From assembly GCA_965206845.1 (NCBI GenBank), contig OZ242221.1, positions 800,001-864,000 on the forward strand: a stretch of DNA of 64,000 nucleotides. Reading direction: 5' to 3'. The position numbers and the translations under genes were made by a program. The notes under the pieces are model-generated. The model saw only the letters and a program-made list of their open reading frames with translations. It had not been told where the DNA came from and did not search any database. How positions within the stretch are numbered: position 1 is the stretch's first letter; the number at the start of each line of letters is the position of its first letter. Shown piece after piece: positions 1 to 64,000 of this stretch. Source of the stretch: Cenarchaeum sp. (GTDB lineage Archaea; Thermoproteota; Nitrososphaeria; Nitrososphaerales; Nitrosopumilaceae).

Positions 1-470
1 GGCAGCGGGGCCACCCACCCCTTCCAGTCCCGGTTCTTCTTCTGTACCTCAAGCAGTTCGGCATGCTCGTCGTTGATTCCTGGAATAAGTATTGGGACGT
101 CCTCCTCGTACCGGTAGGCGGAGCTGGTTGAGATTACCGGAACAAGCGCTGCGATCTTGGTCTCGATGCCCCTGGCCGCTTTTGACTCGACTGCGCTGAA
201 GACCAGATCCAGCTGTGACAGATCCAGGTCATCTACGGATCCTACGGTCATATCCTTGATGTATGAGGGAATCGGACCGTTCACCTCCCAGGCTATGATT
301 CCGCTGTTGGAATCCCTGATGGCGTCCATGTATTTTTTTCCTGCAGAGCGCTCCGATGCAGCTATCTGCGTGACCTCGAACCATACATGGTTCTCCAGTG
401 ATTGGACAAACTCCTGGCCCACGGATCCCGTTACGCCTACGATGGCCACCCTCTTTCTGCTCATTGGCAT
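1..470 (-). CDS. asd: Aspartate-semialdehyde dehydrogenase, N-terminal part (runs off the window edge)
   Basis: Manual minus-strand translation, not in the ORF track: MPMSRKRVAIVGVTGSVGQEFVQSLENH..AASERSAGKKY..STSSAYRYEEDVPILIPGIN. Rossmann GxTGxVG and SSAYR motifs. Confidence 0.93.
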   Translation of the reverse strand, partial: MPMSRKRVAIVGVTGSVGQEFVQSLENHVWFEVTQIAASERSAGKKYMDAIRDSNSGIIAWEVNGPIPSYIKDMTVGSVDDLDLSQLDLVFSAVESKAARGIETKIAALVPVISTSSAYRYEEDVPILIPGINDEHAELLEVQKKNRDWKGWVAPL

Positions 471-681
471 AAGTGCCCTGACTCGATTAATAATCCTTTT
501 TGGACGGGATCTGAATCAGGGGCGCCGCATGTACGGAACCTGGTTCGGCGCGGATCCTGCACAGAGCCTGGAGCGCAGCAGCGGATACGGGACGTCTACC
601 GCAACCGGGCCGGTGCAGGAATGCGATCTCGCACGGCCGCAATCTAACAACACTTAAGATGGCTGCGGGCATAAACGCGTT

Positions 682-1224
682 ATGAATCCCAAATTTTTTG
701 TGGTGGCGGTCGCAATAGCCCTTGTTGCGACCCTAGGAGTGATTGCCACCTCCGGGCAGGCCCTTACCGGCGGTCTTGCCGGCACCGGGCTCATCCCCCA
801 AGACAGCGCCCCGCAGGAGATCCTTCCCATAGAGATCCATCTCAAGGAGATACTGGTTCAGGATGTGGACCGGAGGTCTGCCGACATAAAGATCGAGTTC
901 ACAGTGGTCAACCCCAACACAAAATCCGTGCTGCTCCCCTTCGTGTCGTACCACCTGTACGAGGGCGATGCTCGGATTCATGCGGGAGAGATCGGCGAGC
1001 GTCTCGAGTCGCTGGTGGTGGGATCCAACTATGTGACCCTGCTCAGCAACCAGTCTGTCGTAATCCGCGACAGCTTTTCGATAAGGAACACCGGAAACAC
1101 GCCAGAGTTCTGGAGCTCCCTTTACACGGACACCGCACAGTGGCGGGTTACCGGCGAGGCTACATACGCCCTGAGCTCGGTAACTGCCGGAGGCCAGAAC
1201 GAGTTATCCTTCGAATTTCCCTGA
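682..1224 (+). CDS. Secreted/membrane-anchored hypothetical protein, LEA type 2 (WHy)-like
   Basis: N-terminal hydrophobic segment, and FTVVNPN..V.L..VSY.LY resembles the LEA_2 NPN motif. Confidence 0.7.
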   Translation: MNPKFFVVAVAIALVATLGVIATSGQALTGGLAGTGLIPQDSAPQEILPIEIHLKEILVQDVDRRSADIKIEFTVVNPNTKSVLLPFVSYHLYEGDARIHAGEIGERLESLVVGSNYVTLLSNQSVVIRDSFSIRNTGNTPEFWSSLYTDTAQWRVTGEATYALSSVTAGGQNELSFEFP

Positions 1225-1326
1225 ACGGTTCCTATGTATCCTAATTTTCACAAATTGTGATTGTTTGTTCACATATAGAAAAATCTGGAAAAGTATTATA
1301 TGATCCGCTCATGACTTCTCTCTTAA

Positions 1327-1437
1327 ATGGCAGAAGCATCAATGGCCGCATTTGGCTCAGCAGTAGGAGTATCAATAGCATTTGCAGTAGTCTGCTTTGC
1401 ACTCCGAGGACGGGGACATCCCGAGTCCTTAGATTAG
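1327..1437 (+). CDS. Putative 36-aa single-TM membrane peptide
   Basis: ATG..TAG gives MAEASMAAFGSAVGVSIAFAVVCFALRGRGHPESLD. AT-rich promoter-like tract upstream and T-rich tract downstream. Confidence 0.6.
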   Translation: MAEASMAAFGSAVGVSIAFAVVCFALRGRGHPESLD

Positions 1438-1467
1438 GAAGAGGATATCCCTTTACAATTTTTCTTT

Positions 1468-1600
1468 ACTCGCCCAAGGGGAACGACTGCGCTAGGTCAT
1501 CTCCTTGGTTTGGGTGCGCACTTCGGGGGAGCCAGGTTACCCGGATTGGTACAGCAGACGAGTCTCGTGCAATCGATCCACCGACCTTAACAGCGTCAAC
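1468..1600 (+). ncRNA. Candidate structured RNA (two hairpins, family unassigned)
   Basis: CCAAGGGGA(1474-1482)/TCTCCTTGG(1500-1508) and AGGTT..GGATTGGT(1534-1550)/ATCGATCC..GACCT(1572-1587). G-U pairs favour the + strand. Confidence 0.35.
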
Positions 1601-1623
1601 AGGATGCGCGGCCTTCAGATGTC

Positions 1624-2292
1624 TTATGGTTTTTCCTTGTCCATGCCCATCAGGCTCATCAGGGAGATCGACTTGCCGACCTTTTCCCTGATGTAGCATT
1701 TGCTGTAGTAAGGGCAGGATGCACAGTCCTCAGACGGCTCCAAGATGGGCGTCTTCTTGTCCTCCAGCAGGTTGTGCAGAACCCTGACCCGCCGCACAGT
1801 CTCCTCGAACATCTTCCTGTTTCTGGTGAGTGAGAACGAGGCCTCCTGCCTGTCGCCGGTGATGTAGATAATGATGCCGTCAAGCTTGCCGTATATCCAC
1901 ATGCATGCGTTGAGGTACAGCAGATCCCCCGCATTGGGGTTCTTCGGGGGCGCCGTAGCCGATCTGAAGAGAATTATCGCATCATCCACCATCATGTCTG
2001 CCTGGCCCCTCAGCTTGATGTCGTCTATCGCAAAGTCCTTTGCCTCAACACCGTAGTGAAGCTTGCGAAGCATCCCTGCCAGCAGTTCGTTGAAACCCCC
2101 GCGCCCGGTATGCTGCGGCTCTACCCTGTCATAGTACGAACGCCGCATGCACTGAACTGCCTCGGCCAGGTGCACCGTCTTGATGTCCCCTGCGTCTATC
2201 TGTATGTCCAGCTCCTTGCCTATCGAGTCCACCGCGTTCTGGATCAGATCCCGGTAGTTTCTATCGCCCATCATTGCAGCAACACTACCCAA
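1624..2292 (-). CDS. Solo Cas4-like (PD-(D/E)XK fold) Fe-S protein, apparently catalytically degenerate
   Basis: CxRxxY near the N-terminus and C-x2-C-x5-C (CASCPYYSKC) at the C-terminus. LRGQAD is present but ExK and QxxxY are absent. Confidence 0.75.
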   Translation of the reverse strand: MGSVAAMMGDRNYRDLIQNAVDSIGKELDIQIDAGDIKTVHLAEAVQCMRRSYYDRVEPQHTGRGGFNELLAGMLRKLHYGVEAKDFAIDDIKLRGQADMMVDDAIILFRSATAPPKNPNAGDLLYLNACMWIYGKLDGIIIYITGDRQEASFSLTRNRKMFEETVRRVRVLHNLLEDKKTPILEPSEDCASCPYYSKCYIREKVGKSISLMSLMGMDKEKP

Positions 2293-2501
2293 TCACCCTT
2301 AACCAGAAACCCGGAGATTCCGGCAGAGAATGTCAGAGTGGCAAAATGGGCGCCCAATCCCAAGACTGCCCAGATCAGCAGCTGCCCGGTGCCAAGGTAT
2401 ACCACAAGAAGGAGCCATAGGGGCGGAACCGCAAGCATGAGAGCAAGAAATGCGTTTATCCATATCGCGCCGACTGCCGCTCCGGCGTATCTTGATCACA
2501 C

Positions 2502-3542
2502 CTACTCGCTCCCGGTAACGATCTTTGACATGACCGTCTCTGCCGGTATCTTCTGTTCTACGGCATACGCAATGGCCGCAAGATTCTGCACCTCGAAGGC
2601 GGTCAGCTTTGTAATCCCAACCGTAGTGGCAAAGCTGAACATCTTTGTAAATACATTGTTGCAGGCATTGAAGATCGCCCTCTCGAAGGATCTCTCAAAC
2701 TCTGCAATTGCGTCCAGCTCGTCCTCTGACTGGGGAATCAGATCCTTGTACCTGGTGCCTGACAGCTCTGCAAACGCGTCCTTGATGGACGCGGCACCGA
2801 TCATTCTTGACAGCAGCTCTCGGGGGGCGCCAGACGTCTGGGCCACGATCAGATCCTGGATCTGCGGCTCATCAAGATTCCAGAACCTCCCCCTGATAAC
2901 ACTGAGCAGGTTGTAGGAGTCAATGTCCATGCCCACCAGGCGGGCAACGTCACGATCCCTCTCCTTGAGCCTGGCGCGGCCAAGCTGCGCGTAGAGAATC
3001 TTGTCAAAGTACGTGTCAAATACCTGGATGTTCTTCTTGTCGCTGTAGAGTGCGACGGCCTTGGCAACGTCATCGCCAAACCGGGTGGAACCAAGGCTTG
3101 CGGCAGCCTCCTCCAGGTCCTTTGATACCATGGCCTTGACGACGACATCCCGCTGCTTTACCAGCTCCTCTGCGTGCAGGTTCAGGTGTATCTCGGTCTC
3201 CTCCTGGGTCCTCTCCAGCGCCTTGCTCTTGAGAATGATCTTCAAGTTCCAGAGCAGGAACTTGAGATAGTATGCGTCAAGTATGACCGAGTCTCCTGCG
3301 GTCTTTGCTATGGAATAGTGAATGTCAGCCAGGTGGCTTCTCAGGGCAGACTCGATCTTCTCAGACGTGTACGGCTTTTCCACATCCGATACGGCATCGG
3401 CGTATGTGGTGTTCTTTATCCTTGTGACAAGCTCCCCGAGATCCCGCGACTCTGCCAGCGTCTGCAGCCCTGCCCGGGACAGCAACCTCCCCCTCTTGCT
3501 GTATGACTTTACCGACGCATAGACCGTCTGCGAGCTGCCCAT
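2502..3542 (-). CDS. atpC: A/V-type ATP synthase subunit C
   Basis: YASVKS..RGRLL, TTYA, WNLKIILKSK, DIDSYNL and FEVQNL pattern. Likely start MGSSQTVY. Confidence 0.88.
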   Translation of the reverse strand: MGSSQTVYASVKSYSKRGRLLSRAGLQTLAESRDLGELVTRIKNTTYADAVSDVEKPYTSEKIESALRSHLADIHYSIAKTAGDSVILDAYYLKFLLWNLKIILKSKALERTQEETEIHLNLHAEELVKQRDVVVKAMVSKDLEEAAASLGSTRFGDDVAKAVALYSDKKNIQVFDTYFDKILYAQLGRARLKERDRDVARLVGMDIDSYNLLSVIRGRFWNLDEPQIQDLIVAQTSGAPRELLSRMIGAASIKDAFAELSGTRYKDLIPQSEDELDAIAEFERSFERAIFNACNNVFTKMFSFATTVGITKLTAFEVQNLAAIAYAVEQKIPAETVMSKIVTGSE

Positions 3543-3716
3543 CGTGATGAATCTCATTGAAGCCGATTTTAAAGTTTGCCAGGCGCGGTCCATGTGAGGC
3601 CGCCTGCCCCAGGCGCAGAACTCTGGCTGGGCGCACATCCATGTGCCCGGACAAACCCGGTGCCTGCTGCCCAGCTCCACCCCCCGGCATGCACTCCGGC
3701 TCCAAGGCAGGCGGCA

Positions 3717-4439
3717 CTATGACATGTGTTCCGGATCTTCCTGCGTAGCCTCTGGCGGGAGCTGTGGCGCCTGCGGAGCCATCTTGTGCAAGAATGCCAG
3801 CACCAGATCCCTCTCGGCCTCCGGCTCGTTCATAAACCCCAGGATAAACTCTTCCTGAATCCCGACATCGGTGCCTGTGGTAGCCTTCAGGCCATCCACG
3901 GACAGCGGAAACAGGCTCTTCAGTGTACCTTCGCAGTAGGCCTTGATGTATCTTTCAAGCAGCGAGTAGGTAAAGCGGGGGGCGAACTCCTCCATTCTTA
4001 AAAAGACCCTCATGAATGACCCATCCACCGCACCGTCATCAGACAGCACCTCCCTGAGCATGTCCCTCCGGCCGCTCAAGCCGGGTAGCGCAAGGGAGAT
4101 CAGCTTCCCCTTCCGGGTGAGCCGGTAGTATGGAATGCCCCTCTCCTGCAGCGCCCGCGGGCCCCGCGTTAGCGGTAGCCTGCCGCTCTCCTCTACCACC
4201 CTCCTAGGGATCAGTATCTCGTCCAGATCTCGAAAGACCCCCGAGTAGATGTTCTTCCACATGGTGCCATTCCTCGCTATCTGCCTGGAGATCGCAGTAC
4301 GCGTCCTGTCTGCAGGGTTGCCCCGGGTGGCCAGAATGCGCAGGATGTCGCGCTGCCGCACGGCCTCGCCGGTCAGTTCTGCGGTCTTTGTCTTGAAGGT
4401 GTTGAATATGGCAAGATGAAGATCGTGTTTTGCCCCCAT
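3717..4439 (-). CDS. Conserved-looking hypothetical protein, possible winged-helix DNA-binding protein
   Basis: ~240-aa ORF with ILRILA..TRTAISRQIA..helix..wing PYYRLTRKG. Lies head-to-head with amt. Confidence 0.6.
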   Translation of the reverse strand: MGAKHDLHLAIFNTFKTKTAELTGEAVRQRDILRILATRGNPADRTRTAISRQIARNGTMWKNIYSGVFRDLDEILIPRRVVEESGRLPLTRGPRALQERGIPYYRLTRKGKLISLALPGLSGRRDMLREVLSDDGAVDGSFMRVFLRMEEFAPRFTYSLLERYIKAYCEGTLKSLFPLSVDGLKATTGTDVGIQEEFILGFMNEPEAERDLVLAFLHKMAPQAPQLPPEATQEDPEHMS

Positions 4440-4475
4440 ACAGGGAACCACATCATGACATAATAAATATATTTT

Positions 4476-4488
4476 GGGATACTATCCC
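4476..4488. promoter_or_regulatory. Inverted repeat GGGATA-C-TATCCC in the AT-rich divergent promoter region (candidate operator)
   Basis: Perfect 6-bp arms flanked by TTT/AAA within the 4440-4571 spacer. Confidence 0.35.
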
Positions 4489-4571
4489 CAAAGAAGTAGA
4501 TTTAAAGATTTAGTTTTTATCCATATTTAAAATCTTAATGCTTAAATAATTTTTAACCCCGCTGGTTATCA

Positions 4572-6134
4572 ATGAATTCTAGAAACCACAAGTATGCTCT
4601 ATTACTTGTGGCAGCGGTAGCCGTAACATCAACGGGCGTAATGTCACAAGCATTTGCCCAATCAGTCGACGACGGAATGGGCGGATACGTACAAGGAACA
4701 AGTGGAATATACACAGCAAATCCCAACGAGTGTTGGTATGACGACGGCGATGGTGGCATGCTGCCTTGCCGTATAGATACCGGAGACACTGCATGGATGC
4801 TGACAGCATCATCACTGGTACTCTTCATGACCCCCGGTGTAGCATTCTTCTACGGTGGACTGTCACGTTCAAAGAACGCAGTCAACGTAATCGGAATGAC
4901 CTTCATCGTAATGGGTCTGATGGCGTTCCAGTGGGTGGCCTTTGGGTACTCACTGGCCTTTGGTCCAATAGACAACGATGCAAACATGTTCATGGGAAGC
5001 CTTCAATATGCCGGACTAAACCAGGTGTCACACTTTGCCCCACTAGGCGAACCAGGTCCATGTACTGATACATGGTCAGCAGCCTATCAGATGCAGGTGT
5101 TTCACGACGATGAGACATGTAGCGTCTCTTGGCCCGGAACAATCCCACACCAGCTATTCATGGCGTTCCAAGGAACCTTCGCAATTATCACCCCAGCACT
5201 AATTGTTGGCGGTCTAATTGACAGGATCAAGTTCAGCGCTCTGATAATCTTCGTCCTCATATGGGGGACACTGGTCTATGACCCCATTGCCCACTGGGTA
5301 TGGGGAGGTGGATACATCGGAGGCGGTGCACTAGATCTGAACCCAGACTTGTCACCCAGCTTTGCACTCGACTTCGCCGGCGGTACTGTCGTACACATAT
5401 CCTCAGGATTCTCTGCATTGGCGGGAGCCTTGATACTTGGCCGAAGACTCGGCTATGGCAAGGTTCCCATGGAGCCACACAACGTTCCAATGGTTGTACT
5501 TGGTGCATCCATTCTATGGTTCGGTTGGTTCGGCTTTAATGCGGGAAGCCAGGTTATGGTCGACGGAGTCACCGTAAGCGCTTGGGTAGTGACTAACCTC
5601 GCTACTGGAGTATCTGCTGTTACATGGCTGCTGATGTCTTGGGCGCATACAGGCAAACCAAGCATTGTAGGTGCTGCAACCGGAGCGGTTGCGGGTCTTG
5701 TTGCAATCACGCCAGCATCTGGCTGGGTTGGACCAATGGCCGCAATCATCATAGGAACTGCAGCCGGCACAATATGCTATGCCAGCGTTGCCTTCAAGAA
5801 TGCACGCAAATGGGACGATGCTCTGGATGTATGGGGAGTACACGGAATGGGCGGCCTTACGGGCGCTATTCTTACAGGTACCCTTGCCAGTCCGCACATA
5901 TGGGATACCGGTGACGGTATTGGTGCGTGGACCGGAACACCAGAGGGCATGGAACAACAAGGAATCAGCATCCTAGGCGCCATCATCTCCGTAGCATACG
6001 CGTTCTCCGTTACCCTAGTGATACTAAAGGTAATGGATCTCGTATGGCCAGGTGGAATCAGAGTCACTCCTAAAGAAGAGGAGATCGGCCTTGATCTTGC
6101 CCAACACGGAGAAAGAGCATACGTAAACGAGTAA
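4572..6134 (+). CDS. amtB: Ammonium transporter (Amt family)
   Basis: DTAWML..LVLFMTPG.AFFYGG, FQGTFA, DFAGGTVVH, WFGWFGFNAGS, DDALDVWGVHG, EEEIGLD..QHGE.AY. Confidence 0.98.
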   Translation: MNSRNHKYALLLVAAVAVTSTGVMSQAFAQSVDDGMGGYVQGTSGIYTANPNECWYDDGDGGMLPCRIDTGDTAWMLTASSLVLFMTPGVAFFYGGLSRSKNAVNVIGMTFIVMGLMAFQWVAFGYSLAFGPIDNDANMFMGSLQYAGLNQVSHFAPLGEPGPCTDTWSAAYQMQVFHDDETCSVSWPGTIPHQLFMAFQGTFAIITPALIVGGLIDRIKFSALIIFVLIWGTLVYDPIAHWVWGGGYIGGGALDLNPDLSPSFALDFAGGTVVHISSGFSALAGALILGRRLGYGKVPMEPHNVPMVVLGASILWFGWFGFNAGSQVMVDGVTVSAWVVTNLATGVSAVTWLLMSWAHTGKPSIVGAATGAVAGLVAITPASGWVGPMAAIIIGTAAGTICYASVAFKNARKWDDALDVWGVHGMGGLTGAILTGTLASPHIWDTGDGIGAWTGTPEGMEQQGISILGAIISVAYAFSVTLVILKVMDLVWPGGIRVTPKEEEIGLDLAQHGERAYVNE

Positions 6135-6139
6135 AAAAC

Positions 6140-6162
6140 TTCTTCTTTTCTCTTTTTATCTT
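6140..6162 (+). terminator. Oligo-T archaeal terminator downstream of amt
   Basis: TTCTTCTTTTCTCTTTTTATCTT right after the stop codon. Confidence 0.5.
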
Positions 6163-6275
6163 AGAGCGACTGCCAGAGCGGGCTATGCCCGAGCTGCCGG
6201 CATCCGCGTGGTGCGCCACGGTCTGTGATCCCGGCAAACCCAAATGCATTTAGTTCGCGTGTCAGCAGTCAGCAT

Positions 6276-7049
6276 GTGATAGTGTCCACCGATGATCTGT
6301 CCGGGATCCTGCAGGACGAGGATCTGCTGCTGATAGATGCCAGGTCCTTTGCCGAGTATGCCCAGGATCACATCCCCGGCGCCGTCAGCCTCTCCCTCTT
6401 CACGTTTCACTGGATAGACAGCTCCCGCCAGGGGATCGCGTCGTTTGCCCGCCAGACAGCCAGGCTTCTCTCCATGGCCGGGGTGGACGGGGGCAAAAAG
6501 GTGGTATTCTACGACGACGCCTCAGGAATGCTTGCGGCCCGGGGCGTCTGGCTTCTGACGTACCTGCCACATCCAGACGCGCACATGCTTGACGGCGGGC
6601 TGCAGAAGTGGAGGATGGAGGGCCGGCCCACGGAGAAGAGGGCAAATGCCTTTCTACCCTCCCGGTTTGATGCAGTGCCTAACGGGTCAGTCATTGTAGG
6701 CTTTGAAGACATACGGGACAACCTCCACAACCTGACCATAATTGATGCCCGCAGTGCGGCCGAGTACGACGGAACGTCCATCCGGGCGGCCAGGGGAGGC
6801 CACATACCGGGCGCCATCAACATCAACTGGGAGGAGAACCTCACAGATGCGGGAACCTTCAAGAACGCAGGCTCCCTGTCCGGGATATACCGCATTCCGC
6901 GAGATGCCGAGGTGGTGACATACTGTCAGGGTGCATACCGGGCTGCAAACTCGTTTCTTGCCCTCAAGAGGATGGGATTCAAGCGGGCAAGGGTGTACCT
7001 GGGATCCTGGGCCGAGTGGGGAAACATGCCGGAACTACCGGCGGACTAG
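6276..7049 (+). CDS. Tandem-domain rhodanese/sulfurtransferase
   Basis: HIPGA in both domains, LDGG, active-site YCQGAYRA and VYLGSWAEW. Start GTG is approximate. Confidence 0.93.
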   Translation: MIVSTDDLSGILQDEDLLLIDARSFAEYAQDHIPGAVSLSLFTFHWIDSSRQGIASFARQTARLLSMAGVDGGKKVVFYDDASGMLAARGVWLLTYLPHPDAHMLDGGLQKWRMEGRPTEKRANAFLPSRFDAVPNGSVIVGFEDIRDNLHNLTIIDARSAAEYDGTSIRAARGGHIPGAININWEENLTDAGTFKNAGSLSGIYRIPRDAEVVTYCQGAYRAANSFLALKRMGFKRARVYLGSWAEWGNMPELPAD

Positions 7050-9148
7050 GTCCGGGGCTTCCAGCGCAGCTGGTTGTATACCAGCTCGGGCCTTATCTGC
7101 CTGAACGGCAAGCCGCCGCCGTCGTACCACTTTGTAAAGAACTCAAAGAGGTGAAGCCGGAGGGACTGGATGTAGACTATCAGCCCCTCGATCATCATGA
7201 TACCTATGTTTCCACCTATGATCATTACCCAGGCACCTATGGATGCGGCACCGCCAAGCGATACGTACACGTTGTTTACCGTGAGCAGCAGGGCCGCGTG
7301 CACCAGCAGCATGATCCCAATCCGGGCATAGCTTATGGTGTGCGCTAGGGACTCCACCGTCTTTCCAAGCAGGACCTCCATGACGACGGTTGCCACACTG
7401 CCCCCCTCCTCGGGATGCTTCTTTACGTGCATCATTCCGCCGACCATCATAACCGCTATGGACGCGAGCACGATTACCACCGCAATTCTTGTTACAATCC
7501 ACACCTGGGCCCACTCTCCCAGAAATATGGTGACCCACGGCACCGGCTCTGTGTGAACCCGTGAGTACATGTTTATCACGTCGTACTGTGATCCTATCGC
7601 GCACATCATAATGACCACGATTCCACCATACAGGGTAACGTTTGGAAGGGCCTCCAGGTACAACGCAATCTTGTGGCCTGCCTGGATCAGCTTCCTTATG
7701 CGGAGCGCCATGGCCCACAACAGGTGAACTATTCCCAAGAACAGGGATACCTTGAGTATGTCTATTACCTGCTCGAAGGTGAGCTCGGCCACGGTGAGGG
7801 ATCCCACTAGCCACGAGACGGAGTACAGCGGTCCGCCCTTCGCCAGCAGAGTCCCAAATGGCTCAAAGTGGTCTATGTGGAATCCAAACATCTCGCCGGT
7901 GCCGACGCCCGCTATGGTAGCGGCGCCGCCGGATATTGCAAGCAGCATGCCCCAGCGCGACAGGGTTCCCTGTCCCTTTACCTTGAGCAGCAGCCCCAGT
8001 CCCATCAGCAGCAGCCCATGACCCAGATCTGCAAACATTATGCCGTAGAAGATGGGCCACATCAGCGCAATCATCGGGGTGGGATCCGACTCTTTTTTGC
8101 AGGGGATTCCCTGGCTCTGGGTGATTACCTCAAACGTCCTGATGAACCTCTTATTCTGAAACAGTGTCGGAGACTGCTCCACCAGTTTGGGATCCGTAAC
8201 ATCCTCCACCACGGACATCCACCTCCCCATGATATCCTTGAACCGCTTCTCCATGTTTGCCGGTATGAACCCCTGAATTACTGCAAAGTGCCTGGTGCCT
8301 CCTGGTTTTCTCACAGACTCCAGAATGTCCTTTGCCATCCTGGCTGACTCGTGAATGACCATAATGTCTCGCCGGATCTTCTTCTTCACGGAGGAGATCT
8401 CCTTTTCCAGTGAGGATTGTTTGGATGCCAGCTCCTTGATCTTTGACTCTGCCAGCGCGTGTGCCTCGCTGGGAACCTGCGGGAAGCCTTCGGGTATGCC
8501 AAATGGGTTGGAGTTAAAGCTCCGCATTGTCTTGAGGATCCTGTCTGCATCAGCAGCATCAGAGATTACCAGCACCGCTGCCCGCTCCTTTCCCTCCAGC
8601 TCGTACTTTGTAATTGTGGCACCGTCTAGGGATCGCTCTATCTCTGCATAGTCTGTGGTGTTGATTACAAACAGGTTGGTGTAAAAGTATCTCATCAGTC
8701 CAAATCCCGCAACGCTCATCTTCAGTCTCTTGACAACATCCAAGGTGTCCTTCAGGGAGCGGTACTCGTCTAGGGATCTCCTTGTGTCGTCTAGGTCCGA
8801 CAGCAATGCAGAGGGCCGGTCTATTACTTGGGGCGCCCGGCTACCCATGTCCCTAACCAGCGAGGCGATCTCGTCTATCTCATAGTCCTTCTTTTTGATG
8901 GTGGTACCCTTGAAGAGAATCTCCAGTATCCCCACCAGGGGTGGCACCCCAAGTCCCTTTACAACGTCGTCTACCGACTGGAAGAGCTTCTGGGCATCCA
9001 GCATCAGATCATCAATCTCCGGTGTCAGCTGATCGCTGTCCGTATCCACCTTGTGGAACCACTCGAACTCGGCAAGGCGGGATACAGCCTGCGGCGATTC
9101 TCCCCTTGGAAGAATCACACTTGCCAGTTTCAGATCTGCTACTACCAA
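7046..9148 (-). CDS. atpI: A/V-type ATP synthase subunit I
   Basis: DPTP..WPIFYGIMFADLGHG, SYARIG, essential Arg region and QSLRLHLFEFFTKWY.GGG..F. Confidence 0.95.
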   Translation of the reverse strand: MVVADLKLASVILPRGESPQAVSRLAEFEWFHKVDTDSDQLTPEIDDLMLDAQKLFQSVDDVVKGLGVPPLVGILEILFKGTTIKKKDYEIDEIASLVRDMGSRAPQVIDRPSALLSDLDDTRRSLDEYRSLKDTLDVVKRLKMSVAGFGLMRYFYTNLFVINTTDYAEIERSLDGATITKYELEGKERAAVLVISDAADADRILKTMRSFNSNPFGIPEGFPQVPSEAHALAESKIKELASKQSSLEKEISSVKKKIRRDIMVIHESARMAKDILESVRKPGGTRHFAVIQGFIPANMEKRFKDIMGRWMSVVEDVTDPKLVEQSPTLFQNKRFIRTFEVITQSQGIPCKKESDPTPMIALMWPIFYGIMFADLGHGLLLMGLGLLLKVKGQGTLSRWGMLLAISGGAATIAGVGTGEMFGFHIDHFEPFGTLLAKGGPLYSVSWLVGSLTVAELTFEQVIDILKVSLFLGIVHLLWAMALRIRKLIQAGHKIALYLEALPNVTLYGGIVVIMMCAIGSQYDVINMYSRVHTEPVPWVTIFLGEWAQVWIVTRIAVVIVLASIAVMMVGGMMHVKKHPEEGGSVATVVMEVLLGKTVESLAHTISYARIGIMLLVHAALLLTVNNVYVSLGGAASIGAWVMIIGGNIGIMMIEGLIVYIQSLRLHLFEFFTKWYDGGGLPFRQIRPELVYNQLRWKPRT

Positions 9149-9484
9149 GACACCCCACGGGAATTTTTCTGGTTTTTAATATCTTTCTCACAGCCCGCTC
9201 CTGCGCGCTGCCGGGACTTGGCCGTGGTCCCCATGTTTTGCATGGCCGTTGATCCGCGCCGGTCTCGCAGGCATGGCCGCCCCAACCGGCAGTCCGGGCA
9301 GCCGTGACAAGTCTCTCCCTTACTGGCGGTCACCTAGAAGACAGGAATCCTTCCGGCATCATTTCCGGCATGTGACGCCACAGGCCCGCCGGAAGGCCGC
9401 GGGTTCCTTAGGCAGATGATCATCTGCCCAATGCGGCACGGATTTTCCAAACATTAAAATCCATTATTGATATTCCGAAACCCG

Positions 9485-10084
9485 TTGACATCCGATCCAG
9501 CTCTGGAGAGAACTATCGACAAAATTCTCAATCACACGAAAGATGAAATTCTCTCAGGCCTCAAGACATCCTTGGAAGAGTCCCACGGCACCTTGGACGA
9601 CTCGCTTCCCAGACTGGAACACGAGTACGAGAAGATGATCAGCGATGGAAGAAAGGAGGCCGACAAGCTGGAGAAGCAGCTGGTGGGAAGCTCGGATCTG
9701 GAGGCGCGAAACAGACAGCTTGTGTTGGTAGAGGAGTCAGTTGAGAGGGTGTTTGCGGACGCCATAAAAAAGATACGCAACGCCAAACGGGATGCCGCAT
9801 ACGCCGGCATGATATCTGGCATGCTGGATGAGTCCACAAAGGTTTTGAGAACCCCGCAGATTATGGTCTTTACCAGCACGCAGGACAATGGAATAGTAAA
9901 GAAGCTACTCTCAAAGAGTACCGATGCAGAGCTGGCACCGGACAGCATCGAGTGCATGGGCGGGATAATAGTCAAGTCCAAGGATGGAATCATGACCTTT
10001 GATAGTACAGTAGACGCAAAGTTGGAGAGAATGAAGCCTTTAATTAGGAAAAAAATTGCAACCAAGTTCGGAATAGGTAGTTGA
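9485..10084 (+). CDS. atpE: A/V-type ATP synthase subunit E
   Basis: Coiled-coil N-terminus, C-terminal [15 protein letters not shown], and position directly upstream of atpA. Confidence 0.9.
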
Positions 10085-10085
10085 T

Positions 10086-11864
10086 ATGGCAGTAGAAGGA
10101 AGAATAGTATGGGTTAGCGGTCCTGCAGTGAGGGCAGACGGAATGGCCGCGGCAAAGATGTACGAGACCGTCACGGTGGGCAATGCCAAGCTGATAGGCG
10201 AAGTAATCCGCCTTACCGGAGATGTGGCATTCATACAGGTGTACGAGTCCACCAGCGGACTCACGCCGGGCGAACCGGTTGTGGGCACTGGAAACCCACT
10301 ATCCGTACTTTTGGGACCCGGAATCATTGGTCAGATTTATGACGGCATACAGAGACCCCTCAAGGAGCTCTCAAAGAAGTCCGGCTCTTTTATCGGCAGA
10401 GGGATCGTTACCACTCCGGTGGATATGACCAAAAAGTATCACTTTATACCCACAGCATCGGTGGGCGACTCGATCGAATCGGGAAACATAATCGGTACCG
10501 TCAAGGAGACCGATCTGATCGATCATGGAATAATGGTGCCCCCGAACCACCCCGGCGGCAAGATCACCGACATCGTCTCCGAGGGCGACTACGACCTCGA
10601 GACCGAGATTGCAACAGTAGAGAAGGACGGCCAAAAGTCTCCCCTCAAGATGTACCACAGGTGGCCTGTACGAACCCCCCGGCCCTACAAGGCCCGGTAC
10701 GATCCAACGGTACCGCTACTCACGGGCCAGCGGGTCATCGATACCTTCTTTCCCATCGCAAAGGGAGGCACGGGCTCGATTCCTGGCGCCTTTGGAACGG
10801 GCAAGACAGTCACGCTACACCAGATTGCAAAATGGGCCGACTCTCAAGTGGTAGTCTACATCGGCTGCGGCGAGAGGGGAAACGAGATGACAGAGGTGCT
10901 AGTGGAGTTCCCGCACCTCAAGGACCCGCGAACCGGCAAGCCGCTGATGGACAGGACAGTCCTGGTGGCAAACACAAGCAACATGCCTGTGGCAGCCAGG
11001 GAGGCCAGCATATACACGGGAGTCACCATAGCCGAGTACTATCGCGACATGGGAAAGGATGTCGTGCTTGTGGCAGACTCTACCAGCCGGTGGGCCGAGG
11101 CTCTCCGCGAGATGAGCGGAAGGTTGGAGGAGATGCCCGCAGAGGAGGGATACCCGTCATATCTGGCATCCCGACTGGCAGAGTTCTACGAGAGGGCCGG
11201 CCGCGTGAAGGCACAGGGAAGCCCCCAGCGTGACGGCTCGGTTACCCTGGTGGGCGCAGTATCGCCGTCCGGTGGCGACTTTACCGAGCCCGTAACAACG
11301 CACACCATGAGATTCATCAAGACCTTCTGGGCGCTGGATGCCAAGCTGGCGTACTCGAGGCACTATCCATCCATCAACTGGATGAACAGCTACTCTGGAT
11401 ATCTGGCAGATGTCGCAAAGTGGTGGAGCAAGAACATCGGCGAGGACTGGCTGGCCCTTCGAAGCGAGGTTTACGGCGTGCTTCAGAGGGAGGATACCCT
11501 GAAGGAGATAGTGCGGCTGCTGGGACCAGAGGCGCTGCCAGACGAGGAGAAGCTGATACTGGAGGTTGCAAGAATGATCAAGATAGGCATCCTGCAGCAG
11601 AACTCGTTTGATGACGTAGACACCTACTGCAGTCCTGAAAAGCAGTATCGCTTGCTGGAGATGCAAGTCGAGTTCTACAGGCGCGGACAGCAGGTGCTCA
11701 AGGAGGGAGCCACGCTAGTGGATATCCGGGCAATGCCCATAATCTCATCAATACTAAAGGCCAGAATGAGTATCAAGGATGACGAGATGCCCAAGTTTGC
11801 CACACTGTTAAAGGATATGGACGAGCAGTTCAAGAGTATCAAGGGGGTAAAGGTCTCAAGTTGA
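10086..11864 (+). CDS. atpA: A/V-type ATP synthase subunit A
   Basis: P-loop [38 protein letters not shown]. No intein. Confidence 0.99.
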
Positions 11865-13246
11865 GCGTCAAGGGAGGGGTCCAGTACAGCAAGATCGCCG
11901 AGATCAAGGGGCCGCTGGTAATAGTAGACGATGTGGAGAACGCCGCCTTTGACGAGCTGGTGGAGATCGAGACAACCGAAGGCCAGAAGAGGCTGGGCAA
12001 AGTACTCGAGGTCGGAAATGGCAAAGCCGTAGTGCAGGTCTTTGAGGGAACCACGGGACTGTCCATCTCAGGCACCAACGCAAAGTTTGTCGGCAAGGTA
12101 ATGGAGATGCCCGTCTCCCGTGAGGTGCTGGGCAGGGTCTTTGACGGACTTGGCAGACCAAAGGACAACCTGCCGGATCCGATTGCAGACAAGTTCGTAG
12201 ATATCAACGGCGAGCCCATGAACCCGGAGCAGAGAGAGTACCCCAAGGACTTTATCCAGACCGGCGTCTCTGTCATAGACGGCATGATCACCCTGGTTCG
12301 CGGCCAGAAGCTTCCCATCTTCTCCGGCTCCGGAATGTCACACAACATACTGGCAGCCCAGATAGCAAGACAGGCATCAGTAGTCGGCACCAAGGATGAC
12401 TTTGCGGTAGTCTTTGCGGCCATCGGCGTGCAGTACAGCGAGGCCGAGTACTTTAGGAAGAGCCTGGAGGAATCAGGTGCCCTGAAGAGAAGCGTGCTGT
12501 TCTTGAATCTGGCCGACGATCCCGCCATCGAGAGAATAATCACGCCCAGGGTGGCGCTGACGGTGGCCGAGTACCTGGCCTTTGATCTTGGAATACATGT
12601 CCTCGTCATACTTACCGATATGACAAACTACGCAGAGGCGCTAAGGGAGATCAGTGCTGCCCGTGAGGAGGTGCCTGGAAGAAAGGGCTATCCGGGCTAT
12701 CTGTACACCGACCTCTCCACCGTATACGAGAGGGCAGGCAAGCTGGTGGGAAGAAAGGGAAGCGTGACCCAGGTGCCCATTCTATCCATGCCGTCTGACG
12801 ACATTACGCACCCGATACCGGATCTTACCGGCTATATCACCGAGGGCCAGATAGTCCTGGGCAGGGATCTCTTCAGGCAGGGCATATACCCACCGGTAAA
12901 CATCCTGATGAGCCTCAGCAGGCTGATGAAGGACGGGATCGGCAAGGGCAGAACCCGGGAGGATCACGGCGAGATCTCCAATCAGAATTACGACGCATAC
13001 TCAAGAGCCCAGGAGGTGAGGGCCCTGGCAGGAATCGTGGGAAAGGCAGGACTGACCGACATAGACCTCAAGTACATGAATGTCGGAGACGGATTCGAGA
13101 AGAGCTTCCTCTCACAGGCAACAGACGAGAACCGAACCATCGAGGAGACGCTCAAGATACTGTGGGGCATAGTCTCCAAGCTGCCCAAGAACGAGATCAC
13201 CAAGGTAAAAGACAAGTACATAGAGCAGTACTACGGGAAAAGTTAG
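11861..13246 (+). CDS. atpB: A/V-type ATP synthase subunit B
   Basis: [49 protein letters not shown]. Confidence 0.99.
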
Positions 13247-13250
13247 CCTC

Positions 13251-13886
13251 ATGTCTTTTGGACAGAATGTAGCTGCGACAAAGATCGAGCTCCTAAAGTA
13301 CAAGCGCTCAAGCCAGGTGGCCACCATGGTCCAGAAGATCCTCGACGACAAGCGCAAGGTGCTCCTGAAGAACATCGAGGAGATGATAGAGGAGGCCTCA
13401 AAGGCCAGGGGCGGAATCTGGGATCCGCTGCAGGACATCTACAGATCCGTCAGCGAGGCGTACCTGCTACTGGGAACATCCACCGTCGACTCGGTGGCCC
13501 AGATGACGCCCGCGGTGATGGAGGTGGATGTAAGCATAAAGAGGGTGGTGGATGTCAAGATACCGGCGCTCAACGTTACAGAGAAGGACACAAAGGCCAT
13601 GCCCTACGGATTTGCCGACACAAACTCGTCAATAGACAGGGCGGCAAGGCAGATCAAGGTGCTGCTGCCGCGAATATGCAAGGCAGCCGAGTACGAGAAC
13701 TCGATATTCAGTCTGGCAAAGGCCCTGGAGAAGACCCAAAAGCTCCTCAACGCTCTGGAGAATGTGATCATACCGCAGTACCACCAGAGAATCAAGTTTA
13801 TTCTTGCCACCCTGGAGGAGAGGGAGCGGGAGGAATTCGTAAAACTAAAAAAAGTCAAGGCTGCAATGGAGAAGAGGAAGCAATGA
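13251..13886 (+). CDS. atpD: A/V-type ATP synthase subunit D
   Basis: TK.EL..K..LDDKR..L and T..LNALENVIIP..LEEREREEF..LKKVK. Confidence 0.96.
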   Translation: MSFGQNVAATKIELLKYKRSSQVATMVQKILDDKRKVLLKNIEEMIEEASKARGGIWDPLQDIYRSVSEAYLLLGTSTVDSVAQMTPAVMEVDVSIKRVVDVKIPALNVTEKDTKAMPYGFADTNSSIDRAARQIKVLLPRICKAAEYENSIFSLAKALEKTQKLLNALENVIIPQYHQRIKFILATLEEREREEFVKLKKVKAAMEKRKQ

Positions 13887-14014
13887 CAAAAAAAAGCATC
13901 AAGAAACTGGTGGATGGCTCAAAGTCGTCTCTGAGTGAGAGTTTTGACAAATTCTCAAAGAACGTAGGGAAAGATCTGGCAGGCATCAAAAAGAAGACCC
14001 TGAAGAGCATCTGA
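13883..14014 (+). CDS. 43-aa Lys-rich helical protein coupled to atpD
   Basis: ATG overlaps the atpD stop (ATGA). MTKKSIKKLVDGSKSSLSESFDKFSKNVGKDLAGIKKKTLKSI. Confidence 0.6.
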   Translation: MTKKSIKKLVDGSKSSLSESFDKFSKNVGKDLAGIKKKTLKSI

Positions 14015-14257
14015 AGGCGTCTGCAGATCCTAGCTCTGCCCGGAGTGTTGTAGGATGCAGATCGCAGCACCCGGATGGTTCTGGCAGCAGGCCAGCTATA
14101 GCAGAGCCTTGGGATAGCGGCAGGCCCCCCACCGATCCATGGGTACGGCGGGGACTTGTGCAAAGCAGGGCGCAAAGGCCCGCATGGGCGCACATGTTCC
14201 CGTGCCGGGACTTGTTATCATGATTTAAATATGGAATTTGAAGAGCAAGAATCGATA

Positions 14258-14563
14258 ATGAAGACTATCACGCTGGCACTACTGGCTGCAGCAGTAATCA
14301 GCATCTCAAGTGTTACCGGCATGGCGTACGCACAAGAAGGCGCGCAGGGCAGCTCCGATTCACTGAGGTTGGTTGGAGCCGGCCTTGCATTTGGTCTTGC
14401 GGCAGGTGGTGCAGGCATCGGCTTGGGTCATGTAGGGGCAGCCGGCCTTGCAGTCATAAGTGAGAACCCCGCGCTACAGTCAAAAGTATTCATATTCGTG
14501 GGCATGGTAGAGTCAATCGCCATCTACGGCATAGTAATGATGTTCATCATTCTGGGCCAATAA
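14258..14563 (+). CDS. atpK: A/V-type ATP synthase proteolipid subunit K (c), with N-terminal signal-like extension
   Basis: GAGLAFGLAAGGAGIG and ion-binding Glu in MVESIAIYG. Confidence 0.95.
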   Translation: MKTITLALLAAAVISISSVTGMAYAQEGAQGSSDSLRLVGAGLAFGLAAGGAGIGLGHVGAAGLAVISENPALQSKVFIFVGMVESIAIYGIVMMFIILGQ

Positions 14564-14583
14564 GCCACACACGATCTTTATTT

Positions 14584-15045
14584 TTAATTATATTCCAGCT
14601 GGCTTACGTCCAGCGTGCGTCGGCAGTACCTGCACTTGAGGATCACACCCTCCCTGTCCACCACATCCATCACGGATTCGATGTGCTCCCGGCTGTTTGT
14701 GATGCAGCCAGGGTTCGAGCACCGGAATATGCGGCCTATCTCGTTTGGCAGCGATACCCTGCGCTTCTCCACAAGCTTGTAGTTCTTGATGATGTTGACC
14801 GTGGCCGAGGGCGCGATTATCGCAAGCTTGTTGGTGTCGTCGCCTTGGAGAAACATGTTCTCGACCTTTATGATGTCCTTCTTTTTGAACTTCCCGCTGG
14901 GCACGTTGAGCGCAACGGTGATCAGGCTGCCGTCCAGGCCGTCAACGCCCAGCGCGTCCAGTACCTGAAGGCCCCTGCTCGCATCTATGTGATCGATCAC
15001 GGTACCATCGCGAATCCTCCTGACTATCAGCTCCGACTCCTGCAT
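14584..15045 (-). CDS. pyrI: Aspartate carbamoyltransferase regulatory chain
   Basis: IRDGTVIDHI, KKDIIKVE, CSNPGCITN and CRYC Zn ligands. Start could be 15051. Confidence 0.97.
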   Translation of the reverse strand: MQESELIVRRIRDGTVIDHIDASRGLQVLDALGVDGLDGSLITVALNVPSGKFKKKDIIKVENMFLQGDDTNKLAIIAPSATVNIIKNYKLVEKRRVSLPNEIGRIFRCSNPGCITNSREHIESVMDVVDREGVILKCRYCRRTLDVSQLEYN

Positions 15046-15086
15046 CAGCATAATTTGTATATTGTACTGGTATATATCCATGGGAT

Positions 15087-16016
15087 ATGGAGGAGTTTTT
15101 TCAGGAGGACGTGATCTCGATCCGGGACATGGACAGTGAAAAGCTGGAGAGGATCTTTGGTGCCACCGAGAAGATCCTGCGGATGCCGCCGGACTCGCGC
15201 CGGAAGATTACCCTGGGAAGGACACTGGGCTACCTGTTCTTTGAGCCAAGCACTAGGACGCGGCTGAGCTTTCAGGCCGCAATGGCAGCCACCGGCGGCA
15301 CGTCCCTGGGAATCGCCGATGTGACGTCATCGTCTACCCAGAAGGGCGAGAGCCTCGCAGATACGGTGAAGATCATGTCCATCTACTCTGATGTCCTCGT
15401 CCTGCGGCATCCAAGTGACGGCTCCAGCAGGTTTGCCGCCGAGGTCTCAGACAAGCCGGTCATAAACGGGGGAAGCGGCACCGAAGAGCACCCCACCCAG
15501 GCAATCCAGGATCTGTTTACCATCAAGAGGGAGAAGGGCAAGATCGACGGGCTGAACATCGGCATAGTGGGAGATCTCAAGTACGGAAGGACGGTCTACT
15601 CGCTGCTGTACGGGTTGGGAAACTATGACGTCAAGGTGCATCTGATATCCCCAGATTCGCTGCGAATCCGCTCCGACTCTGTCTATGAGATCAAAAAGCG
15701 GCTCTCGTTTACCGAGTCTGCCAGCCTGGAGGACGTGATCGACGATCTTGATGTGGTGTACGTTACAAGAATACAGAAGGAGCGGTTTCCCGACGAGGAG
15801 GAGTACCTCAAGGTCAGGGGGAGCTATGTGATCGGCCTAGACATGGTGAAGAGGATGAAGAGCGGTGCCATAATCATGCACCCGCTGCCTAGGCTTGATG
15901 AGATCTCCGCAGACATCGACCGCTCCCGGAACGCCAAGTACTTCAAGCAGGCAGAGTACGGCAAGTACACCAGGGCCGCCCTGCTGGGGCTGATCCTAAA
16001 CAAGAACGGCTTTTAG
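15087..16016 (+). CDS. pyrB: Aspartate carbamoyltransferase catalytic chain
   Basis: FFEPSTRTRLSF, HPTQ, GDLKYGRTV, RIQKER, MHPLP. Confidence 0.98.
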   Translation: MEEFFQEDVISIRDMDSEKLERIFGATEKILRMPPDSRRKITLGRTLGYLFFEPSTRTRLSFQAAMAATGGTSLGIADVTSSSTQKGESLADTVKIMSIYSDVLVLRHPSDGSSRFAAEVSDKPVINGGSGTEEHPTQAIQDLFTIKREKGKIDGLNIGIVGDLKYGRTVYSLLYGLGNYDVKVHLISPDSLRIRSDSVYEIKKRLSFTESASLEDVIDDLDVVYVTRIQKERFPDEEEYLKVRGSYVIGLDMVKRMKSGAIIMHPLPRLDEISADIDRSRNAKYFKQAEYGKYTRAALLGLILNKNGF

Positions 16017-16086
16017 GGCGCGGCCCTGCCGGCACAAAGGGCGCTCCCGCTGCAGTGCGTACAGGAGCTGCGACGCGCGCAGGACT

Positions 16087-16800
16087 TTAGGTGATAAACA
16101 TCCTCGAGTCCATCTTTTCGTGCCTCATCTGGCATATGTCAAGGTGTGGTGAGAACTGCCAGATCTCAGATGCCGGAACGTCCATGCTCTCTCGAATTGC
16201 CCCGATGACTTCTGGCTTGAGCTCGTGGATGATCTCCTGCCCCTCAAGGTGCTGGATTACCCCCAGGCGCAGCGCGGCCCCCACCACGCTGACGACGAAG
16301 CCATAAAGAAACGAGAGTGCGGCCCTCTCCCGGTCTATTCCCAAGGCATGCGAGCACACCCCAAACGCGACAGGGTACGTGCACGGGGTGGAGCCGCCCC
16401 TGACGGCCTCAAGGAACTCTGACAGAACGCCATCCCCGGCAAACCGGTGCACGGTCTTTGACAGCTGGGTGCCCGAGCTGCACGATACCTCCCTGGCCTC
16501 CCTGACCGCCTTTATGGCAAACACCGTCTCGTCCACCTCCAGAATCGACTCCAGGTCGTGCCTTTCCGCAAGGCCGACCACGTTTGCCAGCGCAACGCAG
16601 TCACAGGGACCGAGCTGCTGCGCGATCTGGGCCGAGATGAACTCCACCAGGTCCTCCTTTGAGACCGGCCCCTCCACAAGCAGCGTCTCAAGACCGCTGG
16701 ATGTGGAGTACAGGCCGGTGGGGAAGAAGGAATCAGATACCTGAAGCACTCCAAGATCCCGGAGCATCTCGTCTGCCTTCATACACACATACTCTGGCAT
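16087..16800 (-). CDS. ureF: Urease accessory protein UreF
   Basis: LQVSDSFFPTG.Y..S.GLE, S.VGAALRL..I...GQ and C-terminal MRHE....RMFIT. Start approximate. Confidence 0.9.
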   Translation of the reverse strand: MPEYVCMKADEMLRDLGVLQVSDSFFPTGLYSTSSGLETLLVEGPVSKEDLVEFISAQIAQQLGPCDCVALANVVGLAERHDLESILEVDETVFAIKAVREAREVSCSSGTQLSKTVHRFAGDGVLSEFLEAVRGGSTPCTYPVAFGVCSHALGIDRERAALSFLYGFVVSVVGAALRLGVIQHLEGQEIIHELKPEVIGAIRESMDVPASEIWQFSPHLDICQMRHEKMDSRMFIT

Positions 16801-16855
16801 TGGGCTCAAAAACCTTGTCCCGGACCGTCCCAGGCGGCCTGATTCGTGCACACCA

Positions 16856-18535
16856 TCAGTAGTAGTGGTGCATCTGCCGCTGCTCCAGCCCCTCCTGCTC
16901 CCAGTGGTTGTGGTTTCTTCCGGGCTCCTTGTGGGCGTGAACGGTCCCATCGATGTGGCAGTGCGTATTGTCGATCAGATCCTTCACAAAGACGTCATCC
17001 ACGTTCAGGATCATGTTGGCTGCCTCGACGGCAGTCTTGACAACCTGCTGCTTTACGGCCAGCGACTCGACCACGGTGCCGGCCACGTCGTCCAGCTCCC
17101 TGGTGCCTGCGTTTACGCCGTACCAGCAGCCGTTGCCGGCTACCGCATACATTGATCTCATCGCGGGCAGCGCATCAAGCGCGCTCATCCCCAGATTGCG
17201 CGCAAGCGTCATCGGAATCTCTTCCAAGGCGTCGGCGAACCGCTCTACCACCACCTGCTCCTTTCCCTCCAGGCATGGGGCCCGCTCCCTGATCTTTTTT
17301 GCCATGATCGCCTCGCAGGATCCGCCTCCATACACTATGAACGGGGACTCGATAAAGTTTCGGAGCACGCAGATGGCATTCAGGGCGGTGCGGTGGAACT
17401 CGTCCAGATGGCGCTTGGAGCCTGCCCGCAGGAGGATCGTAACCGATCCTGGATCTTCGGACTCGACAAACACCATCCTGTCGCCGCCGACGCTCTCCTC
17501 GTGGACCCTGCCTGCGAATCCCAGCTCGCCACCAGAGATGCCCTCAACGCTCCTGCAGACCTTGGCTCCGGTCGACTTTTCCAGCCACCACAGATCATTG
17601 TACTTGGCCCTGCGAACAGACATGATCCCCTCCCGCGCGAGGCGCTCTTGGGCCAGCCCGCTGATCCCCTTTCTTGACACCACCAGTCCGGCCCCGGAGT
17701 CAACGACCTTTTTGACGGTCGCAAGGACGTCGAGATCCTCCTGTGTGGCAAACCGGCCCATCTGCTCTGGGGATGTTATCTCGATCTCAGACTCGGCCTT
17801 GGTTCGCATCGTCTCAAGCGGGTCGTTTAGCAGGAGGACCTTCACGTTGCCGACGGTGCGCGGCATCTCCGGGTTGTCTGCCGGCTTGTCGATCACCGTT
17901 CCCCTCACCAGCCGAATGTCGGCAGGATCTCCTGGCTTCTCCTCGATCTTTATGTCGTCCGTATTGACCGTCCCGCGCTCAAGATCGGCTACCTGGCATA
18001 CCGCGTCGATGAACACGTCTGCCATACGGCCGTCGGGCAGAGCATCAAACAGCGCCTTACCCTCAAGGCATGAGACTGCAAGGCTGCGCATCATCGCCCT
18101 GTCCCCGGCATCGGCCTCGATCCTGATCTCGTCCAGTGCCTCCAGCGCGTATTTCATGCCCTCCTCAAAACCCCTTGTGATAACCGCGGTTGGAAACCCC
18201 CTGCCGAGCAGCTCCTTTGACTGCCTGAGCATGGCGCCCATCAGAACCGCGACCGAGATGGTGCCGTCGCCAACGTGCGTGTCCACGGTGTTGACCGCAT
18301 CCACCACCGCCTTTGCAGCAGGATGGTCAACGTCCAGCTTTCGCAGGAATGCCCCCCCGTGCTTTGTTACGGTCGCCTCGCCAAGTATGTCTATGTACAC
18401 CTTCTCCATCCCCCGCGGTCCCAGCGAGGTCTTGATCACGTCCGTTACGAGTATGCCGGCGACCACATTGTACGTCTGCGAGTCACGTCTTCCGATGCGG
18501 GAGAGGTCGGGGTTGAATATATCCGGATATTTCAT
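16856..18535 (-). CDS. Divergent group II chaperonin (thermosome-like) with a His/Cys-rich C-terminal tail
   Basis: TSLGPRGMEK, VGDGT, YGGGSCE, FADALEEIP..LARN.G, then tail THCHIDGTVHAHKEPGRNHNH..HHYY. Confidence 0.9.
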   Translation of the reverse strand: MKYPDIFNPDLSRIGRRDSQTYNVVAGILVTDVIKTSLGPRGMEKVYIDILGEATVTKHGGAFLRKLDVDHPAAKAVVDAVNTVDTHVGDGTISVAVLMGAMLRQSKELLGRGFPTAVITRGFEEGMKYALEALDEIRIEADAGDRAMMRSLAVSCLEGKALFDALPDGRMADVFIDAVCQVADLERGTVNTDDIKIEEKPGDPADIRLVRGTVIDKPADNPEMPRTVGNVKVLLLNDPLETMRTKAESEIEITSPEQMGRFATQEDLDVLATVKKVVDSGAGLVVSRKGISGLAQERLAREGIMSVRRAKYNDLWWLEKSTGAKVCRSVEGISGGELGFAGRVHEESVGGDRMVFVESEDPGSVTILLRAGSKRHLDEFHRTALNAICVLRNFIESPFIVYGGGSCEAIMAKKIRERAPCLEGKEQVVVERFADALEEIPMTLARNLGMSALDALPAMRSMYAVAGNGCWYGVNAGTRELDDVAGTVVESLAVKQQVVKTAVEAANMILNVDDVFVKDLIDNTHCHIDGTVHAHKEPGRNHNHWEQEGLEQRQMHHYY

Positions 18536-18708
18536 TCCGTCTGTCGAGTCTGAAAAATATTAAACCTTGCTGAAACCGGCTTCTTTGTCTGGGTATGACC
18601 CTGCGTACCGGGGCGCGTCTTTGCGCCCAGCACGGCAGGCCGCCCCGCATGCAGGCTCATCGCCGAACCCGTACGAATGGACTATCTTTGGTGGGTGGAG
18701 GCATGTGG

Positions 18709-20304
18709 TCACTTGCCGGCCAGGGTTTTCTTGCCCGGGGCATCGTCACCCGGACCGCTGGATCCCGTTCCGCTGCCGCCCATTATCGAGTCCCCCTCCT
18801 GGAAGTGTCTCAGATCTTCTCCCTCGATAACATCCTCTTCTGGGGGGATGTAATCCCTGACATCGTGCCGGGCCTTTCCTGGGTACCGGCTCTGGGTCGC
18901 AAGAGCCACGGCGATAAACAGGATGAAGGACACGATAGGCGGTATGAAGGTATCAAGACCAGCCAGATCTTCTGGGAACGAGAAGAAGAAGTACAGCCGG
19001 AGAAATGAACCCACAAGAAGGGAGGCAATTGCGGCGGGCATGTTCGCCTTCTTCCAGAACAGGCCGAATGTAAGGGGGGCAAGCGCGCCGGCAAATACGA
19101 TATCAAACGCCAGGATAAGGTAGATTCCGGGCGCCGGGGCAAAGTAGCCCAGGGCCGTTCCGGCAATCATCATGGGTATGAGCGCTATGCGCGTCATGAC
19201 AAGAAGCTTCTTGTCGTTCATCGTGGCCTTGCCGAGCCACCTCCTGCGAATTATCCTGCTGATCAGGTTCCTCGACACCACGCTGGAGATTGCCAGCAGT
19301 CCCCCGCTGGCAGTCGACATTGACGCGCCTATGATGCCCATCAGTATGCCTGCCCCAATGGCAAAGGGCAGGTGCCCCGTAACCAGCAGCGGAAGCGCGA
19401 GGTTGGGCGCGGTGTCCGGGGCCAGGTAGTGGTACGCTATGATTCCCATCATCGTGGTTGGCACCACCGTGAACATCGTCAGCAGTCCGCCCATCAGAGC
19501 TCCCCTCTGCGCAGTCTTGGGGTTCTTGGCTGCAAACACCCTCTCCATAAAGTCCAGCGCTATGATATCGCCCAATCCCAGCGCCAACAGGCCGGCCCAG
19601 TTAATCAGTGCACCGTTGGCTACATCAAACAGCCCGGACAGATCAAGAAACTCCGGCGGGGCGCTACTGTAGATCACATTCCACGGGGCGTCGGCAAATC
19701 CTCCGGCAAAGAACAGAAATCCGGCCCAGAATGCACCTATTGCAAGGTAGACCTGGAACAGGTTGGTGTATGCAGACGCAAACAGCCCGCCGGTCATGGT
19801 ATAAGCCACCACGACCAGCGCCGTGATCAGTATACCCCAGAAGTAGTCTATTCCAAAGACGGTCTCCAGAATAAAACCGCTTGCCGCCAGGTTGCCTGCG
19901 ACCAGAATGATAAAGCTGATTATCATCAAAACTCCGGAGATTCCCTCCGCGCCGTTGCCGAACCTTCTAAAGTAAAAATCTGGCAGGGTAATCATCGACA
20001 TCTTATTGAGCGGTTTTCCGTAGAATGCGGCCACGACCAGCAGGCACATCCCCAGGCCGATTGGCGTTATCGCGCCCGCCCAGAACCCGAACTCAAAGAC
20101 GAGGGCCGCATTGCCCAGGGTGGAGTTTCCGTCAACGGCCTGCGCGGCAAGCATCGTCCCGACCAGCGCCAGCGGCAGGCTCTTCCCTGCAACGATCAGC
20201 CTCTTTCCGCTGCCCCGCACCAGCTTGCCGGCAAAAATTCCAACGATAAGAGTGACTGCTATGAACACTGCTATCGCTATTCCAAAATCACCAAACTCGG
20301 CCAT
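18709..20304 (-). CDS. Sodium:solute symporter (SSS/SLC5-like), substrate unknown
   Basis: About 13 TM segments, AGKSLP, TLPDFY.RRFG, YT.TGG..A..YT, RVFAAK, GASMST. Confidence 0.92.
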   Translation of the reverse strand: MAEFGDFGIAIAVFIAVTLIVGIFAGKLVRGSGKRLIVAGKSLPLALVGTMLAAQAVDGNSTLGNAALVFEFGFWAGAITPIGLGMCLLVVAAFYGKPLNKMSMITLPDFYFRRFGNGAEGISGVLMIISFIILVAGNLAASGFILETVFGIDYFWGILITALVVVAYTMTGGLFASAYTNLFQVYLAIGAFWAGFLFFAGGFADAPWNVIYSSAPPEFLDLSGLFDVANGALINWAGLLALGLGDIIALDFMERVFAAKNPKTAQRGALMGGLLTMFTVVPTTMMGIIAYHYLAPDTAPNLALPLLVTGHLPFAIGAGILMGIIGASMSTASGGLLAISSVVSRNLISRIIRRRWLGKATMNDKKLLVMTRIALIPMMIAGTALGYFAPAPGIYLILAFDIVFAGALAPLTFGLFWKKANMPAAIASLLVGSFLRLYFFFSFPEDLAGLDTFIPPIVSFILFIAVALATQSRYPGKARHDVRDYIPPEEDVIEGEDLRHFQEGDSIMGGSGTGSSGPGDDAPGKKTLAGK

Positions 20305-20691
20305 TTAACAACTAGTAATTAGTCAACAGGTTATTTAAATATTGAAAAATTGCAGTAAAGTACGTTTTAGCGAACAAAAAATTAAACGTATACTACAATT
20401 ACCAATAAAAATTGGACGCATGCCACAATTATGGTAAAAGTTGTGCGCCAGCATCCCGCGGAGACGACGCCGGGCACGGGCCGCCGGCATGCCGTCCCCG
20501 CAGGCGGCCGCTACCGCCTTACCCCGACTCGCGCCGGCGCCGTACGTCCGTACCGCACGGGTTCGCCTGTCACATCGGACCGGTCGCAGGTATTTTTCCG
20601 GATGTGCCGTTTCGTGCCCGAATGAAGTGAGGTGTAATGTCACACCTTGCGCCTCCCCACAAGATTAATAGCTACGGCGACAAACCCATGC

Positions 20692-20862
20692 ATGGATAAG
20701 CAGTTTGGCCTCGCGGCTCTTCTGGTTCTTGTGGGATTTGGGATTACACAGCTGGAGCAGGACGGCGACGGCTCATTTCTAGTGGGCATTGGCATAGGGA
20801 CGATTGTGATCGCATCGTTCTGGATTGTGCTGAGGATAATCAAGGATTTAAAGAGAAAGTAG
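20692..20862 (+). CDS. Small 2-TM hypothetical membrane protein
   Basis: MDKQFGLAALLVLVGFGITQL..FLVGIGIGTIVIASFWIVLRIIKDLKRK. Confidence 0.6.
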   Translation: MDKQFGLAALLVLVGFGITQLEQDGDGSFLVGIGIGTIVIASFWIVLRIIKDLKRK

Positions 20863-21023
20863 TCTTTGCGGCAGGGCCGCGGCGTGATCTGTCGTTGCGC
20901 ACGCACCAGCTGCCTGTCGCCACGCCAAAAGGAAACCCACAATGCAGTCTGGGAAACTGCACGGCTCGGAGAGTGCGCGCGCCGCTACAAAATATTAAAA
21001 GCAAGCCAAACATATTCAGTATT

Positions 21024-21545
21024 GTGCCTGGCAAGGGATACGCAACCATAGGCCTGAAACCCGGCACCTATACCCGCCTGCAGAGCATCACGGATGCGTT
21101 CTATCCAGGAATGTTTCTGCCCAGTACCCTGATAATGTTGATGAACGAGGTAAAGCTGGGGCGCTATTCCATTGAATCCCACAGGATGAAGATTGACACG
21201 GCCGGGAGATACTACACCATGACCATAAGGGCAGATGTGAAGGACTGGCTGAGGGAGAAGTATGATCTGCATGGGAAGGAGTACGGGACAAGATACAAAA
21301 CCAAATGCTTTTCAAACTTCGTGAGCTACTTTCTGGTGAATCTGTTTGAATCCAAGCTGAACTCGCAGAATAACGTAATCAGGCTCAAGGAGTCCGACTT
21401 TGAGTGGCTCCAGAGGGAGTATGCCGTGTATAAGAAGGACACCAAGGACAGGCGCGAGGTACAGACGTTTGAAAAGTTTGCGGACTCGCACATCAACAAG
21501 ATCTTTGAAAAGATCAGAACCGCCAAGGAGATACTGACCATATGA
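21024..21545 (+). CDS. Hypothetical protein, possibly tandem ribbon-helix-helix-like DNA-binding
   Basis: Likely GTG start. Three strand+helix+helix units begin YATIGLK, YYTMTIR and VIRLK. Confidence 0.6.
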   Translation: MPGKGYATIGLKPGTYTRLQSITDAFYPGMFLPSTLIMLMNEVKLGRYSIESHRMKIDTAGRYYTMTIRADVKDWLREKYDLHGKEYGTRYKTKCFSNFVSYFLVNLFESKLNSQNNVIRLKESDFEWLQREYAVYKKDTKDRREVQTFEKFADSHINKIFEKIRTAKEILTI

Positions 21546-21569
21546 GCACGCAAGCGGTTTAAAAAAAAA

Positions 21570-21827
21570 TTAGAGGGGCACCATTGTGTCAATCAGCCTT
21601 GCGTTGGTGACCTGTCCGTCCTTTTCCTGAATCTCAAGATCCACCGTATACTTGAGGCCGTCAAGCATGAAGTTTACCTGCACGTCCCATGCTTCTCTTG
21701 TTCCTTTCTCCGGTATCGGGAACGTTGTGTTTACACGAAAGTCAGATACCTCACCATACAGGGAACCGATTACACGGCTTGACTCCCTGGCTATGTCTTC
21801 TGATGTACTAACCTGCACCATACTCAT
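21570..21827 (-). CDS. Small acidic hypothetical protein
   Basis: 85-aa ORF with protein-like composition (WDVQVNF..YTVDLEI..DGQV). Confidence 0.7.
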   Translation of the reverse strand: MSMVQVSTSEDIARESSRVIGSLYGEVSDFRVNTTFPIPEKGTREAWDVQVNFMLDGLKYTVDLEIQEKDGQVTNARLIDTMVPL

Positions 21828-21927
21828 TAACCTAAAGGACGTAGGATATAAGAATTATGTAGTGCCAGAGGGAAGAAAGTGTTACCATATTGCAACATTT
21901 AGTGGTAAACTACGAATTATTTTGGGA

Positions 21928-23310
21928 TCAGTTTCCAAAAGATCTTCCAAACTTTTTGAAGAACGACTCTTTGTTCTCGCCGTCTATCTTCTCCATGACC
22001 TGGCTTTTGTAGTAGATCGCCCGCTGGTTTTCAGGATCCAGCTTGAGCGCCCTGCTGTAGCACTCCAGGGACTCCTCGTATCTGCCAAGTGACATCAGAA
22101 GCTTTCCCTTGTAGCTGATGGCGTACACATAGTCAGGTGCTATGGACAGTGCCTTGTCGCAGTATGTCAACGCCTCGTCATACTTTTTTTGGTGCTCGAG
22201 AAGCCAGACCATGCTGCACAGCGCCCTGACATTGTCAGGCTCGATGCTCAGCGCAGCCTCGCAGAAGAATCTTGCCGCGCCGTATTTTTTTAGCGAGAAC
22301 AGGGAGACTCCCTTGCTGTACATGGCGCGAACGTTCCCCGGATCACTCTTCAGTATTCTGTCAAAGCAGTCAACGGCCTTTTTGAACATCCCCGTCCTGT
22401 CATACACCAAGCCCTTGTTCAGCAGGGCATCGGCATTCTCAGGATCAACCTCAAGCGCCTTGTCAAAGAAGTAAAAGACATCCTTGTATGAAAACCCCGC
22501 CAGATCCAGGGTCCAGCCCTTTGCCACCAGCGCCCGGACGTTCTTCGAGTCCAGCTTTAGGGCCCTGGTATAGTACCGCATGGCCTCTTCATGCCTGCTC
22601 TGCTGTGTTAGCTTTGCACCCTTTTCGTAGAGATCCTGCGACTGCCCCGACTCCGCCTCTATTGCCTTGTCCAGATAGAATGACGAGTCTGACTGCCTTC
22701 CCATTCTTCCAAGGACCAGGCTCTTGTTGTAGAGCGCATCAGGGTTCGTGCCCTCGATCTTCAGAACCTGGTCAAGCAGATCTATTGCCTCCCCGTGCAT
22801 CTTCAGGTTGCTCTTGCAGAGGGCCATGTATGTCAGCGCGCCCAGGTGCCTGCTGTCGATCTCAACGACCCGTAGAAAGCTGGATACTGCGTCATCATAC
22901 CTGCCGATCTTTTCCTGTGCCAAGCCCAAGTTGTACAGTGCATCTGTGTGCTTTGGGTCAGTCACAGCGACGTCCTCAAAGCACTGGGCGGCACTAACAA
23001 ACTCGTTTATCTGGTACAGCGCCTGTCCCTTGTGAAACTGTGCCAGCGCGTTCCCCGGATCCTCCTCCAGCGCCCTGTTGAAGCTTGAGACTGCCTTCTT
23101 GAACTCGCCGTAACTCTTCCAGTACAGACCGTTGGAGACAAAGTCCTGCTTGGCCTTGGGCTTGATAAAATGCATGGCGTAACTGTGCGGTTCAAGTTTA
23201 TAATTAGTTCTATGCCGTTTGACCGGATTTCGCAGATACGGGAGCGGCACTCCCGGATCCGTGAGGGGCGCTCGTTTCAGGAGTCCCCGCACCCAATCCA
23301 GCGCGCCCAA
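21928..23310 (-). CDS. Tetratricopeptide repeat protein
   Basis: About 11 34-aa repeats of type AL..KG..L...G.Y.EA...FD.AL..DP. Confidence 0.95.
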   Translation of the reverse strand: MGALDWVRGLLKRAPLTDPGVPLPYLRNPVKRHRTNYKLEPHSYAMHFIKPKAKQDFVSNGLYWKSYGEFKKAVSSFNRALEEDPGNALAQFHKGQALYQINEFVSAAQCFEDVAVTDPKHTDALYNLGLAQEKIGRYDDAVSSFLRVVEIDSRHLGALTYMALCKSNLKMHGEAIDLLDQVLKIEGTNPDALYNKSLVLGRMGRQSDSSFYLDKAIEAESGQSQDLYEKGAKLTQQSRHEEAMRYYTRALKLDSKNVRALVAKGWTLDLAGFSYKDVFYFFDKALEVDPENADALLNKGLVYDRTGMFKKAVDCFDRILKSDPGNVRAMYSKGVSLFSLKKYGAARFFCEAALSIEPDNVRALCSMVWLLEHQKKYDEALTYCDKALSIAPDYVYAISYKGKLLMSLGRYEESLECYSRALKLDPENQRAIYYKSQVMEKIDGENKESFFKKFGRSFGN

Positions 23311-23367
23311 AAACGTATTTTACCAAAAATGTTTATTATCTGACATTCCGCAGAGACAGTGATCGTA

Positions 23368-24483
23368 ATGGGCATGGAGTTTTACGGCGATGACTACAGG
23401 GGTGCGGATGTTGCCCCCTTTGTTGGAATAAACACCTTCCTGCATCTGCCATGGGTGAAAACCCATGAAGAGCTGGTAAACGCAAGGCCCGACGTCGCCA
23501 TCATCGGCGAACCGTTTGACTTTGGCACCACCATCCGCCCCGGGGCAAGATACGGCCCGCGGGCCCTGAGGGCCGCGTCCACAATACCGTCTCCGCCCTA
23601 TGAGAGGTTTAACATCGAGACGGGGGCCGATCCCTTTGGCACGTTTAGAACCGTCGATTATGGGGATGTCCACGTGTCCCCCGGTGACGTGATCGAGTCC
23701 CACAAGAGAATGTCCCAGAAGGTAAAGGAGGTTCTCGAACAGGACGGAATTCCGGTGATGCTTGGAGGCGATCACTCGATCACCTATGCCAACGTACGCG
23801 CATTTGCCAAAAAGTACAAGAACATAGGCATGATTCATTTTGACACGCACGCAGACTGCGCCCCGCAGGGGCTGACAGGCTACAAGTATGATCACGGGGC
23901 ACACATTCGAAGAATAATGGAGATGGGATGCATGAAGGGAAGGAACTACTCCCTTGTGGGACCGCGCGGCTACTGGCCAGGACCGGATCTGTACAAGTGG
24001 ATGTCAGACCAAGACTTCCAGTGGTTCACAATGCTGGACGTTGAAGAGCTGGGAATCGACTACATTGCCAAGGAGATAGCAGACAGGGCAAACGACGGCA
24101 CCGACGCGGTGTACCTCTCTTGGGATATCGACTCGTTTGATCCCGCCTACGCCCCCGGAACAGGGGAGCCGGAGCCAAACGGCCTCACGTCCAGGGAGGG
24201 CATAAGAATGGTTCGCCTGCTCTCAAAGTCCTTTGACCCCGACAGGTTCGCAATGGATCTGGTCGAGGTGGCGCCGGCATACGATGTAAGCGACAACAGC
24301 TCGTACAACGGCGGGATTACGTCCGGACTGGGACAGAGACTGATCGTGGAACTCCTGGCGGGCCTGTCGTTGACAAAGAGGGGCCTAGACGAGGGGAGCC
24401 CGGTAAGGCCACATGATTACCGTGGAACCGGCAACACTTACAGCTTTGGCAGCCCTCGTGCGGAGATCCCCAGGAGATCTTGA
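23368..24483 (+). CDS. Ureohydrolase (agmatinase/guanidinobutyrase family)
   Basis: RPGARYGP, GGDHS, DTHAD, SWDIDSFDP..APGTG.PEP, DLVEV.P. Confidence 0.95.
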   Translation: MGMEFYGDDYRGADVAPFVGINTFLHLPWVKTHEELVNARPDVAIIGEPFDFGTTIRPGARYGPRALRAASTIPSPPYERFNIETGADPFGTFRTVDYGDVHVSPGDVIESHKRMSQKVKEVLEQDGIPVMLGGDHSITYANVRAFAKKYKNIGMIHFDTHADCAPQGLTGYKYDHGAHIRRIMEMGCMKGRNYSLVGPRGYWPGPDLYKWMSDQDFQWFTMLDVEELGIDYIAKEIADRANDGTDAVYLSWDIDSFDPAYAPGTGEPEPNGLTSREGIRMVRLLSKSFDPDRFAMDLVEVAPAYDVSDNSSYNGGITSGLGQRLIVELLAGLSLTKRGLDEGSPVRPHDYRGTGNTYSFGSPRAEIPRRS

Positions 24484-24842
24484 TGTTAGTCAAGATAACT
24501 GCGCAAGAAGAGCCATACAGACCAATTGTAACAACGTTTCAGTTCCAGAATGACGTGCTTGCCGCGTCGGCAGACAGGGTCAAGAGCAAGCTGAGACGGA
24601 ATATGCGGATCAACCTGAACGAGACCCTGCTGCTGTTTACCGAGCACATTGCGCACATGCTAAGGGAGGGCAAGGGCTACGATCAGATCAAAAGGGAGAT
24701 ATCCGGGATCCTCTCCTCCGACCAGGTGATGCCCGGAACGCCCGAGATGCTGCGCAGGCTGGACTTTGAGATTCTGTCGGATCACAAGACGGAGATAACG
24801 GTGAACCAGCCGATTGCCATTCCTGATGCCGCAAGGATGTGA
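24483..24842 (+). CDS. Divergent urease gamma-subunit-like protein
   Basis: K..R...IN.NE......REGK......L...QVMPG.PEM......TV.QPI matches the UreA pattern. Lacks MxLTPRE. TGATG coupling to the ureohydrolase. Confidence 0.75.
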   Translation: MLVKITAQEEPYRPIVTTFQFQNDVLAASADRVKSKLRRNMRINLNETLLLFTEHIAHMLREGKGYDQIKREISGILSSDQVMPGTPEMLRRLDFEILSDHKTEITVNQPIAIPDAARM

Positions 24843-24848
24843 GCGCTT

Positions 24849-25589
24849 GTGGTTCTGGAGGAGATGCTTGTAGGGCTTGACGGCGGAGCTCCGGTTCTGT
24901 TGCTCTCTGCCGGCCTGATGATCGGGCTGTTTCATGCCTTTGAGCCGGATCACGTGACTGCGGTGACCACGCAGATGGCCAAAATGAGGAGGGGCACGGC
25001 GCTGCCCGAGATAAGAAGGAATGCCGTAAAGAGCTGCCTGCTTGGCGCGTTCTGGGGGTTTGGCCACACCTCGATGATTCTTCTTGTAAGTGTTCTGATA
25101 CTCGTCTTCTCCCTGAGCATACCGGGTCAGGTGTTTGACGGATTCGAGTTTGTGGTGGGCGCGATGCTGGTCATACTGGGGCTGTCCGTTTACACGAAGA
25201 GGGGCATAACCAGGCCGAGGCATTCGCACCCGCACATCCACGGGGACGGCACGACCCACTCGCACCCGCACAGCCACGGTACTGGCCACCTTCATGGCCA
25301 CAAATCGTATCTCATCGGCTGCGTTCACGGCATTGCAGGGAGCGGGGGCATAGTCGCACTCAGCGCCCCCATGCTTGGCGACATCCAGGCCGTCCTGGCA
25401 TTTGTTCTGGTCTTCGGCGCCGGCTCGATCGTCGGGATGATGGTGGCAAGCGGGGCGCTGAGCGTTCCGTTTGGCCTTGCCAGAAACTTTGAGAGGCTGC
25501 AGAAGATCACGAGGCTTGCGACAGGCACGGTAAGCATCATCATAGGGATCGGCATAATGTACAGCCTGCAAGCCCTGTTCGTCTTTTGA
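24849..25589 (+). CDS. UreH/NiCoT-like nickel/cobalt permease
   Basis: HAFEPDH (HX4DH), WGFGHT, His-rich loop HSHPHIH..HSHPHSH and G.VHG.AGSG. Confidence 0.88.
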   Translation: MVLEEMLVGLDGGAPVLLLSAGLMIGLFHAFEPDHVTAVTTQMAKMRRGTALPEIRRNAVKSCLLGAFWGFGHTSMILLVSVLILVFSLSIPGQVFDGFEFVVGAMLVILGLSVYTKRGITRPRHSHPHIHGDGTTHSHPHSHGTGHLHGHKSYLIGCVHGIAGSGGIVALSAPMLGDIQAVLAFVLVFGAGSIVGMMVASGALSVPFGLARNFERLQKITRLATGTVSIIIGIGIMYSLQALFVF

Positions 25590-25689
25590 GGCCCGGCCCG
25601 ACACATAGCCGCAGCGGCATCCCGGCTCCCGCGCCTGCGGGGCTTTAGATTTTTACATACCGGAAACCCAGCAACCCGCAGGGGATGCC

Positions 25690-27030
25690 GTGTACGTCAA
25701 GTTTATGATAGCTGCCATAGTTCTTGGGCTGGTTTCGGTCTCGGGAGCCTACGGGCACGGACTGGATCTTGACACCGTCCAGTCCGTAGACGTCGGCGGA
25801 AAGGATCTGACAATAACGGTGGAGATCTCACCCGAGTCCGGCGACAGGCAGATCACCGTTACCACCACCGAGGACTCGGGCCGCAGGGGCGCAGAGAACA
25901 TCACCCTTCTGATCCGCCTCTTCCACCAGGGACAGATGATACTCCAGGAGCAGTTCTTTGCGCATGACGGAGTGCTGCGGATAAACGCAGTGACGGCCGA
26001 CAGCGTGGAGATATCGGGGGAGCAGGATCCGCAGTCCGGCGTTTGGAGATCCGGGGCCGACCCGCTGACCATAACGGGACCGACCCTTGGCTCCGGGGGG
26101 CTGTACAGGTTTGAGATCGAGGTTGTGACGGCGGATGATCCGGCCCGCATTCTGGATGACCGCAGCGTCTACAGCGCCGATGTCAGCATACTGGAGACGG
26201 CATCCCACGCCCAGTCTGATCTCGGCGGCGGCGATGTGCAGTTTCGAACAAAGTCATACTTTGACACGCTGTCAGGGTTTGAGTACGATGCGCAGGCAGG
26301 CAGGGTCACAGTGGAGATGCCGTTTGACTGGAGCGAGAAGACCATATCCCACATACCGGTGGTCCACGTGGAGGTTCACATTCCAGACGGGTTTGCCGAG
26401 TTTCTGCATCCCGGCTACACGGGCAGGGTAAACGGAATCGACCTCTTTCGGGCGTCGGTGACCATCGACGACTACACGGAGGAGGATGAGCGCATAGTCC
26501 ACTTTGTGCTGCTTGGCGACCATGTCAAATCCCTGAAGACCCAGCAGAAGCAGGCAGGGCAGGAGATCCCCGACGTGATGACATTTACGCTGGACGCCAG
26601 CGACGAGACGCAGTTTCCCATGACCGCATACACCCGGGACGAGCAGTTTCGGGTGGACATCACGTGGGATCCTGTAGAGGTACAGTCAGAGGAACCCACG
26701 AACTTTGTATTTACTATCCGCGACGGCGCAACGGGCGAGCCGCTGCGGCAGTCCACGTACGGCTTTGTGATCCTGCAGGCAGGCAGCGAGATATACCGGA
26801 CCGGCGGCAACGCCGTGGTGGGCGGCTCGTTTGAGACCTACACCTTCTCCGAGGACCAGACTGGACAGACCACGATCCGGTTCGAGGACATACGCGGCAC
26901 CGGCGCGGTGACGGAGTTTGGTGTCGTGGTGGTGCCAGAGTTTGGCATCACGGCCATAATCCTGATTGCCGGCACCGCATCTGCCGTGCTCTCCGGACTG
27001 GCGGCAAGAAGCCTATTGATCCTCAAGTAG
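25690..27030 (+). CDS. Secreted PEFG-CTERM surface protein
   Basis: Signal peptide AYG|HGL and C-terminal VVPEFG + TM. Paralog of 33226..34866. Confidence 0.85.
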   Translation: MYVKFMIAAIVLGLVSVSGAYGHGLDLDTVQSVDVGGKDLTITVEISPESGDRQITVTTTEDSGRRGAENITLLIRLFHQGQMILQEQFFAHDGVLRINAVTADSVEISGEQDPQSGVWRSGADPLTITGPTLGSGGLYRFEIEVVTADDPARILDDRSVYSADVSILETASHAQSDLGGGDVQFRTKSYFDTLSGFEYDAQAGRVTVEMPFDWSEKTISHIPVVHVEVHIPDGFAEFLHPGYTGRVNGIDLFRASVTIDDYTEEDERIVHFVLLGDHVKSLKTQQKQAGQEIPDVMTFTLDASDETQFPMTAYTRDEQFRVDITWDPVEVQSEEPTNFVFTIRDGATGEPLRQSTYGFVILQAGSEIYRTGGNAVVGGSFETYTFSEDQTGQTTIRFEDIRGTGAVTEFGVVVVPEFGITAIILIAGTASAVLSGLAARSLLILK

Positions 27031-29769
27031 GGCGTCGATTCTTCTCTGATCCCTTACGCTCTTTACATAGAAGAGCGAGGCTGCCGTTATTCCTGCCGCC
27101 ATCAGCGGACCTGCCACCTCCGCATACCTGAGGGGAGAGACTGGCGGCCCGTCAGATATCACCGCACTGCCCGGAAGCTCCGTCAGCATTATCGTGCCCA
27201 GCCTGTAGGGCTTCTGCTCCACGAACCACACGTTGCCGTCGCCATCAGACGTGGTAAACTGGACCCACGTCTCCTCCGTAGGCAGGGGGATCTCCATGAG
27301 GCTGCCGCGGTGCGGGTCGTATACCCCAAGCTTGTCCACCGTATGCTGGGCAAACCAGACGTTCCGGTACCTGTCGAGCACGGCCCCGTTGGCCAGCGCA
27401 TCGCCGTCAGGGGACTGGACGCGCACAAAGGTCTCCAGTATGGGGTTGAACCTTGTGATGCCGCCGCCGGTCTGGTGCTCAGATATCCACAGGTTCCCGT
27501 CCGCATCAAAGGTGATGGTCTCCGGCACGCTCAGCGGGGTGTCGGGGGCAAACTCCGCGATCCGGCCGGTCTCCGGGTCTATGTAGCCCAGCTGTCCTGC
27601 CGTCTGCTGCGTGAACCAGACCTTTCCATCCGGCCCGACCTTTACGGCAAACGGCCCCGAGTCCTCGGTGGGCATCTCAAACGTCTCGAACCGGTCCAGC
27701 CCCTGGTCGTACCGCAGTATGACGTTCTTGTTTGCCACCGGAATCCAGACGCCGTCATCTGGCGCTATGTCGATGATTATCGGCAGGCTTGGTTGGTTTC
27801 TTGGGGCGATCGAGGGCAGCTCTATAATCTCATATGTTCCGGTTCCGGGATCTACAAAGCCGATCCGCCCCTCGGTAACGTCGGTGAACCAGATCCTGCC
27901 GCTGCTGTCGACGGCCAGCGCAATTGACGTGCTGCCCTCAAAGGCGTACTCGGTGAACTCCTGTTCCTGTATCGCATACTGCCATATCCGGGGCCCCGAC
28001 GAGTCGCTTATCCAGATCGAGCCTGCCCCGTCATACACCGGGTACAGCGGCGCCGCGGGCTCTGGAAACTCGTACTCGACAATCTCGGCCCTGATGTTCT
28101 CAAGCTCCGGCTTCACCAGCAGGCCCAGCGCCACCCCCTCGTTTCCGCCCTGGGTTCTTTGGGCCTCCACCTCCACCTGCCAGTCCCCTGAAAACCCAAA
28201 CGTTATCTCCCCTTCGTATGCCGGCACCCCGTCTCCCGGGATGGCATCCATTGGAACTGCGATGGGGGCGATGCCCCTGCCGGGGTTGGAGACCTTGACC
28301 TCAAGCGAGCTCATGTCGGAGATCCGCGTGCCGTCCAGGGAGGATGCCTCCACCACGATTCTGTTGGTGCCCGTTGCAAACGGCCTTATCTCTATGTCGA
28401 ATCTGGCATTCTCTGAAAACTCGGATACCGACAGGCCGGCAAATGCCTGCTGCGCCTCTACGGTTTGAACCTCGCCCGCGGGAAGCGTCCCGTTTGTGAG
28501 CAGTGCCACCACCATCAGGAGCGCAACCCCCAGTCCGGCCTCGACCTTGAGCGTGCGCCGGAGCCTTCTGTGGAGCGGGAACCGGATGTTCGACTCGGCC
28601 CTTCGCTGCGTTATCTGGTGGTACCCCCCGATTCCTATCATGGCCGACGCGATCAGAACCTTCAGCATGATCAGCTTCCCGTAGGTGGATGCGGTGATCA
28701 CGCCCAGGTTGCTCTCCAGGAGGTACAACAGCAGCGGGCCCGAGACTATGACGATCCCCAGCGCGATTATTACCATGCCGGAGAACCTGGGAATTATGGC
28801 CAGGGACCACCTCTCCCTGGGCCCGGCACCCAGATTGGCAAAGGTTGGCAGCAGCACAAAGGCCAGGAATATGACTCCGCCTATCCAGACGGAGGACACC
28901 AGGTTGTGGATGTAGTCAAGCGCCACCGCGGGAGGCTGCTCGCTTGCGGCGCCGTGGCCCATCATGGTGGTGGTGGCGATCAGCGCCAGGGACATGGCCA
29001 GCACGGGAACCTGGTTTCTGGCAGAGAGCCGCCCCATCCGCTCCAGCGCAAACCACGCTCCAAGAAGGGCAACGGTTATGGCCATCCGGATCATCCACGT
29101 TGTGCCAGAGCCAGTCTGCAGCGCGTCCATGGCCGGCACCTCCAGGCGCCATGTCTGAACTCCCAGTATCATAATGTTTGATACAAAGACTGCGACCAGC
29201 CCGATCCCCATCAGCGCCATGAACCTTCCGTGGTAGCGCCTGCGCATCGCCTTTGCATCTCCCGTGGAGCCGATGCCCAGGTGTCCCCAGATGAACATGG
29301 ACGCAATCACGGAGCCCAGGACTATGGTCTGGCCCACAAGCCCGGGAAACCTTGCCCCCGCCTCGGGAAGAAAGATCAGCTTCGCGTCCGAAGGCGCGGT
29401 ATCAGGCAGCGCCACACTGCCCACGCCAAAGACAAAGGCGTCAGAGACCAGGTGGCCGTCGACCCTTGAGAGCACCTTGCTTGTGACGGTGTAGATACCC
29501 TCCTCCAGCGGCGGGGTCGTGACAGCCAGGGAGTCATCTCCGTCGTAGTACCCGGTGTCCCTGTTGTCGATCCTCTCCCCGTTGCTGTTTAGAACCTCGA
29601 GCTTGCTGAACTGGATCTCGAGCGCCTCTGAGTAGTGCACCACCACCTCCCCGGTGCCCACGGGTACGTTTGAGAACCGGGGGGGACTGGTCTCCTCCGT
29701 AAATGGATGCGCGTATGCGGGCAGGACCGCCACCGCGACAACCGCCAGAAGCACGATCAGGGCCCTCAT
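27013..29769 (-). CDS. CopC-CopD fusion with Ig-like domain and Vgb-like beta-propeller
   Basis: AYA|HP..DGH (CopC), GHGAA..H...SSVWIGG (CopD), repeated DxxGxxWF propeller blades and C-terminal TM. Confidence 0.88.
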   Translation of the reverse strand: MRALIVLLAVVAVAVLPAYAHPFTEETSPPRFSNVPVGTGEVVVHYSEALEIQFSKLEVLNSNGERIDNRDTGYYDGDDSLAVTTPPLEEGIYTVTSKVLSRVDGHLVSDAFVFGVGSVALPDTAPSDAKLIFLPEAGARFPGLVGQTIVLGSVIASMFIWGHLGIGSTGDAKAMRRRYHGRFMALMGIGLVAVFVSNIMILGVQTWRLEVPAMDALQTGSGTTWMIRMAITVALLGAWFALERMGRLSARNQVPVLAMSLALIATTTMMGHGAASEQPPAVALDYIHNLVSSVWIGGVIFLAFVLLPTFANLGAGPRERWSLAIIPRFSGMVIIALGIVIVSGPLLLYLLESNLGVITASTYGKLIMLKVLIASAMIGIGGYHQITQRRAESNIRFPLHRRLRRTLKVEAGLGVALLMVVALLTNGTLPAGEVQTVEAQQAFAGLSVSEFSENARFDIEIRPFATGTNRIVVEASSLDGTRISDMSSLEVKVSNPGRGIAPIAVPMDAIPGDGVPAYEGEITFGFSGDWQVEVEAQRTQGGNEGVALGLLVKPELENIRAEIVEYEFPEPAAPLYPVYDGAGSIWISDSSGPRIWQYAIQEQEFTEYAFEGSTSIALAVDSSGRIWFTDVTEGRIGFVDPGTGTYEIIELPSIAPRNQPSLPIIIDIAPDDGVWIPVANKNVILRYDQGLDRFETFEMPTEDSGPFAVKVGPDGKVWFTQQTAGQLGYIDPETGRIAEFAPDTPLSVPETITFDADGNLWISEHQTGGGITRFNPILETFVRVQSPDGDALANGAVLDRYRNVWFAQHTVDKLGVYDPHRGSLMEIPLPTEETWVQFTTSDGDGNVWFVEQKPYRLGTIMLTELPGSAVISDGPPVSPLRYAEVAGPLMAAGITAASLFYVKSVRDQRRIDALLEDQ

Positions 29770-29871
29770 ATTCCTTCAAGCCAGCCAAGATAATTTAAAC
29801 AGTCTACAGGGATTTTGAAGGTTGTACCAATCTACGAACCTTAAAATGATCTGGAGGACAAGTCCTTATCC

Positions 29872-30486
29872 GTGAACGGTCTGCTGATCCTTGCCATACT
29901 GATCGGCGGCGCGGGCTTCTCGGCCGCATACGCCCACACCACCGTATCGGTGGAACAGTATGATATCGAGGTTGGATGGGGCATCGAGCCGCCGGTGGTG
30001 GGACTCAAGAACGACATCGTCTTTGGGATAAGCGTGCCCGGTGAGGTGGAGGGCGCCAAGACCGGCGTGCAGAGCGCGTTTCAGAATCTGGAGGCCACAG
30101 TCAAGTTTGGGGGGCTGAGCAAGGAGCTGGACATCAATGCAGACGTCAGGGCAGGCCACTACCGCTCCCCCATAATTCCGACCAAGACGGGCTCGATGAC
30201 GGTAAACGTCGCAGGAGAGATCAACGGCGTGCCAGTCGATGTCGACATACCCATAGAGGATGTGGAGACCACCGCAGTCCTGGACTTTCCGCCCAGATCA
30301 TCCGCAGGGGACGGGGACATAGCGTCGCTCAAGGCGGCAATGTCTGCGCTGCAAAGGGATCTGGAGTCCGGAACCGCCACCGGCCAGGATGCGGGACCGG
30401 CGTACGACTTTGCCGTATTTGGGATGTCCCTTGGGGCGGCAGGCACAGTACTGGCAGTGGTTGCCATGCTCAAAAAAAGAAAATAA
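29872..30486 (+). CDS. Secreted, C-terminally anchored hypothetical protein (copper-cluster associated)
   Basis: Signal peptide AYA|HTT, VGW..EPP motif and C-terminal TM + KKRK. Confidence 0.8.
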   Translation: MNGLLILAILIGGAGFSAAYAHTTVSVEQYDIEVGWGIEPPVVGLKNDIVFGISVPGEVEGAKTGVQSAFQNLEATVKFGGLSKELDINADVRAGHYRSPIIPTKTGSMTVNVAGEINGVPVDVDIPIEDVETTAVLDFPPRSSAGDGDIASLKAAMSALQRDLESGTATGQDAGPAYDFAVFGMSLGAAGTVLAVVAMLKKRK

Positions 30487-30496
30487 AAATAGTGTT

Positions 30497-31399
30497 CTAG
30501 ATTCTTGGGGTTATTCTTGATCGTGCAGTTACTGCAATGATGCTCGTTATCGCAACACCGAGTATGATCATTGCCACCGTACCAAACTCCGGAACCACAT
30601 TGGTAAAGGCTACTTCCTCTCCAATCGGGCCCGTAAGCGGTGCCGCTACTCCGTATCCTTGGAACGTGATCGTGATGTCCACCGGATCCGATGAGGGCAG
30701 TGGTGCCGTCATGTGCTCGCCCATTCCCATGTGCTCGTGGGCTCCTGCGTCTGACAGTACCTCCTCGCCGTTCTGGGTTACCATGAGGTCATAGTTTACA
30801 TGCTCGCTGTCTGCGAACGTCACGGAGATCTCCATGCGCTCGCCCTCTGCTGGCTCTGTAGCGTATACCTTTACCATGGTGCCGTCCTCTAACATGCCTG
30901 TAGCGCTTGCTTCCATCATCATCATGTCGCCGTCTTTATCCATGCCTTCCATGCTGTCGCCGTCTTTATCCATGCCTTCCATGCTGTCGCCGTCCTCACC
31001 CGCTGCGACCACCGTTACGGTGCCAGACATATGCGGATGCAGAAAGCAGAAGTACGGATATGTACCGGGCTCAAAGTCGTCAAACGTGAAGGAGTACTCG
31101 TCGCCAGGCGGCATCAAAAGAGTTGGGCTGCCAAACAGATCTCCGACCCCTTCTGTATCGCGGATCGTGCCGCTTGCCAGATTGTGTAATGCAATGTCCT
31201 CGTTGATCCACGTTACCGTGCCGCCGACGTCAATGGTAACGTCGGTCGGTACGAAGCACTCGTTTGTATCTAGGCAAAGAACTAAAGAGGCGTTTTCCGG
31301 CTGGGTGACTATGGCTTCTGAATGATCTGCAAATGCAGGCTGCGCGAATACTCCCGCAGCCAGAATTGTAAATACAGTAGCTATCGTTAATGTTTTCAT
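30497..31399 (-). CDS. Blue (type 1) copper cupredoxin with Met-rich linker and PEFG-CTERM anchor
   Basis: HNL..YFCFLHPHM.G ligands, GDSMEGMDKD repeats and VVPEFG + TM. Confidence 0.92.
   Translation of the reverse strand: MKTLTIATVFTILAAGVFAQPAFADHSEAIVTQPENASLVLCLDTNECFVPTDVTIDVGGTVTWINEDIALHNLASGTIRDTEGVGDLFGSPTLLMPPGDEYSFTFDDFEPGTYPYFCFLHPHMSGTVTVVAAGEDGDSMEGMDKDGDSMEGMDKDGDMMMMEASATGMLEDGTMVKVYATEPAEGERMEISVTFADSEHVNYDLMVTQNGEEVLSDAGAHEHMGMGEHMTAPLPSSDPVDITITFQGYGVAAPLTGPIGEEVAFTNVVPEFGTVAMIILGVAITSIIAVTARSRITPRI
30925..30994. repeat. Perfect 30-bp tandem repeat (2.3 copies) encoding Met/acidic repeats
   Basis: TGTCGCCGTCTTTATCCATGCCTTCCATGC x2 followed by TGTCGCCGTC. Confidence 0.95.
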
Positions 31400-31441
31400 T
31401 AACCCTAGTCTTTGATGGGTAACATAAAAATCTCACTCATA

Positions 31442-32437
31442 TCAAACCCGTAGCCTATTGTCCAAGAACCTGGCCTTACGCCTGTGCGCCTTCAGGATCA
31501 CCGCGGCTGGAAATCCGACATACATCCCGACATTGAGCAGAATGATGCCGGTTCCGTACCCGAGCATCTCAGCTTCGGAGTCTATAGGAATGTGATCCAG
31601 GATCGACAGGGACGCAAGCATCGGGGTGATCGCAACCCTCACAAGCTCCTTGAACGCCGGATGCTGGCGCTCCAGATCTGCCACGCCCGGCGAGAACGAG
31701 TAGTAGAGCTGATTAAAGCTAGCCATAAAGGCGGCACCTGACTCTGTCTGCATTACGACTCCGTCTCTGATTTCCCGTAGGTGCTGTACCTGCGGCGCCA
31801 TCTCGGATCCAAAGGCCGCCGTTGCGATCAGGCAGCCCCCGTCACTGGAGTATGGGTTCGGGGTTGGGTCAGGTGGGGTGGGCTGGGTAGGGTCGGGCGT
31901 GGCGGGCTGGCTTGGGTCAGGAGGAGTAGGCCGGATAGGGTCAGGGGCGATGGGCTGGGTAGGGTCGGGCAAGGGAACGGGATCCGGGGTGACATCTGTC
32001 GGGGGTGCGGTAACCTCAAGGGGTGGTAGGGATATGAACTGCTCGCCGACAAAGAGCGTAGCGGTTGCGGTCTCGAGCGGAATCGGCCGGAACAGAATCC
32101 CCTCTACATCAATCTGTACGTCGTACGTCCCGTCTTCAGCAAACTCTACGGGAATTCCTACCTTGCCCACCGACGTGTGTGTCAGTGGGATGGGGCCAAA
32201 CACGTTGCTGCCGTCCTTTGTCACGGTTACGCTGTAATCGATATGTTCCTGGGTCATGCCAGTAGAGGGGTTGATAAAGTCGATGTTCAGCCTCGTACTG
32301 CCACCGGTGGCGGACTCGTCGACCCATACGCCGACATTCAGCGTTCCCTTCTCTGTAGGTACGACCTGCAGGGCAGACTGGGCAAAGGCAGGCACCACAA
32401 AAAGCGGAACCAGCAACAAGACCAGCAGGATTCTCAT
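31442..32437 (-). CDS. Secreted protein with Pro-rich linker and CFI-box-CTERM-type C-terminal domain
   Basis: Signal peptide, QEHIDY..P.TH motif, PDPxQP repeats and GGCLIATAAFGSEMAPQVQ.LRE.RD..FN..YYSFSP. Confidence 0.85.
   Translation of the reverse strand: MRILLVLLLVPLFVVPAFAQSALQVVPTEKGTLNVGVWVDESATGGSTRLNIDFINPSTGMTQEHIDYSVTVTKDGSNVFGPIPLTHTSVGKVGIPVEFAEDGTYDVQIDVEGILFRPIPLETATATLFVGEQFISLPPLEVTAPPTDVTPDPVPLPDPTQPIAPDPIRPTPPDPSQPATPDPTQPTPPDPTPNPYSSDGGCLIATAAFGSEMAPQVQHLREIRDGVVMQTESGAAFMASFNQLYYSFSPGVADLERQHPAFKELVRVAITPMLASLSILDHIPIDSEAEMLGYGTGIILLNVGMYVGFPAAVILKAHRRKARFLDNRLRV
31855..32005 (-). repeat. Imperfect ~24-bp (8-aa) Pro-rich coding repeats
   Basis: PDPVPL/PDPTQPIA/PDPIRPTP/PDPSQPAT/PDPTQPTP/PDPTPNP. 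Confidence 0.8.
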
Positions 32438-32586
32438 ACTGTGATTTACCCATTATCGTTATTAAAAATTTGTCAAGTCCGGTTCTCTTATCTAGTCCGA
32501 AAAGTAGTACACTCCCTATCCCAGTACGCAAAGAGATGGACAGGCAGAAGTGTCTCCGGATACCGTCCTGCAGGATCTCCCTGTCG

Positions 32587-32770
32587 CTAACCGGATCCTG
32601 GTGGGACGCGCATGCCATACGCGCAGAACAGCGCTGCATGTCCTATGACGGTGCGCCACTTGTCCGGTTCGGCCATGGCTATCCCGACCGCCTCGGCAGG
32701 AGTCCTGCCGCCCAGGCCCACGTGCGGGCGTATGAAGTTGTGGTACATGATCAGCAGGTGCAGCAGAGAT
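32587..32770 (-). mobile_element. Remnant C-terminus of a DDE integrase/transposase
   Basis: Manual translation SLLHLLIMYHNFIRPHVGLGGRTPAEAVGI..DKW.TVI..A*. YxN..RPH.GL.G.TPAE is typical of integrase-core transposases. No N-terminal part seen. Confidence 0.75.
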
Positions 32771-33225
32771 CTGGCCAGCGGATGCCAAGGAGTTTACCGT
32801 ATCCGCAATACACAACAGGCAGAGAAGAACCAGCTACATACCAAAGCCAATACTACAGACACCGGGCAACCCCGGATGGCCTCAAGTTTACCACCCGCGA
32901 CGGATATGTCGAGGTTAGCAGACCCGACTAGCCACTCATACCACTGGCGCCCGAGTTTGGGAGAGAACCGTCAAGTCCCCGCACGAGATCAGATCCCACT
33001 TCATTCGGATATTGGCATGCGTATTACAAAAAACGTCGCATCGAACCCGGTACAGCAGATGACCTCGCATGCTTGGGCCCGCACGACGACTGACATCAGC
33101 ATACATGTAACACCAGAACCTCCTCCGATACGCCCATCCCGCGTATGCAGCAAGCCACTCGTACCGAACCGTCCGCGCAGACATATTTCGTATATTTAAA
33201 TAAGGATTTCGGAGTATTATAGCTG

Positions 33226-34866
33226 TTGTACCAGAGCATTCTTCTGATTATCCTTGCTGCCGGAATCGTTGCCGTCCCGGCACTTGTGAGCGAAGCCCAT
33301 GGGCACGGCCTCGGAGGAGATGTTGCACCGCCGGTAGACTTTGCCGGAATGTCGGTAACGGTAAGCACCCAGCTAACTCCCTACGACATAACCGTGGGGG
33401 ATCTGAGCTCGGCAAGCATGGCAGTCAGGTTCTTTGATCAGGATACCGATCAGACACTAGAAAAGGTCACATACAGAATTGCAATCTATCGAGATGGCGA
33501 ACTGCTGGCAAATCATCTGTTTTATGACATCGATGGGAATCTGGATGTCGAGATTCGCCCGGTGATCGACTGTGACTCGATAGACCTATGGCGTTGCACC
33601 AAATACTTTGGCTCGGAACACCCTACCTCTCCTGGGGCATTGTATACGCAAGGAAACCAGGATCCTGTCATTCAGGGGCCGATCTTTGACAAGGGCGGCC
33701 TTTACAACATCCGGGTGGGTGTGGAGGGAGCAACCAGTCCCAGAACCCTAGTAAACTCCCCCCTGTCGTTTGAGACGTTTGTCAGCGTTGCACAGGAACA
33801 GCCGTTTGCAATCCAGACCGCATCGGCCGAGATCCCGGTGATCGTAAAGACGTACTATGACGATGTGGGTAACTTTGACTTTGAGCAGACCGACGGCTCG
33901 ATCTCATTTGACATGCCGTTTGACTGGTCTCCGGAGTACGTAGAGCTTGTGTCGGTGGTCCACGAGGAGTTGCAGATCCCAAAATCGTTTGATCTGTACA
34001 ACGAGGGAAACGGGTTCCGTGGATTCGTCAACGGCATCGAGGTTGACAAGCGCGTCCTGATACTGGATCCGTACACGTACGAGGATCTGAACATACTGCA
34101 CTTTCTGGTATCCGGCCAGGAGCTGCAGCGAATCAACAACGTGCTGGGAGAGGAGAACCAGCAGAGCAGCCTCATGAGCTTTGTGGTGGTTCCGGAGAGC
34201 AAGGTACAGAAGAACACCCTCGACTTTTATCTCGTCAACCCCGCCAACGGGGACAGGACGGGCACGAACGTAAGCGTCTCATGGGACGACAGGTACGGTG
34301 TAGGCGATGATATTCCGTTTGAGATTGCGTTCTTTGACGATGACGGCAACCTCCTAACGGACGTAAGATACGGCTATGGCCTGTATGACCACGGCACCGG
34401 CGACGTACTGGCAGAGGATGTTGGCGGTGACGGGCTCGGTCCGGGGATTTCATCTGTGGAGGGAATAGACTTCCAGACGCTGCGAATTCCGTCTCAGAGC
34501 AGCTACAGACTGGATGTTGTGGTGTTTGGGCAGATAATTGGCGGAGTTGACTTTGATGACGCGTATGCCGGAATTGGCTCCACGCTGATTGAGGTAAAGC
34601 CCACCATTCCTGCCTGGATAAAGACAACCGTGGGATTCTGGACATCCGGGGTGACCTCTGATGCCGAGTTTGTGAGCGCGATCCAGTTCCTCATCGACGA
34701 GGGGATCATCGTGGTGCCCGCCACCGAGTCCGAGTCTGACGGCGCCGTCGGGGTTCCTCCGTGGATAAAGACGACGGCGCAGTTCTGGGTGGACGGAGTA
34801 ACCACCGACAGCGAGTTTGTGAGCGCGATCCAGTTCCTCATAAGGGCTGGCATCATTGTGGTCTAG
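33226..34866 (+). CDS. Secreted surface protein with two C-terminal IPxWIK thaumarchaeal anchor repeats
   Basis: Signal AHG|HGLGGD, and IPAWIKTTVGFW..EFVSAIQFLI..GII twice (30-nt identity at 34665 and 34812). Confidence 0.85.
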   Translation: MYQSILLIILAAGIVAVPALVSEAHGHGLGGDVAPPVDFAGMSVTVSTQLTPYDITVGDLSSASMAVRFFDQDTDQTLEKVTYRIAIYRDGELLANHLFYDIDGNLDVEIRPVIDCDSIDLWRCTKYFGSEHPTSPGALYTQGNQDPVIQGPIFDKGGLYNIRVGVEGATSPRTLVNSPLSFETFVSVAQEQPFAIQTASAEIPVIVKTYYDDVGNFDFEQTDGSISFDMPFDWSPEYVELVSVVHEELQIPKSFDLYNEGNGFRGFVNGIEVDKRVLILDPYTYEDLNILHFLVSGQELQRINNVLGEENQQSSLMSFVVVPESKVQKNTLDFYLVNPANGDRTGTNVSVSWDDRYGVGDDIPFEIAFFDDDGNLLTDVRYGYGLYDHGTGDVLAEDVGGDGLGPGISSVEGIDFQTLRIPSQSSYRLDVVVFGQIIGGVDFDDAYAGIGSTLIEVKPTIPAWIKTTVGFWTSGVTSDAEFVSAIQFLIDEGIIVVPATESESDGAVGVPPWIKTTAQFWVDGVTTDSEFVSAIQFLIRAGIIVV

Positions 34867-34878
34867 GGATGATTCCAG

Positions 34879-35085
34879 ATGAGGGACATAAACGACATGC
34901 TGCCAAAAATCCCAAACATGCGGTGGGGCGCCCTGACAAACCGGCCCCCCACAAACCAGAGGGTCGAGGAGATGAACCGGCTCTTTCCGCACAACGGAAG
35001 GTGGCACACCGTGTTTGAAGAGAGGGACCATGTCTTTGTAGACGGAAAGCGGGTATGGAAGAAGGATCCCGCAAAATGGACCTGA
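34879..35085 (+). CDS. Small hypothetical protein
   Basis: 68-aa ORF closely following the upstream gene (WGAL.N..P..FPHNG.WH). Confidence 0.65.
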   Translation: MRDINDMLPKIPNMRWGALTNRPPTNQRVEEMNRLFPHNGRWHTVFEERDHVFVDGKRVWKKDPAKWT

Positions 35086-35323
35086 GCCGGCAGCCATACG
35101 CCCGGCACGGATCAGCTTCGCGCAAAACCCCCACACCAGACCCGGTGCGGCAGGCCGCCCAGCCGGCAGGTGCCTGCCTAGCCCCCGGATTCCAGGCAGA
35201 CATACGGAACCGCCCGCCGTGTCATACGAAGACGCTTCTGGATGTGCGCGCTCGGACAGAGGATGCGGTACCCTACCGCCAATAAAACTATAATACAAAT
35301 CAGGACGATCAGCAGTATAATTC

Positions 35324-36088
35324 ATGTTTCCCCTTAAAGACGAAAATCCCCACCCCCCAGGATTCAAACCGGTAGTCACGATCATACTGATCATTGCCAA
35401 TGTCGGGGTCTTCCTGTATGAGATTGCGTTTACCGGACAGTTCTGGGAGTTCACCAACGCAAGGGCCGCACAGATGTTCTTCGAGTGGGGGGCGGTGCCC
35501 GCCTGTGTTGTCGGGGAGAACTCGTTTGTCTTCAGCGGCATCGTAATCGAGTGCCCCGCCGTAGAGTATGTGTCGCTCTTCAGCTCGATATTCATGCACG
35601 GCGGCCTGATGCACCTTGGCGGAAACATGCTGTTCCTGTGGATATTTGGCGACAACATAGAGCTCAAGTACGGCAGGATGAAGTTTTTTGGGATCTATAT
35701 CCTCTGGGGCGTGATCGCGGGACTGGCTCATGTCATGATCGATCCGCTCAGCCCGATTCCGGCGGTGGGGGCATCGGGGGCAATCTCGGGCGTCCTGGGA
35801 GCCTACCTGGTAATATTTCCAAGGGCCCGGATTATGACGTTTCTGATGATGGGGTTCTTCTGGCGAATGATGCACATCCAGGCAAAGTGGTTTCTTCCGT
35901 TCTGGCTGATATTCCAGAATATCCTGCCGTTCCTCATAGGGGGTTTCGGGCTCGCGGGAGGCGGCGTGGCCTACATGGCTCACATAGGCGGCTTTGTGGC
36001 TGGACTGGGCTTTGGCTATCTGTACAAAAAGACCCACGGCTCCGAGTCCATGTACGGGACGCGCTATGGCTGGCGCGGAGACTACTGA
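35324..36088 (+). CDS. Rhomboid-family intramembrane serine protease
   Basis: FMHGG.MHLGGNMLFLWIFGDN.E, GASG catalytic Ser and AHIGG catalytic His. Confidence 0.95.
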   Translation: MFPLKDENPHPPGFKPVVTIILIIANVGVFLYEIAFTGQFWEFTNARAAQMFFEWGAVPACVVGENSFVFSGIVIECPAVEYVSLFSSIFMHGGLMHLGGNMLFLWIFGDNIELKYGRMKFFGIYILWGVIAGLAHVMIDPLSPIPAVGASGAISGVLGAYLVIFPRARIMTFLMMGFFWRMMHIQAKWFLPFWLIFQNILPFLIGGFGLAGGGVAYMAHIGGFVAGLGFGYLYKKTHGSESMYGTRYGWRGDY

Positions 36089-36244
36089 ACGGACGCATGG
36101 TGCCAGGATCGTCTGCGTGTGGCAGCCTGCCGTGGCGAACCGGGCGCAGAGATTCTCCTGAAATGCGTGTATCTGAATGCAGGGACGGCGTCACGCGGCC
36201 GCCGCATCTCAAAAGATAAATTCTGCCTGAACCCACACTGCATC

Positions 36245-36421
36245 ATGCCGCTAATTACAGTCTCGATGTATCCCGGCAGAACACAGCAGCAGAAGGACGA
36301 CTTTGCCAGGGCCCTGACCGAGTCGGCAGTCAGTATCCTAAAAACGAAGAAGGAGCACGTCATCATAGTGTTTGACGAGAAACCCAAGGAGAACTGGTAC
36401 CTGGCCGGCAGCCGGCTGTAA
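36245..36421 (+). CDS. 4-oxalocrotonate tautomerase family protein
   Basis: N-terminal Pro (MPLITV), GRT..QK and W..AG. Confidence 0.9.
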   Translation: MPLITVSMYPGRTQQQKDDFARALTESAVSILKTKKEHVIIVFDEKPKENWYLAGSRL

Positions 36422-36457
36422 CCAACTTTTTTATTTTACGCCCTGCCTTCCCGCACT

Positions 36458-37276
36458 GTGACCAAAGTCGCGCTGGTGCAGCTCAAGGCCTCCACGGACA
36501 AGCAGGAGAACCTAGAGAGAGTCACGGGCTACATCTCAGATGCGGCAGACAGGGGTGCCAGGCTGATCGCGTTTCCGGAGTTTATGATGTTCTACACCGG
36601 CTCGTCACAGACCTCAGACCAGCTGGCCCGTATGGCAGAGACGATCGACGGGGACTTTGTGAGGGCCGTTGCCGTGGCAGCCAGGAAGAGCTCCATCCAG
36701 GTTGTGGGGACGATCTACGAAAAGAGTGAGAAGAGGAACAGGGTGTACGATACCGCGTTCTTTCTGAACCACCGGGGAGAGCTGGTCTCATCCTACAGGA
36801 AGATCCACCTTTATAATGCCCTGGGATTCCGCGAGTCAAAAAAAATGACTCCGGGGTTTGAGATGCCAAGGCCGGCAAGATCAAGAGCGGGAACGCTGGG
36901 CATGATAATCTGCTACGACCTGCGGTTTCCCGAGATGGCAAGAAGCCTGGCCCTGGCCGGCTCCCAGATCCTGGTGGCCCCGTCTGCCTGGGTGCAGGGA
37001 GAGGCAAAGGAGGAGCACTGGATCGCCATCAACAGAACCCGGGCAATAGAGAACGGGTGCTATGTCGTATCCCCGGACCAGGTGGGTAACATCTACTGCG
37101 GCCGAAGCCTCGTAGTGGATCCATACGGCACCGTCCTGGTCGATATGAAGGGGGAGGAGGGAATGGCGCTGGCCGACATCTCGCTTGACAAGCTCAAAAA
37201 GACCCGCCAGGCCCTGCCGCTGCTAAAGAACAGAAGGCCCCACATCTACCGGGAGGCCGAACCGCGCCTGCTCTGA
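36458..37276 (+). CDS. Carbon-nitrogen hydrolase (nitrilase/Nit family)
   Basis: FPE, YRKIHL and ICYDLRFPE catalytic triad, plus RAIEN. Confidence 0.93.
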   Translation: MTKVALVQLKASTDKQENLERVTGYISDAADRGARLIAFPEFMMFYTGSSQTSDQLARMAETIDGDFVRAVAVAARKSSIQVVGTIYEKSEKRNRVYDTAFFLNHRGELVSSYRKIHLYNALGFRESKKMTPGFEMPRPARSRAGTLGMIICYDLRFPEMARSLALAGSQILVAPSAWVQGEAKEEHWIAINRTRAIENGCYVVSPDQVGNIYCGRSLVVDPYGTVLVDMKGEEGMALADISLDKLKKTRQALPLLKNRRPHIYREAEPRLL

Positions 37277-37692
37277 CAGCCTATATTGGAGCACTGTCTG
37301 GTCCAGCTCTGATCCCTTGAGTACCTGAAGATCACCATGGGCCATCCGCACTCCACGCATGGGGTTTTGATTGCCCGAAGCCTGGCCTTCTGCAGCAGTG
37401 GGGACGACGCGGTGCATCCGCCGTAATAGTTCGAGCATCCCATGAACCGCTTCTTGGTCTTCAGCGAGCGCACCACCATCAGCTGTCCCAGTCCACACTC
37501 GGGACACTCCACCAGGCCATCGGTGGGAGAGTTTGTCCCCAGGATTACGAACCTCTTCTTCCTGGCAGAGTACGACAGGTATCCGCTTGTGTCAAAGTAC
37601 TGGAGGATCTCCTTCCGGATAACATCCACCCTCTTCTTGGTAATTCTCACGTGATGCCTCTGCTCTGTCTTCTGTACGGCTGATCCTGACAC
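37246..37692 (-). CDS. Topoisomerase C4-type zinc-finger domain protein
   Basis: CPECG..L..F.GCSNY..C and CVECG..CSN..C. Confidence 0.85.
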   Translation of the reverse strand: MSGSAVQKTEQRHHVRITKKRVDVIRKEILQYFDTSGYLSYSARKKRFVILGTNSPTDGLVECPECGLGQLMVVRSLKTKKRFMGCSNYYGGCTASSPLLQKARLRAIKTPCVECGWPMVIFRYSRDQSWTRQCSNIGCQSRRGSASR

Positions 37693-37905
37693 AGTCTGCT
37701 GTATCCGTTTCTGTTCTTAAACGTGCATCGGCGGCGCGGGCCCGGGACTGCATGTACGCCGGGACGTGTGCGGGTCCGCCTGCCGCAGAGAGGCGGGCGC
37801 GATGGCCCACCCGGATGTACAGGCACATGCCAAAACGAAACGAGAGACGATCCCGTACCGGGAGGCTCTTTAACGATTTTTATATGGAACGCCGCCAGTC
37901 CGCTC

Positions 37906-39060
37906 ATGGAAGATGTCTGCGTCATTGGCGCAGGAAGCACAAAGTACGGCAAGCTGGAAGACAGCCTCGCCGACATTACAGTCCAGTCGTCTGCCAGCGC
38001 AATAGAGAGCGCCGGCATCGAGCCCAAGGAGATCAAGGCAGGGTACATCTCCAATGTTTTTGGCGTGGCCGACAAGCAGGTCCACCTGGGGCCCGTAGTG
38101 ATGAGCAATCTGGGCATCCCCGAGAGGCCTTCCCTGTCCATCGAGTCTGCATGCGGCAGCGGCTCGGTCTCGTTCAGGGAGGCATTTGCGAATGTGGCCG
38201 CCGGGTTTTATGATGCGGTTCTGGTTACCGGTGTTGAAAAGGTGACCCACACCGGAACAGAGTGGACCACGACCTACTTTTCATACTGCTCGGACTTCTT
38301 TTACGAGGGCCAGGCCGGAGCATCTTTTCCTGGACTGTTTGCGTCAATGGCCAGGGCATACCTTGCAGAGTTCGGGGCAACCGAGGAGGACTTTGCCATG
38401 GTCGCAGTAAAGAATCACGACAACGGACTGTTAAACCCAAAGGCCCACCTGCGGAAGAAGATAACCGTGGACGATGTGATGAGATCGCCCGTGGTGGCAA
38501 GCCCCCTCAAGCTTTACGACTGCTGCCCGTTCTCCGACGGCGCCAGCTCCGTCATACTCTGCAGCAAAAAGTTTGCCCAGGAGCACGGTGGCGACTACAT
38601 CAAGGTGACGGGCTCTGGCCGCGGAGGCTCGTCTGCCGCACTGCAGGGCCGTGAGCGCATAACCACGATACCCAGCACAAAGATTGCCGCCGATGCGGCC
38701 TACAAGATGGCGGGAATCACCCCCAGGGACATAGATTTTGCAGAGGTTCATGACTGCTTCACCATCGCCGAGGTGGTTGACAGCGAGGATCTGGGGTTCT
38801 TTGAAAAGGGCCAGGGATACCGTGCGGCACGGGAGAACCGGACCGCCCGGGATGGCGACATTCCGATTAACCCGTCCGGCGGCCTCAAGTCAAAGGGCCA
38901 CCCCATCGGCGCCACCGGCGTGGGCCAGGTGGTGGAGGTGTATGAGCAGCTGACCGGCAAGGCGGGCCAGCGGAACTTGAAGAACGTAAGCACCGGTCTG
39001 ACGCACAACTTTGGCGCCACCGGGGCAAGCTGCGCGGTTCACATATTTGAGAGCGTGTGA
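37906..39060 (+). CDS. Acetyl-CoA C-acetyltransferase (archaeal thiolase)
   Basis: ESACGSG, VKNH.N, DCCP.SDGA, EVHDCF, GGLKSKGHPIGATG. Confidence 0.95.
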   Translation: MEDVCVIGAGSTKYGKLEDSLADITVQSSASAIESAGIEPKEIKAGYISNVFGVADKQVHLGPVVMSNLGIPERPSLSIESACGSGSVSFREAFANVAAGFYDAVLVTGVEKVTHTGTEWTTTYFSYCSDFFYEGQAGASFPGLFASMARAYLAEFGATEEDFAMVAVKNHDNGLLNPKAHLRKKITVDDVMRSPVVASPLKLYDCCPFSDGASSVILCSKKFAQEHGGDYIKVTGSGRGGSSAALQGRERITTIPSTKIAADAAYKMAGITPRDIDFAEVHDCFTIAEVVDSEDLGFFEKGQGYRAARENRTARDGDIPINPSGGLKSKGHPIGATGVGQVVEVYEQLTGKAGQRNLKNVSTGLTHNFGATGASCAVHIFESV

Positions 39061-39061
39061 G

Positions 39062-39427
39062 ATGTCTGCAAAGAGAGAGTTCATAGAAGCCGTCAGAACC
39101 GGCAAGGTGCTGGCAAGGGGGTGCACCAGGTGCGGCCTTGTCCAGCTGGGCACCGTCTGCTTCTGCCAGGGCTGCGGCTCCCGGGGTTTTGGTGACGTGA
39201 CACTGGAGGGCCGTGGAACTGTTGTTACCTATACCATAATTACGGTCCCGCCCTCCGGCTTTGAAAAGTATGTCCCGTATGCGTGGGTGGTAATCAGGCT
39301 GGACGGCTCCGATCTCCGGATCTCGGGATTTATGGGAGGCATAGCAGAGCCGGAGAGCCTTCCCATTGGAGTCGGTGCAAGGATCACCGGCTTTGACGAA
39401 AGGGGCATAGTTCTAGAAAGGACGTAA
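39062..39427 (+). CDS. DUF35-type Zn-ribbon/OB-fold thiolase partner
   Basis: CTRCG..CQGCG, G.V.TYT...VPP..F...PY. Starts immediately after the thiolase. Confidence 0.92.
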   Translation: MSAKREFIEAVRTGKVLARGCTRCGLVQLGTVCFCQGCGSRGFGDVTLEGRGTVVTYTIITVPPSGFEKYVPYAWVVIRLDGSDLRISGFMGGIAEPESLPIGVGARITGFDERGIVLERT

Positions 39428-39589
39428 GGCGTGCCGGCAGCAGACAACTGCTGCCACACGGACGCGTACGTGGTCACCGGCCGCCCCGAACCAAGTGTGA
39501 AGACGTCCTGAAGCGCACGCACCGGTACCCAAGGTAGGGGAGACGGGGCATTCCGAAATCTTAATTATTCGGGCACGGTAGTATCAGCT

Positions 39590-39751
39590 GTGTCAGTCGA
39601 TGTAATCTGTGGAAAGTGTGGCAGCAAGATTACCAGCATGAAGACACTCAAGCCGATAAAGGAGTTAATGAACACGCATAAGGGCAAGTGCCCCTCCTGT
39701 GGACACGCCGTGTCGACGTCGGAGTTTACCTTGGATGTTCAGGACAGGTAG
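39590..39751 (+). CDS. 53-aa Zn-ribbon protein (below ORF-track cutoff)
   Basis: GTG..TAG gives MSVDVICGKCGSKITSMKTLKPIKELMNTHKGKCPSCGHAVSTSEFTLDVQDR. TATA-like CTTAATTA upstream. Confidence 0.75.
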   Translation: MSVDVICGKCGSKITSMKTLKPIKELMNTHKGKCPSCGHAVSTSEFTLDVQDR

Positions 39752-39810
39752 GGGAACCGGCAGGCGCCGGCCACTACGCGCACCCCCACATGCACAAAAG
39801 AGCGCAGGCG

Positions 39811-41826
39811 CTATTGAACGGCCGGCCTTATCTGTGGCCTGAAGAAGGAGAGTAGCTCCGAGGCCCTCTCAATGGCATTCCTGACCGCTTCGGGATCAGA
39901 CCCCCGGCCGAACTCCAAGTCTGTCACTAGCCCGCCGCCAAACATCTCTGCGAGCCTGCTGATCTCAAGGATGTCTTCGCTCTCTGCAGAGTACTCGCCC
40001 ATCCGGGAACCATCAAGGGAGGTGCCCGTGCTGTAGGCCGGGCCGTCGAGGATTTTTTGAAGTGCGGCCTTGCCGAACTTGTCACCGTCAAGGGATGCAA
40101 GTCTTGCCGCACCGTCGCTCTCCACCATGCAGATTCTAATGTCGTCACCGCTCGCCTTGCTGCCCTTCTTTGCCACATCTGACGCGGTATTGATCACGCC
40201 GCGCAGTATGTTGCGCCCGTCCTTGTTGTCTTCATACCCCAGAATCCCAAAGACCGCCTCGTGCAGTCCGATCAGGTTCAGCGTCATGGATACGCTTCCG
40301 TGCTGCATGTGCTGGGTGTTTTTTACAAGCAGGGGGTTCAGCCCTTTCCTGATCAAGTCTGTAACGTGCCTGCGCCGGATGGACATGGCCTCCAGCACCG
40401 GCTTCATCAGGATGACCAGGTTGGCCCTAAAGTACATCTCGTCCTTGTTGGATTCAAGAGCCAGTCTTGGCAGGTTGATGGAGATGGAACCCAGGTGAAC
40501 CGATGTGGGATCCTTACCCCTGGCAGCGCATGCAACCCCCCCGGCCGATGTCTGCCCCTTTACAAACGCAACATGCCCGCCGAGACAGATGATCTCTGCC
40601 AGCCTTTCAGACATGTCGGTGATGCCTGCCCTGTCATAATCTATGATGAGGCCGATCTTTGGGGATGCGGTGATCTCTGCGTATCTTTTGTACGCCTCCA
40701 GAATCGTGGAGGTAACCTCTGGACTCTCACCCATCACGAGCCGGAACGAGACGATGGCCGGCTTTTCATTATACCTTGAGACGGTGGATGCGGCCGCAAA
40801 CGCACAAGCCATCTTTTGCTCCACATCTGGGAGCATCCCGGCGTACTCTGAGAGCAGCGGAACGAGTCCGTCCATAACCACCTCCTGAGATGCCTCTTTG
40901 TTGGATAGGGAGATCGACATCGATATCAGTGAGGACAGTTCGTCCAGGTTTTTGGCCGCCGGCAGCCTGGAGACATCATGGAGCTTGTCGCCTATGTCGA
41001 TACCGTTCTCCACCAGCTTTCTCACATCGAAGAAGACTATGTCAGGCAGCAGGGACCAGAGTCCGGGATTTGTAATGTGCAGGTCCCCGGAGAGGTAGGC
41101 GTCGGCCACATCCTTGGAGAGGTTGTTCGTAAGCAGGAGCTCCGAATGAATGACCTGGCCTGCCCTCAGCAGCAGATCTTCTGTGCTGCCGCCGTCGGTG
41201 TAATCCACATTTGTCATCGTCTCCTGCACATCATAAACCGGGAGTCCCAGTCTGGCAAGCCTGCTCCGGTACTCCTCGTGGCCGTGCTCCAGAAGGACCG
41301 AGTTTACCATCTCCCGGATGAGCGAGCTGGTAAGATGTGTAGTCTGATACTTGTATATGCGGTTCTCCACCTCCTCCGTAATCTTCTGCGCCAGCTCCAG
41401 CGGAAGGCCCCCCTCCCGAACCAGGGACTGTGTTATCTTGTGCGAGTTGAACTCCTCAATGGACCAGCGGGACGTTCTGACGTACATCTTGCCCGCCTCG
41501 ATTATGGATCTCTCCTCGATCTGCCTTGCAAGGCTGAGAACGAGCTTGCCCAGATTGGTAATCGTGTACTTCTTCTCGGATTTGTTCAGTGCAACCAGGG
41601 ACTGCTTGAGCAGTTTTCTTAGGTGGTATGCAAACTTGCCGCTCTCCTTTTTTGACCTGAACCCGGCATGTGACTTTAGCTCCGAGTATGTGAGAGGGCC
41701 TTTGGAGTTTAGGATTCGTAGGATGTCGATTCTGTTGGGGCTTGCCATGACCGAGAAGATCATTTTTACGCGCTTGGAGGTAGAGCGGATTATTCCGCCC
41801 CTTCCGGGTGCTTCTGATGCCATCAC
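39811..41826 (-). CDS. ArsR-like HTH + ATP-cone + degenerate class III RNR (NrdD-like) fusion
   Basis: R..IL..L...GPLTYSEL..FAYHL..L, then VRTS...EEFN..KI..SL.RE (cone), SGDLHI and SINLPRLA. No C-terminal Zn site or RxxGY. Confidence 0.8.
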   Translation of the reverse strand: MMASEAPGRGGIIRSTSKRVKMIFSVMASPNRIDILRILNSKGPLTYSELKSHAGFRSKKESGKFAYHLRKLLKQSLVALNKSEKKYTITNLGKLVLSLARQIEERSIIEAGKMYVRTSRWSIEEFNSHKITQSLVREGGLPLELAQKITEEVENRIYKYQTTHLTSSLIREMVNSVLLEHGHEEYRSRLARLGLPVYDVQETMTNVDYTDGGSTEDLLLRAGQVIHSELLLTNNLSKDVADAYLSGDLHITNPGLWSLLPDIVFFDVRKLVENGIDIGDKLHDVSRLPAAKNLDELSSLISMSISLSNKEASQEVVMDGLVPLLSEYAGMLPDVEQKMACAFAAASTVSRYNEKPAIVSFRLVMGESPEVTSTILEAYKRYAEITASPKIGLIIDYDRAGITDMSERLAEIICLGGHVAFVKGQTSAGGVACAARGKDPTSVHLGSISINLPRLALESNKDEMYFRANLVILMKPVLEAMSIRRRHVTDLIRKGLNPLLVKNTQHMQHGSVSMTLNLIGLHEAVFGILGYEDNKDGRNILRGVINTASDVAKKGSKASGDDIRICMVESDGAARLASLDGDKFGKAALQKILDGPAYSTGTSLDGSRMGEYSAESEDILEISRLAEMFGGGLVTDLEFGRGSDPEAVRNAIERASELLSFFRPQIRPAVQ

Positions 41827-42415
41827 AGTCGCTCCCGGCAGCTGAACCCGGAGGCGGGGTAGATTACTCCGATCCTTCCGGATCGCGCCATCTCTTCAGA
41901 CTCCACGTGTCTGCTATGAATCATGGACTAATTTAAGATTATTACTTTGTCCCGGGCCTCTCTGGATCCGGCATGGCAGGTTTGGGAGGCTCCGTGGATC
42001 CCTGACCGGTGCCTGCCACATGACCCGGCCCGTGTGACCAATCCGGGGGCCGTCTGCAGGCCCTGCCTCCGCCCCATACGTCGATCATGCCGCCGCCCCC
42101 TTGCGTGCGATGCCGTCTAGGGCGCCCGTGGCCGACTCCCGTGGCATGGCCAACCGCGCCGCGGTGCGGCCGCCTGCGCCTGCAGATCTCGCGCTTGAAC
42201 CCGCGGGCGTCCAACCCCATGTCGTTTCACGCGTCCATACTGTCTTGCGCATGGGCTGTCACAGGCCCGAAATCCCTCTGTCCTGCGATGCCCGTTTTTT
42301 GCACCATTATACGATGCAGCATAAAGATTTTGACGTATGCGGGAACAGAATATCTGGTTTTTTGATTGAATCGGGGGCTGGTTTTGGACGGCCTAGACGG
42401 CGCTGTGATCCAATC

Positions 42416-42439
42416 TGTCACACGAAAATCGTGTTGACA
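42416..42439. promoter_or_regulatory. Inverted repeat TGTCACACGA-AAA-TCGTGTTGACA upstream of nrdJ (candidate operator)
   Basis: Near-perfect palindrome about 110 nt upstream of the nrdJ start in an AT-rich tract. Confidence 0.45.
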
Positions 42440-42547
42440 ATGTCGTAATTCATATCTGAACACAAAAATAACATCCAGGTACGAGCTCAAACAGACGTAA
42501 AACGTATTCAAAATCTTAATTAACACATTTGTTTACGTCTTAGTTAC

Positions 42548-45199
42548 TTGTTGAACTCACAAACTAATGAACCAACCATACTCTCAGTTCGAAAGCGTGA
42601 CGGCAGTGTCATGGGGTTCGACCAAGAGAAGATATCAAACGCCATCTACAAGGCAATGTTTGCCACATCCAACCCCGACCGCGGCGTGGCCGAGCAGCTG
42701 ACAAAGCATGTCGTGGAGAAGCTCATGCAGCAGGGGTTCTCGGCCGATCGGCCGCCCAGCGTCGAGACCATTCAGGACATGGTAGAGACCACACTGATCG
42801 AGCGGGGACACAGCGAGATCGCCAAGGCCTACATTCTGTACCGGCACGAACGAAGGAAGGTAAGGGAAGAGAAGATGAGGATCCTCAACACAAAGGATCT
42901 TGATCCCGTGGCAAAAAGATTCGACACCAACTCCCTGCGCGTCCTTGCCTCCAGGTACCTTCTAAGAAACAACAAGAACGAGATCGTCGAGGGCCCGGAG
43001 GAGATGTTTAAGAGGGTTGCAACGCTTGTTGCCATCGGCGATCTCATATACAGCCAGCAGATATTCACAATAAATGGCAACCAGAAGCAGAGTATCAAGG
43101 AGGCCCAGGCGTATCTTGAAAAACTGGACGACTTTGACTACAAGCTCAGGATTGGCAATTACTACCTCAACAAGTTTCACCTGCGGTCCCTAATCAACTG
43201 CTACGTATACCTTGCCCGCGGCGGACACATGACCAAGAGCTTCAAGGAGCTGATGAGGATGATCGCCGCCAAGAAGTTTAACAGCTATGCTGAGAAGATA
43301 GACGAGTACTTTAAGCTGATGGCCTACCAGGACTTTCTGCCAAACTCCCCAACGATGATGAATGCAGGAGCCCGGCTGGGGCAGCTCTCTGCGTGCTTTG
43401 TGCTGGACATGCCCGATGACATGGGGGGAATTATGAAGACCACGTCCGACGCGGCCATGATCTTCAAGTCCGGCGGCGGAGTCGGAATCAACTACTCTGG
43501 CCTGCGCCAGGAAGGCGACATAGTCGCATCCACGTCTGGTGTGGCATCGGGTCCCGTATCGTTCATGAATATAATAAATTCTGTGACCGAGGTGGTAAAG
43601 CAGGGCGGAAAACGGCGCGGCGCGAACATGGGAATCATGGAGGTGTGGCACCCGGATATTGAAAAGTTTGTCACCAACAAGACCGAGCCCGGCATTCTTG
43701 AGAACTTTAACGTCAGCGTGGGACTCTGGGAGGACTTTTGGGATACGCTGCTCAACACGCGCGAGGGCAAGTATGCGCTTCGCTCCCCGCGTGACAGGAG
43801 CCCCGTCAAGGAGGTAAACGCCCGCCGCCTGATTGACCTGATTGCGCTGTCTGCGTGGAAGAGTGCAGAGCCCGGACTGATCTTCTTTGATCAGATCAAC
43901 CGGTACAACGTATTTGCAAAGGCAAGAGGGGGCCCGCTTCGCGCAACAAATCCCTGCGGAGAGCAGAGCCTGTATCCGTACGAATCCTGCAATCTGGGAT
44001 CCATCAATCTGGCAAACCTGGTGAAGAGAAAGGCCGACGGGGAGTACGAGTTTGACTGGCAGAGATACGAGGAGACCGTCAGAAAGACCACCAGGTTTCT
44101 GGACAGCGTAATAGATGTGAACCTCTACCCGGTGCCTGAGATTGACGCGGCGTCCAAGGAGTCCCGCAGGATCGGGCTGGGCGTGATGGGGGTGGCAGAC
44201 CTTCTCTACAAGCTACGCATACCGTACAACTCCGAGGAGGGATACGATCTGCAGAACAAGCTGGCCGAGGCACTGACGTACTATTCCATGGAGGAGAGTG
44301 TTGCCCTTGCCAAGGCCCGCGGCAGGTTTCCGCTGTGCCCGAAGACCGAGTACCCCGACGGGAAGATCCCGGTTGCCGGCTACTATGAGAAGCCAAAGGA
44401 GCAGCACAGGTACGAATGGGACACGCTCATAGACAGAATCAAGGAGCACGGAATCAGAAACGTGCTGACGACCACCGTTGCCCCCACCGGAACCCTTTCC
44501 ATGATCGCAAGCTGTTCAAACGGAATGGAGCCCACATTTGCCCTTGCCTATGAGAAGAGGGTGACCGTGGGCAAGTTCTTCTACGCCAACTCGATAATAA
44601 AACAGATGCTTGAGGAAGACAACCTGTACACCGATGAGATACTTGCAAAGATTGCAGACAACTACGGCTCCCTCAAGGGAATACCGGAGATTCCCGAGTG
44701 GATGCAGAAGATCTTTGTCACGGCAATAGACATTCACTGGTCGGACCATCTGATGGCACAGCAGGTGTGGCAGCAGTGGATAGGAAACGCGATAGCAAAG
44801 ACCATCAACATGCCACACGACGTACTGCCAGAGGATGTCGCAGCCGCATATCTTCTTGCACACGAGCTTGGGCTGAAGGGGATCACGGTCTACAGGGACG
44901 GTTCAAGGCACAAGCAGGTTCTGCACATAACCAACAAGAACACCGAGAAGAACTTTGATGTGGTGCCTTCGCAGGTGGTGACCGACTTTGTATCCCAGAA
45001 TATAACAAACCAGTACATGCGGGACCAGATAAACAACTCGCTGAAGATCAGGCCCGGCGAGGACATCATTGCGACTCACAATATCGCCGAAAGCGTACCC
45101 GAGGGAAGCCTGTGCCCTGAGTGCAAGAACAACCTCATCTTCGCCGAGGGCTGCAGCCTCTGCATCGAGTGCGGATACAGCCACTGCACGTCAGGATAG
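42548..45199 (+). CDS. nrdJ: Adenosylcobalamin-dependent (class II) ribonucleotide reductase with N-terminal ATP cone
   Basis: VRKRDG cone, PNSPT.MN, LSACFV, TNPCGEQ, APTGT and C-terminal CPEC..EGC..C..CGYS.C. Confidence 0.95.
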   Translation: MLNSQTNEPTILSVRKRDGSVMGFDQEKISNAIYKAMFATSNPDRGVAEQLTKHVVEKLMQQGFSADRPPSVETIQDMVETTLIERGHSEIAKAYILYRHERRKVREEKMRILNTKDLDPVAKRFDTNSLRVLASRYLLRNNKNEIVEGPEEMFKRVATLVAIGDLIYSQQIFTINGNQKQSIKEAQAYLEKLDDFDYKLRIGNYYLNKFHLRSLINCYVYLARGGHMTKSFKELMRMIAAKKFNSYAEKIDEYFKLMAYQDFLPNSPTMMNAGARLGQLSACFVLDMPDDMGGIMKTTSDAAMIFKSGGGVGINYSGLRQEGDIVASTSGVASGPVSFMNIINSVTEVVKQGGKRRGANMGIMEVWHPDIEKFVTNKTEPGILENFNVSVGLWEDFWDTLLNTREGKYALRSPRDRSPVKEVNARRLIDLIALSAWKSAEPGLIFFDQINRYNVFAKARGGPLRATNPCGEQSLYPYESCNLGSINLANLVKRKADGEYEFDWQRYEETVRKTTRFLDSVIDVNLYPVPEIDAASKESRRIGLGVMGVADLLYKLRIPYNSEEGYDLQNKLAEALTYYSMEESVALAKARGRFPLCPKTEYPDGKIPVAGYYEKPKEQHRYEWDTLIDRIKEHGIRNVLTTTVAPTGTLSMIASCSNGMEPTFALAYEKRVTVGKFFYANSIIKQMLEEDNLYTDEILAKIADNYGSLKGIPEIPEWMQKIFVTAIDIHWSDHLMAQQVWQQWIGNAIAKTINMPHDVLPEDVAAAYLLAHELGLKGITVYRDGSRHKQVLHITNKNTEKNFDVVPSQVVTDFVSQNITNQYMRDQINNSLKIRPGEDIIATHNIAESVPEGSLCPECKNNLIFAEGCSLCIECGYSHCTSG

Positions 45200-45294
45200 G
45201 CGTACACCATCAGATCCATGCCCGACATCACAAGCTATGCGGGCAACGAAAGGCCGGCATGGGCCGAGCTCAGGAATGACATCTCCGGGTAGCC

Positions 45295-45963
45295 TTGCTC
45301 TCCCTGATCTTTGCCGAGTCATCGCTGGAGCTGGTACCCAGGGAACTTCAGGCCCACCGCTCCGTGGTGTCGCACGCAAGAAGGCTGGGAAAGAGGCCCG
45401 GCGAGATCCTGCTTGATGTCTCCTGGCACTACGCGGCCATGCGTGGAATCAAAGACGGGATGAAGCGCGGCAGGCCCGACCTGATCCACATGTGCCTGCA
45501 GAATGCATGCAGCACGCCGCTGTACCTCAGGGGAGGCCTGACGATATACGTACACACCATATCAGGCAGGGTGATCACAGTTGGCAGCGGCATCCGCCTG
45601 CCAAAATCGTACCACCGCTTCGCGGGACTGATGGAGAGGCTTTTTCTGGACGGATCCGTCGAGCACGAGGGCAGGAGGATGCTGGATCTTGACACGATGA
45701 GCCTTGCAGAGGTGGTAGAAGAGATCCGGCCCGGCGCCATACTTGGGCTGTCAACCCTGGGCGACAGGATCCAGCTGCCACGACTGGCATCAGAACTGGC
45801 CGGAGGCTCGTGCGTAGTAATAGGCGGATTTCAGAGGGGGCACTTTGCCCCGCATGTGAGCAGCGTCATGGACGCGACGTACAGAATTGGCGACGACCCG
45901 CTTGAGGCCCATGTGGTCACGAGCCGGGTGCTCTACGAGTATGAAAAGACGGTTTTTATGTAG
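45295..45963 (+). CDS. nep1: 16S rRNA pseudouridine N1-methyltransferase Nep1
   Basis: LE.VP, LLD.S.H..AM, RGRPD..H, RLPK.Y.RF.GLM, IGGF..G.F. Confidence 0.92.
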   Translation: MLSLIFAESSLELVPRELQAHRSVVSHARRLGKRPGEILLDVSWHYAAMRGIKDGMKRGRPDLIHMCLQNACSTPLYLRGGLTIYVHTISGRVITVGSGIRLPKSYHRFAGLMERLFLDGSVEHEGRRMLDLDTMSLAEVVEEIRPGAILGLSTLGDRIQLPRLASELAGGSCVVIGGFQRGHFAPHVSSVMDATYRIGDDPLEAHVVTSRVLYEYEKTVFM

Positions 45964-45983
45964 CGCGCAAAACGGCTCCCTAG

Positions 45984-46056
45984 GCGGTCATAGTATAGCC
46001 TGGCAGTACGCTGGCCTTCCAAGCCCGTTACCCGGGTTCAAATCCCGGTGACCGCA
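45984..46056 (+). tRNA. tRNA-Gly (anticodon TCC), no intron, CCA not encoded
   Basis: GCGGTCA/TGACCGC acceptor stem, D arm with TGG, CT-TCC-AA loop and CCGGG-TTCAAAT-CCCGG T arm. Confidence 0.95.
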
Positions 46057-46111
46057 CTCCAATCAGGGCGGAAATCCCGGCGACCGTATTATACCAAAGC
46101 AGTTATCTTTT

Positions 46112-46432
46112 GTGGTTATATCTGCAGAGATACCATTGAAGGCTACACTTCGAAAGATCGCACTGGAGAGAATGCAGATTCTGATTGAAAATGCGATCTC
46201 CAATGCCAGAACCGACCCGCAGCTGGCGCAGAGGCAGGCCTCCCTGGCGCGGAAGCTGAGCACGCGCCACCGAATCAGGATGCCGTATCACCTCAGGATG
46301 GTCTTCTGTAGGAAGTGCAAGATGTTCATGGCGCCTGGGGTAAACGCCCGGTTCAGGCTGGGCCGCACCCATACCAAATCGATACGCATCACATGCAGCT
46401 TCTGCTGCCATACGTACCGCAAGATGATCTAG
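46112..46432 (+). CDS. rnp4: Ribonuclease P protein component 4 (Rpp21)
   Basis: IALERM..L, A.R...LA, FCRKC..PG..R.R and ITC..C...R. Confidence 0.88.
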   Translation: MVISAEIPLKATLRKIALERMQILIENAISNARTDPQLAQRQASLARKLSTRHRIRMPYHLRMVFCRKCKMFMAPGVNARFRLGRTHTKSIRITCSFCCHTYRKMI

Positions 46433-46581
46433 CCGACCGGCGCCATGGCCTGCAGCACGGTTCGCGGCCGAGCCGGGATCGGGATGCTACACTTTTGCCT
46501 AGTCTGCGTTCTGCAGCAGGGTCACCTCACTGTGCGCAGGTGGGGTTGCGGGGTTCAGATCCGCCTGCAGGTACCAGACGG

Positions 46582-47007
46582 CTAGACCGTCTTTGTCTTT
46601 CTGAGAAGCGCCGTGACTGTCACAATATAGCATGCGGCAGCAACCGTCTCTGATGCCAGGGATGCAAGGTATGGCTCTATGCCGAGCTCGAGAAAGTAGT
46701 ATAACGACGTCCACTTGACTGCCAGATAGACTAGCTCCCCTACTCCAAGAGACGATATCGTGGCTATGAGCTCCTTCTTAATCAGGCCAGACGGCATGCT
46801 TTTGTAGCGCTCCCTGTTGTCAAGATAAAACAGGGACACAAAAACGCCAAAGAAGGCGACATATCCCAAGGCCACTACGAGTGTCGTCTTGAGATAGTTC
46901 TCATAATCTGACAGCACCTGCACGGCCACCACGGTAGTGATTGCCGAGCTTACAAAGCAGATGATAAAAGTCCTGTTGATCTGTAATAGCCGGCGGTTTG
47001 ATTTCAT
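46582..47007 (-). CDS. Hypothetical 4-TM membrane protein (GtrA-like topology)
   Basis: Four hydrophobic segments. Likely start MKSNRRLL. Confidence 0.7.
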   Translation of the reverse strand: MKSNRRLLQINRTFIICFVSSAITTVVAVQVLSDYENYLKTTLVVALGYVAFFGVFVSLFYLDNRERYKSMPSGLIKKELIATISSLGVGELVYLAVKWTSLYYFLELGIEPYLASLASETVAAACYIVTVTALLRKTKTV

Positions 47008-47268
47008 GGTTATGCATTTAGGCGCGGGCGCCAACCGTAGTCGCAGCAGAGATGAAGCCCGGGCGCATGCAGGTATTCCTTGCATCTAATATTTTAAGAT
47101 TGGACGCCAGATTCTGGTGCGGGGTCACTGGGCGTGCCGGGCCCGCGAAGACTCTTCGCATGGACAAACTTGTGCCCGGATGAGGGGGCTGGCCTAGTCC
47201 ACCTGCCGACCCCCGCTGCCGAAAATTTCTTCGCATGGTTAATTATGGCGGGGTGCGTCTGTACGGTG

Positions 47269-47616
47269 ATGCAATACTTTCAGGCGGTTCAGAAGGGACG
47301 GCAGATAGCGGCAGCGTCGCAGATGAGGCTCTTCAACGTAGCGGGCTTTGCCATGCTGACCCTTACCACAAAGAAGGTCGATGGCAAATTCATGCCGGTG
47401 GGAACAGAGGAGTATGCCGCGGTGATCAGGACCCGGGACGGGTTTGTTGCGATACTGGCCGACGAGGACGGCTACACCAAGGCACAGTCAAAGGCATTGG
47501 ACAAGAACGAGGCGTTTGAGATCCTTGACAAGCTGGTACTCTCCGGGATTCCGGAGTTTACGGGAGATGATGTGGAGATCTGGACCGAGCAGTACCCCAG
47601 GGTGCCCCGGGACTAG
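47269..47616 (+). CDS. Hypothetical protein
   Basis: [30 protein letters not shown]. Convergent overlap with the pyrH stop. Confidence 0.7.
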
Positions 47617-48299
47617 GAATCGCCGGGAAGAACTATCGTGGTACCGACCACGCTGCTGCGGATCGCCTTTTCCAGCGTCTTTATGTCGGCCCCGACTATC
47701 CGGGTTCTTATTCTGGAGCGCTCAATGGTCTTCAGGGATACGATATCCATAAGGTCGTGGCCGCCCGCCGCAGCCCCTTCCTGTATCAGCATCTCCTGCA
47801 GGCGCCCCAACTCGATCCGCCCGAGCATCTTCGCCTCCTTGTGTCTGTTGGGATCCATATCATACACGCCGTCCACATCCGTGGCGTTCAGGAATTCTGC
47901 TGCCCCGACCCTCTCGGCAACAAGCGCGGCGGTTCCGTTGGTGCTCTGGCCCGGATAGAGCCCGCCCGCCACCACCACGAGGCCGCCGTCTGCTGCCTGC
48001 TTTATCTCCTGCAGGGTTGTGGGTGGGTGCGGGTATGCCTTGTCTCCAAGTGCGCAGATCAGGAGCCTGGCGTTCAGTCTGGAGATCTCGATTCCCATCT
48101 CATCTAGCGTGGACTCGTCTGCGCCAGAAGATCTTGCATTGTTTATGTAGTGCCTTGCAATGCTGCCCCCGCCGGCCACTATAATGGGCTGACGGATCTT
48201 GCTGATCCTCAGCAGAAGCGACGCGTAGTCCTTCAGGATCCCGGCCCCGTCTGCACCAAAGACCTTGCCCGATAGTTTGATTACAATTCTCTTCCTCAT
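47613..48299 (-). CDS. pyrH: UMP kinase
   Basis: [34 protein letters not shown]. Confidence 0.95.
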
Positions 48300-48518
48300 T
48301 ATGCTGTACGACCCAAGATTGATTTTGTAGTAGTGCCGACTTTATTTCTGTTTTGTGTATGACAGGCCGCCCCGGCAGACAGAACACCAAGATCGAGCAA
48401 GAACCGGCAACCGAGCAGGGATCAGCACAGGCAATGTGATGTCGGACATGGCATTGGAGACGAGCCCGGACCGGGCGATGAAAAGTTCTCGCGCCGTGCA
48501 CGGAATAGGGCCATAAGA

Positions 48519-49268
48519 CTAGCCGGTCTGATGCCTGGCGCGCCTATAAGATCGCAGCAGAAGGTATGCCGCAAGTCCTCCCAGCACTATCCCCGCTATC
48601 ACAAGAGCCAGTATCGCCTCCCCGCCGTCAAAAAACGACACACCCGGGCTGCTGTCTAGTACGCCCCCGGCCTGTCCCTCTTGCTGCGCAACCTCCAATG
48701 ATTCCTCAAGGCGTGGCGAGTCCTCCAGTGACTCGGATTCAGAACCCACCGGTGGGGCTGCATCCAGTTGTGCGGGAGAATCAAAACTCCCTTCTGAATT
48801 GAAGACCTCTTCAACCTGGGTTTGGGACTGGTTTTGCAGCAGGGATAATGAGAATAGCGACGCCACCGCCACGACGCCAATTCCAGCAAACTTGTAGATT
48901 GTTTTAAACGAGCGCATTAACAATTTGCTTTCTTTGGCCCGTCCGGACACCTTGGAAGGCAGGATGACGATTGCAAATTTTGTTGTTTTGTAGTACTTCA
49001 TATCATGCGCCTTTACATTTTTGCCAATCCTTGAAACTTTTACCATCCTGACCTCCTGCATTTTGTTCAGATGGTATTTCACCAGCTGCAGGGATATCCC
49101 AGTACTCTGGGCAATCCGGTTTGCGGTCAGCTCTTCCTCAAACAGCAGCTGCAGTATTGCCCTGCTTGAATTGTTTGTCAGTATCTCCCCAATCGATTTT
49201 ATTTTTTCGTCATCGGACAGGAAAATTTCTATCTTGTCTGGCGAATCATCGCTGTTGCTGTCTGGCAT
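48519..49268 (-). CDS. Membrane-tethered ArsR-type HTH transcription regulator
   Basis: R.IL.LL..ELTA..IA....SLQLV.YHL.K wHTH, then TM, acidic linker and second TM + basic tail. Confidence 0.82.
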   Translation of the reverse strand: MPDSNSDDSPDKIEIFLSDDEKIKSIGEILTNNSSRAILQLLFEEELTANRIAQSTGISLQLVKYHLNKMQEVRMVKVSRIGKNVKAHDMKYYKTTKFAIVILPSKVSGRAKESKLLMRSFKTIYKFAGIGVVAVASLFSLSLLQNQSQTQVEEVFNSEGSFDSPAQLDAAPPVGSESESLEDSPRLEESLEVAQQEGQAGGVLDSSPGVSFFDGGEAILALVIAGIVLGGLAAYLLLRSYRRARHQTG

Positions 49269-49364
49269 GACCGTTATGGCACATTCGCGGGAATTGATAC
49301 TAAAGGTTTTGGTAAAATCATGACTTCATCAAACGTTATAATCGCGTTTTACCCATATGTATCA

Positions 49365-49700
49365 ATGAGTAAAAAGACGCACGCGGCAATTGTGGCCACG
49401 GTTTTGACCGTGACGGACATCAACGTGATCAACGCCGAGGGCATCTATTTTGGAAACACCGGCCACGAGGTACAGGCCGGGGCTGGCACGCTTGAAGAGA
49501 CGCTAGATCCCGCCCGAGACCGCGTAGAAATTGCAGAAACTGTACAGCGGATCCACGATGGGGGTTCTGGCGATGTTCTCCTGCCATACAATGGATCGCC
49601 GGGCGCACTCTTGGTTGCCGGGGGCATGTTTGGTGGAGTTATGGCCGCAGTCTTTGCAAGAAGCCGCAGGGGGAGATATGCCGCGCCGGGAATGGGCTAG
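49365..49700 (+). CDS. Small hypothetical protein with C-terminal TM
   Basis: ALLVAGGMFGGVMAAVFARSRRGRY. Overlaps the VWA gene start. Confidence 0.55.
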   Translation: MSKKTHAAIVATVLTVTDINVINAEGIYFGNTGHEVQAGAGTLEETLDPARDRVEIAETVQRIHDGGSGDVLLPYNGSPGALLVAGGMFGGVMAAVFARSRRGRYAAPGMG

Positions 49701-51384
49701 AGGCAGCCTGCTCCCAGTTTTTGTTGGGATAGCCGCAATTACGTTATCGGTTGGCGTCTTTTATTTTATTTTTGTTGACAACCCGGGTGATCCTGCGCAT
49801 ACGGGAACCTGGATTCCCCAGCAGCAGTACCAGCAAACCTTTGAGGAATCGATGTCCATGGAAGCCAGCCAAGACTCCATAGGGTTTGCGGTTGGAGGAT
49901 CCCAAGACGTCGATAACTTTAGAGAGAATATCAAGAATGGCTTTCTTCCGCTATACACCGATATCACGTACGAGGGGCTGTTCTATGACTATTATTTTAA
50001 CACCGGCAGCCAGCAGAGATGTGAAAAGCTGTTTTGCCCCTCATACAGTTATGCGGTATCCAGAGATCCGTTTTCAGACAAGACCGAATACTACCTATCC
50101 GTCGGTCTGAACTCCGGAATAAAAGAGTCCGACTTTGAGCGAAAGAAACTCAACCTGGTTCTGGTGCTGGACGTCTCTGGATCCATGGACTCCACATTTG
50201 ACAGATACTACTATGACAGATACGGGCTGGAACAGCCGCCGGAATCACGTGACGATTTTACAAAGACCAAACTAGCAGTTGCCGGGGAGTCAATAATCGG
50301 CCTGTTGGATCATCTGACTGATGAGGACCGGCTGGGGGTTGTGTTTTTTGAGAGCGGGGCACACCTGGCAAAGCCGCTGGAGAGCATGGGAGCCACCGAC
50401 AAGAAAGCGCTAAGGCAGAGCATTCTGGAGATTGATGCAGAGGGGGGAACCAACATGGCCTCTGGAATACGCATGGGAACGTCCCTCTTTGATGATGTTG
50501 CCGGGTCGGATCAGTCAGAGTACGAGAACAGAATAATCTTCCTCACCGACGCCATGCCCAATCTTGGCGAGACCGAGAAGGACGGGCTGTTTGGCATGAT
50601 AGAGCAGAACGCTGGACAGAACATCTACACTACGGTAATTGGCATAGGAGTGGACTTCAACACGGAGCTGGTGGACCACATCGCAAAGGTTCGGGGAGCT
50701 AACTACTATTCAGTTCATTCCCCGTCCGAGTTTCAAGAGAGAATGGTCGACGAGTTTGAGTTCATGGTGACTCCTCTGGTTTTTGACCTGACGCTGGATA
50801 TGGACGCAGCAGGCTATGAGATTAAGAACGTGTACGGATCTCCAGAGGCGGATCAGTCTACCGGGCAGATAATGAAGGTAAACACGCTGTTTCCGTCCAA
50901 GGTGTCAGACGGCCAGACCAGGGGCGGGCTTGTTCTGCTAAAGCTGGAGAGGCTGTCCGATGACGGGACAATTACGCTCACGGCCAGCTACAGGGACAGG
51001 GCCGGGCAGCAGGATCACGATACCGTAGCCGTAACCTTTGAGGACAGCGAACCCGACCTTTACCAAAATACCGGAATCCAGAAGGGCGTCCTGCTTACAA
51101 GGTATGCAGAGCTGATGAAGTGGTGGATATATGATGAGCGCAGCTCGCATGCCAGCGGCACCGTGCCGACCACATCACGCCTGTACGAGGACGGGATCAG
51201 CACGCCGGATTATGTAGAGTCGTTGGGAAGGTGGGAGAGGCAGTCAGTCCCCCTTGGGGTGTCTGACCAGTACGCAGACGCAATCTCACAATTCAGCGCC
51301 TACTTCCAGGAGGAGGCGGCCTTGATCGACGACCCGGAGCTGCTTCAGGAGGTATCAGTCATGCAGAGGCTGGCAGGCTTGTGA
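49678..51384 (+). CDS. Membrane-anchored VWA-domain protein (YfbK-like)
   Basis: N-terminal TM, MIDAS LVLDVSGSM, GGTN, IIFLTDA.PN, IGIG.DFN. Confidence 0.9.
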   Translation: MPRREWARGSLLPVFVGIAAITLSVGVFYFIFVDNPGDPAHTGTWIPQQQYQQTFEESMSMEASQDSIGFAVGGSQDVDNFRENIKNGFLPLYTDITYEGLFYDYYFNTGSQQRCEKLFCPSYSYAVSRDPFSDKTEYYLSVGLNSGIKESDFERKKLNLVLVLDVSGSMDSTFDRYYYDRYGLEQPPESRDDFTKTKLAVAGESIIGLLDHLTDEDRLGVVFFESGAHLAKPLESMGATDKKALRQSILEIDAEGGTNMASGIRMGTSLFDDVAGSDQSEYENRIIFLTDAMPNLGETEKDGLFGMIEQNAGQNIYTTVIGIGVDFNTELVDHIAKVRGANYYSVHSPSEFQERMVDEFEFMVTPLVFDLTLDMDAAGYEIKNVYGSPEADQSTGQIMKVNTLFPSKVSDGQTRGGLVLLKLERLSDDGTITLTASYRDRAGQQDHDTVAVTFEDSEPDLYQNTGIQKGVLLTRYAELMKWWIYDERSSHASGTVPTTSRLYEDGISTPDYVESLGRWERQSVPLGVSDQYADAISQFSAYFQEEAALIDDPELLQEVSVMQRLAGL

Positions 51385-51965
51385 TCCGGAAGGTGCAGCA
51401 TGGGGGCAACGATGTCCAATATTTTTTTATGAACGGCCTGCTTGGTACCTACGGCATCCACGGTCTTCCAGCCCTGCTCGTGTGCAAGATCCTGATATTT
51501 CTGTCTGACGGCATCGGCAAGCTCCATGTTGCTCTCGAAGATGTCCCGCCTTGCCATTTTTCTGTCACACGCCTTTTGCGGATCTATATCCAGCAGTATG
51601 ACCAGATCCGGCTTTGGCATGTCCCGGTCAAGATCCTCAAGAAATCCCCGATCCAGGCCGCCGTTTGCCAGGCCGTAGGCGATATTGGAGGCCGTGTACC
51701 TGTCCATGATCAGTATCGTGCCCTCCGGGCAGCCGGAGATCTCGACTAGCTTCTCCCGCCTGTTCTCTGCCATCAGGCGGTGGATCTCTTTGGGGGACGG
51801 CCGCCCGCTCCCATCCAGCATCGCTTTGATCTTGGAGCCCACAGGCGTCGTGTAGTCCGGAAAGCTGAACAACTTGACAGCCATCTGCTGCTTGAGTCTT
51901 TTATACAGCAGCAGGGACTGGGTCTTTTTGCCCGCCTGGTCGCCGCCCTCAATGGCAATTATCAT
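51345..51965 (-). CDS. tmk: Thymidylate kinase
   Basis: IAIEGGDQAGKKTQ, FP, MDRY..S..AY, PDL...LD. Confidence 0.93.
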   Translation of the reverse strand: MIIAIEGGDQAGKKTQSLLLYKRLKQQMAVKLFSFPDYTTPVGSKIKAMLDGSGRPSPKEIHRLMAENRREKLVEISGCPEGTILIMDRYTASNIAYGLANGGLDRGFLEDLDRDMPKPDLVILLDIDPQKACDRKMARRDIFESNMELADAVRQKYQDLAHEQGWKTVDAVGTKQAVHKKILDIVAPMLHLPDHKPASLCMTDTS

Positions 51966-52026
51966 GGTTAAGACCGATCGGCGCGGATGGCAATAAATAT
52001 CAATTAGCGCCCGCCCGGCGTGTCAT

Positions 52027-53613
52027 CTACCTCCTCCCAAAGGCGGCAAAGACTGCCATGACTGCCAGGGAGCCTGCCATGCCCACGATGCCGGCGGTCG
52101 CGTCTGCGGTGTACAGAAGCGCCGATCCCACAAACATGGCAGATGACAGTATGCTTCCGGGCAGCAGGATGTTGGGCCTTGTGTTTTTGTTAAGCTGGAG
52201 AGATCTGCTTTCGTCAATGAACCTTCTCAGATCCGGGGCAAGTGATATTGTCGCGTCGACAGATTTTACAAAGCGCTGAAACCCGTGCTTGAACTCGTCG
52301 ATGTAGGCGTCCTGGACAAGGTTCTCCTTCTCCAGGATCTCCTTGAGCACCGGGATGAACGTAAAGTTCACTTGGTGGGTCTTGTAGATTCCCTCGATGA
52401 TCGAGGCCATCCTCATATAGAGCGCCAGGTGCTTTGGGAGCATAAAGGGAAACCTGCTCATGGTCTTGTTTGCCAGCTCCATCAGGCCCCTGATCTCCAT
52501 CTCCTCTGGCTTTTTGCCGTGCATCGCCCGTACCGTCAGCTCGATGGCCCGCTCCATTACAGACCTGTTAAAGTCCGGGGCAAGCATCCCCAGCTCGTTC
52601 ATGGCGTTGATTGTTCTGAGGGGATCCTTCTCCACCAGGGCCAGGTACAGGCGAACCAGCCGCTTGCGGGTGTCACCGTCCAGCCTGCCCACCATTCCAT
52701 AGTCATAGAGAACCAGCCTTCCGTCGTCGGTAACAGAGATGTTCCCCGGGTGGGGATCCGCGTGAAATATGGCGTACCGCAGCAGCATGGTAAAGAACAC
52801 CTTGTGGACATCGGTGACCAGCTTCTGCCGGTCGATCCCCTGCTCATCCAGCCTCCGGACATCTGTAACCTTGATGCCGGCGATATACTCCATGGTAAGG
52901 ACACTCTTTGATGAGAACCTGTCGTAGACCCGCGGCACGATGACATCGCTGTTTCCCTTCATGTTCTCCTTGATCTGCTTCAGGTTGTTTGACTCTATGG
53001 TATAGTCCATCTCTTCGTGAATGGTCTCGATGAACTGCGCCAGCATGGCCCTGCCGGACAGGCGAAGATTCGGATCCACGAACCGCAGTGCCCTGGGCAG
53101 CACCCTTTTGAGCACCGCGAGATCCCTCTCCACTATCTCCTCTATTCCCGGCCGCTTTACCTTTACCGCCACATTCTGGCCGTCCACCACTGCAAGATAC
53201 ACCTGCCCCAGGGACGCGCCGGATATGGCGTTCTCGTCAATTGTGTCAAAGGTATCCCGCATGGGGCCCAGATCCCTCTCAATGATGTGGCGCACCTGAT
53301 CAAAGGGAGCCACCGGCACGCTGTCCTGCAGCTTTGCCAGCTCCTCCATATACGGCTGCGGAAGTATGTCTGCCCTGGAAGAGAGCCACTGGCCCAGCTT
53401 GATGTAGACGGGCCCCAGGGAGAGAAATGTGTCAAGTAGCCGCCTTGCGTTCTTTCTGTACCTGTCCTCGTCGATGTTCCTGCCCTCGGTCTTTGCCCAG
53501 TGGCGCCTGTCCCTCCGCAGCGCCATGATCGGCAGCAGCAGCTTCAGCAGCACCTGGATGGTTCGGAGTGTAGAGATTTTAATCGCCCGGGGTTTACTCC
53601 GTCCCCTTGCCAT
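52027..53613 (-). CDS. ABC1/UbiB (AarF) family atypical kinase
   Basis: LGP.YIKLGQ.LS.R.D, ASLGQVY, VAVKV.RP, FHADPHPGN, DYGM. Confidence 0.95.
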   Translation of the reverse strand: MARGRSKPRAIKISTLRTIQVLLKLLLPIMALRRDRRHWAKTEGRNIDEDRYRKNARRLLDTFLSLGPVYIKLGQWLSSRADILPQPYMEELAKLQDSVPVAPFDQVRHIIERDLGPMRDTFDTIDENAISGASLGQVYLAVVDGQNVAVKVKRPGIEEIVERDLAVLKRVLPRALRFVDPNLRLSGRAMLAQFIETIHEEMDYTIESNNLKQIKENMKGNSDVIVPRVYDRFSSKSVLTMEYIAGIKVTDVRRLDEQGIDRQKLVTDVHKVFFTMLLRYAIFHADPHPGNISVTDDGRLVLYDYGMVGRLDGDTRKRLVRLYLALVEKDPLRTINAMNELGMLAPDFNRSVMERAIELTVRAMHGKKPEEMEIRGLMELANKTMSRFPFMLPKHLALYMRMASIIEGIYKTHQVNFTFIPVLKEILEKENLVQDAYIDEFKHGFQRFVKSVDATISLAPDLRRFIDESRSLQLNKNTRPNILLPGSILSSAMFVGSALLYTADATAGIVGMAGSLAVMAVFAAFGRR

Positions 53614-53676
53614 ATAACAGCTCAGATGCGACGCACCCGCCACGGCCCCTGGGCGCCAAAGGCAAGCGGCTGTCCT

Positions 53677-54654
53677 CTAAAACGTGCGGAGATTGGAGAA
53701 CGTCCTGGGGGCAGAACTCGTGGCAGGAACCGTGTTTTCTGCCCACTGCTGCTCCAAGTGCAGCGTGGGCGATGTCTCTGCCTTCCTTATGTTATCCAGC
53801 ATCCACTCCTGCGAGTATTTTGTCGATCTGGCAATGAAGAGATCGACAGACTTGACCCCGGGCATCTCCCTTATGCTCTGCATGGTCTCATCCATCTCGT
53901 ATATGTCGTCACTGTACAGAAACAGCACGATCTGTTTCTCCATCAGGAATGGAACCTCCAGAAAGTTTCTTGAGAACATGTGCGCCAGCTTCCCGAACAT
54001 GGGCTTTGCCTCTCCGGTAACCTGGATCATTATGGCGTGTGTTATAAAACCCCGGATCTTTGTGGGATCATAGTCCACGGTAAAGTGGATGCCGTCATCA
54101 CCGTGCAGCCTGTCAATACAGCGGGATACGGTCTTTGTGGACAGGCCAGTCTTTTTTGCAATAATGTCTATCTTCTCCCGGGGGTTGATCATCAGCTCCC
54201 TTATGATCTGCATGTCCGTCTTTGTGAAACGGGGGCTGACGCTCCGTTCAGGTTCAAAGATTGACAGAACGCGCATCCCGTCTATCTTCTCTGCCAGCTC
54301 GACCTTCTCTTGCACATCATCCCTCACTATAACTCCACAGACGGTAAACCCGCCCACACAGGGAGCTACCAGAAATGGCTCCCCCATGGATCGCATGTGG
54401 CCCAGCATCTCCTCCATGCGCTGTCCTAAAACTACAGTGTAGAGGGTGCTGTGCCCCAAGGTCGGCGGGTCTATCCTTACCACAAAGTCCAGAATAATCC
54501 CGCGTCTCCTCATCCTCCTGATCCTTGCATTTACCGTGCCGCTGGCAATGCCGATCCCCTCGCCTATCTGCCGCTCAGACTCCCGGCAGTTGTTCAGCAG
54601 CCTGCTCAGAATCTGCATGTCCAGTCTATCCAGTTTATCTTTCATTCCAGACAT
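53677..54654 (-). CDS. Duplicated Lrp/AsnC-family transcriptional regulator
   Basis: Two Lrp HTHs: LD.QIL..L..N.R..IG..V..RI and D..II.EL..NPR..IAKK.GLS..TV. Confidence 0.88.
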   Translation of the reverse strand: MSGMKDKLDRLDMQILSRLLNNCRESERQIGEGIGIASGTVNARIRRMRRRGIILDFVVRIDPPTLGHSTLYTVVLGQRMEEMLGHMRSMGEPFLVAPCVGGFTVCGVIVRDDVQEKVELAEKIDGMRVLSIFEPERSVSPRFTKTDMQIIRELMINPREKIDIIAKKTGLSTKTVSRCIDRLHGDDGIHFTVDYDPTKIRGFITHAIMIQVTGEAKPMFGKLAHMFSRNFLEVPFLMEKQIVLFLYSDDIYEMDETMQSIREMPGVKSVDLFIARSTKYSQEWMLDNIRKAETSPTLHLEQQWAENTVPATSSAPRTFSNLRTF

Positions 54655-54742
54655 GTATTAGAACGCCGTTACCTATAAAATTGTCGCATATACGCGACCA
54701 AGGATCAATTGTGTTAAATACAAGACTTTTCATTATGTATCG

Positions 54743-55930
54743 GTGGACTATCATCTAAACCTGGCAAAGAAGATGCTCTTCAGCAAGAGGGGCAGTCTGA
54801 TAGGAGCCGTGCTTGCCGTGACCATAGGCATACTGGTACTCCACGTAAACTCTGTAATATTTCAGGGCCTGTTTGACGCGATCATCAGGGACATAAGCAA
54901 CTACCAGACGGGGGATGTGCTCATCACCAGCGAGGAGGGATACATAGACGAGTCTGATGCAGTACTGCTGGGCACATTGGAACGAATTCCCTACGTCGAA
55001 GCGGCGGCGCCGCGGCTCTCGACCGCGGCGACCATGACCATCTCAAAGAACGGACAGAGTATCGAGGAGTTCAGGGTTCCGCTGACGGGCGTAGACCCGC
55101 TCCGAGATGTCAGGGCATCTACGATTCATGAGACCGTGGTCGAGGGCCAGTATGTCTTTGCCCGGAACTCGATGGTGCTTGGAGCCATTGTGGCGCGGGA
55201 CCTGGGCGGGGCGCAGGTAGGCGACAGTATAGAGGTGACGGTTACAGACCGGTGGGGGCAGGAGCAGACCCGCCGGTTTATAGTAACGGGCATAGCCAGA
55301 TCCCCCGGCGGCCAGGGCTTTGACTATACTGCCATAGTACACATAGATACGCTGCGTGATATGTTGGATCGGGCTGGCTCCTCGGAGCGCATAATGGTCA
55401 AGCTAAGCGACAAGTCCAAGGCGCTGGAGGTAAAGAACACATTCCTGCTGTCCTTCCCCCACGGGGATCTGGAGGCACAGACGATAGAAGAGGCTGCAGA
55501 GCAGCAGCTGGCAGGGTTCCGGTCGGGAATAGCCATGATAAACATGATCGGATACTTTGGAATGATGTCATCGGCCTTTGCCATACTCACAATCCAGATG
55601 ATGCTGGTAAACGGCAAGACGCGGGAGATAGGAATCATGCGCTCGATAGGCGCCAGAAGGAGGGATATCCTGCTCGTATTCATACTTCAGGGAATGATAA
55701 TAGGCGCAATAGGCGCATCTGTGGGAACCGCCGCAGGGCTGGGGTACACCTTTTATGCAAAGGAGACCAAACTGTCCTTCAACAACAGCCTGCCTCTGGA
55801 GGTAAGCTACAACTGGGAAAAGATCGTCCAGACGGCACTGGCCTCCTTTGGGCTTGCCATGCTTGCGTCCCTGTACCCGTCGTACCGGGCTACAAAGCTG
55901 CAGCCCGTGGAGGCCATGCGCCTTGCATAG
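54743..55930 (+). CDS. MacB/LolE (FtsX-like) ABC permease
   Basis: TM + large extracytoplasmic loop, REIGIMRSIGA and YP..RA..L.PVEAMR. Confidence 0.92.
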   Translation: MDYHLNLAKKMLFSKRGSLIGAVLAVTIGILVLHVNSVIFQGLFDAIIRDISNYQTGDVLITSEEGYIDESDAVLLGTLERIPYVEAAAPRLSTAATMTISKNGQSIEEFRVPLTGVDPLRDVRASTIHETVVEGQYVFARNSMVLGAIVARDLGGAQVGDSIEVTVTDRWGQEQTRRFIVTGIARSPGGQGFDYTAIVHIDTLRDMLDRAGSSERIMVKLSDKSKALEVKNTFLLSFPHGDLEAQTIEEAAEQQLAGFRSGIAMINMIGYFGMMSSAFAILTIQMMLVNGKTREIGIMRSIGARRRDILLVFILQGMIIGAIGASVGTAAGLGYTFYAKETKLSFNNSLPLEVSYNWEKIVQTALASFGLAMLASLYPSYRATKLQPVEAMRLA

Positions 55931-56609
55931 CGCGCTGGAGATCTGCAACCTGAACAAGGTGTACGGCCAGGGAGCCACCAAGGTGCAGGCGCTGTACGAC
56001 GTCTCATTTGCCATAGAGAGGGGGCAGTTTACACTGGTCGTTGGAAGCTCGGGTTCGGGCAAGTCAACACTGCTGAACATGATAGGGCTGCTGGATCGAC
56101 CCACCAACGGCCAGGTATTCATAGACGGGATAGACACCGGCCGTCTGAGCGAGTCCGGCATGTCCAGGTTTAGAAACAAGAAGCTGGGCTTCGTCTTTCA
56201 GTTCTCCAACCTTCTGGCAGATCTTACCGTGCTGGAGAACGTGATGCTGCCAAGCCAGATAGGCGGCGCCGGCGCGAGTGGAGCCAAGGATGCCCTCGAT
56301 CTGCTCCGGGCGGTTGGGATGAAGGAGTACGCCCACAAGAAGGCCGACGAGATATCCGGGGGCCAGGCGCAACGAACCGCCATCGCCAGGGGACTGGCAA
56401 ACAACCCCACCATCGTTCTGGCCGACGAGCCCACCGGCAACCTTGACTCCGTCTCTGCAGAATCGGTGGTAGACCTTATGAAGTCGATAGCCAGAAAGAT
56501 GGGTTCCACCTTTGTTGTGGTAACCCACGACAGGGAGCAGTTCGGTGACGTGGATAGAGTAATTACCATCAAGGACGGAAAGGTGGCCATGGAGATTCCG
56601 GCATGGTGA
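55923..56609 (+). CDS. LolD-like ABC ATP-binding protein
   Basis: GSSGSGKST, GFVFQF.NL, ISGGQ.QR, LADEPTGNLD, VTHD. Confidence 0.95.
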   Translation: MHSALEICNLNKVYGQGATKVQALYDVSFAIERGQFTLVVGSSGSGKSTLLNMIGLLDRPTNGQVFIDGIDTGRLSESGMSRFRNKKLGFVFQFSNLLADLTVLENVMLPSQIGGAGASGAKDALDLLRAVGMKEYAHKKADEISGGQAQRTAIARGLANNPTIVLADEPTGNLDSVSAESVVDLMKSIARKMGSTFVVVTHDREQFGDVDRVITIKDGKVAMEIPAW

Positions 56610-57949
56610 ACGGGTACGCCTTTGCAGCGCTTGCTGTAGTGATAACGGCATCCGCGCTTCTTGGCAGCGCACAGGGGCAGGTATCCATCTTCGACAGGGA
56701 CTTTGTCGACATCAAGTTTCACGAGGCCTACTTTGGAACCGCCGGCGAGAGGATCGAGGTGAATCCGGGCGACAAGAACGTCCCGTTTACCCTAGTCATG
56801 ACAAACGTGGGCACGCTGGACATTACCGGAATCCGGGGGCAGCTGTCCCCGCCGTTTGGCTTCACCCCCACGGACGGATCTGGTCCGATAATTCTGGCAA
56901 GCGCGGAGAACGCCGCCCGGGCCGGGGAGATATTTACGGTGACATTCTTTGTAGATCTGGGCAGCGATCTGGACATCCGGCAGTATCCTGCCTCGGCCAA
57001 GATAGACTACTCCAGGCTGAGGGAGGCGGGCGTGCGCAGCACCTTCTTTAATTTTGACTTCAAGGTAACGGGCGGAAGCGTCATCAACGTAAATGCCAAG
57101 GATCCGTTCCTGGTCTCGCTACAGAACAACGAGATCGTCATCGAGATCTCAAACAACGGCACGGCGCCGATCTCGGGGGTGGCCATTCAGATAACAAACA
57201 CGCAAGACGCCATGCCGTCTGCGGCGCAGTCAACAAGCAATGTGGAGAGGGTAGTCATACCCGACACAGACTGGAACGTGGGCAACATCAACCCCGGAGA
57301 TGTCAAGTACCTGACAAGCACGATCTACGTTCCGGGGCTGATAAAGGGCGAGACCCTCAGGCTGCCGCTGGAGATCTCCTACTTTAATGCGCACGGAGAC
57401 CGGCAGGTCATCAGCCGGAACGTGGACTTTTACATCCAGGGATTGATCGACATCAGGATCTATAACGTAAACGTGATGGAGTTCTCCGGCAGGCCGACCA
57501 TCATAGGCGAGATAATCAACGAGGGAAACGAGGATGCCCTGTTCGGGTTTGTGATGCTCAAGCCCATAGGGGACTCGAACATCAGCGAGGTTACGCAGTT
57601 CATCGACGAGATACAGACGGACTCGCCGGTCCCCTTTAACATCCAGGTCGGGTTTGACGGTACGCCCCGGTACGGGGAGCACACGGTTGAGATCACTGCG
57701 CGTTACAAGGATTCGCTCCGCGAGGAGCACTTTGTGGCGCATCAGGCCGTGATAACCATTCCAGAGCCCCCGGTAACGAAGAACAGCATATCCGGTCCGG
57801 AGATCCTGGGCTCGCCGGAGGTGGATATCGATGCCCTGCTCTTCGATGACGGGGGCCAGTCCATAGTTCTAGTCGTGGCGGTAGCCGCTGTGATCGGCAT
57901 CGTCCTGTACGCGGTAAAGAGACGGAGAAGAAGAGAAGACGTGTTCTAG
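56603..57949 (+). CDS. Secreted Ig-like repeat (COG1361/S-layer-like) protein with C-terminal TM
   Basis: Repeated N.G motifs (MTNVG, ISNNG, IINEG), signal peptide and TM + RRRR. Confidence 0.75.
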   Translation: MVNGYAFAALAVVITASALLGSAQGQVSIFDRDFVDIKFHEAYFGTAGERIEVNPGDKNVPFTLVMTNVGTLDITGIRGQLSPPFGFTPTDGSGPIILASAENAARAGEIFTVTFFVDLGSDLDIRQYPASAKIDYSRLREAGVRSTFFNFDFKVTGGSVINVNAKDPFLVSLQNNEIVIEISNNGTAPISGVAIQITNTQDAMPSAAQSTSNVERVVIPDTDWNVGNINPGDVKYLTSTIYVPGLIKGETLRLPLEISYFNAHGDRQVISRNVDFYIQGLIDIRIYNVNVMEFSGRPTIIGEIINEGNEDALFGFVMLKPIGDSNISEVTQFIDEIQTDSPVPFNIQVGFDGTPRYGEHTVEITARYKDSLREEHFVAHQAVITIPEPPVTKNSISGPEILGSPEVDIDALLFDDGGQSIVLVVAVAAVIGIVLYAVKRRRRREDVF

Positions 57950-57988
57950 ATCTCGCGGCACTTCCACATGCTGCGTGGTGGCGCGCCT

Positions 57989-58534
57989 CTAGTCCTTGGC
58001 GGGGCGCAGTTTGAGGGCCATCTCCAGCGTTTCGTCGACCATCTCCTTCAGCCGGTCCTGGGCGCCGTCGCCAACCTTGCCGTCCTTTATCAGGTCCGTG
58101 GTGATGTACACGGCCTTGGGGTTTGTGGTCACCCTAAAGTACGACATCAGCTGCGTAAGCAGGGTCTGGACGCAGGTAAATCCGATGTTGCCCGCGGCCA
58201 CAATGGCTAGTCCCGCTACCTTGCCTGCCGTCTCCTTGTAGTTTATGTACTCGAAGAGGTTCTTTAGCGCCGAACTGAAGAGCGAGTTGTAGATGGGAGA
58301 TCCCACGAGCCATACGTCCGCATCGGTAATGTCCCTTGCGGCCTGCTCCGTCGTCTGGTTGTGCCTGCCGTCTCCGCGGAAATAGTCAACATCACCCTCT
58401 GACAGGTTGATGAATTTCACCGTGTGGTCTTTTGTCCTGGTATATTCGTTGACAAACTTCATTACCAGTGTCGTGTTTGACGCCTTTCTTGGGCTCCCGG
58501 AGATTATTACGATCCTCACATTCCGCCTTGCCAA
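57989..58534 (-). CDS. NAD(P)H-dependent FMN reductase
   Basis: ISGSPR..SNT, AD....SP.YN...S..LKN, GK.A. Confidence 0.9.
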   Translation of the reverse strand: MARRNVRIVIISGSPRKASNTTLVMKFVNEYTRTKDHTVKFINLSEGDVDYFRGDGRHNQTTEQAARDITDADVWLVGSPIYNSLFSSALKNLFEYINYKETAGKVAGLAIVAAGNIGFTCVQTLLTQLMSYFRVTTNPKAVYITTDLIKDGKVGDGAQDRLKEMVDETLEMALKLRPAKD

Positions 58535-58833
58535 GCACCGTATTTAAAAGTGGATTAACACACAAAGATGCTCCTGCAAACTCGGTTGATATTCAAAGTC
58601 ACCCTTCACCAGATAACCATCATGCGCAGGTGTTGTGATTTCGTGACGGCTCACCCACGGCGGTCTAAAGTTCATCATTTGTGGCAAGGATATGGCCGTG
58701 TGCGGATCGGATCAGTGGGGGGATCGGGCTGCTCGTACAGCATTCGGGTTGAGCTTGGATCGGCGCCCATCAACCGGGTTTACAGAATAACCCGTGCAAG
58801 AAAAGTAATTTATGTATGTAAAGATCAGCGGCA

Positions 58834-60294
58834 ATGTTGAATAGGGTGCCTGTTATCATACTTGCCGTAATCGCAGTATCGGGGATTGCCGCGATACCCC
58901 TAGTTACAGAGCAGTTTGTCGATGCGGGCACCACAACAAAGGTCCACTTTACAAGAACCGCCACATCCGCACAGGATCCGGCCATTGGCCAGGAGGATGG
59001 CCAGATGACAATGATCCTGGCGCCAAATGCCGGCACCATATATGATGGCTCCCTAACCTATACTGCCAGCGAGCCGGTGCAGCTTGTGGTACTTCACGAG
59101 CTGGCCGCCGGGGATGATCTGGGACAGCCCACATGGACTGTTGACGGCAACACAATCTACGGCGCATCCGTAATTGACCAAGGCGCCAGCGCGGGCACTC
59201 TCGAGTTTACCGGGGCAGGCCTGGCACTGCGCAGCGGGGACGAGTTTGTCTCCACCGTCAGCATCGACGGATGGATTCGTGGCACGCCAGTAGAGATAGG
59301 CGCGCCGAGCGTAGAGGTGAAGGTTGACGAGAGTGAGTTTAGGATCGCGCGGGCACATGTGCCCATTACAATTCCCATGCACGAGGGACTCCATGGCGAG
59401 TCGTCCCTCTACTACATCATAACCGATTCCAGTGATGAGGACTATGCCGAGATGCTCACCGACCATCAGGGCTGGAGGGTTGAGCTTGCTCCGCCGCTGA
59501 AGAGTACTTCGGAGATTGCTCTGGAGAAGGTATACATCTTTGAGAACGGCGTTCACGGTGATGGCATCAAGGGGTATCAGGTGGAGGTATTCTCCAGCAC
59601 CCCGTGGGAGTTTAGCGATTACAGCGAGCTGCGCCAGATAACAACGGTGACATGGAGGATAGGCGAGACGCCCAGGATGCTGGACTCCGAAGCAGAGATC
59701 CTTGACGCCGTGGAGAAGGGACGGATCATGCTTACAGAGGAGGAGACGATCCTGAACATGCCGCAGATTGTGTGGCCCAACGGCCAGCTGCCCGTTCTGG
59801 ATGTCAATATAACCTCGGACGATTTCGGGTATGGTGGCGCGCAGGTAACAGATATCGATACCGGTAACATGACCGTCACGTTTGTCGCCCACCGCGGGTG
59901 GGGTCCGGACGGGGCAACCATATACTACATTGTAACCGGCGCCACGCCCTCCGGGCCTGCAGAGGCCATGGGTGTGGCCGACGTGCCAAAGTATGGCAGC
60001 CTCCTCACAAGCCCGGCAGCAGTTGATCTCTACCAGTTTTCCAACGGCATAAAGGGCCCCGGCGCGCTAGGATTCCAGCCGGGCATCTCCACCTCCGCGC
60101 TCGGTGACGACAGATACAGCCCGATGTGGAGGATATCCCTTATCGAGTGGGTCGACCCCGAGGACGCGGCCATAGTAGAGACCACGGGCGACATCGCCGC
60201 CCTGAGGGCAGAGGGCCTGATCGAGATCACCCTGGCAAGGCCCATGAACATGAACCACGTGGTAAACTGCCCGTTTGTTGATCCCTTCCAGTAG
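58834..60294 (+). CDS. Secreted hypothetical protein with a duplicated domain
   Basis: Signal/TM, then two copies of YYI.T....Y.F.NG..G.G..G.Q.....YS....V/I.W..N.P. Confidence 0.75.
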   Translation: MLNRVPVIILAVIAVSGIAAIPLVTEQFVDAGTTTKVHFTRTATSAQDPAIGQEDGQMTMILAPNAGTIYDGSLTYTASEPVQLVVLHELAAGDDLGQPTWTVDGNTIYGASVIDQGASAGTLEFTGAGLALRSGDEFVSTVSIDGWIRGTPVEIGAPSVEVKVDESEFRIARAHVPITIPMHEGLHGESSLYYIITDSSDEDYAEMLTDHQGWRVELAPPLKSTSEIALEKVYIFENGVHGDGIKGYQVEVFSSTPWEFSDYSELRQITTVTWRIGETPRMLDSEAEILDAVEKGRIMLTEEETILNMPQIVWPNGQLPVLDVNITSDDFGYGGAQVTDIDTGNMTVTFVAHRGWGPDGATIYYIVTGATPSGPAEAMGVADVPKYGSLLTSPAAVDLYQFSNGIKGPGALGFQPGISTSALGDDRYSPMWRISLIEWVDPEDAAIVETTGDIAALRAEGLIEITLARPMNMNHVVNCPFVDPFQ

Positions 60295-60420
60295 GTCCGG
60301 ACTTTTGCCTCGTGCTGTGGGTTGTTCCCCACACACCCGGTAGCTGTGCGGCAAATGCCCGTGGGTTTGGATGCGCAGTTCCCCTAAAGGGATAAATTAT
60401 CTGCGGGCATCAGCAGGTAC

Positions 60421-61197
60421 ATGTTGGGCGGCAAACTCTACATAGTCGGGGTCGGGCCTGGAAGTCACGATCACATGACATTCCGCGCAAAGAGCGCCAT
60501 TGAGGAGAGCAACACCATAGTGGGCTATGAGACGTATGTCAACCTGGTGCAGGATCTGATTCACGGCAAGGACGTGTATCGCTACGCCATGACGCAAGAG
60601 GTGGAACGTGCGCGGCAGTGCATAGATCTTGCCGAGTCCGGCAGAACGGTCTCCCTGGTGTCCAGCGGAGACCCGGGCATATACGGAATGGCCGGCCTCA
60701 TATACGAGACGCTTGCAGAACGAGGCTGGAGCCCCAAGGACGGCCTTCCGGTGGAGGTCATACCCGGGGTATCGGCGCTGAACTCTTGCGCATCGATAAT
60801 TGGATCTCCACTGATGACTGACTTTGCCGTATTGAGCATGAGCGATCTGCTGGTTCCCTGGGAGATTATAATAAAGCGGGTGGAGGCCGCCGCCCGCGGG
60901 GACTTTGTCATTGTAATATACAACCCGTCCAGCAAGAAGCGGATTCACCAGCTGCAGGACACGAGGAAGCTGCTGCTGGAGTACAGAAAGCCGTCGACGC
61001 CGGTGGCGATAATAAAGGGGGCGTACCGGGAATCCCAGTCGGTGGTGCTCACGGATCTGGAGCACATGGAGGAGTACTCGAACAGGCTCGGCATGATCAG
61101 CACCGTAATTGTGGGAAACTCGTCTACGTACGCGTATGAGGAGCTGATGATAAACCCCAGGGGCTACAAGTCAAAGTACAACCTAAAGGAATCCTAG
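60421..61197 (+). CDS. cbiH: Precorrin-3B C17-methyltransferase
   Basis: VGVGPG, GY.TY, VSSGDPGIYGMA, PL..DF...S.SDLL.PW, YNP.S, PRGY. Confidence 0.95.
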   Translation: MLGGKLYIVGVGPGSHDHMTFRAKSAIEESNTIVGYETYVNLVQDLIHGKDVYRYAMTQEVERARQCIDLAESGRTVSLVSSGDPGIYGMAGLIYETLAERGWSPKDGLPVEVIPGVSALNSCASIIGSPLMTDFAVLSMSDLLVPWEIIIKRVEAAARGDFVIVIYNPSSKKRIHQLQDTRKLLLEYRKPSTPVAIIKGAYRESQSVVLTDLEHMEEYSNRLGMISTVIVGNSSTYAYEELMINPRGYKSKYNLKES

Positions 61198-62228
61198 GCA
61201 GGCTTTACCGTGTCCGTCAGATCGTCGCCCAAGACCAGCTTGTCCCTTATGGGCCCGACGATCTCTGTCAGGTACCGTGCCACGGTCTGTTTGAGGTCCA
61301 TGGGATGGATCCTGCCTGCTCCGAACTCCGCCTCCAGACTGTCATAGCTGCCAAAGGTGGCATCGCCGCCAAACTTTGCAGGCCGCTCTATTGTAACACT
61401 GCCAAACCTGTGGAATATGATATCCCTGCATATGGCAAGGGGCGGATTCCCTTCCACGACTCCCTGCTCACACCAGGCCTTTCTTACCTTTGACTGAATC
61501 ACGTCATCTGAGTCGTGAACGGATATGCTGTTGCCCGGATCCGTCTTGGACATCTTTCCGATGTCCTGGCCGTCGGGCCGCCGGATGAGTCCCGGAAGAA
61601 GCCTGTGGTGTACCGCCACAGGCACGCTCCAGCCCATCTTGGGAAAGATCTCCCGGGCCAGCATGTGGATCTTTCTCTGGTCCATACCGGCGTGCGCAAT
61701 ATCGGCATCAAGAAAATGAATGTCGGTGGCCTGCATGGGCGGATACAGCAGCCTTGCCAGATCTATCTTGTCCTCGCCCTCGGTCCTCCCCATAATGGTC
61801 AGCGTCCTCATCGTTCTTGCCAGCGACATGTGTTTTGTGAAGCGGACCAGCTCCGACCAGTACTCCTTCCTAAGGTCGTACAGGTCTGAACCCAGCACGA
61901 TGTTGACTCCCGGACACACGATGCGAAACGCATCGGCATAGTACTTGGAGACGCGCAGGATCAGATCCTGATCCCCGCCCATCTTGTCGTTGATCAGCGT
62001 GTGCCAGTCTGCCAGGAACACCGTGCAGTCCACGCCGGCCCGGATGAAGTCATTGATCTTGAATCCGGTGGTAACCAGGCTTCCCAGGTGCAGGCGGCCG
62101 GAGATCTCCAGGCCGATGTAGTGCTTGGGGCGGGACTTTGTCTCAAAGAGCGCGCGCAGCTCCCCGCGGGTTACCACCTCTTCTGTAGGCGGGCGGCTTA
62201 CCAGATCAACCTTCTCTAGAACATCCAC
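61194..62228 (-). CDS. tyrS: Tyrosine--tRNA ligase (archaeal type)
   Basis: YIGLEISG.LHLG, ADWH..IN.K, YP.MQ..D, GMDQRK.H, KMSK. Confidence 0.96.
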   Translation of the reverse strand: MDVLEKVDLVSRPPTEEVVTRGELRALFETKSRPKHYIGLEISGRLHLGSLVTTGFKINDFIRAGVDCTVFLADWHTLINDKMGGDQDLILRVSKYYADAFRIVCPGVNIVLGSDLYDLRKEYWSELVRFTKHMSLARTMRTLTIMGRTEGEDKIDLARLLYPPMQATDIHFLDADIAHAGMDQRKIHMLAREIFPKMGWSVPVAVHHRLLPGLIRRPDGQDIGKMSKTDPGNSISVHDSDDVIQSKVRKAWCEQGVVEGNPPLAICRDIIFHRFGSVTIERPAKFGGDATFGSYDSLEAEFGAGRIHPMDLKQTVARYLTEIVGPIRDKLVLGDDLTDTVKPA

Positions 62229-62259
62229 TGGTTATACCCCCACGGAATTTAGTATAAAT

Positions 62260-62835
62260 TTACGCCTCTGCATCGTCCAGGCCCTTCCGCTGTCTTGTGC
62301 TCAGATAGAACGCATGGGCGCTGATTATCAGCCCCATGAGGAACACCTTGGTGCTGAATATCAGGTTCCAGGGCCTGTCGGGATCCGGATAGGCCACGGT
62401 CAGCCTGTCTATGTCCGGAACCATGCCGTTCACTATTCCCGCGGAGATCTTTGCGTTGAGCACGGTGAAGCTCCACAGCACCTCATACAGCGTTATAACT
62501 ACGAATCCCAGCAGCATGAGCTGCAGCAGGGACATCTTCCACGAGCTTATCTTCCCCCGGGTTGTCTTCTTCCAGCCTATTCTAGATACGCAGTACCAGC
62601 CTATAATCGAGGAGAAGAATAGCCATGTGGTCAGCTTTGCGAAATTTTCAAAGGGCACCTCGGTGGTTACCAGAATCTCCCCCATGACGTACGTTCCGTC
62701 TCTCTCCCACTCCCCCAGCATGGCGTATGCGCCGTAGATCATGATGGATGTCATGATAAAGGCACACACGTAAAAGATGTACAGGAAGATGCGGTAGCCA
62801 ATATCTGTCTCTTGAAGGTGCCTCCTCTCCATCAA
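62260..62835 (-). CDS. Hypothetical multi-pass membrane protein
   Basis: Four hydrophobic segments (F.K..TW, YE..W.F, PWNL.F.TK). Confidence 0.75.
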   Translation of the reverse strand: MMERRHLQETDIGYRIFLYIFYVCAFIMTSIMIYGAYAMLGEWERDGTYVMGEILVTTEVPFENFAKLTTWLFFSSIIGWYCVSRIGWKKTTRGKISSWKMSLLQLMLLGFVVITLYEVLWSFTVLNAKISAGIVNGMVPDIDRLTVAYPDPDRPWNLIFSTKVFLMGLIISAHAFYLSTRQRKGLDDAEA

Positions 62836-63091
62836 CGGCGCCTCTTCTGCTCTGAAATATAAATTTCGGTTAACGTGGTATTTATTGGCAGGATGCCTTC
62901 AGGTGGATCGTGCCTGCACCAGCCATCGCAATGTGGGAACTCCGAGGACTCGGGGCCGCAGCGTGCCATCTGGTGCCGGTTCGCGGTATACCGCGCGGCC
63001 AGAGGACGCCGTCGCCTGCAGGACTGGCCGCTCCGGGGGTGCCGGTTTGTGCAAGCGCGCGCGATATGGCTGCTGCGCCGGAGCGGGTGGC

Positions 63092-63574
63092 ATGAACGGT
63101 ATCGAGTATGTACTCGGGGAGGCGTGCAAGATCCTGCTGCCCATACCCGAGGAGGTCTACCGCGGAAGCGACGGATCGCCTGTTGCCGTCTGTACGCTGT
63201 CCAGCATATCACTGCTAAAGGAGATTGCCAGCTCAGAGACGCTCGGGCGTGTGGCGATAGCGGGAAGGCTGCTCTCCGAGAACCGGGGCATTGACGCCCT
63301 GATCAGGTTTGTGGTATCCAGCCCAAATGTCAGGACCGTTGTGGTGTGCGGGCGGGAAGTCCGGGGGCACAGGGCAGGACACTCCCTGCTGGCGCTATAC
63401 AGGAATGGCGCCGATGGCGCCGGCAGGATAGTGGGCTCCAGCAGCCCTGATCCAGTGCTGCAGACGCCTCATGCCGAGATTGAGCGGTTCCGGAGGCAGG
63501 TAACCATAGTCGACCGGATAGGGCAGACGGATCGCGCCGAGATAGATCGGCTGGTCAGGTCCATGACTCAGTAG
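63092..63574 (+). CDS. MtrA-like (corrinoid-binding) protein
   Basis: VAVCTL.S, AG.L.SEN.GI, NVR....CG.EV.GH..G.SL.AL..NG..G.I.G..P. His ligand motif retained. Confidence 0.85.
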   Translation: MNGIEYVLGEACKILLPIPEEVYRGSDGSPVAVCTLSSISLLKEIASSETLGRVAIAGRLLSENRGIDALIRFVVSSPNVRTVVVCGREVRGHRAGHSLLALYRNGADGAGRIVGSSSPDPVLQTPHAEIERFRRQVTIVDRIGQTDRAEIDRLVRSMTQ

Positions 63575-63993
63575 CCGGCGCTCTGCCTGTCCCGGTTTAT
63601 CGCATTCTTGCGTTTGTACTCCTCTAGGAGATCGTCAGTTGTCAGTCCCAGTTCCAGTGATGCCTGAACCACAAAGTGCCACACGTCTATGAGCTCCTCC
63701 CGGGCCTGCTTCTCGTCAAAGGCGGTGGCAGTCTTCCACCACTTCCAGTTTGTCGTCCGCTGCAGCTCCACCGCCTCGTGCATGATGGCAGTGCACAGGA
63801 CGGATATCTTCTCCTCACGGCTGCCGGGGTACCTGTCTGACTTTGCCATTCCGACAAAATCCCTCTGCAGATCAAAGATAACCTCCAGCTTGTCTGGGAT
63901 CTCTTCTGCGGTCTGGGTCAATACACATGTGGTAGAATGCGGTGATCTAAAAGCATTCCCAAAGATGGAGCTGCGTCCTACAGACATAGCCAA
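63568..63993 (-). CDS. Dimeric (all-alpha, MazG-like) dUTPase
   Basis: HEAVEL...NWKWWK, EELID.WHF, Y..KN..N..RQ..GY. True start uncertain. Confidence 0.88.
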   Translation of the reverse strand: MAMSVGRSSIFGNAFRSPHSTTCVLTQTAEEIPDKLEVIFDLQRDFVGMAKSDRYPGSREEKISVLCTAIMHEAVELQRTTNWKWWKTATAFDEKQAREELIDVWHFVVQASLELGLTTDDLLEEYKRKNAINRDRQSAGY

Positions 63994-64000
63994 ACGCGCC

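What the first reader, a model, noticed from the sequence alone, without database searches (positions are those of the whole stretch)
16087..25589. Candidate nickel-matured guanidino-compound-to-urea system built from repurposed urease parts
Seen: two outward-pointing gene sets flank a small insert. The minus strand carries an SSS symporter, a His-tailed chaperonin and UreF. The plus strand carries a ureohydrolase (TGATG-coupled) to a divergent urease-gamma homolog, then an HX4DH Ni permease. No ureC, ureB, ureD, ureE or ureG is in the window. Known: ureohydrolases release urea and are usually Mn-dependent, but the guanidine hydrolase GdmH is Ni-dependent and needs accessory loaders. AOA gain energy from ammonia, so urea-yielding substrates are fuel. 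Inference: this may be an import, hydrolysis and dedicated Ni-insertion/folding module letting an ammonia oxidiser (possibly host-associated) use an organic guanidino compound. UreF, UreA-like and the chaperonin would serve the ureohydrolase rather than urease. Chaperonins near AOA urease genes may already have been noted, so novelty needs checking.
Basis: partly seen in the sequence, partly recalled or inferred. Interest (0 to 1): 0.85.

Follow-up and report, generated by a model that had tools for sequence, protein, structure and literature searches.

The report
Ureohydrolase module beside archaeal urease genes
About a third of ammonia-oxidising archaea, always ones that also have urease, carry a conserved eight-gene set that probably imports an unidentified guanidino compound and splits it into urea, which would give these nitrifiers a further nitrogen and energy source.

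Summary
The genes exist as described.

UreF is the genome's only UreF. In all 33 related loci where I saw UreF, it sits beside UreG in an ordinary urease accessory cluster. It is therefore a relocated urease gene, not a repurposed part. ureABC, UreG and UreD lie about 500 kb away.

The "small insert" is three conserved genes.

The other eight genes form a conserved module:
- a His-tailed thermosome paralog;
- a 531-aa SSS symporter;
- an RHH-like protein;
- an 85-aa protein;
- a TPR protein;
- the ureohydrolase (UH);
- a urease-gamma paralog;
- an HX4DH permease.

UH orthologs (72% identity or more) occur in 118 of 401 genomes of the class. ureC was detected in 112 of those 118; the other six are fragmented assemblies. 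64 ureC-positive genomes lack UH. In a 30-genome panel, four other module genes track UH rather than urease.

UH is not the housekeeping agmatinase. Its nearest solved relatives are guanidinobutyrase and Ni-guanidinase.

Substrate and metal are untested. Published papers noted single pieces, not the module.

The parts
16087..16800 (-). UreF, an ordinary urease accessory protein and the only copy in the genome. It has been displaced from ureFGD and now lies 55 nt downstream of the chaperonin gene. The ORF is open up to 16950; the likely start is the ATG at 16800, giving 237 aa.
   Evidence: PF01730 E 5e-36. Single UreF in the genome. Start read from the sequence. In 33 of 33 related loci with a UreF, it is next to UreG.
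16856..18535 (-). ThsHis: a third, module-specific group II chaperonin (thermosome paralog) with a conserved His-rich C-terminal tail.
   Evidence: PF00118 E 8e-129 and NF041082 459.8 bits. 38-39% identical to the genome's two housekeeping thermosomes. Orthologs of 47% identity or more occur only in the 5 UH-positive genomes of the 30-genome panel. The tail motif is kept in 33 of 33 full-length orthologs.
18709..20304 (-). SSS531: a sodium:solute symporter and the presumed importer of the substrate. It is distinct from the DUR3-like urea symporter.
   Evidence: PF00474 E 3e-29. 23% identical to the DUR3-like SSS665 of the same genome. Nearest solved relatives are choline transporters, E 1.7e-25. 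Present in 5 of 5 UH-positive and 0 of 25 UH-negative panel genomes. A 36-37% identical homolog lies beside UH-like genes on two haloarchaeal plasmids.
21024..21545 (+). orf216, real length about 173 aa from the GTG at 21024. It is a probable ribbon-helix-helix DNA-binding protein and a candidate regulator of the module.
   Evidence: Orthologs start at MPGKGY. AlphaFold model pLDDT 85.5 with an N-terminal strand-helix-helix. Best fold matches are TraY and DndE, E 0.025, which is weak. The nearest named atlas clusters are all RHH, a lead only. Present in 5 of 5 UH-positive and 0 of 25 UH-negative panel genomes.
21570..21827 (-). orf85: a small, highly conserved protein with one helix and a four-stranded sheet (cystatin/PepSY-like shape). 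Its role is unknown.
   Evidence: 68% mean column identity over 37 sequences. Model pLDDT 87.7. No significant PDB match. Present in 5 of 5 UH-positive and 0 of 25 UH-negative panel genomes.
21928..23310 (-). TPR460: a tetratricopeptide-repeat protein, transcribed divergently from UH. Its role is unknown.
   Evidence: TPR Pfam families. Found beside UH in 28 of 40 loci and in 45 of 46 long Nitrosopumilaceae loci. Not seen in most loci of family f3.
23359..24483 (+). UH: an arginase-family ureohydrolase with a complete binuclear metal site and the core enzyme of the module. The likely start is the ATG at 23368 (MGMEF).
   Evidence: PF00491 E 8e-82. Below both NCBIfam agmatinase cut-offs. Best PDB hits are 3nio guanidinobutyrase (6e-51) and 9fek/7esr guanidinases (about 1e-47). 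88% mean column identity over 38 orthologs. Found in 118 of 401 genomes of the class.
24480..24842 (+). UreA-like: a fast-evolving paralog of the urease gamma subunit, translationally coupled to UH (TGATG).
   Evidence: PF00547 39 bits, above the 23.9 cut-off. 31% identical to the genome's true UreA. Always directly downstream of UH in the 40 loci chosen by its presence. 40% mean identity and no invariant His or Cys. Missing in at least 8 of 74 loci.
24849..25589 (+). NiPerm: a six-TM-type secondary metal permease of the NicO/UreH kind, with HX4DH in the first TM region and a His-rich loop. The presumed cargo is Ni2+ or Co2+.
   Evidence: NicO 20.8 bits, below the 27.7 cut-off. NicO matched by 15 of 30 orthologs. 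HX4DH in 29 of 29 orthologs, and 11-15 His within 40 residues. Within 1.3 kb downstream of UH in 63 of 74 loci.

Best explanation
The window holds a conserved accessory module of the archaeal urea pathway, plus one displaced ordinary urease gene (UreF).

Proposed working of the module:
1. The SSS531 symporter imports an as yet unidentified guanidino compound.
2. The ureohydrolase UH hydrolyses it to urea plus an amine or acid.
3. The cell's ordinary urease (ureABC with UreD, UreF and UreG, elsewhere in the genome) turns the urea into ammonia for ammonia oxidation and assimilation.

UH has an intact binuclear metal site. I infer that it is loaded with Ni2+ (or possibly Co2+). The metal would be brought in by the HX4DH permease and handed over during folding by a dedicated thermosome paralog, whose conserved His-rich tail would lie inside the folding chamber.

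The urease-gamma paralog is a dispensable partner of unknown role. orf216 (RHH-like) is the likely regulator.

Shown: gene content, conservation, co-inheritance, nesting within urease-positive genomes, and the paralog status of UH.
Inferred: transport, substrate class, metal, chaperonin client, and the flow of urea to urease.
For: 1. Conserved module. I chose 40 loci by a UreA-like hit. UH lies directly upstream in 40 of 40. By the counts (made on the hits), the same 20 kb holds SSS531 in 39, orf85 in 36, orf216 in 35, ThsHis in 34, NiPerm in 29 and TPR in 28, across two families. In 46 long Nitrosopumilaceae loci the counts are orf85 46, TPR 45, SSS531 44, NiPerm 43, orf216 41 and ThsHis 40.

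2. Distribution. UH orthologs (72-97% identity) occur in 118 of 401 class genomes, and nothing scores between E 1e-60 and 1e-150. ureC occurs in 176 of 401. 112 of the 118 UH-positive genomes have ureC. The six without it (G237, G338, G346, G380, G388, G399) are assemblies of 60 to 380 contigs, and the G237 contig ends inside ureB. 64 ureC-positive genomes lack UH.

3. The module tracks UH, not urease. orf85, orf216, SSS531 and the ThsHis ortholog were each found in 5 of 5 UH-positive, 0 of 15 ureC-positive UH-negative and 0 of 10 ureC-negative complete genomes. Twenty urease loci of UH-negative genomes hold none of these genes.

4. UH is an extra paralog. A second arginase-family gene passes the agmatinase equivalog TIGR01230 (207.9 bits against a 174.3 cut-off), and its best PDB hit is the archaeal agmatinase 3pzl. 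UH fails that model (158.3 bits). The two are 31% identical.

5. UH relatives. The nearest solved relatives are guanidinobutyrase and the Ni-dependent guanidinases. All six metal ligands are present (ligand list from passages of PMC11410670).

6. The pairing recurs in another phylum. UH-like genes (50-52% identity) on haloarchaeal megaplasmids lie beside an SSS531-like symporter in 2 of the 3 contexts I inspected, and beside a complete urease operon in 1 of 3.

7. Metal hints.
- UH is followed by UreA-like and then NiPerm, or directly by NiPerm with a gap of 51-227 bp.
- The permease has an invariant HX4DH motif and 10 invariant His in its loop.
- The ThsHis His-rich tail is kept in 33 of 33 orthologs.
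- 64 urease-positive genomes manage without ThsHis, so its client is probably not urease.
- Precedents: Ni-dependent GdmH and metformin hydrolase have importer and Ni-chaperone genes beside them (passages of PMC11271267). The H. pylori GroES homolog HspA has a His/Cys-rich Ni-binding tail (passages of PMC3856676).

8. Expression hint. RNA-library contigs from four sponge metatranscriptome runs of one study, 95-99% alike, cover the module. One contig spans UH, UreA-like and part of NiPerm.
Against: - No substrate, metal or activity has been measured; everything functional rests on context.
- The metal ligands of UH are the same as in Mn enzymes, so the sequence does not tell Ni from Mn.
- UH has Glu where guanidinases have the guanidine-specific Trp (determinant from passages of PMC11410670). 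It is therefore not a GdmH-type guanidinase. That paper also reports no guanidine-degradation genes in AOA.
- The permease family is not specific to the module. Homologs occur in 5 of 10 ureC-negative and 4 of 15 ureC-positive UH-negative genomes. One UH-positive panel genome (G243) has none, and 11 of 40 loci lack it nearby.
- Such permeases can carry Co (passages of PMC2667541).
- Strict nesting in urease-positive genomes and frequent adjacency to ureABC are equally expected if the module merely supports urease.
- Published authors read the enzyme as agmatinase SpeB and the symporter as a urea transporter (passages of PMC11131427).
- RNA libraries can hold DNA, and contigs do not prove a transcript.
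Confidence: 0.55

Rival explanations
1. Urease-support module. The eight genes improve the urea economy of the cell rather than open a new substrate. SSS531 is a second urea transporter. ThsHis folds or metallates urease. The permease feeds Ni to urease. UreA-like is an alternative or regulatory gamma subunit. UH is an internal agmatinase- or arginase-like enzyme whose urea by-product is recycled.
For: - The module is found only in urease-positive genomes.
- It often abuts ureABC/ureFGD: 15 of 40 loci have ureC within the same 20 kb.
- UreA-like is a true homolog of a urease subunit.
- In this genome UreF sits directly after ThsHis.
- Passages of PMC11131427 read the SSS as a urea transporter and the enzyme as SpeB regulating urea level.
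- Passages of PMC5797428 propose urease stabilisation for a chaperonin in AOA urease loci.
Against: - 64 of 176 urease-positive genomes lack the whole set, so urease does not need it.
- A separate agmatinase equivalog exists in the genome.
- SSS531 is only 23% identical to the DUR3-like urea symporter. That symporter is 74-86% conserved in the loci and lies next to ureC in 16 of 20 UH-negative loci.
- The chaperonin noted in urease loci of soil AOA is a different paralog, 26-27% identical to ThsHis. Genome G243 has both.
- The UH-SSS pair recurs on two haloarchaeal plasmids with no urease gene in the 19 kb shown.
- UH is the most conserved gene of the set, 88% mean column identity, against 76-85% identity to UreC in the same loci.
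Confidence: 0.25
2. Right pathway, ordinary metal. The module imports and hydrolyses a guanidino compound, but UH is a Mn2+ enzyme like guanidinobutyrase. The His-rich permease and chaperonin tail then serve urease or general Ni/Co homeostasis.
For: - The best solved relative is guanidinobutyrase 3nio. That it is a Mn enzyme is my recollection.
- The ligand set is identical to that of Mn enzymes.
- The permease is missing from 11 of 40 loci and from the whole genome of G243.
- Permease homologs occur in urease-negative genomes.
Against: - The order UH, UreA-like, permease (or UH then permease directly) on one strand holds in 63 of 74 loci.
- A His-tailed chaperonin travels only with UH.
- 9 of 15 complete ureC-positive UH-negative genomes have no homolog of the permease at all.
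Confidence: 0.2
3. UreF, UreA-like and the chaperonin are repurposed urease parts that together insert Ni into the ureohydrolase, independently of urease.
For: - In this genome UreF lies 55 nt downstream of ThsHis on the same strand.
- No HypA/HypB-type chaperone turned up. The only other match to UreG in the genome is 29% identical. The urease accessory proteins are therefore the only known Ni-insertion machinery at hand.
Against: - UreF is single-copy and is needed by the genome's own urease.
- In 33 of 33 other loci it sits in ureFGD, so its position here is a lineage-specific rearrangement.
- UreA-like has no conserved metal ligands and is dispensable.
- The module never occurs without urease in complete genomes.
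Confidence: 0.07

Closest known systems
Ni2+-dependent guanidine hydrolase GdmH with GhaA/GhaB (Synechocystis; PDB 7esr, 7oi1) and the comammox guanidinase (PDB 9fek)
   Same: - Both are arginase-family enzymes that release urea. The matches are E about 1e-47, and all six metal ligands align.
- UH shares the Thr that aligns with the guanidinase Thr (T58).
- Metal-handling genes lie beside the enzyme.
- The urea goes on to urease in a nitrifier (passages of PMC11410670).
   Different: - UH has an invariant Glu where GdmH has the guanidine-specific Trp.
- UH keeps the DHGAHIRR loop of guanidino-acid hydrolases.
- There are no HypA/HypB-like chaperones. In their place stand a His-tailed thermosome, a urease-gamma paralog and an HX4DH permease.
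- The importer is an SSS, not an APC or ABC type.
Guanidinobutyrase GbuA and guanidinopropionase GpuA of Pseudomonas aeruginosa (PDB 3nio, 3nip)
   Same: GbuA is the best solved match (3nio, E 6e-51). It has the same fold, the same ligands and a similar HG..RR loop. It is a catabolic enzyme that yields urea.
   Different: - GbuA has Thr where UH has Glu at the PGTG-x-PE position. The Glu is a signature of the AOA group and the haloarchaeal-type group: 27 of 28 and 50 of 57 sequences, against Thr in 29 of 35 more distant homologs.
- UH has a conserved C-terminal extension of about 40 residues.
- No metal permease or chaperonin is known beside gbuA (my recollection).
Metformin hydrolase MetCaCb/MfmAB cluster (PDB 8snf, 8x3g)
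   Same: It is a Ni-dependent arginase-family enzyme encoded with an importer, regulators and Ni-insertion proteins in one cluster (passages of PMC11271267). It matches UH at E 1e-34.
   Different: - It is a heteromer of an active and an inactive arginase-family subunit; UH is single.
- Its accessory proteins are HypA/HypB-like.
- It evolved recently in bacteria, whereas the UH module is shared by two AOA families.
Agmatinase SpeB, the name under which this gene is filed in AOA papers and databases
   Same: It belongs to the same Pfam family and carries out the same chemistry. Sources name UH relatives 'agmatinase' or 'guanidinobutyrase'. Passages of PMC10753782 count 2-3 speB copies in most AOA.
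   Different: - UH scores below both NCBIfam agmatinase cut-offs.
- The genome has another gene that passes the cut-off.
- The two are 31% identical.
H. pylori GroES homolog HspA with a His/Cys-rich Ni-binding C-terminus
   Same: It is a chaperonin-system protein with a His-rich C-terminal extension that binds Ni and serves the maturation of a Ni enzyme (passages of PMC3856676).
   Different: - HspA is the co-chaperonin of a group I system and is the cell's only GroES.
- ThsHis is an extra group II chaperonin subunit that is present only together with UH.
- Metal binding by ThsHis is untested.
Chaperonins already noted near AOA urease genes
   Same: [quoted passage not shown] This is very probably ThsHis and SSS531.
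- Passages of PMC5797428 report an Hsp60 homolog in urease loci of Nitrosocaldus and Nitrososphaerales.
   Different: - The hadal paper reads the thermosome as a pressure adaptation.
- The Hsp60 homolog of soil AOA matches a different paralog, 26-27% identical to ThsHis and next to ureC in UH-negative genomes.
- That paper states it is not found in Nitrosopumilales.
- In the passages I read, neither paper mentions the His tail, the ureohydrolase, the gamma paralog or the permease.

Membership tests
Arginase/ureohydrolase family (PF00491) | Pfam model above the gathering score | tested here: met
   275.3 bits against a cut-off of 22.
Arginase/ureohydrolase family (PF00491) | Six ligands of the binuclear metal site (His, Asp, His, Asp, Asp, Asp) | tested here: met
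   GGDH, DTHAD and DID align with the ligands H182, D207, H209, D211, D299 and D301 of the 9fek guanidinase (ligand list). All are invariant in 38 orthologs.
Agmatinase SpeB (NCBIfam TIGR01230 / PRK02190) | Score above the curated equivalog cut-off | tested here: not met
   158.3 bits against 174.3, and 206.6 against 302. The genome's other paralog scores 207.9 and passes.
Guanidinase GdmH | Thr and Trp that confer guanidine specificity (T97/W305 in Synechocystis, T105/W313 in N. inopinata) | tested here: not met
   The Thr is present (T58), but the Trp position holds an invariant Glu (E270). The determinants come from passages of PMC11410670.
Guanidinase GdmH | Ni2+ in the active site and dependence on Ni-insertion proteins | not testable with these tools
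   Only context is available: permease, His-rich tail, and no HypA/HypB homolog seen.
Urease gamma subunit (PF00547) | Pfam model above the gathering score | tested here: met
   39.0 bits against 23.9, covering model positions 16-99. PDB urease gamma chains match at E 7e-8.
Urease gamma subunit (functional UreA) | NCBIfam equivalog score, and a place in the ureABC operon | tested here: not met
   41.8 bits against 123, and 35.3 against 82.3. It is 31% identical to the true UreA encoded with ureBC elsewhere. It lies after UH in 40 of 40 loci.
UreF (PF01730) | Pfam model above the gathering score, and being the organism's urease accessory gene | tested here: met
   124.7 bits against 23.3. It is the sole copy in a genome that has ureABC, UreG and UreD.
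Thermosome / group II chaperonin | Cpn60_TCP1 domain and a thermosome subunit model | tested here: met
   PF00118 430.9 bits. NF041082 459.8 bits against 450. It falls below the TIGR02339 subfamily cut-off, 453.5 against 671.1.
NicO / NiCoT-related Ni-Co permeases (PF03824), UreH type | Pfam model above the gathering score | tested here: inconclusive
   The window protein scores 20.8 bits against 27.7. 15 of 30 orthologs match at E 0.01 or better; the best is 1.1e-6.
NicO / NiCoT-related Ni-Co permeases (PF03824), UreH type | HX4DH signature in a transmembrane segment (signature recalled from the literature on NiCoT/UreH) | tested here: met
   HAFEPDH at residue 29. H....DH is present in 29 of 29 orthologs. 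H29, D34 and H35 are invariant.
Sodium:solute symporter family (PF00474) | Pfam model above the gathering score | tested here: met
   102.8 bits against 22.8. No NCBIfam equivalog cut-off is reached.
DUR3-type urea symporter | Orthology to the urea symporter encoded beside ureC in AOA | tested here: not met
   23% identity to SSS665 over 343 residues. SSS531 is absent from 15 of 15 complete ureC-positive UH-negative genomes.

The most novel reading that the evidence does not exclude
Ammonia-oxidising archaea that carry this module can live on a so far unrecognised guanidino substrate as a source of ammonia, and so of energy. Its ureohydrolase would be a Ni (or Co) enzyme matured by a new route. 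A dedicated group II chaperonin would hold the metal on its His-rich tails inside the folding cage. The urease-gamma paralog would act as an adaptor that lets the urease UreD-UreF-UreG machinery, or urease itself, dock on the ureohydrolase. That would explain why the module never occurs without urease genes.
Probability: 0.12. Interest if true: 0.9.

Novelty: new variant of a known kind. Interest (0 to 1): 0.68.

Why it matters
Ammonia-oxidising archaea drive much of marine and soil nitrification. Their accepted organic sources of ammonia are few: urea and, in rare cases, cyanate.

Growth of nitrifiers on guanidine was shown only in 2024, and that study found no such genes in AOA (passages of PMC11410670).

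The module described here is conserved, co-inherited and apparently expressed, and it occurs in about three in ten AOA genomes of the sample. It would convert some guanidino compound to urea. If that is correct, it adds a substrate class to archaeal nitrification and gives a concrete, cheap test: the enzyme, a substrate panel and a metal analysis.

It would also correct a routine annotation. This gene is counted as a second or third 'speB' copy.

Finally, it points to a possible new kind of metallocentre assembly factor: a thermosome with a metal-binding tail.

Tried and rejected
- Complex prediction of UH with UreA-like, both as 38-row alignments: 'no answer', score 0.00 in two runs. It says nothing for or against binding.
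- Fold searches of orf85 and orf216 against the PDB gave no match at E 0.001 or better. The shapes are described as leads only. The protein atlas gave only AOA clusters without a family, plus weak PepSY and RHH leads.
- A profile of the permease against PDB sequences found nothing meaningful.
- The idea that the region 20305-23358 is an insert or mobile element is rejected. Its three genes are conserved module members. The weak JAB and DUF7809 Pfam hits are below cut-off.
- The idea that ThsHis is the 'Hsp60 homolog' of Abby et al. 2018 is rejected on identity (26-27%) and because both occur together in G243.
- The idea that the module marks host association is rejected. Sponge RNA runs hold a close relative, but record titles of carriers name many free-living lineages.
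- UreF in the sister genome G203: only a 22.5-bit fragment was found between the permease and UreD. This is uninformative in an assembly of about 150 contigs.
- RNA cover: the bins just upstream of UH and parts of the 20.5-21.1 kb stretch had little or no cover in the four runs. Contigs cannot show transcript ends, so I draw nothing from this.
The placement of UH rests on E-values and on three sequence positions.
- Supplementary files of the cited papers were closed. Figure S7 of PMC7265257, Figure S11 of PMC11131427 and the supplementary tables of PMC11410670 may show more of this cluster than the passages I read.
- That the module as a whole is not in print rests on eight searches of the held library only.
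- My count of UreA-like hits at E 1e-10 or better (about 90 of the 118 UH-positive genomes; none among UH-negative genomes better than 2.8e-10) was made by eye from the table. It is approximate.
- The class-wide counts (181, 118 and 176 of 401) include the two unpublished genomes G282 and G364. Both are UH-positive and ureC-positive. I fetched no locus from them, and no other claim rests on them.

Full report
**What is there**

The window is bases 800,001-864,000 of a single-contig, 1.65-Mb genome of about 55% G+C. Its relatives are ammonia-oxidising archaea (AOA); record titles of close relatives name Nitrosopumilaceae.

- UreF: ORF 16087-16950 on the minus strand. The likely start is the ATG at 16800.
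- A thermosome with a His-rich tail: 16856-18535, minus strand.
- An SSS symporter: 18709-20304, minus strand.
- An arginase-family ureohydrolase, here called UH: 23359-24483, plus strand.
- A divergent urease-gamma homolog: 24480-24842, plus strand. Its ATG overlaps the UH stop codon as TGATG.
- A permease with HAFEPDH at residue 29 and a His-rich loop: 24849-25589, plus strand.

The window holds no ureB, ureC, ureD or ureG.

**The rest of the genome**

ureC, ureB and ureA, a 164-aa ORF in the ureE position, UreG, UreD and a 665-aa DUR3-like symporter lie at about 308-320 kb.

UreF is missing from that locus. The copy in the window is the only one in the genome.

I saw a UreF in 14 of the 40 UH-containing loci and in 19 of the 20 urease loci of UH-negative genomes. 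In all 33 it lies next to UreG in the order UreF-UreG-UreD. The window's UreF is therefore an ordinary urease accessory gene that a rearrangement in this lineage has placed 55 nt downstream of the chaperonin gene.

**The module**

A search of 401 genomes of the class with the UreA-like protein found two kinds of hit. The true UreA scored around E 1e-6 to 1e-9. A second, better-scoring paralog often lay 2-18 kb from it.

I fetched 20 kb around that paralog in 40 genomes of two families and laid the window's proteins on them.
- UH lies directly upstream of the paralog in 40 of 40.
- SSS531 is in the same stretch in 39.
- orf85 in 36.
- orf216 in 35.
- The His-tailed thermosome in 34.
- The permease in 29.
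- The TPR protein in 28.

An independent retrieval with UH gave 80 Nitrosopumilaceae loci. Among the 46 with at least 9 kb on both sides the counts were orf85 46, TPR 45, SSS531 44, permease 43, orf216 41 and thermosome 40.

**Who has it**

UH orthologs are sharply defined. They are 72-97% identical, with E below 1e-150, in 118 of 401 genomes, and nothing scores between 1e-60 and 1e-150.

ureC is present in 176 of 401. Both counts include the unpublished genomes G282 and G364.

Set arithmetic on the two tables gave these results.
- 112 genomes have both genes.
- 64 have ureC only.
- Six have UH only. All six are fragmented assemblies, and in one of them the contig ends inside ureB.

The module is therefore nested within urease-positive genomes, while urease is common without it.

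I then searched a panel of 30 complete or near-complete genomes: 5 UH-positive, 15 ureC-positive UH-negative, and 10 negative for both.
- orf85, orf216, SSS531 and the thermosome ortholog were each found in 5, 0 and 0 genomes respectively.
- UH-negative genomes have only the housekeeping thermosomes (36-42% identity). In two other families they also have a 26-27% identical chaperonin beside ureC.
- Homologs of the permease are less specific. They occur in 4 of 5, 4 of 15 and 5 of 10 genomes.

**The enzyme**

The genome has two arginase-family genes.
- The other one passes the agmatinase equivalog model, and its best solved match is an archaeal agmatinase.
- UH fails that model and is 31% identical to the other gene.

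The nearest solved relatives of UH are guanidinobutyrase (3nio, 6e-51), the two Ni-dependent guanidinases (9fek and 7esr, about 1e-47), proclavaminate amidinohydrolase, guanidinopropionase, and then metformin hydrolase.

All six metal ligands are kept.

UH is exceptionally conserved: 88% mean column identity over 38 orthologs from two families, including a C-terminal extension of about 40 residues.

At the position of the guanidine-specific Trp of GdmH, which is Thr in guanidinobutyrase, UH has an invariant Glu. The same Glu marks 27 of 28 AOA-type homologs and 50 of 57 haloarchaeal-type homologs (50-57% identical). 29 of 35 more distant homologs have Thr.

UH thus belongs to a distinct, uncharacterised subfamily. 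I cannot name its substrate. The acidic residue, and the fact that the nearest solved relatives of SSS531 are choline transporters, are faint hints of a cationic substrate.

**Independent context**

On haloarchaeal megaplasmids the UH-like gene (50-52% identity) has these neighbours.
- In Halalkalicoccus jeotgali and Haloarcula marismortui it lies beside a symporter 36-37% identical to SSS531.
- In Natronorubrum bangense it lies beside a complete urease operon, with a PhoU-like regulator between them.

The enzyme-symporter pairing and the enzyme-urease pairing therefore recur in another phylum.

**Metal handling**

- The thermosome tail is kept in 33 of 33 full-length orthologs. Its pattern is TH-C/T-H-x-DG-xx-H-x-H, further His residues, and a terminal MHHYY.
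- The permease keeps HX4DH in 29 of 29 orthologs and has ten invariant His in its loop.
- In 63 of 74 loci the permease follows UH within 1.3 kb on the same strand. In at least eight loci it follows directly, without the gamma paralog.
- The gamma paralog evolves fast (40% mean identity) and has no invariant His or Cys. I see no basis for a metallochaperone role.

Precedents exist for Ni-dependent ureohydrolases encoded with importers and Ni chaperones, and for a chaperonin-system protein with a Ni-binding His-rich tail. UreH-type permeases are usually read as Ni carriers but may carry Co.

None of this shows which metal UH uses.

**Expression**

Four sponge metatranscriptome runs of one study hold contigs 95-99% like the stretch.
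- One contig covers UH, the gamma paralog and part of the permease.
- Another crosses the junction between UreF and the thermosome.

RNA libraries can contain DNA, and contigs do not prove single transcripts. This is only a hint that a close relative expresses the module in a sponge.

**What is known**

Passages I read show that single pieces have been noticed.
- An extra thermosome near a unique symporter and urease genes in a hadal MAG, read as a pressure adaptation (PMC7265257).
- An SSS clustered with 'agmatinase SpeB' in soil NS-delta MAGs, read as control of urea level (PMC11131427).
- Two to three 'speB' copies in most AOA (PMC10753782).
- A different chaperonin in urease loci of soil and thermophilic AOA (PMC5797428).
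- The guanidine study, which reports no guanidine-degradation genes in AOA (PMC11410670).

In eight searches of the held library I found no description of the eight-gene module, the gamma paralog, the His-rich tail or a guanidino-substrate hypothesis for AOA. Supplements were closed.

**Verdict**

The core idea stands as the best reading, at about 0.55: a transporter, a ureohydrolase and metal-handling proteins that feed urea to an ammonia oxidiser. It rests on strong comparative evidence for the module and only circumstantial evidence for the substrate class and the metal.

The claims about UreF, about independence from urease, and about a Ni-insertion role for the gamma paralog are not supported.

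The main rival, at about 0.25, is that the set merely supports urease and that UH acts on an internal substrate.

Noticed in passing
G000:C1 308375-310369, 620330-622324 and 320266-322083 (outside the window): The genome carries two 99% identical copies of the 665-aa DUR3-like symporter about 310 kb apart, plus a 55% identical paralog next to the urease accessory genes. This is a recent duplication of the presumed urea transporter.
   Followed up: no
L003:11393-11887 (-), i.e. G000:C1 about 317395-317886: A 164-aa ORF between ureA and UreG has no Pfam or NCBIfam match. It recurs at the same place, at 33-47% identity, in many AOA urease loci. It sits where ureE would be and may be a divergent UreE.
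   Followed up: partly
G207:C1:333793-333984 (-), beside a permease homolog at 332610-333299: A 64-aa remnant, 70% identical to the His-rich tail end of ThsHis, lies next to a permease homolog in a UH-negative genome. It looks like a decayed module.
   Followed up: no
G400:C1:2086563-2087681 (L070) and G256:C80:7364-8473: The UH orthologs of these two genomes each carry one internal stop codon: TAA in G400 and TAG in G256. These are pseudogenes or sequencing errors.
   Followed up: no
window 16859-16960 (ThsHis tail) and 25210-25300 (permease loop): The chaperonin tail and the cytoplasmic loop of the permease share a similar His pattern, H-x-H-x-D-G-T-x-H-x-H. This may be a common metal-binding or hand-over motif.
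   Followed up: partly
L093-L095 (G115, G119, G183) and G243:C1:2391919-2393355: A very divergent Cpn60/TCP-1 protein, 25-27% identical to ThsHis, lies directly beside ureC in genomes of two other families. It is probably the 'Hsp60 homolog' described in PMC5797428. G243 has both this protein and ThsHis.
   Followed up: partly
L177 (Haloarcula marismortui pNG700) 1-2803: A formamidase gene is followed by a Cpn60/TCP-1 chaperonin (25% identical to ThsHis) whose tail holds a short His motif. It lies about 6 kb from the UH-like gene. This may be another amidase-chaperonin pairing.
   Followed up: no
window 25690-27030 (+) and 33226-34209: A 446-aa protein with a weak PEFG-CTERM sorting signal directly follows the permease. 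It has 25% identical paralogs in the window and elsewhere in the genome. It was not found in the related module loci, so I do not count it as part of the module.
   Followed up: partly
window 11861-16016: Upstream of UreF lie housekeeping-looking genes: two ORFs resembling A/V-type ATPase subunits (my reading of the translations), and ORFs at 14584-15081 (-) and 15087-16016 (+) that look like aspartate carbamoyltransferase regulatory and catalytic chains. I scanned none of them against a family library.
   Followed up: no
L185, L186, L191 (G173, G191, G265; family f5): In a third family the order is compact: orf85, UH, (UreA-like), permease, ureA, ureB, ureC on one stretch. The module and the urease structural genes look like a single operon-like block there.
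   Followed up: partly

Follow-up and report, generated by a model that had tools for sequence, protein, structure and literature searches.

A gene of Cenarchaeum sp. probably encodes a protein that descends from a class III ribonucleotide reductase (RNR), has lost its catalytic activity and now regulates nucleotide-supply genes as a DNA-binding homodimer. The gene lies in the window that we analyzed, a 64,000-nt stretch of contig OZ242221.1 (800,001-864,000; GCA_965206845.1) along which all positions below are counted. An initial annotation, made from the DNA letters, had read the protein as an enzyme scaffold repurposed as a nucleotide-sensing transcription factor. The dead RNR, the winged helix (wHTH) and the linkage to RNR genes agree with that reading, but the sensing of nucleotides is uncertain, given that a Thr-Ser pair is found in the ATP-cone. 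The main features are as follows.

39811..41826, minus strand: regulator gene (wHTH, ATP-cone and dead NrdD-like core), defined by its ORF, domains and AF2 model; stop codon at 39811-39813
41512..41760, minus strand: wHTH of the ArsR/SmtB type, residues 23-105, with a conserved GKFAYHLRKL helix at residue 63
41257..41487, minus strand: non-canonical ATP-cone, residues 114-190, matched by PF03477
39814..41241, minus strand: NrdD-fold core, residues 196-671, lacking the residues for radical chemistry and substrate binding, the Zn ribbon and the glycyl-radical domain; predicted dimerisation surface
41827..42547, no strand: 721-bp divergent spacer separating nrdJ from the regulator gene, presumed seat of both promoters
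42548..45199, plus strand: nrdJ, B12-dependent class II RNR, 883 aa, TIGR02504 717 bits

Domain architecture and predicted fold

The regulator ORF encodes 671 aa from a GTG start, and an ATG one codon further in gives a 670-aa form identical to the database protein. Pfam profiles for the wHTH scored above their cut-offs at residues 23-97 (HTH_20, 32.1 bits against 27; DUF7347, 43.6 bits), and an NCBIfam metalloregulator model remained under its cut-off on this domain (24.8 bits against 55). A profile built from the regulator family matched the structures of NolR, HlyU and ArsR at 6e-5 to 2e-3. The ATP-cone profile PF03477 scored 38.4 bits against a gathering threshold of 25.8 at residues 114-186 (profile positions 1-75 of 88), and 41.3 bits in the genome-wide scan. 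The NRDD profile of Pfam scored 60.8 bits at residues 443-653 (profile positions 277-492 of 562), and the NrdD equivalog model TIGR02487 gave 57.6 bits, below its cut-off of 326.35.

The AF2 model of the protein is confident (pLDDT 92.8, pTM 0.86). NrdD structures took all the top places in Foldseek (4.6e-20 to 5e-13), with class I R1 next at about 1e-7. VIA-align superposed it on T4 NrdD (1h78) with a Z of 30.1 and an rmsd of 2.9 Å over 432 residues, and class I/II RNRs and other glycyl-radical enzymes ranked below NrdD with Z values of 18-21. By both methods, the core has the NrdD barrel fold. The ArsR-like wHTH, ATP-cone and NrdD-like barrel that the initial annotation had recognized are confirmed, and the motifs it named were all located: SGDLHI at residue 246, SINLPRLA at 449 and L.GL.EA, as LIGLHEA, at 518.

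We also obtained an NrdD-like homodimer model of the core. It scored 0.62, compared with 0.00 for the best of three controls. Among solved structures, 20 of 30 homodimers and 1 of 23 monomers reach the mark; because NrdD dimers have already been solved, the predicted dimer may mirror mere likeness to NrdD. The predicted interface involves residues 209-227, 281-311, 337-356 and 382-390. At least 85% of the contacts were common to the runs, and the partner pLDDT was at least 83. Contigs from RNA libraries (four libraries of one study) cover 39609-41894, including the regulator gene, and indicate presence in the libraries while being silent on transcript levels and ends.

Loss of the catalytic residues and absence of an activase

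In active NrdD, the finger loop carries the thiyl-radical cysteine (Cys400 of StNrdD, Cys416 of PcNrdD), and a further catalytic cysteine lies on the first strand of the barrel (Cys171 of PcNrdD). In an alignment of 108 regulator-family members with 13 genuine NrdDs, all from one phylum, no family member has the cysteine after the HxH motif of the first barrel strand (I263 in the window protein). The Cys-Cys pair of the finger loop, invariant in the genuine NrdDs, is likewise found in 0/108 (A428 and G429 in the window protein). The second His of HxH(D) and the Tyr after the radical Gly are also absent from all 108. We considered Cys433 of the window protein as a displaced radical cysteine and ruled it out, as its position is not conserved. 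Thus, the losses of the cysteine after GDLHI and of the finger cysteine, which had been noted from the single protein together with a proposal to align it with active NrdD, hold across the family. Judged by these residues, the protein is confirmed to be catalytically dead as an RNR.

The window protein terminates in ...FFRPQIRPAVQ, short of the Zn ribbon and the glycyl-radical region. Its C-terminus has no glycyl-radical domain and no R..G[YF] motif, and a profile search of the genome gave no match to Gly_radical PF01228, in line with the earlier claim that the RxxGY end is missing. It has four cysteines, no CxxC and no Zn-ribbon cysteines, and no remnant of the ribbon (paired CxxC) was recognized downstream of the stop codon in three frames. 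The C-terminal Cys4 Zn ribbon is kept in 89 of 118 family members, including the Nitrosopumilus-type orthologues, and its loss is confined to a small lineage that consists of the window protein and the two proteins closest to it. The window protein has thus lost the CxxC Zn site, as had been stated, but most of the family has not.

The genome that we scanned is a single contig (99.99% complete). PF13597 has one match in it, the regulator gene. NrdG was not found above cut-off, with best scores of 47.8 bits against 131 (NrdG2) and 28.3 against 126 (NrdG), and the best radical-SAM candidate scores highest as QueE. The earlier statement that no nrdG lies nearby therefore extends to the whole genome, in which neither a separately encoded glycyl-radical domain nor NrdG was found.

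We considered whether the protein could still be an enzyme that acts on nucleotides by non-radical chemistry or with another radical source. The barrel fold is intact in the AF2 model and by VIA-align, and several core residues are kept in the family (NLPR Asn in 106/108, Glu513 in 90/108, Asp573 in 97/108 and Tyr609 in 94/108). But all radical residues are gone, the TPAE Glu is kept in only 20/108, and two substrate-binding elements are affected: a passage of PMC11226230 names the NxN flap and HxHD as substrate-binding motifs of NrdD, and we did not find the flap in the family at the place where genuine NrdDs have E-N-x-N, in addition to the loss of the second His of HxHD. Since the barrel is also the least conserved part of the protein (see below) and an activase was not found in the genome, we regard continued enzyme activity as very unlikely.

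The RNR complement of the genome

The B12-dependent nrdJ that the initial annotation had called intact (883 aa, 717 bits) is the only working RNR gene of the genome, being the sole match to PF02867, and a profile search with PF00268 gave no match in the genome. It carries its own canonical ATP-cone (83.9 bits). The genome has two ATP-cones only, those of the regulator gene and nrdJ, and therefore lacks NrdR. RNA-library contigs cover 42578-45254, the nrdJ region.

Conservation of the winged helix and the ATP-cone

We compared the domains of the window protein with those of close, intermediate and distant relatives. The wHTH is the most conserved domain, with identities of 91, 73 and 37%, respectively, and the ATP-cone follows with 85, 64 and 47%. 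The barrel is the least conserved part, with 49-50% identity to close relatives and 14-19% to distant ones. In terms of these identities, the pattern is inverted relative to that of an enzyme.

This result also bears on the idea that the gene is a functionless, decaying relic of an anaerobic ancestor. The Zn ribbon, which most relatives keep, has been lost in this lineage, as a relic would allow. Nevertheless, all 43 genomes of the taxonomic family and hundreds of clusters have an uninterrupted frame, close relatives share 91% identity in the wHTH, the AF2 model is confident and RNA-library contigs cover the gene, so that we consider a relic extremely improbable.

The ATP-cone itself is unusual. 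According to a passage of PMC9110341, the nucleotide-contacting cone residues of NrdR are V48, K50, R51, E56 and K62; Lys50 and Arg51 bind the nucleotide phosphates, and the K50 mutation is among those that impair nucleotide binding. By motif register, the corresponding residues of the window cone are V116, T118, S119, E124 and K130, so that three of five are kept and Thr118-Ser119 replace the phosphate-binding Lys-Arg pair. F126 is kept as well. The last helix is shortened, and the AKAYILYR-type C-terminal helix is missing. Given that Thr-Ser replaces Lys50-Arg51 and that the last cone helix is shortened, ATP/dATP sensing is doubtful, and nucleotide sensing by this cone appears uncertain from its residues.

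Distribution, phylogeny and gene neighbourhoods

The regulator gene was found with an intact frame in all 43 genomes of the same taxonomic family, and its family comprises 1013 clusters at 50% identity in a representative library. In a FastTree phylogeny, 118 family members were separated from 22 genuine NrdDs with a support of 1.0; by this tree, the regulator family is of single origin. The genuine NrdDs that adjoin family genes form the sister group of the family and have the same cone subtype.

The initial annotation had described the gene as divergent from nrdJ and had proposed a check of synteny. Of 29 loci retrieved from this taxonomic family, 27 have the regulator gene immediately ahead of nrdJ in the same orientation; coordinates show this tandem layout in twelve further genomes, giving 39 of 43 in total. 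The divergent order therefore stands in the window but not as a rule of the family: the head-to-head layout with its 721-bp spacer is the exception, related genomes being mostly tandem. The one further genome of this genus in the comparison, at 52% protein identity, has the regulator gene and nrdJ on separate contigs.

Outside its own taxonomic family, we surveyed 106 loci from 25 other families of the phylum. The immediate neighbours included nrdJ at 3 loci, nrdD at 10 (11 by coordinates), pyrB at 38 and pyrI at 27. At least one of these four genes was an immediate neighbour at 65 of the 106 loci, representing 17 of the 25 families; none was at the other 41, and one family (f8) had none at any of its 20 loci. 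Across the phylum, the gene pair may be tandem, convergent or divergent, in the last case with spacers of 130-360 bp, and the convergent order of many pyrB and pyrI neighbours may reflect inherited gene order and not regulation. Linkage to two RNR classes and to pyrB/pyrI across the phylum supports the view that the protein is a regulator, and the neighbourhoods suggest a wider remit in which pyrimidine synthesis is added to ribonucleotide reduction.

The same survey allows the alternative that the protein binds DNA in a role unrelated to nrdJ, for example in chromatin, replication or repair, and that its adjacency to nucleotide genes is inherited synteny. The 41 loci without such neighbours and the separate contigs in the sister genome would fit this explanation. 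We nevertheless find it quite unlikely, since the class of the neighbour (nrdJ, nrdD, pyrB or pyrI) and its orientation shift between lineages while remaining within nucleotide synthesis. In addition, cdc6 is about 80 kb off in this genome, and its upstream region has no 10-mer in common with the spacer.

The divergent spacer and the search for an operator

If the protein regulates nrdJ and its own gene, the spacer is where an operator would be expected. The elements that we considered there are the following; the palindromes were spotted post hoc, and none is conserved or enriched.

41928..41945, minus strand: candidate TATA-like element of the regulator gene, resembling a AAGTCTTAtTTAC block conserved upstream of orthologues
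41870..41885, no strand: perfect palindrome CGATCC-TTCC-GGATCG, in the stretch from the TATA-like element to the start codon; weak candidate operator
42416..42439, no strand: imperfect palindrome TGTCACACG-AAAAT-CGTGTTGACA, about 110 bp upstream of nrdJ; candidate
42493..42540, no strand: inverted repeat AGACGTAAA ... TTTACGTCT, right before the nrdJ start; candidate operator, found post hoc

The palindrome at 41870..41885 is covered by RNA-library contigs. GATCC-N4-GGATC has 10 sites in the genome and is no commoner than other spacings, and therefore this palindrome is not significant on its own. The imperfect palindrome at 42416..42439 recalls GTGTCAA-N5/6-TTGAC, which is conserved upstream of nrdJ in relatives, but its spacing differs. 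The inverted repeat flanks a TATA-like CTTAATTAAC (42515-42524) and is not conserved in relatives. Another palindrome, TATGAAnTTCATA, is conserved upstream of nrdJ in relatives and occurs in 1-3 copies per genome in five genomes; it is not present in the window spacer, and it gives no regulon because the remaining sites sit in or at unrelated genes.

An enrichment of GATC or GATCC in the spacer was rejected for this genome (7 GATC against 5.5 expected from the genome); in relatives, GATC occurs at 19 per kb upstream of the regulator gene, compared with 4.7 per kb in coding sequence. We also searched the upstream regions of 105 family genes across the phylum for palindromes (half-sites of 4-5 nt, spacers of 0-12) and 6-mers, counting words per taxonomic family against block shuffles, and found nothing common to the family genes beyond promoter-like words. 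TTCA-N10-TGAA, present in 5 families where 0.4 were expected, was not significant after about 3300 tests. In this genome, no 10-mer is common to the spacer and the upstream regions of pyrBI, cdc6 and a UMP-kinase-like gene. An Rfam search of 39000-46000 with E up to 1 gave two weak matches, both attributed to chance and neither in the spacer, where no riboswitch or other known RNA was recognized, and the ORF at 42101-42448 had no Pfam match. Contigs from four RNA runs do not extend over 41895-42577, although such contigs cannot reveal transcript ends or an absence of transcription. In short, the several types of sequence search yielded no convincing operator among the spacer candidates.

This outcome would fit another explanation, in which the dead NrdD dimer is a protein-level regulator or scaffold that adjusts what NrdJ, ATCase or replication proteins do, or where they are located, by binding to them, with the wHTH merely tethering it to DNA or mediating protein contacts. 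Pseudoenzymes often regulate active paralogues. The neighbours nrdJ, nrdD, pyrB and pyrI are all enzyme genes, and the neighbouring genuine NrdDs are the sister group that has the family's cone subtype. Against this, conservation in the protein is highest in the wHTH, putative recognition helix included, and the gene is retained in aerobes that have no NrdD as a partner. Moreover, a single partner surface for both NrdJ and ATCase is improbable because their folds are unrelated. For these reasons, we consider a purely protein-level role unlikely.

Proposed mechanism and implications

We return to the DNA-binding regulator as the preferred explanation, in which the binding to DNA, the genes controlled, the ligand and the direction of control are inferred. 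The NrdD-type core, its chemistry lost, would serve mainly as a dimeric scaffold that carries two N-terminal ArsR-type winged helices, and these would bind the operator. The ATP-cone and the linker, located between the DNA-binding heads and the core, would be the effector-sensing part: nucleotide binding at the non-canonical cone may reposition the heads, in a manner resembling the cone movement in active NrdD. In this genome, the likely targets would be nrdJ and the regulator gene itself, via the 721-bp spacer. Family-wide, the targets appear to include nrdD and pyrB/pyrI.

More tentatively, we raise the possibility that the master regulator of nucleotide supply that has been missing for archaea is this family, which would then be an ancient transcription factor derived from class III RNR and the functional counterpart of bacterial NrdR. 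If so, a single duplication of an NrdD bearing an ATP-cone would have been followed by the gain of a winged helix and the loss of all chemistry, and the re-wired cone on the NrdD-type dimer would read a nucleotide signal into transcription. The targets would be the RNR of each lineage (nrdD in anaerobes, nrdJ in aerobes) together with pyrBI, and a function equivalent to that of NrdR would have been reached by a wholly separate route.

To our knowledge, the control of RNR genes and dNTP supply in archaea is largely unknown. We found no description of a protein combining HTH, ATP-cone and NrdD-like core, or of a dead NrdD in ammonia oxidisers, in the main texts of openly accessible papers. An RNR-derived, widespread and predicted DNA-binding protein encoded beside nrdJ, nrdD and pyrBI makes archaeal RNR control testable, and, if the proposal is true, it would illustrate clearly how an enzyme scaffold can become a regulator. 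Annotation is affected as well. Many orthologues are publicly labelled 'anaerobic ribonucleoside-triphosphate reductase', the mislabelling that had been predicted from the sequence. Class III RNR is oxygen-sensitive, and ammonia-oxidising archaea are obligately aerobic; the label thus falsely implies anaerobic dNTP synthesis in these organisms and can mislead metabolic reconstructions.

Comparison with known systems

Among enzymes, the closest likeness is to NrdD itself. The folds are alike (Z 24-30 and an rmsd of about 2.9 Å over about 430 residues, for the structures from T4, T. maritima, P. copri and S. thermophilus), and in both an N-terminal ATP-cone leads into a linker. The regulator retains the Asn of NLPR and a number of structural Gly, Asp and Tyr residues, its predicted dimer resembles that of NrdD, and the C-terminal Zn ribbon persists in most family members. 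In contrast to NrdD, the regulator lacks the thiyl-radical Cys, the first-strand Cys, the glycyl-radical domain, the NxN flap and a complete HxHD, and has an extra N-terminal wHTH; the window protein additionally lacks the Zn ribbon and an NrdG partner.

In passages of PMC9110341, PMC12176259 and PMC12051234, NrdR is described as the bacterial RNR-specific repressor, composed of a Zn-ribbon and an ATP-cone, and the first of these states that it is rare in archaea. Like NrdR, the regulator combines a DNA-binding domain (predicted in its case) with an ATP-cone, is encoded beside RNR genes and would suit a function in controlling RNR transcription in response to nucleotides. The two differ in that the regulator has a wHTH in place of the N-terminal Zn ribbon, is about 670 aa long with a whole dead enzyme included (about 150 aa in NrdR), lacks the Lys-Arg pair in its cone and has pyrBI in addition to nrd genes in its neighbourhoods. 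In the spacer we found candidate palindromes and no NrdR-box-like repeat. As a functional analogy, 'archaeal NrdR analogue' therefore seems a fair description.

NrtR, a Nudix-related and thus enzyme-derived transcription factor that controls NAD metabolism according to a passage of PMC2330246, appears analogous in that an enzyme fold is reused as the effector-sensing part beside a winged helix. Such enzyme-derived factors are commonly annotated as enzymes. The fold and pathway differ, and the ligand and operators of NrtR are known, whereas the regulator has candidates only.

Finally, the N-terminal domain of the regulator matches HTH_20, and the family profile matches the ArsR/SmtB-type structures NolR, HlyU and ArsR. 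At about 100-120 aa, ArsR/SmtB repressors are small dimeric proteins in which this domain also detects metals or redox state, whereas in the regulator about 570 further residues would provide the dimerisation and the sensing.

Domain architecture and fold

We compared the regulator gene with profile and structure databases and its neighbor nrdJ with profile databases. Their coordinates place the two genes head to head across a 721-bp spacer (41827-42547):

39811..41826, minus strand: regulator gene, ORF of 671 aa with a GTG start
42548..45199, plus strand: nrdJ, 883 aa
Window protein, residues 23-97: HTH_20 (Pfam, 32.1 bits)
Window protein, residues 23-97: DUF7347 (Pfam, 43.6 bits)
Window protein, residues 114-186: ATP-cone (Pfam, 38.4 bits, profile positions 1-75 of 88)
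Window protein, residues 443-653: NRDD (Pfam, 60.8 bits, profile positions 277-492 of 562)

An ATG lies one codon after the GTG, and the resulting 670-aa form has an identical entry in the protein database. nrdJ encodes a complete class II RNR (TIGR02504, 717 bits) that carries a canonical ATP-cone, and it stands head to head with the regulator gene, as the initial annotation stated. The window protein scored 57.6 bits with the NCBIfam NrdD equivalog, whose cut-off is 326, and the first 95 positions of the family profile match the ArsR-type regulators NolR, HlyU and ArsR. The AlphaFold2 model, for which 108 relatives served as input, was confident (pLDDT 92.8, pTM 0.86). In Foldseek its best matches were all NrdD structures (4.6e-20 to 5e-13), followed by class I R1 (~1e-7), and VIA-align superposed it on T4 NrdD with a Z of 30.1 (rmsd 2.9 A, 432 residues), well above the Z of 18-21 for class I/II RNRs and other glycyl-radical enzymes. 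The proposed order of ArsR-like wHTH, ATP-cone and NrdD-like barrel is confirmed.

Loss of reductase chemistry

Our alignment combined 108 family members and 13 genuine NrdDs of the same phylum, with residue roles as published for StNrdD (Cys400, Gly697; PMC12662201) and PcNrdD (Cys416, Cys171, Asn435, Gly711, Tyr712, Glu581, HxHD 157-160, NxN 114-116; PMC11226230). The Cys after the GDLHI region, the finger Cys and the Tyr of the glycyl-radical RxxGY, all within motifs that the initial annotation had listed as missing, are absent from every one of the 108 members.

Table. Residues of genuine NrdD: members keeping them; state in the window protein
First-strand Cys: 0/108; I263
Finger-loop Cys-Cys: 0/108; A428, G429
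Second His of HxH: 0/108; T252
Tyr after the radical Gly: 0/108; region absent
TPAE Glu: 20/108; S570

Sequence comparison found nothing in the family like the flap E-N-x-N of genuine NrdDs. Cys433 of the window protein, close to the finger loop, is not conserved among relatives. Retained in the family are the Asn of NLPR (106/108), Gly166, Glu513, Asp573, Tyr609 and one Gly-Gly pair. Judged by these sequences, the window protein is almost certainly catalytically dead and not a reductase.

Its C-terminus (...FFRPQIRPAVQ) falls short of both the Zn ribbon and the glycyl-radical domain. In the core-region tree it clusters with two others (659-671 aa), which likewise stop before the ribbon; the next clade, of Nitrosopumilus type (697-723 aa), ends in ...CGxCGFKD...CPxCKSPY. 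We found no ribbon remnant 3' of the stop codon, and two CxxC pairs occur within the last 110 residues of 89 of the 118 family members. The reported loss of the CxxC Zn site therefore stands for the window protein but not as a family trait: as read from the sequences, the glycyl-radical domain is absent family-wide, and loss of the ribbon is confined to the window protein's small lineage.

The missing parts might instead be encoded separately, as a glycyl-radical domain together with NrdG. Neither was found by profile search in the whole window genome (one contig, 99.99% complete): Gly_radical gave no match and NrdG none above its cut-off, which extends genome-wide the earlier remark that no nrdG lies nearby, and the best radical-SAM protein scored highest as QueE. 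The single PF13597 match is the regulator gene itself, and nrdJ is the only RNR (one match to PF02867, none to PF00268). The genome holds only two ATP-cones and thus no NrdR. An archaeal AmoA is present, indicating that the organism is an ammonia oxidizer, as had been assumed.

Distribution and origin

A word-indexed protein search gave 4171 proteins at E <= 0.001 of 8000 scored, with all four Pfam domains in every one of the top 120 matches. An exhaustive representative search gave 1013 clusters (50% identity), of which 159 had E <= 1e-30. Some relatives are named 'helix-turn-helix domain-containing protein' or 'ArsR family transcriptional regulator' at source, and others 'anaerobic ribonucleoside-triphosphate reductase', the mislabeling that had been anticipated. 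Matches at E <= 1e-5 occur in 224 of 301 sampled genomes of the phylum, among them all 43 of the window's taxonomic family; the weakest matches may be genuine NrdDs. Genuine NrdD exceeds its cut-off in 153 of the 301 genomes; in the window's taxonomic family the NrdD model gave nine matches, all to the regulator protein and far below the cut-off (E ~1e-21). Our search of freely accessible main texts in the literature found no description of the family.

In a FastTree built from 140 core sequences, the 118 family members and the 22 genuine NrdDs fell into separate groups (support 1.0). With canonical NrdDs as root, the family forms one clade (0.88), whose sister is nine genuine NrdDs adjoining family genes; L047, the one of these nine inspected, has the cone subtype VRRTDG...PLIREMVN in common with the family. 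Several genuine nrdD genes of the phylum (G041:C35, G095:C1, G104:C14, G009:C12 and G049:C17; genome:contig) have reading frames 1130-1682 aa long whose match to the NrdD model begins only at position 57 or 150, which suggests inteins or fusions.

Gene neighborhoods

In the window's taxonomic family, nrdJ lies directly downstream on the same strand, ~200-230 bp away, in 27 of 29 other fetched loci; of the other two, one is at a contig end and one has a divergent nrdJ 4.9 kb away. Twelve further tandem pairs, read by eye from coordinates, bring the total to 39/43, with three more loci falling at contig ends. The tandem arrangement with nrdJ is thus usual in this taxonomic family, and the divergent arrangement, correctly described for the window, is a local inversion and not the family norm. 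In the sole other genome of the genus (G301; loci L059 and L073), the two genes are on separate contigs. Its regulator is 52% identical to the window protein and its nrdJ 76%, whereas regulators of other genera reach 60-65%; either the regulator changes quickly or the genus is loosely circumscribed.

Outside this taxonomic family, all 106 listed loci were probed with nrdJ, a genuine NrdD, PyrB and PyrI. Immediate neighbors (within 1.1 kb) were nrdJ in 3, nrdD in 10, pyrB in 38 and pyrI in 27; G264, another genome, has one more nrdD neighbor, under the probe threshold but adjacent by coordinates. At least one of the four lies beside the family gene in 65/106 loci and 17/25 taxonomic families, and none in 41/106, including 20/20 of one family (f8). 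The gene precedes nrdD or nrdJ in tandem, diverges from pyrB across 130-360 bp, or converges with pyrB or pyrI. The pyrB link emerged in this analysis from the neighbor clusters (OTCace_N+OTCace and PyrI+PyrI_C in Pfam). In the window, both pyr genes lie 25 kb from the regulator gene:

14584-15081, minus strand: pyrI
15087-16016, plus strand: pyrB

Only 5 bp separate the called start codons of this head-to-head pair (15081 and 15087), so that either each promoter is located within the coding sequence of the other gene or translation in fact begins further in. Another nucleotide-metabolism gene near the locus is an amino-acid-kinase-family ORF resembling archaeal UMP kinase (47613-48299, minus strand), 2.4 kb downstream of nrdJ. 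Outside the window, at ~921804-922100 of the same contig (G000:C1), a GTTCCAGAATGGAAA word resembling an origin-recognition-box element precedes the single orc1/cdc6; a replication origin is probably there, ~80 kb from the regulator locus.

Spacer and RNA-library contigs

Contigs 95-99% alike to the locus occur in four sponge metatranscriptome runs of one study. They cover 39609-41894, that is, the regulator gene and 64 nt or more ahead of its start codon, including the palindrome at 41870-41885, and 42578-45254 (nrdJ); they indicate presence only, not transcript ends or levels. The spacer is AT-rich at its ends and GC-rich in the middle, and contains the following elements:

41870-41885: perfect palindrome CGATCC-TTCC-GGATCG by the regulator gene, read from the sequence
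41928-41945: TATA-like element by the regulator gene, resembling a block conserved upstream of orthologues
42416-42439: imperfect palindrome by nrdJ, read from the sequence
42493-42501 and 42532-42540: inverted repeat AGACGTAAA / TTTACGTCT by nrdJ, enclosing TATA-like CTTAATTAAC

Statistical and comparative tests gave these palindromes and TATA-like elements no support beyond their occurrence. On both strands the mid-spacer (41940-42420, ~59% GC) contains ORFs of 92-115 aa that overlap, and ORF 42101-42448 has no Pfam match. The GC-rich middle may be debris of the inversion that turned the regulator gene.

In Nitrosopumilus-type relatives (loci L010-L037), the palindromes TATGAAnTTCATA and GTGTCAA-N5/6-TTGAC are conserved ~60-110 bp upstream of nrdJ, followed by a TATA box and then a GGGGAGATTATA leader; no other recurrent intergenic TATGAAnTTCATA site was found in five relative genomes. 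GATC is about fourfold enriched in the 300 bp upstream of the orthologous gene (L010-L038; 19/kb there and 15/kb in the gene-nrdJ spacer, against 4.7/kb in coding sequence), often in AAAnTGATC(T/C)A words and palindromes such as TGATCCA-GT-TGGATCA. The window's genome has no such GATC enrichment, and neither this excess nor the nrdJ palindromes carry over to its GC-rich sequence.

Constraint, dimerization and comparison with NrdR

Identity to the window protein was calculated by region.

Table. Identity to close (n=8), middle (n=24) and distant (n=75) relatives
wHTH: 91%; 73%; 37%
ATP-cone: 85%; 64%; 47%
Linker and first core helices: 64%; 42%; 34%
Barrel: 49-50%; 26-32%; 14-19%

The wHTH and cone are thus more conserved than the barrel, the opposite of an enzyme, which locates the protein's function in its DNA-binding head and cone. 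For NrdJ, identity to three of these relatives is 72-76%. Two copies of the core (residues 196-671) were predicted to form a homodimer, with a median score of 0.62 over three runs and 0.00 for the best control; the score mark used is reached by 20/30 proteins solved as homodimers and 1/23 solved as monomers. At least 85% of contacts were common to the runs, partner pLDDT was >=83, and the predicted interface comprises residues 209-227, 281-311, 337-356, 382-390 and 491-498. Since NrdD dimers have already been solved, this result may reflect likeness only.

The initial annotation had proposed a dead RNR acting as a dNTP-sensing regulator, a reading that is partly supported. A dead NrdD with an ArsR-type head, strong constraint on head and cone, and persistent linkage of the family to nucleotide-synthesis genes are well supported. 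We infer a protein that would bind the spacer, regulate nrdJ and sense dNTPs. DNA binding as such is quite likely, a regulatory role for the protein as a whole is probable, and control of nrdJ is slightly favored.

In NrdR (PMC9110341), V48, K50, R51, E56 and K62 contact the nucleotide, and mutating V48, K50, E56 or K62 impairs binding. By motif register, the window cone has V116, T118, S119, E124 and K130 at these positions, and this Thr and this Ser are each shared by at least 60% of the family. That this cone senses adenine nucleotides is conceivable, though somewhat doubtful. Relative to canonical cones, its last helix (AKAYILYR there) is shortened. Relative to the NrdR contacts, the phosphate-binding Lys-Arg pair is replaced by Thr-Ser, whereas the Glu that reads adenine and the outer Lys are unchanged.
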